A stretch of 64,000 nucleotides of DNA from an uncultured archaeon (GCA_902385225.1 CABMEU010000024.1:5606-69605), one strand, 5' to 3'; positions 1-64,000 are shown, counted from the first letter of the stretch. Notes: a model not told the origin generated them from the letters alone. Numbers and translations: made by a program.

Positions 1-233
1 GTTTGTATCCCTCAAAGCCTTTGTATGCTTCCCCGTAGTTATCATAATTTTGTTTCTTTTCAGGGTCCGAAAGAACTGAATAAGCGTGGTTTATTTCCTT
101 AAACTTTTTTTCAGCATCATGTTCTTTTGACACATCGGGGTGATATTTCTTGGCAAGCTCTTTGTATGCACGTTTTATTTCTTCAGGAGCCGCTCCTTTT
201 TTGAGGCCGAGTATTGCATAGTAATCAGTCATT
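1..233 (-). CDS. dnaJ: DnaJ/Hsp40 co-chaperone, N-terminal J domain only (gene continues beyond the left edge)
   Basis: Own translation of the reverse strand from ATG at 233: [67 protein letters not shown]. It carries the HPD motif. It is the third gene in grpE-dnaK-dnaJ order. Confidence 0.85.
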
Positions 234-268
234 TTGACGCCTCATTTTAATTTTAATGCCAAACTTGT

Positions 269-415
269 TCAGCTTGCGAGCCACATTTCCTGCTGGAAAG
301 GGCGCGGGCTTTTCTTTGCGGGATTTTTTCTCTGCGCAATTTCCTTTCCTTTTGGCGCCTCAAGCTTCTCATTCTTGGCGTACTGCCCGCTTTTTGGTGA
401 TTCTCTTTCTTCCAT
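269..415 (-). CDS. possible 48-aa charged ORF in the dnaK-dnaJ spacer (hypothetical)
   Basis: Own translation: MEERESPKSGQYAKNEKLEAPKGKEIAQRKNPAKKSPRPFQQEMWLAS. It fills an otherwise unexplained 223-nt gap inside the operon. There is no clear SD and it is below the ORF-track length cutoff. Confidence 0.15.
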   Translation of the reverse strand: MEERESPKSGQYAKNEKLEAPKGKEIAQRKNPAKKSPRPFQQEMWLAS

Positions 416-456
416 AACTCTAAAGCGATTCTTGTCGAGAAGTTTGAAAATTATAT

Positions 457-2328
457 TTATTTTTTCTTTCCTTTATCTTCAAACTCTGCGTCAACAACTT
501 TATCCTCTCCACCATTATCCGCGCCGTTGTCTTTATTATTGTTTGCGCCTGCTCCTGCAGCTCCGGATTGTCCCTGGCTTTGGGAGTAGACCTCTTGACC
601 TACTTCCTGCAGAACAGTATTTAGCACATCCATTTTTTCCTTTACTTTCTGTGCATCTTTCTTCTCTCCTTCAAGAGATTTCTTGAGTTCTTCAAGCCCT
701 GAAGTGATTTTTGATTTGTGTTTCTCGCTTATTTTGTCCTTAAGCTCGGTGAGCATTTTTTCTGTTGAGTATACTGTTGCTTCCGCGTTGTTAAAGATTT
801 CAATTTCTTCTTTTACTTTCTTATCTTCATCCGCGTGGGCCTCGGCATCTTTCTTCATTCTCTCAATATCTTCCTCGTTGAGTTTCTGAGAAGCGACAAT
901 TTTGATGCTTGTCTCTTTTCCTGTGCCGTTATCCTTTGCGGTTACATGAACAATTCCGTTCGCGTCAATATCAAATGACACTTCAATTTGCGGCATTCCT
1001 CTTGGCGCCGGGAGTATTCCAATTAACTGGAATCTTCCTAAGGATTTGTTATCCTTTGCTAGGGGTCTTTCTCCCTGCAGTACATGAATATCAACCGCTG
1101 TCTGATTATCCGCGGCTGTTGAGAATACCTGCGATTTCTTTGTCGGGATTGTGGTATTTCTGTCAATTATTTTTGTGAATACCCCTCCGAGTGTTTCTAT
1201 TCCGAGGCTTAGTGGAGTTACATCAAGGAGTAAAACATCCTTTACTTCTCCAGCTAGTACTCCGCCCTGAATTGCCGCGCCCATCGCAACACATTCCATC
1301 GGGTCTATTCCGCGTTCAGGTTCAAGTCCGGTGATTTTTTTCACAAATTCTTGTATTGAAGGCATTCTTGTTGGTCCTCCAACTAAAATTACTTTGTCAA
1401 GTTCTGCCGCAGTCATTTTTGCGTCAGCGAGTGATTGTGTAACTGGTTTTTCGCATCTCTTCACAAGAGGCGCGATTAGTTCCTCAAGTTTTGCTCTTGT
1501 AAGTTTCATTACGAGGTGCTTTGGTCCTTCTGGTGTTGCTGTAATATAGGGCAAGTTAATGTCCGTTTCAAGCACTGTGGAGAGTTCTATTTTTGCTTTC
1601 TCCGCCGCCTCGCGTACTCTTTGCGCAGCCATTGAGTCTTTCATTAAGTCAACGCCCTGTTCCTGTTTAAAATTATCAACAATGTATTTGAGCAAGTACT
1701 CATCCATATCTGTTCCGCCGAGTTGTGTGTCTCCTGAAGTTGATTTTACTTCGAACACTCCTCCGCCCATTTCCATTATTGTTACATCAAGCGTTCCGCC
1801 CCCAAGGTCGAAAACCATTATCTTTGAGTCTTTTCCTTTTTTGTCAAGACCGTATGCGAGCGATGCCGCTGTCGGCTCGTTAATTATTCTTACTACTTCA
1901 AGCCCTGCAATCTGCCCCGCGTCTTTTGTTGCCTGTCTTTGATTGTCATCAAAGTAAGCAGGAACAGTAATTACTGCTTTTTCAACTTTGTCGCCAAGAA
2001 AACTTTCCGCGTCTCTCTTTATTTTTTGGAGTATGAATGCTGACATTTGCTGTGGAGAATATTCTTTGCCGTCTATTTTGTATTTATAATCGGTTCCCAT
2101 TTTTCTTTTTGCTTTTGTGATTGTTTTGTCCGGATTTGTTACTGCCTGTCTTCTTGCGGGTTCTCCGACAAGGAGTTTTCCGTCTTTTCCAAAAGCTATG
2201 TAGCTTGGGAATGCTTTTCCATAAACCGTGTTTCCTTCCGCTGACGGGATTATTTTTGGTTTTCCACCTTCAAGCACAGCTGCTGCGCTGTTTGATGTTC
2301 CTAGATCTATTCCGATTATTTTTGACAT
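457..2328 (-). CDS. dnaK: Hsp70 chaperone DnaK
   Basis: Hsp70 signatures [20 protein letters not shown] and [10 protein letters not shown]. Start trimmed from the ORF-track TTG (2343) to ATG 2328 ([10 protein letters not shown]), which is preceded by GGAG. Confidence 0.97.
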
Positions 2329-2385
2329 ATTCTCACGCTCCAATTTTCTCCAAATTTTTATTTTTATTACTAAAAATAAATATAA

Positions 2386-3006
2386 TCATTTTTTTTCTTT
2401 GTTATTTTCCTGCGCCGGTTCTTTTTCTTTCTCCAAAACATTCACGCTTACTTTTGCCGCCCTCAATACTTTTCCGTTCAATAAATATCCTGTTAGCATC
2501 ACCTGCGCAACTGAATTGTCAGCGCATTCCGCATTTTTTTCCTGCATTAAGCATTCCATTATATCATGATTGAATTCTTTTCCTTTCTTCGCGTCAATTT
2601 TCGCAAGCCCGTTCTTTTTTAATATTCCAAATAATTGTTCATATACTATCGCCAAGTCTTTGCTGTGAGCCATTCCTGATTCGAGCGCATCAAGCACCGG
2701 AAGCAATTCTTCCATTAGCTTTGCGTTCGCGTATTCTCTGAACACCTCATTTTGTTTTGTGTTTCTCTTTTGATAATTCTCAAATTCGGCCTGAAGTCTC
2801 TGAAGTGTATCCGTGAGTTCCTTCACTTTATCAACCGCAACTTCTTTTTGCGGGGTTTCTTTTTGCTTTGCAAAAATATTTTTTATTCCTTTATGAGTAT
2901 CTTGTGCTTGCGCCCCGTTTTGGGCTGCTGTTTGTTCCTGCGGGGTACTTTCCTTGGCATTGTTTGCCTTGCCATCAATTGCCCCCTCTTTCACATTTTC
3001 AGCCAA
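2386..3006 (-). CDS. grpE: nucleotide exchange factor GrpE
   Basis: LQRLQAEFENYQKR followed by LLPVLDALE is the typical GrpE coiled-coil/beta-domain pattern. It lies directly upstream of dnaK. The start is non-ATG (TTG at 3006 or GTG at 2994). Confidence 0.9.
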   Translation of the reverse strand: MAENVKEGAIDGKANNAKESTPQEQTAAQNGAQAQDTHKGIKNIFAKQKETPQKEVAVDKVKELTDTLQRLQAEFENYQKRNTKQNEVFREYANAKLMEELLPVLDALESGMAHSKDLAIVYEQLFGILKKNGLAKIDAKKGKEFNHDIMECLMQEKNAECADNSVAQVMLTGYLLNGKVLRAAKVSVNVLEKEKEPAQENNKEKK

Positions 3007-3037
3007 TTAACCCACCAGTGTCATTTGTAAGTATCAT

Positions 3038-3129
3038 ATTGTCCTTAGACTCGGTTTAAAAAACAACCCCTTTCTGTCTAAACTATCTGGACAATAAAGT
3101 AATTGTTTAATCAAAACCTTTATAAATAC
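3038..3129. promoter_or_regulatory. divergent promoter region between grpE and the wHTH gene, with an interrupted inverted repeat bracketing one TATA box
   Basis: TATA-like GGTTTAAAAAAC lies at 3053-3064, about 50 nt from the grpE start. It is flanked by ATTGTCC-TTAGAC (3038-3050) and GTCTAA-(7 nt)-GGACAAT (3076-3095), which are reverse complements. A second TATA, TTTATAAA, starts at 3119, 39 nt before ATG 3158. Confidence 0.35.
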
Positions 3130-3157
3130 TTCTTTCAATAGTATTTCAGCTGGTTTT

Positions 3158-3766
3158 ATGGTCAAATCTAAGCGTTTAAACTCTATTTACCCCGATATTT
3201 ATCGTCCAGAACTCGCAAATACCATAGCTAAAATCACCCAAAAACAGGGTAAAAAGCAATCAAAAAAAGCCAAAAAGAGGGAAATGCCTGGCGAAACTGC
3301 ACCCGAATATGCTTTGCCCATCATGAAGGGCTCGGTGAAACATGTTCCCACTAAACGCTCTCGCTTCAAAGTGGTTGTGAGAAAAGTTGAGCGCCCGTTT
3401 AGAGATGATTTTGAGCACCAGCTCACATGGATTTGCTCCTCGCTTGGTTTTTTTGAGCCAATAGATAAGGAAAAAAATGCTGCGGCAGTTTTTAAGGAAC
3501 TTGTTCTTGCTTCAGAGAAAGGAGTTGCGCTTACTAGCACCGCGCTTGCTGAAAGAATCGGGATGAGCAGGGGGGCTGTGATTAATCACTTGAATAATTT
3601 GCTCCGCTCAGGACTTGTGGAGAAAGCGGGAAGATATTACTCCGCGCGCTCAAGGTCAATGAAGAGAACAATTGAGGAAATTGAGGAAGATGTAGACAGG
3701 ATTTTTACACAGCTAAAACGGGCCGCGGAAGAAATTGATACGCAGATTGGATTCGAGGATGAATAA
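3158..3766 (+). CDS. winged-helix (wHTH) DNA-binding protein, putative transcription regulator divergent from grpE-dnaK-dnaJ
   Basis: The C-terminal half LTSTALAERIGMSRGAVINHLNNLLRSGLVEKAG fits the HTH plus wing pattern of ArsR/MarR-like regulators. The N-terminus is basic. Confidence 0.6.
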   Translation: MVKSKRLNSIYPDIYRPELANTIAKITQKQGKKQSKKAKKREMPGETAPEYALPIMKGSVKHVPTKRSRFKVVVRKVERPFRDDFEHQLTWICSSLGFFEPIDKEKNAAAVFKELVLASEKGVALTSTALAERIGMSRGAVINHLNNLLRSGLVEKAGRYYSARSRSMKRTIEEIEEDVDRIFTQLKRAAEEIDTQIGFEDE

Positions 3767-3797
3767 TTTAAATTAAAAAAATTAAGAGCGACCTTGT

Positions 3798-4421
3798 TTA
3801 TTCTTCACGCAAGTGCTTGTCACAATTTAATTCAACAATTTTAACTTTGCCCCCATCAATAATAAATTTTGAAACACCTGTGTTTTTATAATTCATATCC
3901 GCAATTTTTGTGAAATTGTCTTTAGTAAGTTCAAGCAGCAGAGCTTTGGAGACTACTCCGTGAGAGATCACAAGCGCATCTCTATTGGCCTGAATTATTC
4001 TCTTTAGAAATTTTTTTGTGCGAACATGCACTTGCTCCCAACTTTCACCCTTTGGAATAACAAAAGTGTATCTTTCTCTTTCCCGTTTTCTCCACATCGG
4101 TCCGTGCTCTTTGTGCGCCAGAATTTCCTCTCTGGACATTCCATCCACTACCCCAAAATTCATTTCAACCAGGTCATTCTCAATAATAAGTTCTGCGCCA
4201 GGCAAGAGTTTTTTTATTATTTTTGCAGTATTTAGCGCTCTTTTTAGCGGGCTTGAGTATATTATATCAATCTTTTCTTTGCTTAACCTTTTTGCAAGCT
4301 TTCTCGCCTGTTCTTCCCCTTTTTTGGATAAATTATTATCAGATCTTCCCTGCATTAGGAGAAAATCATTCCACGGCGTATGCCCGTGCCTTGTGATAAT
4401 TAACTGCATAACCAAATTCAC
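3798..4421 (-). CDS. histidine phosphatase superfamily protein (phosphoglycerate mutase-like)
   Basis: N-terminal ITRHGHTPWN (RHG catalytic motif) and a downstream ISHG motif. Confidence 0.8.
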   Translation of the reverse strand: MNLVMQLIITRHGHTPWNDFLLMQGRSDNNLSKKGEEQARKLAKRLSKEKIDIIYSSPLKRALNTAKIIKKLLPGAELIIENDLVEMNFGVVDGMSREEILAHKEHGPMWRKRERERYTFVIPKGESWEQVHVRTKKFLKRIIQANRDALVISHGVVSKALLLELTKDNFTKIADMNYKNTGVSKFIIDGGKVKIVELNCDKHLREE

Positions 4422-4459
4422 TAGAAGAATTAGCCTAAATAATTATTTAATTAGTGCTT

Positions 4460-7400
4460 TTACTGCGAATTTGCTGGAAAGCATTTTGTTAGTGAAGCGC
4501 TGCTGCTTCCTGTTGATGCCGCAAGGTCCCTTATTAAAGTATTGAGATATTTTTGATTCCACCATACTTTGAATCCGCCGTTTTGAGTCGGACCGACGCA
4601 CATCTTCTGCGCTTTCACAGCACCAAGTATTTCTTTTACTGACCCAAAGTAAGGCGCGCGAGAATCAACATAGCTGCTTATTGAGGCTGACTTGCCGTCA
4701 TTGCTTGAGTAGCTGTCTATTTTCACATTCGCCTGGTCCCCAAGGTTTACATTAATTGCGTTTCCAATATAATTTGGAGCGAAGAAAGTTGTTGCGAGTT
4801 TTAAGTATCCCGACTTTGAAGAATCACTCCAGTTCAATTGGCGCTTATTAGTGCTCCCATCGCCAGTGTCAGTATAATACACGGGCTGTTTGTTTGAGAA
4901 GTCAATGCAGAAAGAATTAGTTGTATCAAGATTTGAATCAATGATTCTCCATGTTTTTTGGAAGTTTGAAGTGCTTGTAGAAGGATTAACGAAGTATTCC
5001 GCGTGCACCGCGGATGGCGCCAAACCATTAATAGTAAGTATTACCGGAGTTGGTTTTGTTGAGAGAAGTTTTAATTGCCTTACTCCGTTCTCAACATAGT
5101 ACTCAAGCACAGTGCCGTTATTGAGGCGGGATAAATTAGAGTCAGTTGAAACATTTAGATTCACAAGCGCATGCTGCGGGTCATACTCATAATCAATTAA
5201 TGACTGCGCGCTCTCGGGAATTATCCCGTCCTGAATCTTTAATATCTTCGAAGTCCCGTAGAAAGTTGAAGCGTCCATTCCTCTCCAAGCTAATGTATCC
5301 GTCCCAATTGATGTCTGCCCCACTGGCCCGTCAAACGGAAGCTCATACAAGGGGTTTGCGTACGGAGGGTCTTTTGCGAACTGGAAAGTAATATTTAATT
5401 CAGCAACAGGACCGTTAATTCCCATTATTGCGGGGTCATCCGAATTTTCATATACTGGCTGTATTTCCACTCTGTACATTCCTGCTGAAGATAAATTTGC
5501 TCCGGGCGAAACCGCGCCGCTAGAGTCTCTAGTAAAGAAATGTATTCTTGTTCGTCCCGCGGAGTCTCTTATGAACTGGTCATACCCAAACTCTCTGTCC
5601 CTAAATGTCGTGTCTGCTACTAAGTTGCCGGGGTATGCAGCTTTAAACGCGTCAAGGAAATACTGTGTGTAATTATCTTTCATCAAGTACGCGTAAAATC
5701 CGCTTAGTGTAGGAATTGTAGAGTCCCCTCTTGATAGGGCGTTGTTGAGCATTGGAAGTCTCTTAAATAAGCTCACTGTGAATTGCGCCGCATCGCAATA
5801 ACTATAATTAACATTATTCGAATCGCATTCGTTGTAATTAATCGCATTCCAGTCCCAATTAAATTTTAATCTTGGCGCATAATTCGTCCCTGTGTATCCT
5901 GGCTCTCCGGTTGGAGAGAAACAATTCGCCGCGCCGGCTTTAATCTTTACCCTAAATGTTCTTGATTTTTTCTCAAGCACCCCTGTCTGCGGATTTTTCG
6001 CCCAGTCAGTAACAGTCAAGTCAGAGTAATTTGTATCAAACACGCTTACATTTGTTATATTGAAATCAATGTTTGGGGTTGTCACTCCCTGCTGCGCAAC
6101 TGTTCCTGTGTATTCCGCGCGCACTTCCCCGTTTTGCAAATATACTTTTACTCCGCTTGCTGCGAGTATATTCGCGTACGCTTGAGGAATAGAATACATT
6201 ATTTTTCCTGTCGCGTCATACTCCACAAGCGGGTCGCTTGCGGGTTTTACAGTCCAAGGATGCCCTGTTGTTGTTGATGCTTCAAGCGCTCTCTCAGGAT
6301 TCACAAACGAGGTTGCGTTGCTGCCATAGCTATAGCCGCTTGTCTGCTCGGCCACACTCAGAACTTTGAAGATAGAAGTTGTCGGAAGCCCGTTTGGGGA
6401 AACTATTTGCACATCTCCCACTTTAAGAGGAGTATTATTCACTCTATTCCATTCGCTGTTAGTTGAATAAGAGGACATGTTTGTCCATCTTGCCGCAGGA
6501 ATTGCGCTTGCTGAGAACTCGGATGGAGCAAGATAACTTGTTGAATCCTGATTTGCGCCATTGTTTGGAACTATGTGTATTGTTCCAATAAAAATTGCCC
6601 TTCTCTCTTTTAGCAATTCTTTTTTCATGAGCTCCCCGAACTGGAAGCCAAAAGCGTATTGATTTACATGGTAATGCGCCATTGGTCTTGAAACTTTAAG
6701 ATAAAATACCCCGTTGCCCAGATCCGCACTTTTTACATAAATGCTTTCATTAGCGGCCGGGACAGCCTCAAGACAATATTGGCTTGATTGCTCCGGATTT
6801 GTGTTATTCGCTGGGGGGCAAAGAATAAGAGCTTGCCCGCGTGTTTCATTAATTGTTCCTGTCCAAGCCGGGCCTAAATCAAGCCAGTTCTCAATAGAGG
6901 AACTAACACCCGAGCCTGATTCGGTCGGATTTAATTGCGGTATATTCAGCAAGTTTCCATAGAAGTCAGTTGCCTGTCCGTTTTTCTGTCCCCAAAGAAG
7001 TTCAACATCGGTAGCGTAGGGAAATGGTCTTTCTGAGACAACATTTACTCCGAGCGGATTGCCAAGGGGTATCCACGCGAGTCCTCGGCTGTACATATTA
7101 TCCTGCAGCGCAGAATTGTATGCGTCAGTTAGCGGCTGGCATCCAAGCGGACCGCAGGAACTTGTACTGATATTATTTGAGGCGGCCCAAGAGTTCCACT
7201 GTGCAGAAAGCGAGGGCGCTGCAACAGTTGAGCCGTTTACAACACTTATTCCATTTGCCACAAGCGCGTTTGGGTCCCGCGGGATATCAATATAGGATCC
7301 TTTTCTCAGCGGGTCTCCGGGTGAAGCTTGGTTCTCAGGAGTAACTGGAACAAAGCTTCCAAATGATGCCGAGGATACTTTATTTTCCTGCGGCTCTGCT

Positions 7401-10400
7401 GATACTCCCGGTTCCGGTTTAGCGATTGAGATTCCATTGTAATCCATTGTCGCACAAATATCATTCAAATTAGTTGCAAGCCCATTTTGGATATAATCTG
7501 CGCTGATGTTTCTTGGGAAAATCATATTGTATGCCGCATAGTAGGGGGTGTATATTCCATAATTAATATTTGTAAATACTCCTCCGCATCCCACTACACT
7601 TTCTATCGCCGAGCCGACTACATACACATTCAAGTCAAACGGCGCAATGTACCCTGGTTTTTTCCAGTCAACCGTAACCGAGGAATCCGTATTGCTTGTC
7701 CCTGGTTTTGTCACTGCAAGAACCGGATTAAAAATATCTTTTCGTCCGTCAAAGCAGTTGTTTGTAATTGTTCCGCCCGCGCTCTGCTTTTCCAAAAAAT
7801 TAAAACTTGTTTTATCAATTGTGAAGCAGTTTCTCGCGGTGTTTGTGTCAATCAAATTAAGCTCAAGTTTTCCCGCGTATTCAGAATTTCCTATCGGCTG
7901 CTGGGAGGAATTAAGCGGGGTTATCTTCGCGCTTACTTGGTATATTCCAAGTATTGAATAGTTTGACTGCGAGTATGCTACTATGCGCGCTGGAGAGGAA
8001 TCCGCATCAAGTATTAAGTTTGAAGTGTCAATTGAGATTCCGTTGCTCCTTGGCTCAACCGAGAGGGTTACTGAGGTAAGTCTTCTGCACTCAGGAATTC
8101 CGCTGTCAAGCTGAACTGTGAACTGCATATTTTTTCGCTCGGGGTCATTAATGTTTAAATTAATCGGGTCGCTCTCGGATGTAACCTGAGTATCCCCAAC
8201 TTTTATTATCAGGCAATTTGTGGGGGCGAGCAGGGACGCGGGCATTGCCTCAGTAACAATAACTTCTCTTCTTACGCTTGCTGAGGAATAATTATCGCTG
8301 GCTTCAAAGATTATTTTCGCTCCCTTCTGAACATTTGTGAGATTGAGGCTTGTTATTTGCCTTCCGCCCGCATCAGTTCTTCCCTGCCCCACATACTGTC
8401 TTGGAGTTGTTCCATCAACATACGCTACCCAGTCGGCGGGTGCATTTTCATCCCTGATTCTTGCCATGTTCGCGCTTGGGTCAACAAAATAAGTATTCAC
8501 AATCGCCCCCGGGTATTGAGATTTCTCATAAAGAGTGTTTTCAACACCCGTTGCGTTAAATGAAAGTGTAATTGTTTTTCTGCTTCTTATTAGAAAGTTT
8601 AAGTCTGATTTGTTTCCGGGCGTGTTAGCATATGAAATCACTCCGTTTGCGGAGCGCACTCTTTGAGTAAGCTTGACTATTCTTGATGCGCCTGATGTCG
8701 GAGTAATCTTTTTAGTGGTTAATTTTATGCCCTGATTTGTTGTCTGCCCGAGCGGGAGAAGAGTTATCTCTTTTATTGAGGAAGTTAAATTTGGAAATAT
8801 GCTCAAGAAATTTGAGTCGTCAAGTGTAATATCAGAAGCAAGGTATGCTGTCCCGATATCCTTGTCAGTGGTGTTTCTTACTTTTGTTTGTATATAATAA
8901 TTATAATCAAGCCCCGCGCTGTCATACAATAATTTCTGGGGGTTCTCTATCGGCGCGTAATTTCTCCCGTTCCAGGAGATTTCTGTGTCAAATAAGAACT
9001 GCGGGCAGTCAGAGAAACAGAACTTTTCACCTATGTTAAAATCTTTGTGCTGCACTAGCCCGTACTGTGCGTCAGATTCCGCCTGATAATTTACATACAC
9101 GCTGCCTTTTGCGTTTGCGTCAACTCCCAGCACTAATATTATTGGAATTACCTGCGGTCCCCTTTGCTGGTCATAATTCAAATTTACTTGTTTTGCCTTT
9201 GGATAATCCCCTTGGGCTGCCGAGTAATCAACAAAAAACGGGGCGGCTTTTGTATCTGTTTTTAGTGTAATTGAATTGTCAATTGAATAAGCGTCAGCAA
9301 TATAAATATTCGAATCCCCAGAAATCCCCGCAACTGTATTTTTATCGTCAGGGCTTACTGAGAAGCTTGCGATTGTGTTCATATCGCTCACTTTGTTTAG
9401 CACAAGGTCAAACGCAAGGTAATATCTTCCGCCGGGCATTAATTTATCGGCTGCCGTTACAGCTCCGTTTGAGCTCCCGTCAAATGGATTTGCAGAATAA
9501 ATTTGTCTTAGAATTAGTTGGGTTTCCTTTGTATTAGGAAGCTCGTCTTGTTTTCTCAAATATGCGTTGAATGCTTTTGGATTTGGCGTTCTTGTTACAT
9601 TAACAAGCTGACTTTCGTATTTGAAATAATTATCTATGCGGGCAACCATCTTTATCTGCTTCTCAACCCTAAGTTCAGATGTGGTGCATGCGCCGTTTAC
9701 AGAGAGCACTGTTGAGAGTTTTGTAAAAGTTGTTCCAGTTTTTTCATAAAAATCGCATTCCCCGTTAAGAGCCTGATTATTTTGCGCGTTAAGCAGGAAA
9801 AATTTCAAAACCCCTCTTCCGGTGATTATTTTCACGGTAACAGTTTTATTTATTTCACTAAGCACTATTCCATTAAGTGTGCCGGAGTCTGTGAGATTGT
9901 TCGCGTCAATCCTGTAAGTTCCTGCGGGGAGGTTTGAGAAAGTAACATTCCCGTTTGTATCGGGGCGCTGTGCTCGGTATAATGGAGAAGAAAAGCCGGT
10001 AATGTAAAGCGAGGCGTTTGTTGAAGCGTCTTTTTGGGGCTCGTTTAAGTCATTAATTATCTTTGCAACAAGGCTCACTCCGCCGGAAACCATTGAGACT
10101 TCAACTGGGCCCAGCCTTCTTGGTCTTGGGACCACATCAATTATTTTTATTTCATAAGTCGCGTAATTAACTACGGCTTTGTAATTATAATTTGTGTCCG
10201 AAATAAACGCGGGTTCTATTGTTCCGTCCATTGCGGTGTATCTTGTGAGGAAATTTATGCTGCTGCTCCCGTCTTTTGCTATCTGGTATAATTCAACCTG
10301 CGCGCCGGAGAGCGGAAGAGTTCCGGCGGTTGCTTTTATCTGAATTACGTTCGCGTCCGGCTGGTTTACATCCGGAGTCGGGTCGCTAAAGTAAACGCTC

Positions 10401-26514: not shown

Positions 26515-26534
26515 GAGAGCCGTACTTTAATATC

Positions 26535-26606
26535 ATGAACTCGGGAAATTTTGTTACAAAAACTATTTCTGTCTTAGTCCTTGGGTTAGTCTTGCTGCTA
26601 GAATAG
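26535..26606 (+). CDS. candidate leu/ilv leader peptide (23 codons)
   Basis: Own translation: MNSGNFVTKTISVLVLGLVLLLE. 10 of the last 12 residues before the terminal Glu are Ile/Val/Leu. It lies 167 nt upstream of leuA. Confidence 0.4.
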   Translation: MNSGNFVTKTISVLVLGLVLLLE

Positions 26607-26645
26607 CGGGGACTTCAAGGCTTGCAACCGAGGGGTTCTTTTTTT
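26576..26645 (+). terminator. hairpin plus T-tract (candidate attenuator/terminator) overlapping the mini-ORF 3' half
   Basis: 26578-26587 pairs with 26626-26635 and 26588-26594 pairs with 26616-26622. That gives 16 pairs including wobbles, one G-G mismatch and a 3-nt bulge. TTCTTTTTTT follows at 26636-26645. Confidence 0.4.
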
Positions 26646-26772
26646 AATAGCGCCAAAATATCGCGTTGATTATTTTTTTCATCCGCATGCGCAGTATTTA
26701 ATTAAAATAAAATTGTGAATAAAAAAAAAGAATTTTGAGGTATGTGAAGGTTGCAAAAAGGATGTGTTTATT

Positions 26773-27948
26773 ATGGAGAATAATGAAAGAGTCATAATTT
26801 TTGACACTACTCTTAGGGACGGGGAGCAGAGCCCCGGCGCGAGCATGACAAAGGAAGACAAGATTACTGTCGCCCGCGGGCTTGATGCTCTTGGAGTGGA
26901 TGTTATTGAGGCGGGTTTTCCTGTTTCAAATCAAAAAGATTTTGAGGTATTCAAAATAATTTCAAAGGAACTAAATGCCCAGCTCTGCGGGCTTGCAAGA
27001 TGCGTGGAAAAAGATATTGAAGTCGCCTGGAGTGCGGTTAAGGAAGCGAAGAACCCCAGAATCCATGCTTTTCTTGCGACTAGTGATATTCATTTGAAGC
27101 ACAAGCTCGGCATCTCAAGAGAGGAAGCGCTTAGCAGAATAAAAAAACAGGTGGCTTACGCAAAAAGCCTCTGCCAAAATATTGAGTTCTCGGCTGAGGA
27201 TGCCTCGCGCACTGACCCTGAATTTCTTAAGCTCGCATTCAGAACAGCGATTGAAAGCGGAGCGACTACATTAAACATTCCTGATACTGTGGGTTATTCC
27301 CAGCCAAAGGAATTTGGGAGAATTGTTGAGAGTATTGCGCAGATGAAGGAAGTGAGAGAGAATAAAGTGAATATTAGTGTTCACTGCCACGACGACCTCG
27401 GTCTTGCCACAGCAAATTCTCTTGAGGGAATACTCTCTGGAGCAGCGCAGATTGAGTGCACTATTAATGGAATAGGGGAGCGCGCGGGCAACACCGCTCT
27501 TGAGGAAGTTGTTATGGCGCTTATGACAAGAAAAGATTTTTACAAAAAAAGCACGGGAATTGTAACTGAACAGCTTGTTCCGATGAGCAGACTTGTTAGT
27601 GAGAAGACTTCAATGATAGTGCAAAAAAATAAATCGGTTGTTGGAGCGAATGCTTTTGCTCACGAATCCGGGGTGCATCAGCACGGCGTCATAATGCATA
27701 ACCAAAATTATGAAATTATGAGCGCGGCTAGTGTCGGAGCAAAGAGTAAAATTGTTCTTGGCAAGCTCTCGGGAAAGCACGCAGTTGAAGAATTTCTTAA
27801 AAGCAAGGGAATTCCTGCTACTGAGGAAGTTGTGAAGAATGCTCTTGAGGCGATTAAGGGCGCGGAAAAGAATGTGGAAATGGAGGAAGTGGTGCTTAGG
27901 TTAGCTGAAAAAGCGGGCACTTATTTCCCGAAAAAAGTTTTAATATGA
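26773..27948 (+). CDS. leuA: 2-isopropylmalate synthase / citramalate synthase family, short form without the C-terminal regulatory domain
   Basis: IIFDTTLRDGEQSPGASM, VHCHDDLG and HESGVHQHG motifs. It is only about 391 aa and the LeuA_dimer region is absent. First gene of the leu-ilv operon. Confidence 0.88.
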   Translation: MENNERVIIFDTTLRDGEQSPGASMTKEDKITVARGLDALGVDVIEAGFPVSNQKDFEVFKIISKELNAQLCGLARCVEKDIEVAWSAVKEAKNPRIHAFLATSDIHLKHKLGISREEALSRIKKQVAYAKSLCQNIEFSAEDASRTDPEFLKLAFRTAIESGATTLNIPDTVGYSQPKEFGRIVESIAQMKEVRENKVNISVHCHDDLGLATANSLEGILSGAAQIECTINGIGERAGNTALEEVVMALMTRKDFYKKSTGIVTEQLVPMSRLVSEKTSMIVQKNKSVVGANAFAHESGVHQHGVIMHNQNYEIMSAASVGAKSKIVLGKLSGKHAVEEFLKSKGIPATEEVVKNALEAIKGAEKNVEMEEVVLRLAEKAGTYFPKKVLI

Positions 27949-28006
27949 AAACGAGAAAGGAGAAGTTATATAGAGTTTGTTAGGGTGTTTTTTAGGTGCA
28001 TTCAGT

Positions 28007-29125
28007 ATGGGCGGGGAACATAAAATAGCATTAATTCCGGGGGACCTCAACGGGATAACCGTTACCATGGCGGCAGTGAAAGTTGTTGAATCAATGGGGC
28101 ACTTGCTCAAAAAACCGATTAATCACACCAGATTTGATTATAACGCTGATTATTTCCTGGCAAAAAACATTAAGGAGCTTGGAGAGGAGGAGCTTTCAGA
28201 GCTTAAACAATTCGACCAGATTTATCTTGGCGCAATCGGAGACCCTACAAAAATTAAGCCGGGAATACTTGAAGTTGGAATACTTCTCAAACTTAGGCAG
28301 GCGTTTGACCAGTATGTCAATCTCCGCCCTGTAATTCTTCCGGAAGGAGTCCCAAGCATAATTGTTGGAAAAACAAGCAGGGATATTAATTTTGAAATCT
28401 GCAGAGAGAATTCTGAAGGGCTCTATGTTGACGCTGGATGGATTGAGAAAAAAGGAACCGAAGAGGAAGCAGGCTATCAAATAATGAAATGCACTTACAA
28501 GGGGGTAAAACGGCTTGCGGAGTACGCGGTTATGCGGGCGCAAATGCGAAAAAAGGGAGCAAAGCCGGTAATTCATTTTGTATTCAAAACAAATGTGCTC
28601 ACTTATGCCGCTTCTCCTTGGCAGAGAGTATTTGATGAGTACAAAAAGCGCGCCGATATTGAGGCGAGGTATATGCACATCGATAATTTCTTGATGCAGA
28701 TGCTTCTCAACCCTGCGCAGTTTGATGTTGTGATAACAGAGAATATGTTCGGGGATATCGCAACCGATGCGGGTGCGGTAATTCAGGGGGGAATTGGTTC
28801 TGCGGTTAGCGGCAACATTAATCCTACCGGAAAATTTCCTTCAATGTATGAGCCAATTCACGGCACGGCTCCTGATAAATGGTATGAAACTACAAAGAAT
28901 GGGGAATATGTTCCGAACACTTTTGTAAAGGAAAAAGTTCAGGAAGTAAAACCCGAAGCGGCTTTCCTTTCTTATGCAATGATGCTTGAACAGATGGGCG
29001 AGAAGAGGGCGGCGGATGCGCTTAAGGACGCTGCGCTAAATAATATTAGAAACCCGGCGTATAAAACAAAAAAACTTGACGAGTTAGTTAATGACGCAAT
29101 AAAATTTGTTAGGGATAGGAAGTAG
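28007..29125 (+). CDS. leuB: 3-isopropylmalate dehydrogenase family
   Basis: IALIPGD and NMFGDIATDAGAVIQGGIG. ATG 28007 is preceded by GGTG. Confidence 0.88.
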   Translation: MGGEHKIALIPGDLNGITVTMAAVKVVESMGHLLKKPINHTRFDYNADYFLAKNIKELGEEELSELKQFDQIYLGAIGDPTKIKPGILEVGILLKLRQAFDQYVNLRPVILPEGVPSIIVGKTSRDINFEICRENSEGLYVDAGWIEKKGTEEEAGYQIMKCTYKGVKRLAEYAVMRAQMRKKGAKPVIHFVFKTNVLTYAASPWQRVFDEYKKRADIEARYMHIDNFLMQMLLNPAQFDVVITENMFGDIATDAGAVIQGGIGSAVSGNINPTGKFPSMYEPIHGTAPDKWYETTKNGEYVPNTFVKEKVQEVKPEAAFLSYAMMLEQMGEKRAADALKDAALNNIRNPAYKTKKLDELVNDAIKFVRDRK

Positions 29126-29167
29126 AGCGAACAAAGTAAAGAATGAATGAAATTGTTTGGGGATTGC

Positions 29168-30562
29168 ATGTCAAAAAACACTTTGTATGATAAGGTTTGG
29201 AGTGCGCACACTATTTGGATACTTCCGACAGGACAGACACAGATATTTGTCGGAAGGCATTTGATTCATGAGGTGACTTCCCCTCAGGCGTTTGAAATGC
29301 TCCGCGATAGAAACCTCTCTGCCTCAATTCCGGAGCTTGCAACCGCGGTTGCTGACCATGTAATCCCCACTGATAATCACAAACGCCCTTTCGCTGATTC
29401 GCAGGCGGAGATAATGACAGCGGAGCTTGAAAAAAATGTAAAAGAATTTAATCTTAGATATTTTGCGCTTGATTCAGGGGCTCAGGGAGTATGCCATGTA
29501 ACTTTCTCCGAAGCAGGGTTAATTTGGCCGGGACAGCTTGTTGTCTGCGGGGACTCGCACACATGCACTTACGGGGCGTTTGGCGATCTCGCTTTTGGAA
29601 TTGGGACAACACAAGTTTCGCATGTGCTTGCTACACAAAGCATGGCGATGGAGAAACTTAAAGTCAGAAGAATTAATGTTACAGGAAAACTCAAAAAAGC
29701 AGTTACAACAAAGGATGTTGCTTTGCACATCATAAGGACTCTTGGAGTAAAGGGCGGAGTGGGCTTTGCCTATGAATTCGGCGGAAGTATAGTTGAAGCG
29801 ATGAGTATGGAAGAGAGAATGACTCTTTGCAATCTCGCTGTTGAGGGCGGAGCGCGCTTGGGCTATGTTAATCCCGACAAAACCACTTTTGATTACTTGA
29901 AAGGAAAACCATTCGCGCCAAAAAAAGAGTTTGAACGCGCGGTGAATTACTGGAGAGGGGTTGCCTCAGGCAGTGACGCGGAGTATGATGATATTGTTGA
30001 AATAAATGTTTCAGCACTTGAGCCGATAATCACTTGGGGAATAAACACGGAGCAGGGAATTAAGGTTTCTGAAAATGTTCCGGCTCTTGATTCGTTTAAT
30101 GGCAAAGCAAAGGAAGAGGCGCTTGACGCGTTTAATTATATGGGGCTTAGTGGCGGGCAAGCATTAATTGGAACAAAAGTTGATGTGGTCTTCATTGGCT
30201 CCTGCACAAACGGAAGACTCAGCGACCTAAAATTGGCGGCGGAGATAATTAAAGGAAAGAAAGTGAAAGTACGAACAATGGTTGTTTCTGGCTCTGAGGA
30301 AGTAAAAAAACAGGCTGAAGTGCTTGGGCTTGATAAAATATTCAAGGACGCAGGGTGCGAGTGGAGACTCCCTGGTTGTTCTATGTGCCTTGCGATGAAT
30401 CCGGATAAACTCGTTGGAAATCAAAGGAGTGCTTCAACTTCAAACAGGAATTTTAAAGGAAGACAGGGTTCGCCTAACGGACGAACTCACCTCATGAGCC
30501 CTTACACAGCGGCGGCGACCGCGGTTGAGGGAGTATTTGCCGACCCGAGGAAATACCTCTAA
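29168..30562 (+). CDS. leuC: 3-isopropylmalate dehydratase large subunit (bacterial-type length)
   Basis: TLYDKVWSAH, GDSHTCTYGAFG, IGSCTNGR and CSMCLAMN are the aconitase-family cluster ligands. Confidence 0.93.
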   Translation: MSKNTLYDKVWSAHTIWILPTGQTQIFVGRHLIHEVTSPQAFEMLRDRNLSASIPELATAVADHVIPTDNHKRPFADSQAEIMTAELEKNVKEFNLRYFALDSGAQGVCHVTFSEAGLIWPGQLVVCGDSHTCTYGAFGDLAFGIGTTQVSHVLATQSMAMEKLKVRRINVTGKLKKAVTTKDVALHIIRTLGVKGGVGFAYEFGGSIVEAMSMEERMTLCNLAVEGGARLGYVNPDKTTFDYLKGKPFAPKKEFERAVNYWRGVASGSDAEYDDIVEINVSALEPIITWGINTEQGIKVSENVPALDSFNGKAKEEALDAFNYMGLSGGQALIGTKVDVVFIGSCTNGRLSDLKLAAEIIKGKKVKVRTMVVSGSEEVKKQAEVLGLDKIFKDAGCEWRLPGCSMCLAMNPDKLVGNQRSASTSNRNFKGRQGSPNGRTHLMSPYTAAATAVEGVFADPRKYL

Positions 30563-30579
30563 TACATTAAGTGATTTTT

Positions 30580-31200
30580 ATGGATGAGTTTGTTATCAAA
30601 GAAAATATTATTTCAAGTGTTTTTGGAACAGGAATCCCAAAGCCCGCGAATGACCAGAACACTGATGATATTACCCCTGCAAGATTTCTAAAAGAAATTA
30701 CTTTCGCGAATATGGGAAAGTATGCTTATCTTGATGAGAGAGTTAAAGAAGGAAAAGAAATTCCAACTCACCCTTTCAATGATAAAAGATTCAAAAACGG
30801 CTCAATACTTGTAGCCGGAGCGAATTATGGTTGCGGCTCCTCAAGGGAGCATGCTCCGCAGGCGCTCCATAGGTTTGGGATACGCGCAATAATCGCCGAG
30901 AGCTTTGCGGAAATATTTGCGGGCAACTGCGCTTCGCTTGGAATTGTTGGAGTAACGGTTCCTGCAGAAGAAATCACTAAGCTTGTTGAGTTTATTAGAA
31001 AAACTCCTTCAGAAAAGATTGTTGTTAGTCTCGCTGATAAGAAAGTTAAGTATGGTGGAAGAGAGGTCTCATTCGAGATTCTTGAGGGGCGCAGGCAGGC
31101 CTTTCTTAACGGAACATGGGATGCTTTAACAATACTTCAGCAGAACGCGCAAGGAATCGCGAAAGTTAAGGCAAGTCTTCCTTATTTGGGGTTTAAGTGA
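30580..31200 (+). CDS. leuD: 3-isopropylmalate dehydratase small subunit
   Basis: GANYGCGSSREHAPQAL. ATG 30580 is preceded by GTGATTTTT. Confidence 0.9.
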   Translation: MDEFVIKENIISSVFGTGIPKPANDQNTDDITPARFLKEITFANMGKYAYLDERVKEGKEIPTHPFNDKRFKNGSILVAGANYGCGSSREHAPQALHRFGIRAIIAESFAEIFAGNCASLGIVGVTVPAEEITKLVEFIRKTPSEKIVVSLADKKVKYGGREVSFEILEGRRQAFLNGTWDALTILQQNAQGIAKVKASLPYLGFK

Positions 31201-31205
31201 TTTTG

Positions 31206-32906
31206 ATGAGAGGCACTGAAAGCATACTAAAGGCGCTTATTGCAAACAAGACTAAGCACATTTTCGGCTTTCCAGGAGGAACAGTAATTCCTCTTTACGA
31301 CGAGCTGCTTAATTTTGAAAAAGACTTACGGCACATTCTTGTAAGGCACGAGCAGTGCGCGGCGCATGCGGCTGACGGCTATGCGAGGGCGAGCGGGGGC
31401 GCGGGCGTATGTCTTGCCACTAGCGGTCCCGGTGCAACTAATCTTGTTACGGGAATTATGACAGCATATATGGATTCAAGTCCGTTAATTGCGCTCGCGG
31501 GAAACGTCCCGACTACTTTGCTTGGAAACGATGCTTTTCAGGAAACTGATATGATTGGAGTCACTCTTCCGATTACGAAGCACAATTTCCAAATCAGGAG
31601 CGCAAATAATATTACATCCACAATAAACAACGCATTTACTATCGCGTTAAACGGAAGACCGGGACCGGTTTTTATTGATATTCCAAAGGATGTTCAGCTC
31701 AATCAGGTAACTAACGAGAAACCGACTCAGAAAATCGAGGGATTTAATCCGGTTCTAAAAGGACACCCTGAACAAATCAAACGCGCGGCGAAAATGATTC
31801 TTGATGCACAGCGACCAGTGATTATCGCAGGCGGGGGAATAATCATAAGCAACGCGAGCCATGAACTTTCAAAAATTGTTGAATCATTCAATCTCCCAGT
31901 CACAAGCACATTCATGGGAAAAAGCTGTATCGAGGAAACTCACCCGCTTTACCTTGGGGTAGTTGGGATGCACGGAAGAAAAACCGCGAACTATGCGGTA
32001 GGAAATGCTGATGTTATTGTCGCAATTGGATGCCGCTTCAGCGACAGAATTACGGGGGATGTTAAAACATTTGCTCCTGAGGCAAAAATAATTCACATTG
32101 ATATTGATTCTGCGGAAATTGGGAAAAATGTGCGAGCCGACCTTCCGATTGTCGGGGACGCAAAGCATATCCTTGCCGAGCTTCTTGATGCGATGAGGGC
32201 GCATGCGAAGAAAGGAAAAACCGAGTGGAGCAAAAAGATGGAGAAATTCATTAAGGAGTGCAACTGCGGATTTGATATTTCAAATAATCCGATTGACCCA
32301 AGAAAAATAATTCACGAACTCAACAAAGTGCTTGCTCCGCATGATATTGTTACTGCCGGAACCGGCCAGCACCAGATGTTCGCCGCGCACTTCCTTAAGC
32401 GCTCGCTCCCAAGAACATTTATCTCAAGCGGGGGCGCTGGAACAATGGGTTTTGGTTTTCCTTCTGCGATTGGAGCAAAGGTTGCAAAACCGAATTCGCA
32501 GGTTATTGATGTTGACGGAGACGGGAGTTTTGCGATGGTAATGCAGGAGCTTGCGACTTGCAAAGAAGAGCACATCAAAGTTATCCCTCTTATTTTCAAC
32601 AACTCATATCTTGGAATGGTCCGCCAATGGCAGGAATTATTCCACAACAAACGCTACTCTGGGGTGCGCTTGAACAGAACACCAAACTTTGCGAAAGTTG
32701 CGCAGGCTTACGGCTTAAAGGGACTCACGGTTGACCGCGAGAGCGAAATAAATAAATCGCTCAAAGAGGCGCTCGCTCATGATGAGACTGTTCTTGTTGA
32801 TGTTCTTGTAAGAGAAGAATCAAATATTCTCCCAATGTTTGCCTCGGGAACTAAACACACTGACATGTTCGGCGGATGCATTAAAGTAAAGGGAGAGTTA
32901 TTCTGA
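31206..32906 (+). CDS. ilvB: acetolactate synthase large subunit
   Basis: TPP enzyme pattern: GFPGG, GPGATNLVTGI and GDGSFAM...NN. ATG 31206 is preceded by GTGATTTTG. The ORF-track GTG at 31197 overlaps the leuD stop. Confidence 0.93.
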   Translation: MRGTESILKALIANKTKHIFGFPGGTVIPLYDELLNFEKDLRHILVRHEQCAAHAADGYARASGGAGVCLATSGPGATNLVTGIMTAYMDSSPLIALAGNVPTTLLGNDAFQETDMIGVTLPITKHNFQIRSANNITSTINNAFTIALNGRPGPVFIDIPKDVQLNQVTNEKPTQKIEGFNPVLKGHPEQIKRAAKMILDAQRPVIIAGGGIIISNASHELSKIVESFNLPVTSTFMGKSCIEETHPLYLGVVGMHGRKTANYAVGNADVIVAIGCRFSDRITGDVKTFAPEAKIIHIDIDSAEIGKNVRADLPIVGDAKHILAELLDAMRAHAKKGKTEWSKKMEKFIKECNCGFDISNNPIDPRKIIHELNKVLAPHDIVTAGTGQHQMFAAHFLKRSLPRTFISSGGAGTMGFGFPSAIGAKVAKPNSQVIDVDGDGSFAMVMQELATCKEEHIKVIPLIFNNSYLGMVRQWQELFHNKRYSGVRLNRTPNFAKVAQAYGLKGLTVDRESEINKSLKEALAHDETVLVDVLVREESNILPMFASGTKHTDMFGGCIKVKGELF

Positions 32907-32960
32907 GCTGAGGGGAGTTTTTGCAAAGAGAAATTATTTCAAAACAACATGGTGAAATGA

Positions 32961-33473
32961 ATGGCTAATGGAAACGGCAATGGCAATGGTTCAGGCGAAA
33001 TGAAGAAGCACATAATCGGGCTTCTTGTAGAAGACCACCCCGGTGTGCTTGGCAGACTCACTGGATTGTTCTTAAGAAGAGGATTTAACATTGACACTAT
33101 TATTGTCGGGAGTACTGCAAAGGCAGGGGTTTCTCACATCGTTATTAGTCTTCTTGGGGATGACAAAACTCTGGAGCAGCTTGAGAAACAGGTTTACAAA
33201 ATTGTTGATGTGCTTAAAGTAATTGAACTCTCAAAAGGGAGTGTAATTAGGGAGCACTGCCTTGTGAAAGTGAATTCCACGCCAAAGACGCGGCAGGATA
33301 TAATTAATTTTGCCCAATTGAATAAAGGAAATGTGCTTGAGGCAAATGCAAACAGTATTTTAATTGAGATTGCTGCTGAACCAGCTAAAATTGATGATTT
33401 AGTTGAGGCATTAAAGCCTTTTGGAATAAAAGAATTAAGCAGAACAGGCATTAACGCAATGCTAAGAAAGTAA
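32961..33473 (+). CDS. ilvN: acetolactate synthase small (regulatory, ACT-domain) subunit
   Basis: HIIGLLVEDHPGVLGRLTGLFLRRGFNIDT is an ACT fold. GGTGA SD lies before ATG 32961. The N-terminus carries a short (Asn-Gly)n repeat. Confidence 0.85.
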   Translation: MANGNGNGNGSGEMKKHIIGLLVEDHPGVLGRLTGLFLRRGFNIDTIIVGSTAKAGVSHIVISLLGDDKTLEQLEKQVYKIVDVLKVIELSKGSVIREHCLVKVNSTPKTRQDIINFAQLNKGNVLEANANSILIEIAAEPAKIDDLVEALKPFGIKELSRTGINAMLRK

Positions 33474-33498
33474 TATTTAGTTAAAGGAGGAATTTTGG

Positions 33499-34482
33499 AT
33501 GAAAGTATACACAGACAAAGATGCAAGCCTTGATGCGCTAAAAGGACTCACGGTCGCCGTGATTGGCTTTGGTGCACAGGGAAGAGCACAGGCATTATGC
33601 ATGCGTGACTCGGGAGTTAGCGTTGTTATGGGGCTGAGGCCTGATGGAGACTCCGCAAAAGAGGCTAAGAAGGAAGGGCTCACCGTCCTGTCAATAAGCG
33701 AAGCCGCAAAGAAAGCGGATATTGTGCACATATTAATTCCTGATGAAGTGCAGGGAGATGTTTACGCAAAAGAAATCGCTCCGTACATGAAGAAAGGAAA
33801 AACGTTATCATTCTCGCACGGATTCAATATTTCATTCAAAAAAATAACTCCTCCAAAAGATATTGATGTGTTAATGGTTGCGCCAAAATCGCCTGGAACT
33901 GAGGAAAGAAAAAGATACTTAGAGGGATTTGGTGTGCCAGGACTGCTTGCGGTTTATCAGGATGCAAGCGGCAAGGCAAAAGCAAGAGGGCTTGCTATGG
34001 CAAAAGCATGCGGTTTCACAAGAGCAGGAGTAATTGAATGCACTTTCCAGCAGGAAGCATTCGAGGATTTGTTCGGCGAGCAGGCAGTTCTCTGCGGGGG
34101 ATTATCCGAACTAATCAAAGCAGGATTTGAAACACTAACTAATGCAGGGTATCCACCCGAAATGGCTTACTTTGAGTGTCTCCACGAAATGAAACTCATA
34201 GTTGACCTTGTTTATGAAGGGGGGCTTGCTTACATGTGGGATGTTGTAAGTAACACCGCGGAGTACGGCGGGCGAACCAGAGGAAAAATGATTATCAATG
34301 AAAACACTCGCAAGGTGATGAAGCAAATGCTTGCGGATGTTGAATCAGGAAAATTCGCCACCGAGTGGATTAACGAATACAAAGCGGGAATTCCTAACCT
34401 TACAAGAATGAGGGAAGAGGAAGCAAAGCACCCTATTGAAGTGGTGGGAAGAGAAATTAGGGCAATGTTCAAAAAGAAATAA
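33499..34482 (+). CDS. ilvC: ketol-acid reductoisomerase
   Basis: [21 protein letters not shown] Rossmann motif and [19 protein letters not shown]. Confidence 0.95.
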
Positions 34483-34501
34483 AATTCAGCAATTCGGATG
34501 G

Positions 34502-36148
34502 ATGAAAATGAATACAGCGCAAATCAAAGAGCTTCCTGCGGCAAAGAGCCTTTTTCTCGCTGATGGCGTGAAGAAGGATTCTTTGAAGAAACCCTTTATC
34601 GCGATTGTGAATTCACAGTGCGATATAGTTCCGGGGCACATCCACCTCGGGAAGCTTGGCGAAGAGGCAAAGAAAGGTGTAATCGCAGCAGGAGGAGTTC
34701 CGTTTGAATTCCACACAATCGCGATTTGTGATGGTATCGCAATGGGTCATGAGGGAATGAAATATTCTCTTCCATCAAGAGAAATAATTGCTGATTCTAT
34801 TGAGGCGATGATTAAGGGGCACGGGGTATTTGACGGGGCAATATTTATTTGCTCCTGCGATAAAATTGTTCCGGGTCACTTAATGGCGGCGCTTCGCTGC
34901 AATCTTCCAAGCGTGTTTGTTACAGGCGGACCAATGATGCCTGGCAGTCGCAACGGAAAAGGAATGGATGTAAAGGATTCTTTTGCGGCAAAAGGCGCGC
35001 TTGAGGGAAAAAAAATCACTCCGGAAGAGTATGAGGATATTATTTGCAACTCCTGCCCTGGCGCTGGAAGCTGCGCTGGGCTTTTTACCGCCAACTCAAT
35101 GGCGTGCATTGTTGAAGCCTTGGGATTTTCGGAGGGTATGTGCGCAACCACTCACGCGATAACAAAGGAAAAAGGAATTCAGGCATTTAACGCGGGGGCA
35201 AAGGTTCTTTCGCTTATCAAATCAAACACCCGCGCGAAGGATATTGCTACAAAAGACGCTTTTATGAACGCTCTTCGTGTGGACATGGCGATTGGGGCGA
35301 GCACAAATACTATTCTTCACTTGCCCGATATTGCAAAGGAAGCGGGAATTATAATTACGCTTGATAATATGGATGAGGTTTCAAAAAGCACTCCAAACTT
35401 AGTGAAAATTTCTCCAAGTAGTTCGTTTAGAATGATTGATTTGCATAATGCGGGGGGAATTCCTGCAGTACTTGCGGAACTTTCTAAGAAGAATTTAATT
35501 TTGAACACAAAAACGATTGATGGTAAAATGCTTGAGCGAATCAAGGCTGCAAAAATCACAAACACAGAAGTAATTCACACAATTGCTACTCCATATTCCC
35601 AAACCGGCGGAATTAGTATTCTTTACGGCAACCTCGCGGAGAAAGGCGCAGTGATTAAATCAGCGGGGGTTGGAATAACTGAGAAAGTGTTTGATGGAAA
35701 CGCTGTTTGTTTTGATGATGAGGACTCCTGCTCGAAGTATATTGAAAGCGGGAAAGTGAAGAAGGGTGATGTTATTGTTATTCGGTATGTTGGTAAAGCC
35801 GGCGCGCCGGGGATGCCTGAAATGCTTTACCCGACCTCAGCAATTAGCGGGCTAGGGCTTGACAAGGATGTTGCTTTGATAACAGATGGACGTTTTAGCG
35901 GCGCAACAAAAGGAATTAGTATTGGTCATGTTGATCCTGAAGCGGCTCTTGGCGGAAACATCGCGCTCGCAGAGAACGGCGACAAAATCAAAATTGACCT
36001 TGAAAAGAAACGAATTGATTTAATCATAAGCGATAAAGAACTTGCTGCGCGGAGAACAAAGCTCAGAAACAAAATGAAAGAGCTGCCTGAAGGGATGCTA
36101 AAGAGATATAGGAAGAATATACTTGAGCAAAACAAGGGCTCAAACTAA
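34502..36148 (+). CDS. ilvD: dihydroxy-acid dehydratase
   Basis: [23 protein letters not shown] and TDGRFSG motifs. Start trimmed to ATG 34502, after the ilvC stop. Confidence 0.95.
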
Positions 36149-36168
36149 ACTCCAAATTAAATTGCAAT

Positions 36169-36972
36169 TTATAGTTTTATCTTCGTACTCGTTATTTCTT
36201 TTCCACTAAGCGCTTTTTCTAAATTTCCTTCTTTAAGCAAATTAAATATTTCTGCAGGCACCCCGTTTAATTGTTTTGCGAGTTTCTCAAGTTTTCCTTT
36301 CATTCCGCCGGTTACATCAACAGAATTTGAGTGAGACGCTTTTTCTAAAACTTCTTCAAGATTCTCTTTATTAATATTTAAAATTAGTTCCGCATTTTTG
36401 TCAACTTTTGGGTCCGCAGTGTAAATCCCATCTACATCTGTCCCCATCAAAACCTTTTTTGGCTTCAAGTGCTCTGCAAGCTGCGCAACAACAACATCCC
36501 CGCTCATCGGACTCCAAACAAGTTCATCATCTTTTACCATTATCCCGGCGGTGATTGGCACAAGGCCTTCATCAAGCGCTTTTCCATAAGGTAAAATAGA
36601 AAACCCCGTAACTTTTTTTCCTGATTGGATGCAAACTTCATATCCGGGAATATATTTTGTTTTTACTCCGGCCTTCTTGAGCGCTTTTGCGACTTCCTTT
36701 CCGACAAAATCACATGCTTCATTTGTAATCTTTACCCCTTCACGCTGTTTCTCTGTTTTTATTCCATTATTCAAATCGTATTTCACAACATTTGTGTGCC
36801 CAAACGGTCCGACACCGCAAACAAGTGCCACCTGTAACTCTTTTTGCTTTTCTAAAGCATCCGCCAGCTCATTAGCCGCCTGAGTAAGAACAGCTTTGTT
36901 CATTTCGAATTTGTTCTCCGATTTTTTTGTAATAGAAGAACCGCCGAATTTTATTACGATTAAGTTTTTCAC
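36169..36972 (-). CDS. isopentenyl phosphate kinase (amino-acid-kinase fold)
   Basis: VIKFGGSSITKK and CGVGPFGHT. Last gene of the mevalonate cluster. Confidence 0.85.
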   Translation of the reverse strand: MKNLIVIKFGGSSITKKSENKFEMNKAVLTQAANELADALEKQKELQVALVCGVGPFGHTNVVKYDLNNGIKTEKQREGVKITNEACDFVGKEVAKALKKAGVKTKYIPGYEVCIQSGKKVTGFSILPYGKALDEGLVPITAGIMVKDDELVWSPMSGDVVVAQLAEHLKPKKVLMGTDVDGIYTADPKVDKNAELILNINKENLEEVLEKASHSNSVDVTGGMKGKLEKLAKQLNGVPAEIFNLLKEGNLEKALSGKEITSTKIKL

Positions 36973-36993
36973 TTAAATTCACCAAGAAGAAAA

Positions 36994-37404
36994 CTATTGT
37001 ACTTCAACAATTCCTTTTTCAGCATCAACTTTTACTTTTTGCCCTGTTTTGATTTTTGAAATATCTATTTTATCAACGCACGGGATTTCAGCGATAATTG
37101 CTCCTACCGCAACAATTGTTTCGCATTCAGAATTAATTATTGCTTTAGGCGCTGTGCCCTCTTTTTTCATTCTATAAAGCGCATAGCTTCCTACAGTTGA
37201 GCCTTTTCCTTGCGGGAAAACCAAAATCTTTCCTGAAATACTCTGCCCTTCAAGCGGGTGACCTTTTTCAGTTACTGTTCCTTTATTGTCAACTCCGCCA
37301 AAGAAACTAATTCCTTGCGCTGACACAAGCGCTTCCCCTTCAGCTTTTCCGCTTTTAATTGTTCTTCCTTTCATTTCCATAACTACCAAATCCATTTCCC
37401 GCAA
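36994..37404 (-). CDS. phosphomevalonate dehydratase small subunit (AcnX swivel domain, DUF126-like)
   Basis: GKAEGEALVSAQGISFFGGVD pattern, about 130 aa, immediately after the AcnX large subunit. Confidence 0.78.
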   Translation of the reverse strand: MREMDLVVMEMKGRTIKSGKAEGEALVSAQGISFFGGVDNKGTVTEKGHPLEGQSISGKILVFPQGKGSTVGSYALYRMKKEGTAPKAIINSECETIVAVGAIIAEIPCVDKIDISKIKTGQKVKVDAEKGIVEVQ

Positions 37405-37416
37405 ATTAACTTCAAT

Positions 37417-38589
37417 TTACTTACATGCCTCTTCCACAAGTTTCTTTACAGGCATTATTTTTATCTTTGATTGATTTTTTGAGTATGCATAGTAGCATCC
37501 TTTCGCTGAATCGGTTGCGAGGCACTTGAACCTGCCTTTGATTGGCGCAACAACACAGCATGTATCCGCCGCGAATTTTGCTCCAGCGTCTTCAATTATT
37601 TTTGAGTATCCTACTTGGTCAGCGATTCTTTTTGTCGGGCGTGCGGTTGTTATCCAGAACTCTTTTTTCACTTTCTTTCCCTTTAATAGTTCAGCGAGTT
37701 TTGCGATTTCCGCAAGACTTGCGTGCGGGCATCCTACACTGATAAAATCAATTTCGCCGTCCATATTCATTTCTTTTATTGCCTTATCAATATCTTCTCT
37801 TGTAATTACAATTTCTTCTTTTGGGGTTTTTGTCTTTCCCGGAGTAATTCCTTTCATGTGGAATATTGCAGCTCCGCCGTATGTTGCTATGCTTGCGCTA
37901 AAAGATTTTAATTCATCAACAGTTGCTTCTTTTATTCCCACAATAAGTGTTGGTTTTGCTTTTACTTTTTCTCCGATTGCTTTTCCTAGAGCCCCAAATT
38001 CGTGTGTTCCGTCAAGTTTGCATTTAACTTTTACTTTTACTTTTGCTTCTCTTGCTTCATCAAGCTGCATTCCATAAAGAGGGGTTTTTCCTGTTAGGGC
38101 GCTAGCGAGTGCGCTTGGTCCGCCTTCTCTGTTTGTTCTTGCGCCAAGAACTGAATTAGCATATGCAACAGCTGAACTCTCGCTCCAAGCGATGTGTTCA
38201 TTAAAGTGCGGGTCATTTCCCACTAAATATGGTGTGCAAGTGCAAGTGGTTACTACCCCCATTTTGGCAAATGCTTCTATTACTTTTTTCTGCTTTACTG
38301 CAAAATCTTCAGGTATCCCTAGTGCTTTGTAGTTTTCAAGGTCCATTCCTGCCGGATTCAAAGTTGTAAGTACTCTTACTTTCCCGTCCTTTGCAAGTTC
38401 ATCAAGATAATCAAGCCCCGCGTCCCCTAGGTTATCATAACTAACCCCGGCGATTTGCACAGATGTTACATCAACGAGTTTCTCCGCGCCATAGATTTCC
38501 CCAAGCGCAATAAGTATCTCCATGCTCTTCTTCACGGCGTTACCATACTTACCTTCCGCCATTTTCTTTTCTTCGCTAGTCAGCTTCAT
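37417..38589 (-). CDS. phosphomevalonate dehydratase large subunit (AcnX-type, DUF521-like)
   Basis: MKLTSEEKKMAEGKYGNAVKKSMEILIALGEIYGAEKLVDVTSVQIAG is a typical DUF521 N-terminus. ATG 38589 is preceded by AGGTG. Confidence 0.82.
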   Translation of the reverse strand: MKLTSEEKKMAEGKYGNAVKKSMEILIALGEIYGAEKLVDVTSVQIAGVSYDNLGDAGLDYLDELAKDGKVRVLTTLNPAGMDLENYKALGIPEDFAVKQKKVIEAFAKMGVVTTCTCTPYLVGNDPHFNEHIAWSESSAVAYANSVLGARTNREGGPSALASALTGKTPLYGMQLDEAREAKVKVKVKCKLDGTHEFGALGKAIGEKVKAKPTLIVGIKEATVDELKSFSASIATYGGAAIFHMKGITPGKTKTPKEEIVITREDIDKAIKEMNMDGEIDFISVGCPHASLAEIAKLAELLKGKKVKKEFWITTARPTKRIADQVGYSKIIEDAGAKFAADTCCVVAPIKGRFKCLATDSAKGCYYAYSKNQSKIKIMPVKKLVEEACK

Positions 38590-38613
38590 AATAACACCTT
38601 GTAAACACAAGCT

Positions 38614-39417
38614 TTAATTCCTTACCATTCTGTTAACTCTCCTTGAGTCAAACTTCTTAGTAAAGTCAACTATTGGAACACCCATTCGTTTGGCTTCCTT
38701 TTTCTGCGCTGTTGTTGAATACCCTCTTCTGTAAAGCACCGCTTTTACGCCTGTTCCACGTGCCACTTTTACTTGTTCAATTGCATCTTCTACAAGCATT
38801 ATTCTGTTTAGCGGCTTTCCGCTTCTCTCTGAAATTATTTTCAGCATCTGCGCTTTATCTTTTGCATCCTCTGACGCCAAAACCCTGCTTGCAGGAATAT
38901 CAATTTTATATCTTTTCAACAATTCAAGTATTGACCCTCTTGTTTTTGTTGATGCAATATAAATATCGTTTCCTCTTCGCACTTTCTTGATGAATTCCGC
39001 TATTTTTGGAAAACTTCTATTCAACCTGTTCCATCGCGCGTTATCATTTTTTATCATTTCTTCTCTGTGGCGCTGGTAAATTTCATCAAATTGTTTTGCT
39101 TTTGTCGCATCCGCCCTAAATCCCGCGTTCATTTGCCCCTGGGTCAAATTATTAAAATTAATTCTCGGGTTTTCCTCTATCATTCGCATTACTGTGAAAA
39201 AATGGTCTCGTTTTGTTATTAGCGGGCGCGCCTGCATGAATTGTTTTTCAACTTGCGCAGAGGGTTTTGTTTTTCCGCCAACATCAGCCCATGCTTTCAT
39301 AGTCTGAACATAGCACTCGTACGCCGTGTCGCCTATTACTCCGTCAAAGTCAAACGCAACAACTCCTCTTCGTTCAGAGTTCATTGCGCGTTTTACACTT
39401 CTTGGTAGTTTTGCCAT
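38614..39417 (-). CDS. HAD-superfamily hydrolase embedded in the mevalonate cluster
   Basis: VAFDFDGVIGDT (DxDGV motif I), STKTR (motif II-like) and LVEDA (motif IV-like). GGTG SD. Confidence 0.72.
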   Translation of the reverse strand: MAKLPRSVKRAMNSERRGVVAFDFDGVIGDTAYECYVQTMKAWADVGGKTKPSAQVEKQFMQARPLITKRDHFFTVMRMIEENPRINFNNLTQGQMNAGFRADATKAKQFDEIYQRHREEMIKNDNARWNRLNRSFPKIAEFIKKVRRGNDIYIASTKTRGSILELLKRYKIDIPASRVLASEDAKDKAQMLKIISERSGKPLNRIMLVEDAIEQVKVARGTGVKAVLYRRGYSTTAQKKEAKRMGVPIVDFTKKFDSRRVNRMVRN

Positions 39418-39455
39418 TTTTTACACCAAAATACAAGCAACAATTGATGAATTAT

Positions 39456-40751
39456 TCACAAGTACTTTTTCACATCGTACTTAGGGAATTGTGTTCTTGT
39501 CATTTTTTCTTTTCTGTCCATTCTTCCGGTTAAATCAAATCCCGCTTTGCATGTTTCTCTGTATGCTTTTCCTTCTACCGCTTCTGAGCTTGGGTCAAGG
39601 GATGAGCCTTTTTGTTTTGGGAACAAGTACAAGTTTTTGTCTCCTTGGAATCTTGTCGCCATGCTCCATTCAACTTCGAGCGGGTCGTAAATATTTATGT
39701 CCTTATCAACCACAAAGAAGTGTTTTCCGCTTGTGTGGCCTTTCATTGCGGCTTCAATTGCTTTCTTTCCGTCCTCTTCACTCTTCTTGTTAATTTTTAC
39801 AATTACGTGGAACCATGAGCTTCCGCCCGCGTTAACGCTCACATCAATTACATCTATTCCGGCTTTTTTTACTTCATCAAATACAGTTGGTTCTCTTGGC
39901 ATTCCCATCATGATTTTGTGCTCAAATCCGCCAGGCAAAAGTGCATGCCATATCGGGTTTGGTCTTGCATAAATTTTTTCCACTGTGAATACTGGTTCCT
40001 CTCTAATAATATCTGAAGTCCCTGTCAAGTCAACGAAAGGTCCTTCTTTGTGTCTTTCATTTAGCGAGAGTGTTCCTTCCATTATGAATTCTGAATCGGC
40101 TGGAAGCTCTGCGTCAAATGTTTTTGCTTTTACTACTTCAATTGGCTGAATTGAATTTGCGATTTCAAGTTCATTTACTCCTAAGGGAGGCGCCATTGCT
40201 GCCGCGAGCTGTGTTTCTCCTCCGCATCCGATGCAGTAAGCCGCTTTCATTGTCCCATTATTTTTCTTTAGTAATTCCATTGTGTTTCTTTCAAGTATTC
40301 TAAACGCCATTTTGTTTTTTGCGAATACCATTCCTCTGTGGTAGCAAACATTTTGTCCAACCGCAGGGTCTTTTACTATTACTAGCCCGCTTGCAACATA
40401 CGGTCCGCCGTCTTTTTCGGTGTGAATAAGTACTGGTAATTTATTCAAATCAACTTCTAGTTCAACGTGATCTGTTTTTGTTACAACTTTTGGTTTAGTT
40501 GGTTTATTTAGCGCTGCAATCATTTTTGGCACTAAATCTTTTACTTCGCACTTAAGGTATTTTGCAACCTTTTCTTTTGATGCGAATACATTCGCCGCAA
40601 CTTTGTATTGTGATTCCTTCATTTTCTCAAACATTATGCTTTTTTCGCCCGCAGAATAAATTATTCCGCTCGCCTCAAGATTAACCGAAACAGGTTTTTT
40701 TATTACATAATCTGTTGTTTTTACGAATTCTCGAAAACTCATTGAAACCAC
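39456..40751 (-). CDS. UbiD-family decarboxylase, candidate anhydromevalonate phosphate decarboxylase
   Basis: 431-aa UbiD-like protein, adjacent to ubiX and the AcnX genes as in the archaeal mevalonate pathway. Confidence 0.78.
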   Translation of the reverse strand: MVSMSFREFVKTTDYVIKKPVSVNLEASGIIYSAGEKSIMFEKMKESQYKVAANVFASKEKVAKYLKCEVKDLVPKMIAALNKPTKPKVVTKTDHVELEVDLNKLPVLIHTEKDGGPYVASGLVIVKDPAVGQNVCYHRGMVFAKNKMAFRILERNTMELLKKNNGTMKAAYCIGCGGETQLAAAMAPPLGVNELEIANSIQPIEVVKAKTFDAELPADSEFIMEGTLSLNERHKEGPFVDLTGTSDIIREEPVFTVEKIYARPNPIWHALLPGGFEHKIMMGMPREPTVFDEVKKAGIDVIDVSVNAGGSSWFHVIVKINKKSEEDGKKAIEAAMKGHTSGKHFFVVDKDINIYDPLEVEWSMATRFQGDKNLYLFPKQKGSSLDPSSEAVEGKAYRETCKAGFDLTGRMDRKEKMTRTQFPKYDVKKYL

Positions 40752-40776
40752 CTTTAATCATCAAATAACTACGGGC

Positions 40777-41334
40777 TTACTTTCGCCCCCACCTGTCATA
40801 ATTCTTATTTGAAATTCCTAATAAATCCATCGCCTTGCCTGCTATAAAGTCCTCCAAATCGGCTATCTTCTTCGGTTTGCTGTAAAAGCCGGGGCTTAGG
40901 GGGAATATTATTGCTCCATAGATTGAGAGTTTCCAAAGGTTCTCAAGCGCTGGTCCGCTTAGGGGTGTTTCTCTAAACCCAACCACCAGCGGTTTTCGTG
41001 TTTTTAGCATATTATCAGCGCATCTTGTAATGAGAGAGGATGTATGAGCATGAAGTATCTCGGAGCAAGTCTTAATTGAGGCTGGGAGTATTATCATCCC
41101 GTCAACCAAAAATGAGCTTGAAGAAATGCTTGCGGCCAAATCTTTGTTTGAATAACTCTTTGTGGCGAGTTTTTTTAGCGCGGATATTTTTTTGCCAGTT
41201 TCAAGCTTCAATACTTCCTCCGCCCATTCGCTTACAACCAAATGCACCTCAACTTTCTGCGCTTTCAAAGCCTTAAGCAGAGCTAGAGCATAATTTGCGC
41301 CGGAAGCGCCTGTTACTGCAACAATTATTCTCAT
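40777..41334 (-). CDS. ubiX: flavin prenyltransferase UbiX
   Basis: MRIIVAVTGASGANYALALLKAL and the PAS..T pattern. Start trimmed to ATG 41334. Confidence 0.88.
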   Translation of the reverse strand: MRIIVAVTGASGANYALALLKALKAQKVEVHLVVSEWAEEVLKLETGKKISALKKLATKSYSNKDLAASISSSSFLVDGMIILPASIKTCSEILHAHTSSLITRCADNMLKTRKPLVVGFRETPLSGPALENLWKLSIYGAIIFPLSPGFYSKPKKIADLEDFIAGKAMDLLGISNKNYDRWGRK

Positions 41335-41380
41335 AAAAACCAACCACAAATTATTTGTCTGCAAAAAAACAGACCTGATT

Positions 41381-42310
41381 TTATCCGATTACCGTGCGTG
41401 ATGCTTTGTATCCTTTTGCTTCAATCGCTTTTGCAACTTTTTCCTGCAGTTCTTTTCCGGGAGTTAGCGCAATTACGAGTCCTCCTCGTCCGGTTCCGGT
41501 TAGTTTTGCCCCGTATGCTCCCGCACTTCTAGCGGTGTCAACGATTTCATCAAGTTCCTTGCATGAAACGGTAATTTGTTGAAGCAACGAGTGATTTTTG
41601 TTCATTAGTTCGCCGACTTTTTTCAAATCATATCTCTTTAGCGCACTCTGCGCTTCTTTTACAAGTTTAGTGTATTCCTCAAACACTTTCCCAATTCGTG
41701 CTGGCTCTGATTCTTTTAATTTTTTCACATCCCCAACAACTTCTTTTGTAAGTGCGGTAAGCCCTGAGTTTCCAAGCACAATTTCAATTGGTTTTTTTAC
41801 TTTTATTAAATCCATTTTGTTTGCTCCGCCCGCCAAATTCTTTTGGAATACTAAAAACCCGCCGTAAACAGCAACTGTATTGTCTATTCCGCTTGGTGTT
41901 CCGCTCCCCGCTGTCTCTCCCTCAAATGCGGCTTTGTTTATTTGTTCATCATTCCAATTCATTTTGTATTCTTCGCTTATTGCCCGCGCTAGTGATGCCG
42001 CAGTTGCCGCGCTTGCTCCGATTCCTGACGCGGGAACTAAATCTCCGCCGAGAGTGATTTCAAGTTTTTCTGGAACCTGCAGATATTCAAGTATTCGTGA
42101 AATGAGCGCAGAGTACTCAAATTTTTTTTCTTCTTTGTATCCTGGTGTCGCAGGGCGATTATCAATTAAATTATAACCATTCTCGCCGTCAATTGGTTTT
42201 ACTTCGCAAGTGGTGGTTACTCCTAGCGCTGCCGGGATTCCTTCAAGCCCATAAACAACGAAGTGCTCGCCGAACAGAATTGTTTTTCCGTATCCTTTTC
42301 CTTTTCCCAT
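41381..42310 (-). CDS. mvk: mevalonate kinase (GHMP family)
   Basis: KTILFGEHFVVYG, PASGIGASAA and KLTGTGRGG motifs. Confidence 0.9.
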   Translation of the reverse strand: MGKGKGYGKTILFGEHFVVYGLEGIPAALGVTTTCEVKPIDGENGYNLIDNRPATPGYKEEKKFEYSALISRILEYLQVPEKLEITLGGDLVPASGIGASAATAASLARAISEEYKMNWNDEQINKAAFEGETAGSGTPSGIDNTVAVYGGFLVFQKNLAGGANKMDLIKVKKPIEIVLGNSGLTALTKEVVGDVKKLKESEPARIGKVFEEYTKLVKEAQSALKRYDLKKVGELMNKNHSLLQQITVSCKELDEIVDTARSAGAYGAKLTGTGRGGLVIALTPGKELQEKVAKAIEAKGYKASRTVIG

Positions 42311-42322
42311 TTTAAACCACCT

Positions 42323-43144
42323 TTAACCAAACTCACGAATATATGTGCGCTCCGGAGGATCTACAAGTCTTTTTATCCTTTCATCAAGATTATCTCGTAG
42401 TGTCTCCCAAAATAAATTTAATCTCGCATCTTTTTCTTTTAACCCTAAAAAACTCCTTATGGGGCTCCAAACTGTTGCAGCATCAGTGTATACAAGTTTT
42501 ACCCCAATAGCTGCATAAACTGTAGGATCAGATCCATAGTCTACTCGCTGTATATTCTCTAAATCGTGAATAACTACCCCCAACTTGCCATCTTTCTTCT
42601 TATAAAAACCAAAGACCTCCATTCCACCTATTTCAAATCCTGCATTTGCGATTTTTGCAGTACAGCGCGCTAATTCTTTTATGAAATAAGCATCTTTTTT
42701 AATTGACATTCGTGAAAGCCTATTAGGATATCCATGCGGCAAAATCCCGAAAAAGGGCCTATTTAATGGTTGAATCTTTGAATGGTTGCCCTTTTTAAAA
42801 AATGCTTCTGTTGCAATATAATATTTAGTCGAAAACGCCCCCTCTTTAGACACTAACCCTTGATGAGGCACAGGCAAACCTAACTTCCTTAGTTCATGTG
42901 CAATTGATATTGATTCTTTTGCATCTCGCACCCCATGCTTGTTAATGGGTCTTAAAAAAACTGTTCTTGGTTTAACCCCAGTTTCTTTTTTCCAATAAAC
43001 TTTTCCAACTCTATAATGCGTAAATTTTTTTGTGAGGCCTTCTGGCGAGTAAATCGAAAAAGACCGTGTTATTCCAGGAAATATGCGTCTCCCAACTTTT
43101 ACATGCGAAACATCTGTTTCAGTGAGAACTCTTTTTTGCTTCAT
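42323..43144 (-). CDS. hypothetical 273-aa protein between DUF35 and mvk, with weak RIO/Kdo-kinase-like features
   Basis: The AHELRKLGLPVP...YYIATEAFF and GKLGVVIHDLENI segments recall a small-kinase fold, but the HxD catalytic loop is not evident. The N-terminus is basic. Confidence 0.55.
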   Translation of the reverse strand: MKQKRVLTETDVSHVKVGRRIFPGITRSFSIYSPEGLTKKFTHYRVGKVYWKKETGVKPRTVFLRPINKHGVRDAKESISIAHELRKLGLPVPHQGLVSKEGAFSTKYYIATEAFFKKGNHSKIQPLNRPFFGILPHGYPNRLSRMSIKKDAYFIKELARCTAKIANAGFEIGGMEVFGFYKKKDGKLGVVIHDLENIQRVDYGSDPTVYAAIGVKLVYTDAATVWSPIRSFLGLKEKDARLNLFWETLRDNLDERIKRLVDPPERTYIREFG

Positions 43145-43154
43145 AAGCTACACA

Positions 43155-43562
43155 TCAAAACTTCGGCACAAACTTTGTCCCGTAGTGGATTACGCCTTTC
43201 TCTCCGCTTGAATAGAATTTTCTAAATACTGCTTCTACTTCTGTTCCGATTTTGAGGTCCTCGTATTTGCAGTCCATTACCTGTGCTTCTATTCTTGCGC
43301 CTTCAACAAGATCAATTACTGCAACACAATAAGGCGTTTTGTTTTCAAACGCTTCGGGTCCGCCGTGGATTTGGGTGAAAGCCGCGATTTTCCCGCGCCC
43401 CGAAAAATCTATTTCCGTAAAATCAAGGTTTCCGCAAGGACACATTCCTTTGTACTCAAAGTATGTTGCGCTACACTTTGTGCATTTGTATCCGCGGAGT
43501 TTGTAGCGGTCGGAGTAGTTTCTCCATCGAATTATCGGGCTTTCACGAAACATTTTCATCAC
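43155..43562 (-). CDS. DUF35 OB-fold/zinc-ribbon protein (thiolase-HMGS complex scaffold)
   Basis: CTKCSATYFEYKGMCPCG zinc ribbon plus a C-terminal OB-fold. Next to the thiolase. Confidence 0.85.
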   Translation of the reverse strand: MMKMFRESPIIRWRNYSDRYKLRGYKCTKCSATYFEYKGMCPCGNLDFTEIDFSGRGKIAAFTQIHGGPEAFENKTPYCVAVIDLVEGARIEAQVMDCKYEDLKIGTEVEAVFRKFYSSGEKGVIHYGTKFVPKF

Positions 43563-43585
43563 TCACAATTCTTTATTAAAAAAAT

Positions 43586-43789
43586 TCACCACTTTTTTTT
43601 GAACTGGCTTCTTTTTACAAGAGGCTCATTCATTGCCTGGTCTTCTCTCCATTTCTTTGCGGCAAGGTATCTGCTCCCCGCTTCGTCCTCGACGGGAATT
43701 GGTGCTTCTTCAGCCGGTCTTTTTAGTTGTCCTAATCTAACTGGCTCCTCCTGTTTCTTTGATTTGAAGATTTTATCCATTATTCCCAT
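43586..43789 (-). CDS. hypothetical 67-aa charged protein between thiolase and DUF35
   Basis: ORF preceded by GGGTGA SD. Sequence MGIMDKIFKSKKQEEPVRLGQLKRPAEEAP... looks disordered. Confidence 0.4.
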   Translation of the reverse strand: MGIMDKIFKSKKQEEPVRLGQLKRPAEEAPIPVEDEAGSRYLAAKKWREDQAMNEPLVKRSQFKKKW

Positions 43790-43851
43790 GTTTTCACCCT
43801 TTTTAGTTTCCTAAATATAATTTTTTCACGACTGCCTTATTCACCATATCA

Positions 43852-45006
43852 TCATTTCATTTTTTTAAATACGTGTACGCATGCTGTTCCGCCTGAACCG
43901 CCTACGTTGTATGTTACTCCTGTAGTCGCTCCTTTTACTTGTCTTTTTCCGCCTTCTCCGCGCAATTGCATTGTGGCTTCTATTGCCTGTTTTATTCCTG
44001 TTGCGGCAACTGGGTGCCCGCATGCTTTTAATCCGCCTGAGGTATTTACCGGCTTTTTGCCGTCAAAGTATGTTTGTTTTGAAGTATAAAGCTGTGCCGC
44101 TTCTCCTTGCTTTGCAAGTCCCAAGGCTTCCACAGCATATATTTCAGCTATTGAGAAGCAATCATGCACTTCGGCGAATGAAACATCTTTTGCTGTGATT
44201 CCCGCTTGTTTGTATGCGCTCTGCGCCGCATTAATTCCCGCGTCGAGTCGCAGTAAAGATTTTCTTCGCGCAAGCGAGAGTGTGTCTGTTGCAAGCCCCG
44301 AACCTGTAATATAAACTTCCGCGCCCATTTTCTTCGCGGTTTTCTCTGAAGCCAAAATTATTGATGCCGCTCCGTCTGTGATTGGAGAGCAGTCAAAGAG
44401 TGTCAATGGGTCGGCAACCATTGTGGAGTTTAATACCGTATCAACTGTGATTTCGCTTTGGTATTGAGCGTATGGATTGCGCGCGCCGTGGAAGTGATTC
44501 TTTACTGATACCTCTGCGAGTACTTCTCTCTTTAATCCGTATTCTTTCATGTAAGCGCTTGCAAGTAATGCATAGAGCCCTGGAAAAGTTAATCCGTTGA
44601 ATCCTTCAAGCTCTTCATCTCCCGCGCCCATTAGTGCTGTTGTTACTTGTTCGGTTGAAATGTCAGTCATTTTTTCCACGCCCGAGGCCATTACTATATC
44701 TGCGCTTCCGCTTTCAATCGCGGCTATTCCCTGTCTTAATGCCAACGAGCCTGATGCGCATGCTCCTTCTACTCTTACTGAAGGTTTGTTCAAATTCAAG
44801 TTCTCCGCTGCCATTGCGCCGATATGAAGCTGTCCTGATGCAAGCCCCGCTATCATGTTTCCTGTGAAGAGCGAATCTATTTGCTTTGCGTCAATTTTTG
44901 CGTCGTTTAGCGCGCGCAGCTGTGCGTCAAGCAGTAGCTCTCGCAGTCCTTGCTCCCATATTTCACCGAATTTGGTGATTCCGATTCCAATTACTCCAAC
45001 CTTCAT
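43852..45006 (-). CDS. acetoacetyl-CoA thiolase (archaeal type)
   Basis: MKVGVIGIGITKFG, EGACASGS (catalytic Cys) and GHPVAATG. Confidence 0.9.
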   Translation of the reverse strand: MKVGVIGIGITKFGEIWEQGLRELLLDAQLRALNDAKIDAKQIDSLFTGNMIAGLASGQLHIGAMAAENLNLNKPSVRVEGACASGSLALRQGIAAIESGSADIVMASGVEKMTDISTEQVTTALMGAGDEELEGFNGLTFPGLYALLASAYMKEYGLKREVLAEVSVKNHFHGARNPYAQYQSEITVDTVLNSTMVADPLTLFDCSPITDGAASIILASEKTAKKMGAEVYITGSGLATDTLSLARRKSLLRLDAGINAAQSAYKQAGITAKDVSFAEVHDCFSIAEIYAVEALGLAKQGEAAQLYTSKQTYFDGKKPVNTSGGLKACGHPVAATGIKQAIEATMQLRGEGGKRQVKGATTGVTYNVGGSGGTACVHVFKKMK

Positions 45007-45030
45007 AATATCAACTCTTTTCATTCTCAT

Positions 45031-45777
45031 TTATCTTTTTTTCAATTCCAGCCAATACTGTATCTGCTTAATCATCTTCGCATTATCTTCTGGGTTTGCA
45101 AGATGAGGAACCATTATCTCTATAATTGAACCATCCTTCATAACCAATCGAATTTTCTTCCCGCCTGCTGCATCAATCAATTCCTTTTTCAAAACTTGTT
45201 CAAATTCAATTTTTTGTTCCGCTCCTGTTGCTTGATTATAAATCTTAAATTCCGCGCCATATCTTACAAATGAAACCGAGTGGCCAGCCATTTCACCTTC
45301 AATATACTCCGGTCCAGCTGTTGCCAGCAAGTCGCTGATTTTCATCCTGTGTCTTCCAAATCCCAATACTTGTTTTCTATTTGTGAGAATCAATTCTCCT
45401 TTCGCATTAACATAAACAAATTTTTTTCCGGTTGATTCCACTTGTCTCTTAAACTCAGGAAATCTTTGCAGTTCAGCGGCAAATGCGTGCCCTATTCCTT
45501 TTGTCGCCCCTCGTGTTGCATCCCTGCCTATTCTAATTTTTTTACCACCAAACTTAATTTCAACTCCTTTCCAATCTTTTAAGATCCTCATTCCTGTTGC
45601 GCCCACTGCAAAATCGGAAATTGTTCTTGAATTTACACTTCCTTTTAATTCCCTAAACCTGTGCTTGTTTGCCTCGTGCGGTGCTTTCCACATTAACCCT
45701 CTCATTTTTGCTAGGTGCCCTGCAAGTTTGGGTGTGACAAATTTGTCAGTTGGGTGTATAACTTTCACTCGGCCCAT
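45031..45777 (-). CDS. hypothetical 248-aa protein inserted between HMG-CoA synthase and thiolase
   Basis: Intact ORF. ATG 45777 is preceded by AGTGAT, which overlaps the HMGS stop. The stop abuts the thiolase ORF. No recognised domain. Confidence 0.58.
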   Translation of the reverse strand: MGRVKVIHPTDKFVTPKLAGHLAKMRGLMWKAPHEANKHRFRELKGSVNSRTISDFAVGATGMRILKDWKGVEIKFGGKKIRIGRDATRGATKGIGHAFAAELQRFPEFKRQVESTGKKFVYVNAKGELILTNRKQVLGFGRHRMKISDLLATAGPEYIEGEMAGHSVSFVRYGAEFKIYNQATGAEQKIEFEQVLKKELIDAAGGKKIRLVMKDGSIIEIMVPHLANPEDNAKMIKQIQYWLELKKR

Positions 45778-45785
45778 AAGTATCA

Positions 45786-46826
45786 CTATTGGTGTATTCC
45801 CTCCATGTGTTTTAGGTACTGCGGGTATGTAATGTATTCTTTTCTTGCGATGTAGTCATTTACCTTGCGTGCTTTTTTCTGCGCTTCGGTAATTTTTTTT
45901 GTTGCAGTAAAAATAAATGCGTCGCTTCCTGAACCGGAACCATAGGAGGTTACCAAAATTTTGTCTCCTGGTTTTGCGACATCAAGCACGCTTGCGAGTC
46001 CCAATATTGAGGAGCCTGAATAGGTGTTTCCGATTTTTGTGACAACTAGCCCCGCTTCGATTTGTTCTTTTGTCGCGCCGAATTGTTTTGCCATTCTTAG
46101 GGGGAACTTTCCATTCGGCATGTGGAATACAACGTATTTGAAGTCCGTGATTTTTGCTCCGCTTTTTTTAAGAATCATATCAGTTGCGCTCGAAACGTGT
46201 TTGAAGTATGCGGGTTCTCCTGTGAATCTTCCTGCGTGTGATGGGTAGGCTTGCATTGCTCTTCTCCAAAAATCAGGAGTATCGCTAGTGAATGAGCAAG
46301 TATAGTCAAGTGTTGCGACGCTTTCAGAATTTGGTCCAACAATAAATGCCGCTCCGCCTGCTGCCGCGCTGTACTCAAGCGCGTTTCCCGGTTCGGCTTG
46401 GGAAGTGTCCGCACCGATGCTTAATCCGTATTTTATCATTCCTGAGTCAACGAGCCCGGCGTTTATTTGTATTGTCGCGCTCCCTGCTTTGCATGCGAAT
46501 TCTGTATCAACCGCCATGTATGCGTTTCCAATATCAAGCGCTTCTCCAACAATTGATGCGGTTGGTTTTACTGCGTAGGGGTGGGATTCGCTTCCAACAT
46601 AAACCGAGCCGATTTGTTTTCTATCGATTCCGGCTCTAGCGAGCGCGTCGCGCGCGGCGTGAACTGAAATAGTGGCTGTGTCCTCATCTTTTCCAGGAAC
46701 ACTTTTTTCAGTTAAACCAAGTCCGGCTTTTATCGCGGCCGCGTCTGCGTTCTGTACTTCCGCAATTGTTTCGGCTTTTATCCTGTACTTAGGAATGTAT
46801 GAGCCCCATCCGACTATTCCTGCCAT
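45786..46826 (-). CDS. hydroxymethylglutaryl-CoA synthase
   Basis: MAGIVGWGSYIPKYRI and TEFACKAG (catalytic Cys region). ATG 46826 is preceded by GGTG. The ORF-track start 46874 has no SD. Confidence 0.9.
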   Translation of the reverse strand: MAGIVGWGSYIPKYRIKAETIAEVQNADAAAIKAGLGLTEKSVPGKDEDTATISVHAARDALARAGIDRKQIGSVYVGSESHPYAVKPTASIVGEALDIGNAYMAVDTEFACKAGSATIQINAGLVDSGMIKYGLSIGADTSQAEPGNALEYSAAAGGAAFIVGPNSESVATLDYTCSFTSDTPDFWRRAMQAYPSHAGRFTGEPAYFKHVSSATDMILKKSGAKITDFKYVVFHMPNGKFPLRMAKQFGATKEQIEAGLVVTKIGNTYSGSSILGLASVLDVAKPGDKILVTSYGSGSGSDAFIFTATKKITEAQKKARKVNDYIARKEYITYPQYLKHMEGIHQ

Positions 46827-46943
46827 AAAATCAACACCATGATTATCTCTCTTGACAATAAAAAACCTAGCCATTGGTTACAAAGATCATTTTCATAGCC
46901 AAAGCATTCAACGCCACTAATAACTACTCTCTAAGAATCCTGA

Positions 46944-46989
46944 TTTAAAAACCTTTCCAGAGAGACGAAACGGATTACGACAATTGACG
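46944..46989 (+). promoter_or_regulatory. 46-bp TATA plus ACGACAATTGACG module, copy 2 (HMGR-HMGS intergenic region)
   Basis: tttaaaaacctttccagagagaCGAAacggatTACGACAATTGACG, then GGGGGTTTTT. Confidence 0.5.
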
Positions 46990-47018
46990 TGCAAGGGGGT
47001 TTTTGGAGCGCGAATTAA

Positions 47019-48398
47019 TTAAGAAATAATCATTTTTCCCTTAGGCGGCGCATTTCCCCGAATTTCTTTAAGTATGCTTTCTGCTTTTCCCTGATTTACT
47101 TCTCTTGCTTCAACCATTCTTTGGGCGACCTCATCAATTTCTTTTTCAGTAGCGCCCGCCTGCACCGCAATGTTTTTTGCATGGAGCTTCATGTGGCCTG
47201 ATTGTATCCCCGCGGTTACTATCGCCCTCAACGCGGCAAAATTTTGTGATAATCCCACAGAAGCAATCACGCGCGCTAGTTCCTGCGCGGTTTTTACTCC
47301 AAGAATTTTAAGTGAGAGCTGCGCCATCGGGTGAATTTTTGTCGCGCCGCCGACGAGCCCAAGCGCAAGCGGAAGCTCAATTTCTCCAACTAAATCCCCG
47401 TTTTTATTTTTATAATATTTTGTAAGAGGAGTATAATTTCTTTGATAGCACGCATATGCGTGCGCGCCCGCTTCTATTGCGCGAAAATCATTTCCAGTCG
47501 CGATTACTACCGCGTCAATTCCATTCATTACTCCCTTGTTGTGCGTTGTTGCTCTAAATGGAGTTGCTACCGCAAACGCGTATGCGTCAAGTATTCTTTC
47601 AATTATTTCTTCCCCCTTAACTTCGCCTTTTGTGCTCTCATTAAGCATTTCTTTTGTCCAAACGGTTGTTGCGCTTGCCTTTCTGTAAATCGCAAGGTTG
47701 GAAATTATTTTTAGCCGCGCGTCCATCCCCGTGAGTTCTTCAAGTTTTGGGGCGAGTTTCTCAAGCATTGTGTTTATCGCGTTTGCGCCCATCGCGTCTC
47801 TTACATCAACAAGTAATTGCACTTCAATCATTTCGCCCCTCTCGGTCTTTAGCACTGTGGAGATTAAGTCTTTTGGTCCGCCCCCAAATTTCACGAGTAT
47901 TGGGTCAACGGTTTTTAAGAATTCCAATAGCTCTTTTTTTGCGGTCACAATTTTCAGCGCTGCGTTTGTAACATTCCCGTTGCTTGCGGTTGAGGGGCTC
48001 CCAGCGGGGTTTCCGTTTGAAGTTCCTATTACATTCTCGGAAGGATTTTCTGAAACTAACTGCACTTGCCCTATCATTATCGGGTCATCCGCTTTTGTTG
48101 TGAATCCACAGCTTAATTTCGCGCCGTTGCTTGCGGCGGCAACCACGCTTGGCTCTTCAAGAACAAAAGGAACAATGTAGTCTTTTCCATCAATAACAAA
48201 ATTAGTTGCAAGCCCCATGGGAAGCGGATACGTGCCTATTACGTTCTCAATTAATCTATTAGCCACTTCAAAAGGAAGCGGTCCTTCTTTTGTGAGAAGC
48301 GTTTTTTCAGAATCATTCATCGCGAATTCTCTTGCGGCTATTCGCTGGCGCTCGGCTATGCTCTTTTTGTAGAACCCTGCGAAATTTTCTTTATTCAT
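47019..48398 (-). CDS. hmgA: HMG-CoA reductase, class II-like
   Basis: ENVIGTYPLPMGLATNFVIDGKDYIVPFVLEEPSVVAAASNGAKL and DAMGANAIN match the class II (Pseudomonas mevalonii-type) layout. It contains an Asn/Ser/Gly-rich insertion. Confidence 0.9.
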   Translation of the reverse strand: MNKENFAGFYKKSIAERQRIAAREFAMNDSEKTLLTKEGPLPFEVANRLIENVIGTYPLPMGLATNFVIDGKDYIVPFVLEEPSVVAAASNGAKLSCGFTTKADDPIMIGQVQLVSENPSENVIGTSNGNPAGSPSTASNGNVTNAALKIVTAKKELLEFLKTVDPILVKFGGGPKDLISTVLKTERGEMIEVQLLVDVRDAMGANAINTMLEKLAPKLEELTGMDARLKIISNLAIYRKASATTVWTKEMLNESTKGEVKGEEIIERILDAYAFAVATPFRATTHNKGVMNGIDAVVIATGNDFRAIEAGAHAYACYQRNYTPLTKYYKNKNGDLVGEIELPLALGLVGGATKIHPMAQLSLKILGVKTAQELARVIASVGLSQNFAALRAIVTAGIQSGHMKLHAKNIAVQAGATEKEIDEVAQRMVEAREVNQGKAESILKEIRGNAPPKGKMIIS

Positions 48399-48500
48399 CT
48401 GCTCACCAAAATAAATACTCTCATTGTGTAATAAATATAAATCATGCCTCTGCTCTTAACTCTTTGGAGTTCTGTTTTTCTCAAAGTAAATCAAATGGAA

Positions 48501-49298
48501 TCATGCTTTTGGGCGGAGTATATGAAGAGGGGCTTTTGAGAAGGAAATTGTCACTTTGTCGCCTTTTGTTAGGTATCTGGGGTTTGCGGAGTCAAGCACA
48601 AGAATCATTTCCTCTTTTTTTGCGGTTAAGTTGAATTTTGTTTCCGGGCTTGAGAGTATTCTGCCAAATAATATTGCGGGCATCTGTCCGCCGCTGCCCT
48701 TATGCGCCTCTCTGACTAAAAATCTTGCCTCATTTAATTCGCAGTCAAATGGTTTTCCCTTTGCGGAGGCAAACCAGGAAGTGCTTCCTGTTCCTGTCGC
48801 GATTAAAACGCCTGAGCTCTTTTGTGATTCGGTTTTATCCCCAAAATTAATCTCATACTCTGCGAGTTTATAGGCTTTTTCGGAGCCGAAGAACACCTCG
48901 TTTAATACCGGCTCTTCAAGAGGGAAACCATTTATGCTTACAAGTAGTCTCTCGCGCACCCCTTCAGAATAATTTCCTTCAATAATACTCTCAAGTTTTG
49001 CAAGTTCTAAAATCCCAAAGCTTGAAAGCGCGCATGCTCCAGGATGGCTTTCAAGCCCGATGCAAACAACAGGCTGATTTGACACAAATCTGCATGTGCG
49101 AAGAAATGTTCCGTCAGTGCCGACTATTATTATAAGCGCGCCCGCCGGCAAATCTTCTTTTAATAAAATTGAGGCGGGTTTCTTTTTGCAGGAGATTTTC
49201 TTTGCGCGAAGCATTCTCTCAATTTCTTTTAGCGCGCTCCTTGTAGCAATATCCGGAACCTCTCTGTGAACGAGAAGCGCTTTTCTAAATTTTGCCAT
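48501..49298 (-). CDS. nadK: NAD kinase
   Basis: IIIVGTDGTFLR (GGDGT-like), VLNEVF and IATGTGSTSW motifs. Confidence 0.85.
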   Translation of the reverse strand: MAKFRKALLVHREVPDIATRSALKEIERMLRAKKISCKKKPASILLKEDLPAGALIIIVGTDGTFLRTCRFVSNQPVVCIGLESHPGACALSSFGILELAKLESIIEGNYSEGVRERLLVSINGFPLEEPVLNEVFFGSEKAYKLAEYEINFGDKTESQKSSGVLIATGTGSTSWFASAKGKPFDCELNEARFLVREAHKGSGGQMPAILFGRILSSPETKFNLTAKKEEMILVLDSANPRYLTKGDKVTISFSKAPLHILRPKA

Positions 49299-49376
49299 TT
49301 TTAATCACTAAGAATAAGCTTGGTTGGTATTAAATTTCTTTGTCTTCGGGTTCTAAGCAGAAGGATTATTTCAATT

Positions 49377-50726
49377 TTATATGTCTTTATTTGAGTGGTC
49401 AACCTTTGGAACAACCTTTTCCGCTTCATCGATTCTTTTTATTCCCATTGCGGCGTCGGCGGTTTTTCCGTCAAGGTATTTTATTATTTGCTGTGCGGCT
49501 TCTCTTCCCGCGTTTATTGCGTGAATTACTGTTTTTGGTCCGTGAACGCAGTCGCCAGCGGCGAATACGTTTGGTAAAATAGTCTGATGCTTTTCATTTA
49601 CCTGTATGCACCCGTCTTTTTCTGTTCGAAGAGGGGCTTTTAGAGAATCTTCATCATCGTGCTCCTGTCCTATCGCGTAAATCGCTTTTGTGCACTCAAG
49701 CTCTCCCTTAACATGATTCTCATAAATAATTTTTTCAACTTTTTCGTTTCCGGCAAATTCTTTTGCTTTTACTCCGAACAAGAATTTTACACCCTCTTCT
49801 TTTGCTTCTTCATAATCTTTTGGAGAGACATTTTTGAAAGCGTCTTTTTCTTCAGCAAAAGTCATGCAGGTCACATCTCCCCCAAGGCGCAGCGCGCTTC
49901 TTGCGGAATCAATTCCAACATATCCTGCCCCGATTATTACAACTTTTTCTCCCGGGGAAATCATCGGGATATTGCTTTGATTTAAATTTACTAAGAACTT
50001 CATCGCTGACATTACTCCCTTTAATCCAGAACCGGGGATATCAAGCACGCGTGATTTTCCTACTCCTGTTCCGACGAATACCGCGTCAAATCTTGTTGAA
50101 ATGCTTTCGAGTGATTCTTCGTTCACTTTCGCGTTCGGCTCAAAATCGATTCCGAGTTCGTGAAGTCCGGCTAGTTCTTTTGCAACCACGCTTTTTGGGA
50201 GGCGAAATTCCGGAACGCCGTATTTTATTACTCCGCCAAAAGAATTCGTTCCCTCAAACACGGTTACATGCATCCCGATTTGCGAGAGGTATGCCGCTAC
50301 TGCGAGCCCCGAGGGACCTGAGCCTATAATCGCGATTTTTTTTCCAACTAAGTTGTGGCGGGGAGGGTGAGGAGAATTATCTCCAATGAATCTTTCTATT
50401 CCTCCGATGCATACGGCGCCTTGAGGAGATTTTCCTAGGATGCATGCTCCTTCGCATTGCTTTTCCTGCTGGCATATTCTTCCGCAGATGCTTGGAAAAA
50501 AGTTTTTTTCTCTGATAATATTAACGGCTTTTACTACATCCCCTTCTCTAAAAGCTTTAATAAATCCGGGAATATTTACTCCGGCGGGGCATCCTTTTAT
50601 ACAGCCGGGTTCTTTGCATTGAATGCAGCGGTTTGCTTCCGCAATTGCAGCATCAAGAGTAAAGCCCACCTCGACTTCCTTAAAAGTGGTTTTTCTTTCT
50701 GCAAGCGCGAGTAATGGAACCTTCAT
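49377..50726 (-). CDS. GltD/SudA/NfnB-like NAD(P)H-dependent FAD/Fe-S oxidoreductase (glutamate synthase small-subunit family)
   Basis: CIQCKEPGCIKGCPAGVNIP, ICGRICQQEKQCEGAC, IAIIGSGPSGLAVAAYL and VFAAGDC. Confidence 0.88.
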   Translation of the reverse strand: MKVPLLALAERKTTFKEVEVGFTLDAAIAEANRCIQCKEPGCIKGCPAGVNIPGFIKAFREGDVVKAVNIIREKNFFPSICGRICQQEKQCEGACILGKSPQGAVCIGGIERFIGDNSPHPPRHNLVGKKIAIIGSGPSGLAVAAYLSQIGMHVTVFEGTNSFGGVIKYGVPEFRLPKSVVAKELAGLHELGIDFEPNAKVNEESLESISTRFDAVFVGTGVGKSRVLDIPGSGLKGVMSAMKFLVNLNQSNIPMISPGEKVVIIGAGYVGIDSARSALRLGGDVTCMTFAEEKDAFKNVSPKDYEEAKEEGVKFLFGVKAKEFAGNEKVEKIIYENHVKGELECTKAIYAIGQEHDDEDSLKAPLRTEKDGCIQVNEKHQTILPNVFAAGDCVHGPKTVIHAINAGREAAQQIIKYLDGKTADAAMGIKRIDEAEKVVPKVDHSNKDI

Positions 50727-50846
50727 CCGTTAACACCCTAAATACCCAAAAATTATCCTTTAATTTGTCTTCCAACGACAAGCCCTAACTATGCTTTCCA
50801 CTAAAGCGCTCACCATACGCTTGGAACAGATTATTTGGGAGTGGCA

Positions 50847-50892
50847 GTATAAAAAGCTTTGTAAAAAGCGAAGTCCTTTACGGCAATTGACG
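50847..50892 (+). promoter_or_regulatory. 46-bp TATA plus ACGGCAATTGACG module, copy 3 (gltD-like / binding-protein intergenic region)
   Basis: gtataaaaagctttgtaaaaagCGAAgtccttTACGGCAATTGACG, then AACAGGTTTTGATTTTTGG. Confidence 0.5.
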
Positions 50893-50913
50893 AACAGGTT
50901 TTGATTTTTGGTT

Positions 50914-52089
50914 TTAATTATAATCCACATTTGCGCCGTTTCTTATTATTGTCATTTTGATTGCTCTTTCCGCGTCCCCAAGGGCATTGATTTTGTATTT
51001 GCCGCTAACCCCATTCACTTCTCTAATTCCCTTAACATAAGCTGTAATGCATTCTGCTTGTCCTCCGCTGAGGGCTTGTCCTCCGCCGAGGGCTTGTCCT
51101 CCGCCGGGTGAATCTTCTCCGCATGCCCCTATCGCGCTCCTTAGTATCATGTAGTTATCATATCCAAGCGCCGCATATAATTCAGAGTCGCCGGAGGAGA
51201 ACCTTGCGCGATAATCCGCGAAAAACTTTTTTGTTGCCTCTGAATTAGCATCATAAGCGTATTGTGAGACTATTGTTCCTTCTGATATTCCCCCAAGCGC
51301 AAGCACCGGCTTAAATGCAAAGCTCTCGTTTCCGATTATTTGTTTTGTTATTCCAAGTTCCTTTGCCTGTTTTAATGAAATTATTCCTGTGGGCGCGGCG
51401 AGTATGAGAATCAGTATTGCGTCAGCATTTGTATCATTAAGTCTTGTGAGCTGTGTTTTGACATCAGTGTCCTTTGAGCCGAACGCTTCTTCGCCGACAA
51501 TGCTTCCCCCAAGCGACTCAAAACTTTGCTTAAACGAATCCTTCCATCCAATCGGATAATCATTTAACTCATACATTACCGCAATTTTTCTAAAGCCTTT
51601 TGAGTAAGCAACTTCAGCGGTTTTTGCAGCCATATCAACGGAGGAAGAGGAAATTCTAAAAAAGTTTTTCCCAATTCCAGAGAGTTTTGGGCTTGCGGCT
51701 ACGGGGGAGGAAAGCGAGAACGCGTTTTCATTTGCGTAAGCCGCAATTGCGATTGTTTGCCCGCTGAAAGCCGAAACAATTATTTTAGAAGAATCAACTT
51801 CAACAAGTTTTTTTGCGGCTGATAGGCCGGTGGCGGGGTCTGTTTTGTCATCCTCAAAAATAACCTGAATCTTTTTCCCATTAATATCAGGAAACTCTTC
51901 ATTCGCAAGTTCAAATCCCTGCTTTGCGCTAATCCCGGTTCCCGCCCCCGGACCCGAAAGCGGCGCGATAAAGCCGATTTTTATTATTTTATTATCAGCA
52001 GATTCTTTTACAGGAATTGTATAATAATTCAAGGCAAGCGCAACAATAAGTACTGCAATCAAAATTATAAGCGCATGAAATTTTTTCAT
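50914..52089 (-). CDS. orphan type-I solute-binding protein (Leu/Ile/Val-binding, LivK-like) with an N-terminal membrane anchor
   Basis: The anchor is ALIILIAVLIVALAL. IKIGFIAPLSGPGAGTGISAKQG is typical of branched-chain amino-acid binding proteins. No permease or ATPase genes lie nearby. Confidence 0.82.
   Translation of the reverse strand: MKKFHALIILIAVLIVALALNYYTIPVKESADNKIIKIGFIAPLSGPGAGTGISAKQGFELANEEFPDINGKKIQVIFEDDKTDPATGLSAAKKLVEVDSSKIIVSAFSGQTIAIAAYANENAFSLSSPVAASPKLSGIGKNFFRISSSSVDMAAKTAEVAYSKGFRKIAVMYELNDYPIGWKDSFKQSFESLGGSIVGEEAFGSKDTDVKTQLTRLNDTNADAILILILAAPTGIISLKQAKELGITKQIIGNESFAFKPVLALGGISEGTIVSQYAYDANSEATKKFFADYRARFSSGDSELYAALGYDNYMILRSAIGACGEDSPGGGQALGGGQALSGGQAECITAYVKGIREVNGVSGKYKINALGDAERAIKMTIIRNGANVDYN
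51056..51109. repeat. in-frame 18-nt tandem repeat (about 3 copies) inside the binding-protein gene
   Basis: gcttgtcctccgcYgagg is repeated head to tail. It encodes GGGQAL-GGGQAL-SGGQA on the minus strand. Confidence 0.85.
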
Positions 52090-52123
52090 TTAATCACTAA
52101 AAGTAAGTATAATTTAGGAGGAA

Positions 52124-53182
52124 TTAATTCTCCATCCATTCCTTTAATTTTCCAAGAATTATCGGTTTCTCGGAGTGGAGCTGCGCGATGTTTTTGCATC
52201 CGACAAGGAAGGATGCTATCTCCATTTCTTTCTTCAAATCAGTTAATTGTTTTTTTATTCCGGCGCTTCCGTTTTTTGTCTGTGCTTTTAGCATTGGCAT
52301 CGCGCTTCCAACCATATCCGCTCCAAGCACAAGCGCTTTTACGGCATCAATTCCGTTTCTTATTCCTCCGGAGGCGATTACTTTTTTTCCTGTGCCGTGT
52401 ATTGCGCTCTTTACCTGCATTAATGAAACGGCAGTAGGCAAACCAAAATCCCTGAAAATTTCTCCAAATCCGGTTTTGTGTCTTAGTGAATCAACAGCTG
52501 TCCAGCTTGTTCCGCCCGCTCCCTGTGTGTCAATCGCTTTTATTTTTGTATCCTTTAGTGCAAATGCAACTTCATATGATACTCCGTGTCCTACTTCTTT
52601 CACATAAACTGGAACGCTGATTTTGTCCGCGAACTCGGCGATTTTTTCAATTAGCCCCGAGAAATCCGCGTCCCCTTCGGGTTGAACCGCTTCCTGCGCT
52701 GCATTGAGATGTATTGCGAGCGCATCGGCTTCAATTGCGCCAAGCGCGCCGTTTAAGTCGTCAGGAGAGAATTGTTTTAATTGCGCGGCGCCAATATTTC
52801 CGGCAAGGAAAATATCCGGAGCCACATCTCTTACAAAATAAGTTTCTGTTAATGATGGGTGCTGCAGCATTGCTCTCATGCTTCCAAGACCCATTCCTAT
52901 TCCGATTGCCTGACACGCCTCTGCGATATCAGTATTAACTTTCTTTGATACTGCCGCTCCGCCGGTAATTGCGGAAACAATAAATGGAAATGAAAACTTT
53001 TTTCCTAAAAACTCAGTGCTCAAATCAACATCATTCATGCTTATTTGTGGTAGGCACTTATAATTTAGTTCAACGCACTCAAGCAGAGTGGTTTTTTCGT
53101 GGAACGAAACGTCCTTTGTGGCGGAGAGCCTCAAGTGATCGGCTTTTCGTTTTTCGATTTGCGACACCATAAATAACACCAT
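52124..53182 (-). CDS. fni: isopentenyl-diphosphate delta-isomerase, type 2 (FMN-dependent)
   Basis: KRKADHLRL, SAITGG and ASGGIRNGID TIM-barrel FMN pattern. Its ATG overlaps the upstream stop (TAATG). Confidence 0.9.
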   Translation of the reverse strand: MVLFMVSQIEKRKADHLRLSATKDVSFHEKTTLLECVELNYKCLPQISMNDVDLSTEFLGKKFSFPFIVSAITGGAAVSKKVNTDIAEACQAIGIGMGLGSMRAMLQHPSLTETYFVRDVAPDIFLAGNIGAAQLKQFSPDDLNGALGAIEADALAIHLNAAQEAVQPEGDADFSGLIEKIAEFADKISVPVYVKEVGHGVSYEVAFALKDTKIKAIDTQGAGGTSWTAVDSLRHKTGFGEIFRDFGLPTAVSLMQVKSAIHGTGKKVIASGGIRNGIDAVKALVLGADMVGSAMPMLKAQTKNGSAGIKKQLTDLKKEMEIASFLVGCKNIAQLHSEKPIILGKLKEWMEN

Positions 53183-53898
53183 TAATTTTTCAATAAATTG
53201 TGTTTCCTTCTAAACGCCAGTTCCGCTTCAGTGAACACCGCTTTTTCCTTCCCAAGAATATTTGCTATTTCCGCTTCTGCCTCAACTTTAACTAGCGTCA
53301 TTACAGAAAAATCAACTCCCACATAAAGCGGGTTTTTTCTCCCAGTTGGGTGAAATACAAGCAGGGTTTTTACTGCATCACCCATATTTGCGTCGCTTTT
53401 TGCAAACTCTTTCTCGCTTCTCCCATACTTTGCGAGTTCTGCCTGCGCCCGCCCCACAAACTGCTGCAACCCAACTACACTTTCCCCCGCTTTTTTGTCC
53501 CTTTTGATTCTCTCATTTAAATTCTTAATTAAATACCTGCAAAGTTTTTTTGCGGCTCTTTCTTCGCAGACTCCTTTATTGCCTCTTGCAATAGCTGCGG
53601 CCTTCGCTATTCTAAATAAATCAAGTGTGTGGTGCATCTGCGCCCAGGGCATTCCAATTTCTTTGAGAAGTTCTCTTCTCTTTGCCATTACAGCCTCATT
53701 TCTCTCCGCAAACACCGCAAGCGGTTTTTCTAATTTGGGTATTATCCCCAGTGAAGGATTGTAAGAAAGAGGGTATTTTCTTCCAAGAAGTACTTCCCGT
53801 CTTGCATTTCTCTGTGAGTATCTTGAGGGCAGTGAAATATTCTTTACAGCCTGCCTTACAGTCCGGCCAGCTAATTTTAGTCCTGAGATTTTTTGCAT
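53182..53898 (-). CDS. hypothetical 238-aa helical protein inserted between GGPP synthase and IDI2
   Basis: Intact ORF. ATG 53898 is preceded by AGTGA, directly after the GGPPS stop. Its stop overlaps the IDI2 start. No recognised domain. Confidence 0.58.
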   Translation of the reverse strand: MQKISGLKLAGRTVRQAVKNISLPSRYSQRNARREVLLGRKYPLSYNPSLGIIPKLEKPLAVFAERNEAVMAKRRELLKEIGMPWAQMHHTLDLFRIAKAAAIARGNKGVCEERAAKKLCRYLIKNLNERIKRDKKAGESVVGLQQFVGRAQAELAKYGRSEKEFAKSDANMGDAVKTLLVFHPTGRKNPLYVGVDFSVMTLVKVEAEAEIANILGKEKAVFTEAELAFRRKHNLLKN

Positions 53899-53908
53899 AA
53901 ATTTCACT

Positions 53909-54994
53909 TCAGATTTTCCTATCCACCAAATACTCGGCGAATTTCTTCAGCATTATTTTTGCATTGTTCTCTGGAAGAACTTTGTCAACTTTCTTCCACG
54001 CATCCTCAATTAATTTCTCAGCGGTTTTCTTTGAGTACGCGATTCCATCATACTTGTTAATTATATCAAGCGCTTCTTGGATTACTTTCTCGTCGCTAGT
54101 GTGCGAGTCAAGTATCTCCACTAATCTTTTCTTATCAGATGAATTTGCTTTCTCAAGTGTCCTAATAATTATTAGTGTTCTTTTTCCTTCGTGTATGTCT
54201 CCGCCTATAGAACCTTTTTTTTCCTTAAAGCTTGTTTCCGTTAATTCTAATATATCATCCTGTATCTGAAACCCCACTCCGACTATTTGCCCAAAATCTC
54301 CTAAGGCCTCGTATTGTTCCTGCGTTGCTCCGCCAACTATTGCGCCTAACTGGCAGGCGAATCTTGTGAGCACCCCAGTTTTACTTAAACACATATTCAA
54401 ATAGTGTTTTTCATTTGGAGTGAACCCGCCGTGGTGCCATGCGATGTCCCATGCCTGCCCCGAGCACACACGCAGGAGTTCTTTTGAATATAAATCATAA
54501 ATTTGTAGTTTTTTTGCGTCGCCGAGTTTGAATTCATCATTCATTATTTTTACAAGCGGCCAGTAGAACATTATTGTTCCTGTGTTTACAGCGGTATCAA
54601 CACCGAAGATTTTGTGTGTGCACGCCTTTCCTCTTCGCGCAACTGAATCGTCCTCAACATCATCCTGCATCAGCGTCCCGTTGTGAATTAGTTCAACCAT
54701 TGGGGCGAGTCTTAATGCTTCTTCCCATTTTCCTCCGACGGCTTCTGAGCAGATGCATGTCATTACCGGGCGGAATCTTTTTCCTCCGCGGTCAAGTAAA
54801 TCCCAAATCGGCTCATTTACGCCTTTAGTGTATGCTTCAAGGTCAAGCTCAAAAATGGTTTTTCCAAGAGCGTCCTCTATCCATTTTTTTGACGCCTTGC
54901 GCGGGATATAATTCTCAATCTCTTTTTCTACTTCGCCGACCTTTGATTTGAGGAATTCTTTTATCGGCATTTCGGATTCTTTTTTTGTAACCAT
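53909..54994 (-). CDS. idsA: geranylgeranyl diphosphate synthase (trans-prenyltransferase)
   Basis: LMQDDVEDD (first DDxxD) and QIQDDILE (second Asp-rich motif). Confidence 0.9.
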   Translation of the reverse strand: MVTKKESEMPIKEFLKSKVGEVEKEIENYIPRKASKKWIEDALGKTIFELDLEAYTKGVNEPIWDLLDRGGKRFRPVMTCICSEAVGGKWEEALRLAPMVELIHNGTLMQDDVEDDSVARRGKACTHKIFGVDTAVNTGTIMFYWPLVKIMNDEFKLGDAKKLQIYDLYSKELLRVCSGQAWDIAWHHGGFTPNEKHYLNMCLSKTGVLTRFACQLGAIVGGATQEQYEALGDFGQIVGVGFQIQDDILELTETSFKEKKGSIGGDIHEGKRTLIIIRTLEKANSSDKKRLVEILDSHTSDEKVIQEALDIINKYDGIAYSKKTAEKLIEDAWKKVDKVLPENNAKIMLKKFAEYLVDRKI

Positions 54995-55070
54995 ATTATC
55001 AGCTTAATAGAAAGACTTGTGGTTTAACACATTAAAAAACATATCCTCTTGAAGGAAAAGAAGGGACTAT

Positions 55071-56522
55071 TTATACCCTAAAGAGCTGTTCTTCAAATTT
55101 CTTTCCAAGGAGAAGTAAGAATTCATCAATTTTTTCAGCTGGTACGCGCGCTCCTGCGGCTACTTTGTGCCCTCCGCCTTCAACTCCCTCAATTTCTGTG
55201 CCAATCTCTTTGAGGGCTTTTCCGATATTTAGCCCGCGCCGAACGAGTATAGCGGTTCCTCTTCCTGAAACCTTCATTGTGCCGTCATTGTTCCTTGCAA
55301 GCGCAATAATTGGTTTGTTCTCGTCAATCACCGAGCCGTATAGCATACCCGCAATTATCCCAACTAGTGATTCTTCTATCTGGTCCGCCGCGTCAAAAAA
55401 ATAAAATGATTTTCTTTCATCTATTCCATGCTGATTAACAAATTCTATTCCTCTCCTTAGCGCGGTTCTATGTTCCTCAAGCATCGCAACCGCTTCGCCG
55501 AATTTTCCCGCGGGATTTCTATCACCCAAACAAATAGCAAGCCCAATTTCCGGCTTTTTGTGTCTGCCGCACGCGTTAAGCGCTGTCGCAAATTCTTTTC
55601 CATCGCGAAGCGGACTCTTTTTGGCTTCTTTTGTGAAAGCATAAGTTTCTCCAATTAATTGTTTTATTTTCCATTCCTCAACCCCCACAGAAATCATGTG
55701 GGTTATTAGAGCTGTTGAGAATATTTTTTTCTCTTCCTCTGAGAGGTCTTCATATGAGAGCCATTGCTCAGTAAATGGATCCTTAAGCGGTATCCCTATT
55801 TCCGCAAGAAACGCTTTGCAGTTATCCTCATTTGCGGTGAGTTCCGGAATTATTGGGTTTGAGGAATATGCGAGGTAAGAAACTAGTGGGCGGGAGATTC
55901 TTCCATAAAGCGCTAAATCTTTTTTTACAATTACAACTTTTGCTTCCTGCGCGATTTCAATTATTTTTCTGTTTAATCCAACTAACGCGGAGCCGGAGTT
56001 ATTGTCCTGCATGTCCCCTAGCGCACCAACAATTGCGAGCTGGGATAAATCAGCATTATTTTTATTTAGAGCCATCGCGAAAAAGAATGCGGCTCCTGCT
56101 CCTGAGAGTTCTGTTCCCCCGTTAATTCCAAACAAAAGCGGATTTGCGTGCCATTTTAATTCGAGCGGCTTTCCTTCATGCATCACTGGTTGATGATGAT
56201 CAATAATGAACAAATGCCCGTCAAATTCCTTGAGTAAATAATCCATTTGCCCCGAGCCAAAGTCAACAAATAAATAATTCTTTCCTAAGGCGCGGATTTC
56301 AGAAATATTTTCCTTATATAATTGCTTAAGACAGATGTGGGAAACCTTTTTTCCCTCGCGTTCAAGCGCCTTAATTGTGATTGCTCCGCTTGAAATCCCG
56401 TCAGCATCATAGTGATGAACCACAACTATCTCATCACGTTTCTTTATTTCGGCAGCCATTTTGTCAAGAAGAGCAAAAAACCCTTTTTCATCCCGTGCGC
56501 CAAGCGCTTCCCCGTAATGCAT
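55071..56522 (-). CDS. DHH-family phosphoesterase, archaeal RecJ/GAN-like
   Basis: VVHHYDADGISSGA, FIIDHH and GGGHKVAAG (DHHA1) motifs. Confidence 0.83.
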   Translation of the reverse strand: MHYGEALGARDEKGFFALLDKMAAEIKKRDEIVVVHHYDADGISSGAITIKALEREGKKVSHICLKQLYKENISEIRALGKNYLFVDFGSGQMDYLLKEFDGHLFIIDHHQPVMHEGKPLELKWHANPLLFGINGGTELSGAGAAFFFAMALNKNNADLSQLAIVGALGDMQDNNSGSALVGLNRKIIEIAQEAKVVIVKKDLALYGRISRPLVSYLAYSSNPIIPELTANEDNCKAFLAEIGIPLKDPFTEQWLSYEDLSEEEKKIFSTALITHMISVGVEEWKIKQLIGETYAFTKEAKKSPLRDGKEFATALNACGRHKKPEIGLAICLGDRNPAGKFGEAVAMLEEHRTALRRGIEFVNQHGIDERKSFYFFDAADQIEESLVGIIAGMLYGSVIDENKPIIALARNNDGTMKVSGRGTAILVRRGLNIGKALKEIGTEIEGVEGGGHKVAAGARVPAEKIDEFLLLLGKKFEEQLFRV

Positions 56523-56653
56523 AATATATTCTTATTTTGGAGGTGTTAAAAGAGTTAGGTTAGCTGCGTGCCGGGCAATTATTGCAAGCGCAAAAACAGC
56601 TCATTTCGAGTTTGAACCAAGCATATTTTAACCATTAATTTTCTAATTTTATT

Positions 56654-57967
56654 ATGGTTTTCGGCGGGTTAAAGGGATTTTTCTCAAAAAAAGAGGAATC
56701 TCCTTTCATTAAGATTGAAATAGAGCAAGTGCCTATGCTCATTGAGAAGGAATTCTTGCTCAAAAAGAGCGCGCTTGAGGATTTCTCTGCGAAAAAAATA
56801 GCGGAAGCAAAGTATGTTCATGGCAAAAGTTCCGCGCTTCTTGAGTTAATTTCAAATCAGGAGCTTGAGGGAAAGGCAAATGAAAGATTAAACAAAGCCG
56901 CTCTCACTTCAAAGAAACAGCTTGAGAATCAGCTGCGAAAACTGCTTGAAAAAATTAATCCGGAGAATAGGGGAACTACGCTTGATGATGCCAGAAAGTA
57001 TGCGGGGGAAGCAAACGCGCTTCTTGTCAATGAAATTGTGGGATTAAGGAAAAACATTGCATACACTAGTATTTACTTTAAGGATGAAATGAAGGCGCTT
57101 GGGGAGAATTTGCAGGAACTGCTTAATGATTTTAGCGCGATGAATAAGGAATTCGCGCAAGCCTCGGAGTTATTTGAATTTGAAAAAACAAAAGCTCTTG
57201 TCGGAGCGGTGATAAAAAAGAAGAAGAATATTGAGGAAAAAGAGGAAGCGCTGCAAAAAGCTGAGAGCGAGATTGGGGCTGTTGAAAGAAAATCCTCTGA
57301 ACAAAAAAACAGGCTTGTTGAGAAGCAATCGGGGAGCGAATTTGTAAAAGCGAGAGAGCTTGATGAGCAAATGAATAAATTAATGGGGGAGAAGCAGGAG
57401 CTCAAAACCGAAATCAGCACTCTGTTAATTAATATTGACAGGCCTATGCAGAGATTTCGGCAGTTAGTTGACTCGGGGAGATGGAAACTGCCTAAAGAAG
57501 AAAAGGATATGCTTGAGCAGTTCATTACTAACCCAATCCTTGCGCTGAAAAAAGACCCCCGCGCGGATATATTCAAAAAAGTTTTAGGCGAAGTTGTCGC
57601 CGCAATACAAGAAGGGGAAATTGAGCTAAAGGACAGGGAGAAAGAGAAGCGCCTTGAGGCACTGCAGGAAATAATTAACTTTGATTTCTTCGGAAAAGTA
57701 TTTTGGAAAATGAACGAGATACAAAAAAAACAGGACGAGCTGAACAAAATAATTGCCGAGAATAACGCTAAGAAGGATATTGCGAAAGAAGAGGACGCGC
57801 TAAAAGAACTCGGAAGAGTCGGAACTGAATTATCTGAGAAAAAAGAGTTCGCGAAAAAAGACCTTGAGAATGCAAGGCGCGAAATTGCGAATGAATTAGC
57901 TCAAATCAAAAAGTTTGCTGAAAAGGTTTTAGGAAAAACAATTATTTTTGAAGAAGAAGCGTTTTAG
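56654..57967 (+). CDS. hypothetical 437-aa coiled-coil protein
   Basis: Long Glu/Lys/Leu-rich heptad-like sequence throughout. No enzymatic motif seen. Confidence 0.55.
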   Translation: MVFGGLKGFFSKKEESPFIKIEIEQVPMLIEKEFLLKKSALEDFSAKKIAEAKYVHGKSSALLELISNQELEGKANERLNKAALTSKKQLENQLRKLLEKINPENRGTTLDDARKYAGEANALLVNEIVGLRKNIAYTSIYFKDEMKALGENLQELLNDFSAMNKEFAQASELFEFEKTKALVGAVIKKKKNIEEKEEALQKAESEIGAVERKSSEQKNRLVEKQSGSEFVKARELDEQMNKLMGEKQELKTEISTLLINIDRPMQRFRQLVDSGRWKLPKEEKDMLEQFITNPILALKKDPRADIFKKVLGEVVAAIQEGEIELKDREKEKRLEALQEIINFDFFGKVFWKMNEIQKKQDELNKIIAENNAKKDIAKEEDALKELGRVGTELSEKKEFAKKDLENARREIANELAQIKKFAEKVLGKTIIFEEEAF

Positions 57968-57980
57968 GAGCTGAGGAAAT

Positions 57981-58439
57981 TTGAAAAAGCAAATTGTTGT
58001 TGCCGCTTCGGGATATTTTGATCCATTGCACATTGGGCATGTGGAGTATCTTGAATTAGCAAAGAAGCTCGGGGACAAACTTGTTGTTATAGTTAATAAT
58101 GACGAACAGTGCAGGCTGAAAAAAGGCTTTGTTTTTATGCCCCAGGAAGAGCGAATGAAAATAATTGCGGCGCTAAAGCCAGTGGATGAAGTTGTTTTAA
58201 GCATTGATAAAGAAAAGTTTGGTATTCATGTTCCTGTTTCAAAAACACTTGAAATGATAAACCCTAATATTTTCGCAAAAGGCGGGGATAGGCATTCGGG
58301 AGAAATTCCTGAAGGTCCGGTATGCAAAAAACTTGGAATTAAGATTGTTGATGGGCTCGGAAAAAAAATTCAAGCATCCTCTGAGCTTGTGAAAAGAGCA
58401 CGGGAAATTGAGCAAAATAATGCCAAAAAAACTCCTTGA
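57981..58439 (+). CDS. cytidylyltransferase-family nucleotidyltransferase (RfaE-II/RibL-like)
   Basis: AASGYFDPLHIGHVEYL (HxGH motif). 152 aa. TTG start preceded by GGAG..GAGG. Confidence 0.78.
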   Translation: MKKQIVVAASGYFDPLHIGHVEYLELAKKLGDKLVVIVNNDEQCRLKKGFVFMPQEERMKIIAALKPVDEVVLSIDKEKFGIHVPVSKTLEMINPNIFAKGGDRHSGEIPEGPVCKKLGIKIVDGLGKKIQASSELVKRAREIEQNNAKKTP

Positions 58440-58546
58440 AAATTCTCCGCTATTTAACCAAAACCCCAATTAAAACGCATTTTAGAGCCAATTTAAGCCA
58501 AACCAAAAAGCCCTTTTTTTAAGCATTTCCCACTGAATAGTTATGT

Positions 58547-59131
58547 ATGAATTCGGAGAACGAAATTAAGCTCTGCAAGTACTTGCTTGAAAAATACGCG
58601 GATATAATTAACGAGCGCGAGAAGCGCACTATTGGGGAAATTAAGGGGCTTGTTGATGGGAATGACCTTTCTATCCAGTCCTTTGTTGAGGATTTTAAGG
58701 GGGCGGCGTACTCTTTCCAAAATGATTATGAGAAAGCGCTCCGCACTGCATTTGATTTTGTTAAAAAAGAGATTAATTTTGTTGATGCTGAGCTTAATGT
58801 GAACTATTGGCTCGCCCCAAGAGAAATACTTGAACTAAAAGTCGCTGATGATGAGGACCTCGCGGTATTCCTCTGCGCCGTAATGAAAGCGCTTGGGGAT
58901 GATAAAGCGGAAGTGATAATTGCGGAGCTTGATAATTTAAGGACACACGCATTTGTGCTTACTGAGCTTGGAGAAAAAGCGCTTCTGCTTGACCCCGCGC
59001 AGGAACACAGCTTTGAGGATTACCTTGATACAAAAGTTGAGATACTTAAAAAATATGCTTTTCAGAAACAAAAAATCAAGAGATTCCTTTACAGGTTCAA
59101 TTCCGAGAAATACGAGCAGTTTTTGGAATAA
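58547..59131 (+). CDS. hypothetical protein with a possible transglutaminase-like fold
   Basis: YWLAPREIL...LAVFLCAVMKALG...THAFVL...LLDP loosely follows the Cys/His/Asp core order of transglutaminase-like proteins. The match is weak. Confidence 0.4.
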   Translation: MNSENEIKLCKYLLEKYADIINEREKRTIGEIKGLVDGNDLSIQSFVEDFKGAAYSFQNDYEKALRTAFDFVKKEINFVDAELNVNYWLAPREILELKVADDEDLAVFLCAVMKALGDDKAEVIIAELDNLRTHAFVLTELGEKALLLDPAQEHSFEDYLDTKVEILKKYAFQKQKIKRFLYRFNSEKYEQFLE

Positions 59132-59217
59132 AAACCGCTTCCCTTTGGAAGCCTTTGGCAGGTTTTTTAAATCATACTAATCAGGAATACCTTTGCTAAA
59201 CTGGTGAAGAAATGGCA

Positions 59218-59243
59218 TCGAGAATTGCAGTGGCAATTCGAGA
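59218..59243. promoter_or_regulatory. imperfect palindrome upstream of the ferredoxin-GGR pair
   Basis: tcgaGAATTGC-agtg-GCAATTCgaga has 7-bp perfect arms. It contains the GGCAATT core also found in the 46-bp modules. An AT-rich GATAAATAAAAATA follows. Confidence 0.35.
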
Positions 59244-59264
59244 TAAATAAAAATAGTGATTTTT

Positions 59265-59450
59265 ATGGTAGCAAAAAATAATTCAAATAAGTGCGCTTAT
59301 TGCGGTGCGTGCGTAGGCATCTGCCCTGTTGCGGCTATTGTGCTAAAGGATACAAGAATTTTTATTGATGAGAAGAAATGTATTTCCTGCGGGTCTTGCG
59401 TAAAAATCTGCCCTGTTGGAGCGATGAGCCTTGAAATTAAAAAGAAGTAA
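59265..59450 (+). CDS. 2x[4Fe-4S] ferredoxin
   Basis: CAYCGACVGICP and CISCGSCVKICP. ATG 59265 is preceded by GTGATTTTT. Confidence 0.85.
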   Translation: MVAKNNSNKCAYCGACVGICPVAAIVLKDTRIFIDEKKCISCGSCVKICPVGAMSLEIKKK

Positions 59451-59475
59451 CCAAAAAATGCTTGAAGTGATTTTG

Positions 59476-60696
59476 ATGACTGGAAAAGAAATTGTTTATG
59501 ATGTAATAATTGCTGGTGCGGGTCCTGCCGGGCTTGCAGCTGGAATTGAGCTTGCTAAAGGAAAAGCGAATGTGCTCATACTTGATAGAAAACAGGAAAT
59601 CGGCTGCCCAAAGAGATGCGCTGAAGGGTTAAGCAACTCCTGGTTTAACATAATGAAATTAACTCCTAACCCAGAGTGGGCTGTTCAAAAAATTAAGGGT
59701 GCTGTTCTTTGGGCGCCTAATGGGAAGAGCGTAAAAATGAAGGATAAAAAAGAACTTGGGTATGTGCTTGAGAGAAAAATGTTTGAAAAACATCTCGCAA
59801 TTGAAGCTGCTAAACTTGGCGCAAAAATTCTTCTAAAGCACCAAATCATTGAAGCGAAAAGAGAGAACGGGATTGTTACATTAAAAGTTGAGGTTCATGA
59901 CCATGTTGAGGAATTCAAAGCAAAAATGGTTATTGCCTGCGACGGAATTGATTCGCTTGTAGCGCGAATGCTTGGGCTTAATACTGCAAATAATCTAAAG
60001 GACACTGATTCGGGTTACCAATACGAAATGACAAACATTTCAGGGTACGATGAGGATTGTCTTCACATGTATTTTGGTAATGAAGTTGCACCAAGAGGAT
60101 ATATTTGGATTTTCCCAAAAAGAGATGGTACTGCAAATGTTGGAATCGGAATAGGGGCATATGTTTCAGCTGAAACCAAAATTAACGCTAAAGGGTATCT
60201 TGACAGATGGATTGAGAAGCAGCCCGGGCTCAAAGACGGTTCAATTATAGAAGTTAATGCGGGAGGAATTCCTGTTGGCGGATTCCTTGAGAAAATGGAT
60301 GCTGATAATTTGCTCGTAGCTGGAGACGCGGGGCACATGGTTGATCCTATCCACGGCGGGGGAATTGGTATCGCAATGGAAGGCGGAAGACTCGCAGCGC
60401 AAGTTGCGCTCAAAGCAGTTAAAGCGAATGATTATACTTCAAAGACGCTTGGAACTTACACTAAAGAATGGTTCACACTTAGAGGAAACAAACTCAAAAC
60501 AAGATTAAAATCAAGGCACTTGCTTGAACACTTAAGCGATGATGATTTCAATTATTTAGCTGAAAGCATCACGATGGACGAAGCTTTGAAGATTGGAAAC
60601 GGCTCATTGTCAAAGTCAGAGAAAGTAATGCTATTCACAATAAAACTAATCAAGAGACCAAAACTCATTGCGATAATGAAGAAGTTCTTTGTTTAA
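59476..60696 (+). CDS. geranylgeranyl reductase (digeranylgeranylglycerophospholipid reductase family)
   Basis: YDVIIAGAGPAGLAAG FAD fold, RCAEGL, and the GDAGHMVDPIHGGGI motif. ATG 59476 is preceded by GTGATTTTG. Confidence 0.92.
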   Translation: MTGKEIVYDVIIAGAGPAGLAAGIELAKGKANVLILDRKQEIGCPKRCAEGLSNSWFNIMKLTPNPEWAVQKIKGAVLWAPNGKSVKMKDKKELGYVLERKMFEKHLAIEAAKLGAKILLKHQIIEAKRENGIVTLKVEVHDHVEEFKAKMVIACDGIDSLVARMLGLNTANNLKDTDSGYQYEMTNISGYDEDCLHMYFGNEVAPRGYIWIFPKRDGTANVGIGIGAYVSAETKINAKGYLDRWIEKQPGLKDGSIIEVNAGGIPVGGFLEKMDADNLLVAGDAGHMVDPIHGGGIGIAMEGGRLAAQVALKAVKANDYTSKTLGTYTKEWFTLRGNKLKTRLKSRHLLEHLSDDDFNYLAESITMDEALKIGNGSLSKSEKVMLFTIKLIKRPKLIAIMKKFFV

Positions 60697-60710
60697 GATT
60701 TCTAAAAAGC

Positions 60711-61424
60711 TTACTGAACTCTTCGTGCAATCACAACATCATGGTGCCAGATTTTTTTATAATCTCCTTGGCTGTAATACCACGGCCGGCATTCAACTTC
60801 AAAGCGCATCCCTTCTGTTTCAATAACTGATTTTCCGTGCGGACCAAATGTTTCATAATTTATGTCCGTGACGAGCGTTCCTCCGACTTTTAGAACTGGA
60901 AGAATTTGCCTTATATATTCTGGTGCTCTTTCATAAAGGTGAAGAATTCCCAAATTGGAATATAGAATATCTACACTGCCTTTCTTGAAATATCTGCGAA
61001 ACAAACTGTGTTTAGAAAATATATATCTTGCCTTATCATCAGAAAGCCATTCTTGGTAAGAAACATCTGAAAAGCCATAAGCTTTTACGCTTGGAAATTT
61101 TTTAGTAATACTTCCTAATGCAACTCCTCTCGCACAGCCAAAATCAACGACTACTGGTCGCCCTCCGCCCGCAACTTTTAAGGAAATCTCCCGTCCTAAT
61201 TTGAACCCCAAATTTTTCTGAACATCCGCAAAAGTGGTTGATTCTGATGGCCAGGGTGTTTTTGAGTCTGGAAGAAGCCTTGATGGTTTTACTTCCCTTC
61301 TGCGCCCCCAAGCCTCAACTTCACCGAATTTCAAAAACCCAGCCCTTGTTCGCCTGCCTTTCTCGCCAATAGTTCTTCCTTTCCCAAAAACAAAATGATT
61401 GCGGGACGAATTTGATGCTTGCAT
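60711..61424 (-). CDS. class I SAM-dependent methyltransferase-like protein with a basic N-terminal extension (paralog 1)
   Basis: VVVDFGCARGVAL (motif I), YGFS, DILYSNLG and LKVGGTLV. Homologous to 62582-63304. Confidence 0.7.
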   Translation of the reverse strand: MQASNSSRNHFVFGKGRTIGEKGRRTRAGFLKFGEVEAWGRRREVKPSRLLPDSKTPWPSESTTFADVQKNLGFKLGREISLKVAGGGRPVVVDFGCARGVALGSITKKFPSVKAYGFSDVSYQEWLSDDKARYIFSKHSLFRRYFKKGSVDILYSNLGILHLYERAPEYIRQILPVLKVGGTLVTDINYETFGPHGKSVIETEGMRFEVECRPWYYSQGDYKKIWHHDVVIARRVQ

Positions 61425-61475
61425 ATATAATGTTTGCTACATCAAAATTTAATTGTTTCCAAACACTACTTCTTC

Positions 61476-62585
61476 ATGGAAAACGAGAAAGCAATTCAGC
61501 TAAGCAACCTTACGCTTAAGCACTTGGTAGCGGAGCTTAAGTTCCTTGAGAATGGGTTTGTGAATAATGTGCAAACACTCGAGAACGGCTGGATGAAAAT
61601 GAAGGTGCATACTAAGCAGGGGGATAAGAATCTCGTGCTTACGCCTAACGCGTTGTTCATATCCAACTACTCGCTCCAAGCAAAATCAAGCCCTGGCGGG
61701 TTCTCCGCACTGCTCAAAAAATATTTAGACAATCAGAGAATTATTTCGCTCGCCCAGCGCTCCGCTGACAGAATTGTGGTTTTTGAATTTCCAAGTGTGT
61801 TTATGATACTTGAGCTCTTCGCAAAAGGAAATGTAATTCTTTGTGATAAAGAAATGAAAATAATTAAAGCAATGCGAAGGGAAGAGTGGAAGGATAGAAA
61901 ACTTGAGCAGAACGAGGAGTACAAATACCCAAGTTCAAAGGGAATTAATCCTGTTGAGGAAACCCAGAAAGAGTTTGACAAGAAACTCGCTGAAAACAAA
62001 AAAACTTTCTTTGGTGCGTGCGTGGATATACTCAATACTTCCCCAGCGATACTTGAATATGTTTTTGATGAGCTAAAACTTGATAAGAAAAAGAATGCGG
62101 CTGAAGCAACCGCTGCAGAAGCAAAGAAGCTCCTAAAGAAAATGCAGGAGATTTACAATAGCCCCGCGAAAAAAGCTTTCTTAATCGAGGGTGCGCTTTA
62201 TACTACTGAAATAGGAAAACCAAAGGATAAGGAATTTGAAAGTGTTAGCTCCGCACTTAACGCTCTGCTGCTTAATGAGGAAGTAAAGGAAAATGCGATG
62301 GCGCTTACTAAGGAAGCCAAAGTGGAAAAGGAGAGCAAATACGAAAAAGAGAAGCGCGCAAAGGAAAACCAAATGAAGGGACTTGAAGAACAAGCTAAGC
62401 AGGCACAGGAAAAGGGAGAACAAATTTATCTCAAGTACAATGAACTCAAGGAACTTGTTGAAGCGGTGAAGAAGGGAAAAGCGAAGGGGTTAACTGAAAA
62501 AGAAATCGTGGAGAAGATTAACTCAAAGAAGAAATTAATTAAGGAACTTGACTTTAAGAAAAATAAGCTTGTTGTTATGGATTAA
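61476..62585 (+). CDS. NFACT-N (FbpA/Rqc2 N-terminal) domain protein with a coiled coil, lacking the NFACT-R/DUF814 part
   Basis: LKHLVAELKFLENGFV, DRIVVFEF and ELFAKGNVILCD are the typical NFACT-N blocks, followed by a Lys/Glu coiled coil. It is only about 369 aa. Confidence 0.72.
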   Translation: MENEKAIQLSNLTLKHLVAELKFLENGFVNNVQTLENGWMKMKVHTKQGDKNLVLTPNALFISNYSLQAKSSPGGFSALLKKYLDNQRIISLAQRSADRIVVFEFPSVFMILELFAKGNVILCDKEMKIIKAMRREEWKDRKLEQNEEYKYPSSKGINPVEETQKEFDKKLAENKKTFFGACVDILNTSPAILEYVFDELKLDKKKNAAEATAAEAKKLLKKMQEIYNSPAKKAFLIEGALYTTEIGKPKDKEFESVSSALNALLLNEEVKENAMALTKEAKVEKESKYEKEKRAKENQMKGLEEQAKQAQEKGEQIYLKYNELKELVEAVKKGKAKGLTEKEIVEKINSKKKLIKELDFKKNKLVVMD

Positions 62586-63304
62586 TTCAAAACTTTGATG
62601 TGGACTGAATTGTTAATTAGTGTTACTTTACATTTTCGCCCATTAATGAGCGCGTGCCCCCAGTATCTTGTTGTCGTTACTCCGTCTTTTTTTAAATAAG
62701 CTGCTTGCTTTCTAATACCCCTCGGGATAAGTTCATAAAATCTAAACATTGATGACGGCAAAATATTTGCAACCATCTCACCGCCTGTCCTAAGAACTGG
62801 GATTAGGGAAAGCACATAATCGGGCTTTGTGTGCCACAACCCAAAGTTTGAGTAAATTAAATCAGCTGAGTTTTTCTTAAAATAACGCTTAAAATCTTTT
62901 TCCTGGGCGTGAATCAGTCGAACATTAGTTTGTTTTGTATCCCACGAAGGATACGCTTGATTGCTAAACCCATAAAACTTTGCCTGCTTGCAGGAAGAAG
63001 CAAGTTCTTCTAAAGCAACTCCTGCACCACAACCCCAATCAACTACAACCGGCGTTCTGCCTTTTTTCCCCACACCACTTATTAGCGATTTTATCTTGTT
63101 TTTTAGAGGAAAATGCAATTCCCCTTCTATTTTTTCAACTGATGAATATTCCATCCACCCGCGTCGGCGTACTTTTTGAACTTGTCTGAGTCGCCCTCTC
63201 TTTTTAACTAAAATTTCAATCCGCTCATCAGGCCATAATCGCGTCAAATTTCGTCTAAGCCGTGTTGGTCCAGCATATAATTTTTTTCCACCATAAACGG
63301 GCAT
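62582..63304 (-). CDS. class I SAM-dependent methyltransferase-like protein with a basic N-terminal extension (paralog 2)
   Basis: VVVDWGCGAGVAL, YGFS, FKRYFKKNSADLIYSNFG and LRTGGEMV. ATG 63304 is preceded by GTGGT. Its 3' end overlaps the NFACT gene end by 4 nt. Confidence 0.7.
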   Translation of the reverse strand: MPVYGGKKLYAGPTRLRRNLTRLWPDERIEILVKKRGRLRQVQKVRRRGWMEYSSVEKIEGELHFPLKNKIKSLISGVGKKGRTPVVVDWGCGAGVALEELASSCKQAKFYGFSNQAYPSWDTKQTNVRLIHAQEKDFKRYFKKNSADLIYSNFGLWHTKPDYVLSLIPVLRTGGEMVANILPSSMFRFYELIPRGIRKQAAYLKKDGVTTTRYWGHALINGRKCKVTLINNSVHIKVLN

Positions 63305-63458
63305 CAAACCACTAAGTATAATTAGACGTCGTCAGATATAAAATCAGCCGTTGGATAGAAAGAACCAAAAAACCCAAATAAACATAACCCAACTTCTTCA
63401 AGTAAGCACTCTTTTCTCAAGAAAAAATTATCGCCTTTCTTCAAGGCCTGTAACAACC

Positions 63459-63507
63459 AAAAAAATTAGTAATAGTGTGCTTGGGAGTCTAGTCCAAACT
63501 CAAGCAC
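63459..63507 (-). terminator. hairpin plus T7 tract downstream of the PRC-barrel gene
   Basis: GTGCTTGGG (63477-63485) pairs with CTCAAGCAC (63499-63507). On the minus strand the hairpin is followed by TATTACTAATTTTTTT (A-run 63459-63465 on the plus strand). Confidence 0.4.
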
Positions 63508-63533
63508 TCTCGTGCTTGGTCTGGTTTTAAACA

Positions 63534-63809
63534 TTAATCCTTTTTCTGAGCTTCTTCTAGGATTTCTCTCTCATCAACAATGAACACATCGCTCACTGCT
63601 GTTACTGAGGAGTATGGCACTTCAATTAATTTGTCCACTTTCCCTAGTTTTGATAGAAGTCTGGATGTTCTGTCTACTTCAACGACCAAGAACTCTATGT
63701 CCCCGCCAACTTCGGATACGATTATGTCAACCAATTTGCCAACTTCGTCTCCTCTGTTAGTGATTACTCTTTTGGATGCTAGCTGTCTAGCGATTGTGTA
63801 TTTGTACAT
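63534..63809 (-). CDS. PRC-barrel domain protein
   Basis: VITNRGDEVGKLVDIIVSEVGGDIEFLVVEV is the typical PRC-barrel pattern. 91 aa. Confidence 0.72.
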   Translation of the reverse strand: MYKYTIARQLASKRVITNRGDEVGKLVDIIVSEVGGDIEFLVVEVDRTSRLLSKLGKVDKLIEVPYSSVTAVSDVFIVDEREILEEAQKKD

Positions 63810-64000
63810 TTTTTGACACCTGTAAAAACTTTAACAGATAGAAAGTCTAACTTCTTTATAAACATTTCCCCTGGAAAAAGCGAACTAAAAGAGGTTATGT
63901 ATTCTTCATTCCGAAGTGCAAAAATGAACTGTTGTCCGAGAAAGGTTGTGAAAAGATGAAATCTGGCTTATGTAGAGATACATAAATAGTGGGTCATTTC

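What the first reader, a model, noticed from the sequence alone, without database searches (positions are those of the whole stretch)
60711..63304. Two paralogous methyltransferases flank a truncated NFACT gene and share N-terminal motifs with the operon-embedded orphans, suggesting a modular family
The two paralogs:
- ORFs 60711-61424 and 62582-63304 are clear paralogs. Shared blocks are PVVVD[FW]GC..GVAL, YGFS, F[KR]RYFKK.S.D[IL][LI]YSN[LF]G and PVL[KR].GG.
- Each has a basic N-terminal extension of about 90 aa, and they bracket the oppositely oriented NFACT-N gene.

Motifs the extensions share with the orphans inside the por, mevalonate and GGPPS-IDI2 operons:
- MEYSS[IV] occurs in 23381-23752 (KPMEYSSIGW) and in paralog 2 (GWMEYSSVEK). 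In each case it follows W.[DE].R about 25-28 residues upstream.
- G.V..W....VKP.R..L.P occurs in paralog 1 (FGEVEAWGRRREVKPSRLLP) and in 42323-43144 (VGKVYWKKETGVKPRTVFLRP).
- [AV]GRR[MI]...YSP[GE] occurs in 23381-23752 and 42323-43144.
- KLAG[RH] occurs in 45031-45777 and 53182-53898, with KLYAGPTR in paralog 2.

Hypothesis:
- A common N-terminal adaptor module is fused to different effector domains: methyltransferase, kinase-like and unknown.
- These are encoded next to or inside the operons of central metabolic enzymes.
- They could be dedicated modifiers or regulators, or a lineage-specific selfish gene family that targets intergenic slots.

I could not compute alignment statistics. The motifs are short and the sequences are compositionally biased.
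Basis: inference. Interest (0 to 1): 0.75.

Follow-up and report, generated by a model that had tools for sequence, protein, structure and literature searches.

The report
Two methyltransferase paralogs, no shared module
The two genes are real, anciently diverged members of an uncharacterised methyltransferase family of Iainarchaeia (DPANN archaea) with its own conserved N-terminal signature, but the N-terminal motifs they seem to share with the operon-embedded orphan genes are chance matches between unrelated, basic, fast-evolving accessory genes.

Summary
P1 (60711-61424, -) and P2 (62582-63304, -) are true paralogs (BLASTP E=9e-28). Both are class I SAM-dependent methyltransferases (AF2 pLDDT 87; Foldseek finds only generic methyltransferases).

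They belong to an unnamed family of about 377 cluster representatives, seen in Iainarchaeia MAGs. Its signature is an N-terminal MP[VI][YF]GKGR, a basic linker, W..E.S.L..VE, then the core VVDWGCG/YGFS/RYFK. P1 and P2 come from different subfamilies, so they are not a tandem duplication.

The "truncated" NFACT gene is the normal ~368-aa short form of this lineage.

The claimed shared N-terminal module fails every test: BLAST, shuffled Smith-Waterman, k-mer controls, family HMMs and profile-profile comparison. In 1 Mb of related DNA the N-terminal motif occurs only in front of this methyltransferase core.

What the six proteins do share is composition (basic N-termini, pI about 10) and genomic behaviour. 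They occupy variable slots in a conserved gene backbone. In relatives these slots are empty, filled by other genes, or hold a decayed copy. The orphans form separate families that are under purifying selection but evolve fast. Two of these families are tied to a single slot.

Substrate and mechanism of the methyltransferases remain inferred. RNA is my leading guess.

The parts
60711..61424 (-). P1: 237-aa class I SAM-dependent methyltransferase of the 'MPVYGKGR' family. It belongs to the subfamily with a short leader before [FV]FGKGR and the C-terminal motif WYYSQGDYKKIWHHDVVIARR.
   Evidence: ORF. Paralogy to P2. Family HMM E=1.7e-57. Weak Pfam Methyltransf_11 match of 20.6 bits, just under the cut-off. 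Orthologue at the same GGR|NFACT position in L009 (43% identity). A frameshifted copy at that position in L097.
61155..61424 (-). P1 N-terminal family module (residues 1-90): FVFGKGR at 61374-61391, a basic linker, W58..E.S motif and pre-Rossmann helices. It ends at motif I, PVVVDFGC (61134-61157).
   Evidence: An N-terminal HMM built without the window sequences aligns P1 residues 12-90, E=2.3e-11. Family alignment.
61425..61475 (.). 51-nt divergent spacer between the P1 start and the NFACT start. It is A+T-rich (atataa / tttaat), a plausible shared archaeal promoter region.
   Evidence: Sequence. In L007 the whole GGR-NFACT spacer is an unrelated 55 nt with no P1. Promoter function is inferred.
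61476..62585 (+). Short-form NFACT protein (369 aa: NFACT-N plus middle/coiled-coil, no NFACT-R). This is a conserved backbone gene, not a truncation.
   Evidence: Pfam NFACT_N E=1.8e-34. RqcH_arch model positions 2-371 of 645, 172 bits against a cut-off of 400. About 100 homologue clusters of 355-390 aa. Conserved C-terminus.
62582..63304 (-). P2: 240-aa class I SAM-dependent methyltransferase of the same family (canonical MPVYG start). Its stop codon overlaps the NFACT stop codon (convergent genes).
   Evidence: Pfam Methyltransf_11 26.3 bits against a cut-off of 21.2. AF2 pLDDT 87, pTM 0.87. Foldseek finds class I methyltransferases only. An identical protein in NCBI is labelled 'Uncharacterised protein [uncultured archaeon]'.
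63050..63304 (-). P2 N-terminal family module (residues 1-85): MPVYGG at 63287-63304, a basic linker, then W50-MEYSSVEKIE, which is the family motif W..E.S.L..VE. Motif I, PVVVDWGC, lies at 63029-63052.
   Evidence: The N-terminal HMM built without the window sequences aligns residues 2-78, E=3e-5. AF2 gives a beta-hairpin at 28-45 and helices at 56-79.
63305..63365 (-). About 60 nt upstream of P2 that exists only where P2 is present. It contains ttttatat and taattata, which are TATA-like. I read it as P2's own promoter arriving with the gene.
   Evidence: Sequence. The alignment with the empty slot of L097 shows homology only from 63366 onward. Promoter function is inferred.
63366..63533 (-). 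Conserved spacer downstream of the PRC-barrel gene. It holds a terminator-like hairpin at 63501-63518 (caagcac-gaga-gtgcttg) followed by a T-run.
   Evidence: The alignment with L097 and L007 keeps the stem through compensatory changes (CAAGCGC...GCGCTTG in L097). Sequence.
59431..60696 (+). Geranylgeranyl reductase, the backbone gene that forms the left edge of the P1 slot.
   Evidence: Pfam GGR_cat E=1.4e-25. The synteny GGR-NFACT-PRC holds in L007, L009, L091-L094 and L097.
63534..63809 (-). PRC-barrel protein, the backbone gene that forms the right edge of the P2 slot.
   Evidence: Pfam PRC E=2.2e-10. Synteny in the calls listed above.
45031..45777 (-). Orphan in the HMGCS|thiolase slot. 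It is NOT related to P1/P2. It belongs to a slot-specific, fast-evolving family.
   Evidence: The cluster of 9 has all eight relatives in HMGCS|thiolase. Identity to L011 and L036 is 34-38% by tblastn, or 44% to L036 in a global alignment, while the flanking genes are 92-97% identical. dN/dS is 0.17-0.26. hhalign to the methyltransferase N-module gives probability 0.1%.
53182..53898 (-). Orphan in the GGPPS|IDI2 slot. It is NOT related to P1/P2. It belongs to a second slot-specific family.
   Evidence: The cluster of 7 has all six relatives in GGPPS|IDI2. Identity to L011 and L036 is 56-61% while the flanks are 87-94% identical. dN/dS is 0.13-0.24. BLASTP to the L009 slot gene gives E=6e-7.
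42323..43144 (-). Orphan in the DUF35|MK slot. It is NOT related to P1/P2. It is a sporadic family, possibly a Bud32-like minimal kinase fold.
   Evidence: Absent from L011, which has a 77-nt spacer there. Three homologues at 61-64% identity; the two looked up lie in other genomic contexts. AF2 pLDDT 47. Foldseek top hits are Bud32/PRPK at E about 2e-3.
23381..23752 (-). Orphan in the POR alpha|beta slot (123 aa, pI 11.3). It is NOT related to P1/P2 and no homologue was found in the fetched loci.
   Evidence: Singleton in clustering. Family HMMs give no hit. In relatives the same slot is empty (L028) or holds unrelated genes (L013, L038).

Best explanation
Shown:
- P1 and P2 are two anciently diverged members of a lineage-restricted family of small (about 200-250 aa) class I SAM-dependent methyltransferases found in Iainarchaeia (Diapherotrites, DPANN).
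- The family has a fixed architecture. First comes an almost invariant extreme N-terminus, MP[VI][YF]GKGR. Then a variable, strongly basic linker of 30-50 aa. Then the helix motif W..E.S.L..VE..L.F. Then a Rossmann core with VVDWGCGxG, YGFS, RYFK..S.DLIYSH.GL.H and PKLK.GG. The N-terminal piece belongs to this family only.
- The two genes sit in two variable intergenic slots on either side of a conserved short-form NFACT gene in the backbone GGR-NFACT-PRC.
- P1 is an old resident of the GGR|NFACT slot. It is intact in L009, decayed in L097 and deleted in L007.
- P2 is a cassette (gene plus about 60 nt upstream) seen only in this genome among the relatives sampled.
- The resemblance to the four operon-embedded orphans is compositional (basic N-termini, pI about 10) plus chance k-mers. 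Two orphans belong to unrelated families, each tied to one junction. They are genuinely coding (dN/dS 0.13-0.26) and evolve about 5-10 times faster than their neighbours.

Inferred:
- The enzymes bind SAM through the canonical motif I.
- They use the basic N-terminal module to hold a polyanionic substrate, most likely rRNA or tRNA.
- The conserved MPVYGKGR tip packs back on the catalytic domain as part of the substrate site.
- They are dispensable accessory modifiers, not partners of NFACT or of the metabolic operons.
For: Paralogy and fold:
- Paralogy.
- AF2 model with pLDDT 87 and pTM 0.87. Foldseek PDB hits are all class I methyltransferases, led by MnmM, rRNA methylase 3mti, Kmr, TrmB and PMT, with E down to 3e-7.
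- Pfam Methyltransf_11/25. PDB sequence profile hits to PMTs.

The family:
- An exhaustive HMMER search gives 377 representatives at E<1e-3 and 185 at E<1e-10. Alignment.
- 81 of 123 full-length members start MP[VILT][YF].
- Family members occur in Ca. Iainarchaeum MAGs.

The N-module is family-specific:
- The HMM built without the window sequences hits P1 (E=2e-11) and P2 (E=3e-5) but no orphan.
- hhalign probabilities are 0.7% or less.
- The motif is always followed by the methyltransferase core in 1.02 Mb of DNA.

Old paralogs:
- P2 is rank 34 among P1's hits, and P1 is rank 27 among P2's hits.

Slot dynamics:
- L007 has no P1 and an unrelated 248-aa gene after NFACT.
- L009 has the P1 orthologue and an unrelated gene after NFACT.
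- L091 and L093 have both slots empty. L092 and L094 have membrane proteins before NFACT.
- L097 has a P1 pseudogene with one stop codon and two frameshifts, although its NFACT is 94% identical.
- The P2 cassette boundary is shown.

Orphan families and rates.

Basic N-termini of slot genes: net charge of the first 40 aa is +7.1 against +0.9 for backbone genes (p=5e-13); median pI is 10.2 against 8.5.
Against: - No experimental or contextual evidence fixes the substrate. The best sequence hits in the PDB are small-molecule N-methyltransferases (PMT), and structural matches are weak (TM about 0.4-0.55).
- The usual acidic residue at the end of strand beta2 appears to be replaced (YGFS). This is unusual for SAM binding.
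- I could not inspect model coordinates. Packing of the N-terminal tip rests only on a DSSP beta-bridge at residues 3-4 and a pLDDT of about 70.
- The taxonomic range is inferred from only five named or unnamed archaeal MAG loci. The core domain also occurs inside giant Omnitrophota proteins.
- P1-type genes do recur next to NFACT in three lineages, so a functional link is not excluded.
Confidence: 0.75

Rival explanations
1. A common N-terminal adaptor module is shared by P1, P2 and the four orphans and is fused to different effector domains (methyltransferase, kinase-like, unknown).
For: - The short motifs are literally present.
- All six proteins have basic N-termini and pI of about 10 or higher.
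- Relatives carry other N-extended enzymes in the same slots: a 441-473 aa methyltransferase in DUF35|MK and a HAD-family gene at 38614-39417.
Against: - Pairwise BLAST, shuffled Smith-Waterman, k-mer tests with controls, family HMMs and profile-profile hhalign are all negative.
- The motifs are not conserved in the orphans' own orthologues (alignments).
- The MPVYGKGR motif is found only in front of the methyltransferase core in 1.02 Mb of DNA.
Confidence: 0.03
2. P1 and P2 are functional partners of the short NFACT protein. For example, they could be RNA methyltransferases acting on tRNA or 50S substrates in ribosome quality control, which would explain why they flank it.
For: - P1-type genes sit in the GGR|NFACT slot in the window, in L009/L010 and in L097/L098.
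- P1 and NFACT share a 51-nt divergent spacer.
- The N-tail is basic, and the top fold matches include tRNA and rRNA methyltransferases.
- From established knowledge: NFACT/RqcH binds tRNA and the large ribosomal subunit.
Against: - The slot is empty or filled by membrane proteins in L007, L091, L092, L093 and L094.
- The L097 copy is a pseudogene although NFACT is intact and 94% identical.
- P2's slot holds unrelated genes or nothing in all seven relatives.
- Other family members lie in unrelated contexts.
Confidence: 0.1
3. The methyltransferase family, and perhaps the other slot genes, are selfish single-gene mobile cassettes. They insert, with their own promoter, into intergenic junctions of conserved operons by a mechanism that needs no transposase.
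For: - Family members occupy at least five different junctions in related genomes, including GGPPS|IDI2 and HMGR|HMGCS.
- P2 plus about 60 nt of upstream DNA is a discrete insert relative to L097.
- Homologues of O42323 at about 62% identity lie in different contexts, and the slot is empty in a relative that is 95% identical.
- Insertions preserve the neighbours' stop codons and ribosome-binding sites.
Against: - No target-site duplications, terminal repeats, transposase, integrase or nuclease were found, and there are no tRNA genes in the window.
- There are no viral relatives.
- The O45031 and O53182 families are strictly slot-specific and co-diverge with their flanks (dS 0.94 against 0.82 for L022/L037). 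This indicates vertical descent with loss.
- The history of P1 (intact, decayed, deleted) fits ordinary turnover of accessory genes.
Confidence: 0.12

Closest known systems
Class I SAM-dependent methyltransferases of the Pfam Methyltransf_11/25 type (BioC, Tam, UbiE, phosphoethanolamine N-methyltransferases)
   Same: - Motif I is VVDxGCGxG.
- The motif after strand beta4 is S.D.IYS..L.H.
- The fold is Rossmann-like.
   Different: - The scores lie at or just above the Pfam gathering cut-off and far below every NCBIfam equivalog cut-off.
- The family has its own N-terminal module (MPVYGKGR, basic linker, W..E.S.L..VE), which no library model contains.
- It has a beta-rich C-terminal subdomain.
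- The residue at the end of strand beta2 is Ser/Gly (YGFS) instead of the usual Asp/Glu.
MnmM/YtqB tRNA methyltransferase, with rRNA and tRNA methyltransferases such as 3mti, Kmr and TrmB (the best structural matches)
   Same: A compact class I fold of similar size. These enzymes act on RNA, which fits the basic tail.
   Different: - Foldseek E is only about 3e-7, TM 0.4-0.55, and sequence identity 12-18%.
- There is no shared specific motif.
- Small-molecule methyltransferases score nearly as well.
RqcH/NEMF (NFACT family), for the gene between the paralogs
   Same: It has NFACT-N and the middle/coiled-coil region.
   Different: It lacks NFACT-R (PF05670) and scores 172 bits against a cut-off of 400 for RqcH_arch. 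The ~368-aa form is the rule across about 100 Iainarchaeia clusters. Full-length forms of 595-628 aa appear only as distant hits.
Free-standing accessory genes inserted between conserved genes (phage 'morons' and free-standing homing-endonuclease genes). This is an analogy from my own knowledge, not a tested relationship.
   Same: They are single genes, sometimes with their own promoter. They occupy intergenic junctions of an otherwise syntenic backbone and show presence/absence polymorphism among close relatives.
   Different: No nuclease or other mobility domain was found, and there is no viral context. Two of the families are fixed to one junction and descend vertically.
Bud32/PRPK minimal protein kinases, for orphan 42323-43144 only
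   Same: The top nine Foldseek hits are Bud32/PRPK chains, and the protein has an IHDLEN loop that resembles a kinase catalytic loop.
   Different: The model has pLDDT 47. The best E is only 2e-3. There is no Pfam, NCBIfam or PDB sequence hit.

Membership tests
Class I SAM-dependent methyltransferase (Methyltransf_11/25) | Glycine-rich motif I (hh[DE]hGxGxG) at the end of strand beta1 | tested here: met
   P1 has VVDFGCARG and P2 has VVDWGCGAG. D, G and C are invariant or nearly invariant in 72 family members.
Class I SAM-dependent methyltransferase (Methyltransf_11/25) | Score at or above the Pfam gathering threshold | tested here: inconclusive
   P2 scores 26.3 bits for PF08241 against a cut-off of 21.2, so it passes. 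P1 scores 20.6, so it fails. Both are below the cut-off of 27 for PF13649.
Class I SAM-dependent methyltransferase (Methyltransf_11/25) | Rossmann-like alpha/beta fold with the class I strand order | tested here: met
   The AF2 model has pLDDT 87 with alternating beta/alpha elements at residues 86-180. There are 447 PDB matches at E<=1e-3, and every one of the 50 listed is a SAM-dependent transferase of this fold, nearly all methyltransferases.
Class I SAM-dependent methyltransferase (Methyltransf_11/25) | Acidic residue at the end of strand beta2 that binds the SAM ribose | tested here: not met
   By alignment to the Methyltransf_11 consensus, the position is occupied by the YGFS motif (Ser) in both paralogs and in the family consensus. 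Some true methyltransferases lack this residue, so this lowers confidence but does not exclude membership.
Class I SAM-dependent methyltransferase (Methyltransf_11/25) | SAM binding and methyl transfer | not testable with these tools
   This needs biochemistry.
'MPVYGKGR' methyltransferase family (unnamed; defined here) | Extreme N-terminal MP[VI][YF]GKGR, or a short leader followed by [FV]FGKGR | tested here: met
   P2 has MPVYGGKK and P1 has ...HFVFGKGR. 81 of 123 full-length members start MP[VILT][YF].
'MPVYGKGR' methyltransferase family (unnamed; defined here) | N-module W..E.S.L..VE..L.F, recognised by a profile not trained on the query | tested here: met
   P1 E=2.3e-11 and P2 E=3.2e-5 against the six-frame window.
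'MPVYGKGR' methyltransferase family (unnamed; defined here) | Core signature YGFS / RYFK..S.D.IYS / P.L..GG | tested here: met
   Full-family HMM E=1.7e-57 for P1 and 3.8e-53 for P2; both sequences were in the training set.
   Searches are all negative.
   All nine motif occurrences in 1.02 Mb of DNA precede the methyltransferase core.
RqcH / full-length NFACT (gene 61476-62585) | NFACT-N domain | tested here: met
   PF05833 E=1.8e-34.
RqcH / full-length NFACT (gene 61476-62585) | NFACT-R (DUF814, PF05670) RNA-binding domain, and a score at or above the equivalog cut-off | tested here: not met
   There is no PF05670 hit. RqcH_arch scores 172 bits against a cut-off of 400, covering model positions 2-371 of 645. 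The same holds for about 100 homologue clusters.
Transposable element or integrative cassette (for P1, P2 and the orphans) | Terminal inverted repeats or target-site duplication at the insert borders | tested here: not met
   The repeat scan of 59000-64000 finds only short chance repeats. Comparisons of filled and empty sites show clean replacement of the spacer.
Transposable element or integrative cassette (for P1, P2 and the orphans) | An encoded transposase, integrase or homing nuclease | tested here: not met
   The slot genes have no such Pfam, NCBIfam, PADLOC or PHROG hit.
Protein-kinase-like fold (orphan 42323-43144) | A confident kinase-like structure or profile match | tested here: inconclusive
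   AF2 pLDDT is 47. Foldseek top hits are Bud32/PRPK but with E of 2e-3 or weaker. There are no sequence-profile hits.

The most novel reading that the evidence does not exclude
Iainarchaeia genomes may carry a population of fast-evolving accessory genes with strongly basic N-termini. This population would include a multi-copy MPVYGKGR-methyltransferase family. The genes would be gained and lost as single-gene cassettes, sometimes with their own promoter, at intergenic junctions inside otherwise highly conserved central-metabolism operons. The mechanism would leave no repeats and need no recognisable transposase. The shared basic N-termini would then reflect a common cellular role, such as RNA or ribosome association or a targeting signal, and not common descent.
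Probability: 0.12. Interest if true: 0.65.

Novelty: new variant of a known kind. Interest (0 to 1): 0.3.

Why it matters
- For annotation: the two genes should be called class I SAM-dependent methyltransferases of an unnamed family. The NFACT gene should not be flagged as a pseudogene. The orphans should not be merged into one family.
- For biology: the family's invariant N-terminal MPVYGKGR tip plus basic linker is an untested structural element on a common enzyme fold. It is restricted, as far as sampled, to a poorly known DPANN lineage.
- For genome evolution: the comparison shows that tightly packed, conserved operons (POR, mevalonate pathway, GGPPS-IDI2) in these small genomes tolerate variable genes at their junctions. 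These genes evolve about 5-10 times faster than their neighbours. This is relevant to how reduced symbiont-like genomes gain and lose genes.

Tried and rejected
- Word-indexed homologue search with P2 found only P2 itself. The exhaustive search was needed to find the family.
- The look-up of encoding contigs for P2 returned nothing on record.
A 13-sequence subset worked.
- A scan of viral contigs for the family found no relatives. The BFVD fold search gave generic methyltransferases only.
- PADLOC and PHROGs gave only generic methyltransferase similarity: mad2 at 1e-6 and a tRNA methyltransferase phrog at 1e-4.
- The repeat search around the paralogs gave only short chance repeats and the motif-I DNA match.
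- The window has no tRNA genes and no Rfam families.
- The HAD fusion lead: P0106 carries HAD plus this methyltransferase domain, and window gene 38614-39417 is HAD-like. Direct comparison showed no specific similarity, so I dropped it.
The O42323 model was poor, so the orphans' folds remain open.
- The PDB profile search for the O42323 family found nothing.
- The literature search found no description of this methyltransferase family or of short NFACT forms in DPANN.
- I considered that the orphans might be non-coding ORF artefacts. I rejected this because of conserved orthologues and dN/dS of 0.13-0.26.
- I considered that P1 and P2 might be a tandem duplication. I rejected this because each has more than 25 closer relatives elsewhere.

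Full report
**1. What is at the coordinates**

The window carries the following genes:
- P1 is an ORF at 60711-61424 on the - strand (237 aa).
- P2 is an ORF at 62582-63307 on the - strand. Its biologically sensible start is the ATG at 63304, giving MPVYGG... and 240 aa.
- Between them, on the + strand, lies an NFACT-N gene. The ORF runs from 61434, but comparison with relatives puts the start at the ATG at 61476.
- Geranylgeranyl reductase lies to the left (59431-60696) and a PRC-barrel gene to the right (63534-63809).

P1 and P2 are clearly homologous. BLASTP gives E=9e-28 with 35% identity over 158 aa. An identical copy of P2 exists in NCBI as "Uncharacterised protein [uncultured archaeon]" on a 71-kb contig.

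**2. What P1 and P2 are**

- Pfam gives weak Methyltransf_11/25 matches. P2 is above the PF08241 cut-off and P1 is just below it.
- NCBIfam gives only far-sub-threshold BioC/Tam-type matches.
- A PDB sequence profile finds phosphoethanolamine N-methyltransferases at E=4e-5.

An exhaustive HMMER search with the P1+P2 profile against 1.84 billion cluster representatives returns only 377 proteins at E<1e-3 and 185 at E<1e-10. The profile therefore defines a specific family and does not pick up methyltransferases in general. Most members are 200-250 aa.

The 72-sequence alignment gives the architecture:
- an extreme N-terminal MP[VI][YF]GKGR;
- a variable basic linker with a recurrent GKR;
- W..E.S.L..VE..L.F;
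- then VVDWGCGxG, YGFS...Y..W, VKFIH....D..RYFK..S.DLIYSH.GL.H and PKLK.GG.

Of 123 full-length representatives, 81 start exactly MP[VILT][YF]. Several others have this motif a few residues inside an over-extended ORF.

With this alignment AlphaFold2 gives a confident model of P2 (pLDDT 87, pTM 0.87). Its elements, in order, are:
- a short beta-bridge at residues 3-4;
- a helix and a beta-hairpin in the basic region (pLDDT 57-79);
- two helices at 56-79;
- a Rossmann core at 86-180;
- a beta-rich C-terminal subdomain.

Foldseek against the PDB returns only class I SAM-dependent enzymes of this fold. MnmM, rRNA methylase 3mti, Kmr, TrmB and PMT lead the list, but with E no better than 3e-7 and TM of 0.4-0.55. 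The fold is secure and the substrate is not.

Source databases label family members only generically, as "SAM-dependent methyltransferase", UbiE or Tam. Genome hits are Ca. Iainarchaeum or unnamed archaeal MAGs. The core domain alone also occurs, sometimes repeated, inside giant proteins. One of these is from Omnitrophota.

**3. The claimed N-terminal motifs shared with the orphans**

The orphans are real ORFs inside conserved operons:
- 23381-23752 lies between POR alpha and POR beta.
- 45031-45786 lies between HMG-CoA synthase and thiolase.
- 42323-43144 lies between the DUF35 OB-fold protein and mevalonate kinase.
- 53182-53907 lies between GGPPS and IDI2.

None has a Pfam or NCBIfam hit. 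All have pI of 10 or higher.

Every test of similarity to P1/P2, or among the orphans, is negative:
- BLAST finds nothing beyond P1-P2.
- Exact shared 5-mers: 2 observed against 0.72 expected, p=0.17.
- The shared 4-mer excess is matched by 6.7% of control sets of unrelated backbone proteins.
- Smith-Waterman on the first 95 residues with 2000 shuffles: P1-P2 has p=0.0015. The best of the other 14 pairs has p=0.0185.
- Family HMMs (full, N-terminal part, C-terminal part) against the six-frame window hit only P1 and P2.
- An N-terminal HMM built without the window sequences recovers P1 (E=2e-11) and P2 (E=3e-5). It scores the orphans at 0.5 bits or less.
- hhalign between the methyltransferase N-module and the orphan families gives probabilities of 0.7% or less.

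The individual motifs also fail on inspection:
- KLAG[RH] is KLIGL or RLTGL in the closest orthologues of 53182. It is not conserved in the 45031 family (alignments).
- MEYSS in P2 is the family's W..E.S.L motif. The copy in 23381 lacks the flanking family residues.
- G.V..W....VKP is conserved within the 42323 family. In P1 it lies in the variable linker and is absent from the L009 orthologue.

In about 1.02 Mb of fetched DNA, all nine occurrences of the MPVYGKGR-type motif are followed by the methyltransferase core. The module is therefore not shuffled onto other domains.

In the first 40 residues, slot genes have a net charge of +7.1 against +0.9 for backbone genes (p=5e-13). Their median pI is 10.2 against 8.5.

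**4. The NFACT gene**

It contains NFACT-N and the middle region only, covering RqcH_arch model positions 2-371 of 645. This is not a truncation in this genome:
- A homologue search returns about 100 clusters, nearly all 355-390 aa. They are labelled Diapherotrites or Ca. Iainarchaeum where named.
- The C-terminus ...DFKKNKL[VI]V is conserved whether or not a gene follows.

**5. Comparative genomics of the two slots**

The backbone DHH - 440-aa protein - CEP76-like - GGR - NFACT - PRC is conserved.

The GGR|NFACT slot holds:
- P1 in the window;
- a P1 orthologue (43% identity) in L009/L010, where NFACT is 71% identical;
- a P1 pseudogene with one stop codon and two frameshifts in L097/L098, where NFACT is 94% identical;
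- nothing in L007 (NFACT 96% identical), L091 or L093;
- unrelated membrane proteins in L092 and L094.

The NFACT|PRC slot holds:
- P2 only in the window;
- unrelated genes of 248 and 254 aa in L007 and L009;
- nothing in L091-L094 and L097.

Alignment of the filled and empty sites shows two things. The spacer downstream of PRC (63366-63533, with a hairpin kept by compensatory changes) is conserved. P2 plus about 60 nt of TATA-containing upstream DNA is the inserted unit, and it abuts the NFACT stop codon. At the P1 site the whole spacer differs, and there are no duplications or inverted repeats.

P1 and P2 are not each other's nearest relatives; their ranks are 34 and 27. They are old paralogs from different subfamilies that happen to occupy neighbouring slots. 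Other family members lie in unrelated contexts. I therefore consider a specific functional link to NFACT unlikely, at about 0.1.

**6. The orphans in relatives**

Eighty metagenomic loci around HMG-CoA synthase show conserved operon order with variable junctions.

Occupancy of the junctions:
- HMGCS|thiolase is empty, with gaps of 12-63 nt, in seven close relatives (including L013, L018, L020, L031, L035) and mostly small (25-275 nt) in the more distant lineages. It holds 500-1070 nt in others.
- DUF35|MK is 46-82 nt in L011, L014, L018 and L028, but 1.4-2.5 kb in L013, L019, L032 and L036.
- GGPPS|IDI2 ranges from 48 nt to 1.8 kb.

Clustering of 122 junction ORFs shows:
- The 45031 family has nine members (the window gene and eight relatives), and all relatives lie in HMGCS|thiolase.
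- The 53182 family has seven members (the window gene and six relatives), and all relatives lie in GGPPS|IDI2.
- The P1/P2 methyltransferase family lies in several different junctions: GGPPS|IDI2 in L032 and HMGR|HMGCS in L003/L023.
- A second methyltransferase family of 441-473 aa, with a long basic N-extension, lies in DUF35|MK in four relatives (Pfam hits; hhalign to the P-family core gives probability 84%).

The slot genes diverge far faster than their neighbours. Against L011, the flanking genes are 93-96% identical, but the 45031 homologue is 34% and the 53182 homologue is 56% identical. Nei-Gojobori estimates give dN/dS of 0.13-0.26 for slot genes against 0.03-0.06 for HMGCS. For the closest pair, dS is similar (0.94 against 0.82). 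These are therefore real genes under relaxed purifying selection, inherited with their flanks.

Orphan 42323 behaves differently:
- It is absent from the 95%-identical relative L011, which has a 77-nt spacer. The boundaries are clean and keep MK's ribosome-binding site.
- It has three homologues at 61-64% identity in Ca. Iainarchaeum MAGs; the two looked up lie in other contexts.
- Its AF2 model is poor (pLDDT 47). The top Foldseek hits are consistently Bud32/PRPK at E of about 2e-3. This is weak support for "kinase-like".

**7. Mechanism**

Shown:
- P1 and P2 have the class I methyltransferase fold, with a canonical motif I and a family-specific, conserved N-module.
- They are dispensable accessory genes in variable slots.

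Inferred:
- The strongly basic N-module binds a polyanionic substrate.
- tRNA and rRNA methyltransferases rank among the best structural matches.
- RNA methylation is therefore my leading guess, at roughly 0.35 given that they are active enzymes. A small-molecule or lipid head-group substrate (PMT-like sequence matches) or a protein substrate are the alternatives.
- The near-invariant MPVYGKGR tip has a higher pLDDT (about 70) than the linker and forms a beta-bridge in the model. This suggests that it packs against the catalytic domain. I could not inspect the coordinates.

No link to defence systems, phages or known mobile elements was found.

**8. Verdict**

The paralogy, the blocks and the positions are real. 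The motif sharing is at chance level. "Truncated" is wrong.
The genes are methyltransferases, and the slot-filling behaviour is real. The common N-terminal adaptor module and the single modular family are not supported.
- The object is an undescribed variant of a very common enzyme kind, so overall interest is modest. The more interesting by-products are the variable, fast-evolving junction genes inside conserved operons and the items listed under noticed in passing.

Noticed in passing
window 36169-41364 compared with L036 16221-18919 (also L013 and L038): Close relatives differ in the lower mevalonate pathway at the same locus. The window and L011 carry UbiX, a UbiD-like gene, AcnX large and small subunits and IPK, which is the 'archaeal' route. 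L036 has an HMGCS 92% identical to the window's, but after mevalonate kinase it carries diphosphomevalonate decarboxylase (TIGR01240, 295 bits) and phosphomevalonate kinase (TIGR01220, 227 bits) instead.
   Followed up: partly
window 61476-62585; P0151-P0249: A short NFACT protein of about 368 aa (NFACT-N plus coiled coil, no NFACT-R) is the rule across about 100 Iainarchaeia/Diapherotrites clusters. I did not determine whether a separate NFACT-R protein exists or how such a form could work in ribosome quality control.
   Followed up: partly
L097 2094-2874 (and L098): The P1 orthologue next to a NFACT that is 94% identical is a pseudogene, with one in-frame stop codon and two frameshifts. Six contigs from different samples carry the same 156-aa remnant.
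   Followed up: yes
L013 12679-14076, L019 13915-15336, L032 14023-15357, L036 13863-15188: A second lineage-specific methyltransferase family of 441-473 aa has a basic N-terminal extension of about 160-190 aa. It always lies in the DUF35|MK junction, where the window has orphan 42323-43144 instead.
   Followed up: partly
window 24916-25329: A further orphan (137 aa, pI 10.4, no Pfam hit) lies between the POR delta (Fer4) and POR alpha genes. The POR operon therefore has two inserted unknown genes.
   Followed up: no
window 38614-39417: A HAD-family hydrolase lies between the UbiD-like gene and AcnX. It is absent from the 95%-identical relative L011, where UbiD is followed by AcnX after about 25 nt. 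It is another variable junction gene.
   Followed up: partly
L097 8513-8705 (gene runs off the locus): The GGPPS (polyprenyl synthase) gene of this relative is called as an 818-aa product with Hint/intein-splicing and LAGLIDADG hits. This points to an intein-containing GGPPS.
   Followed up: no
window 56654-57967; L009 3648-4976; L091-L094: A conserved 435-442 aa protein with balanced charge (KR 0.19, DE 0.19; probably coiled-coil) and no Pfam hit is a fixed backbone gene next to the DHH/DHHA1 protein in all relatives.
   Followed up: no
P0039 (5272 aa), P0120 (6099 aa), P0061 (3007 aa, Omnitrophota), P0147, P0050, P0048: Giant proteins contain one to three copies of this methyltransferase core, scoring up to 108 bits against the P1+P2 profile. 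The four checked have few or no other recognisable domains, and P0061 also has HTH domains.
   Followed up: partly
window 63501-63518: A terminator-like hairpin downstream of the PRC-barrel gene is kept in L097 through compensatory base changes.
   Followed up: partly
window 4460-11302: A 2280-aa ORF on the - strand (pI 5.1). I did not examine it.
   Followed up: no
L094 8345-9238: A phage-integrase-family gene lies about 1.2 kb beyond the PRC gene in one relative. This suggests that integrative elements also use this neighbourhood.
   Followed up: no
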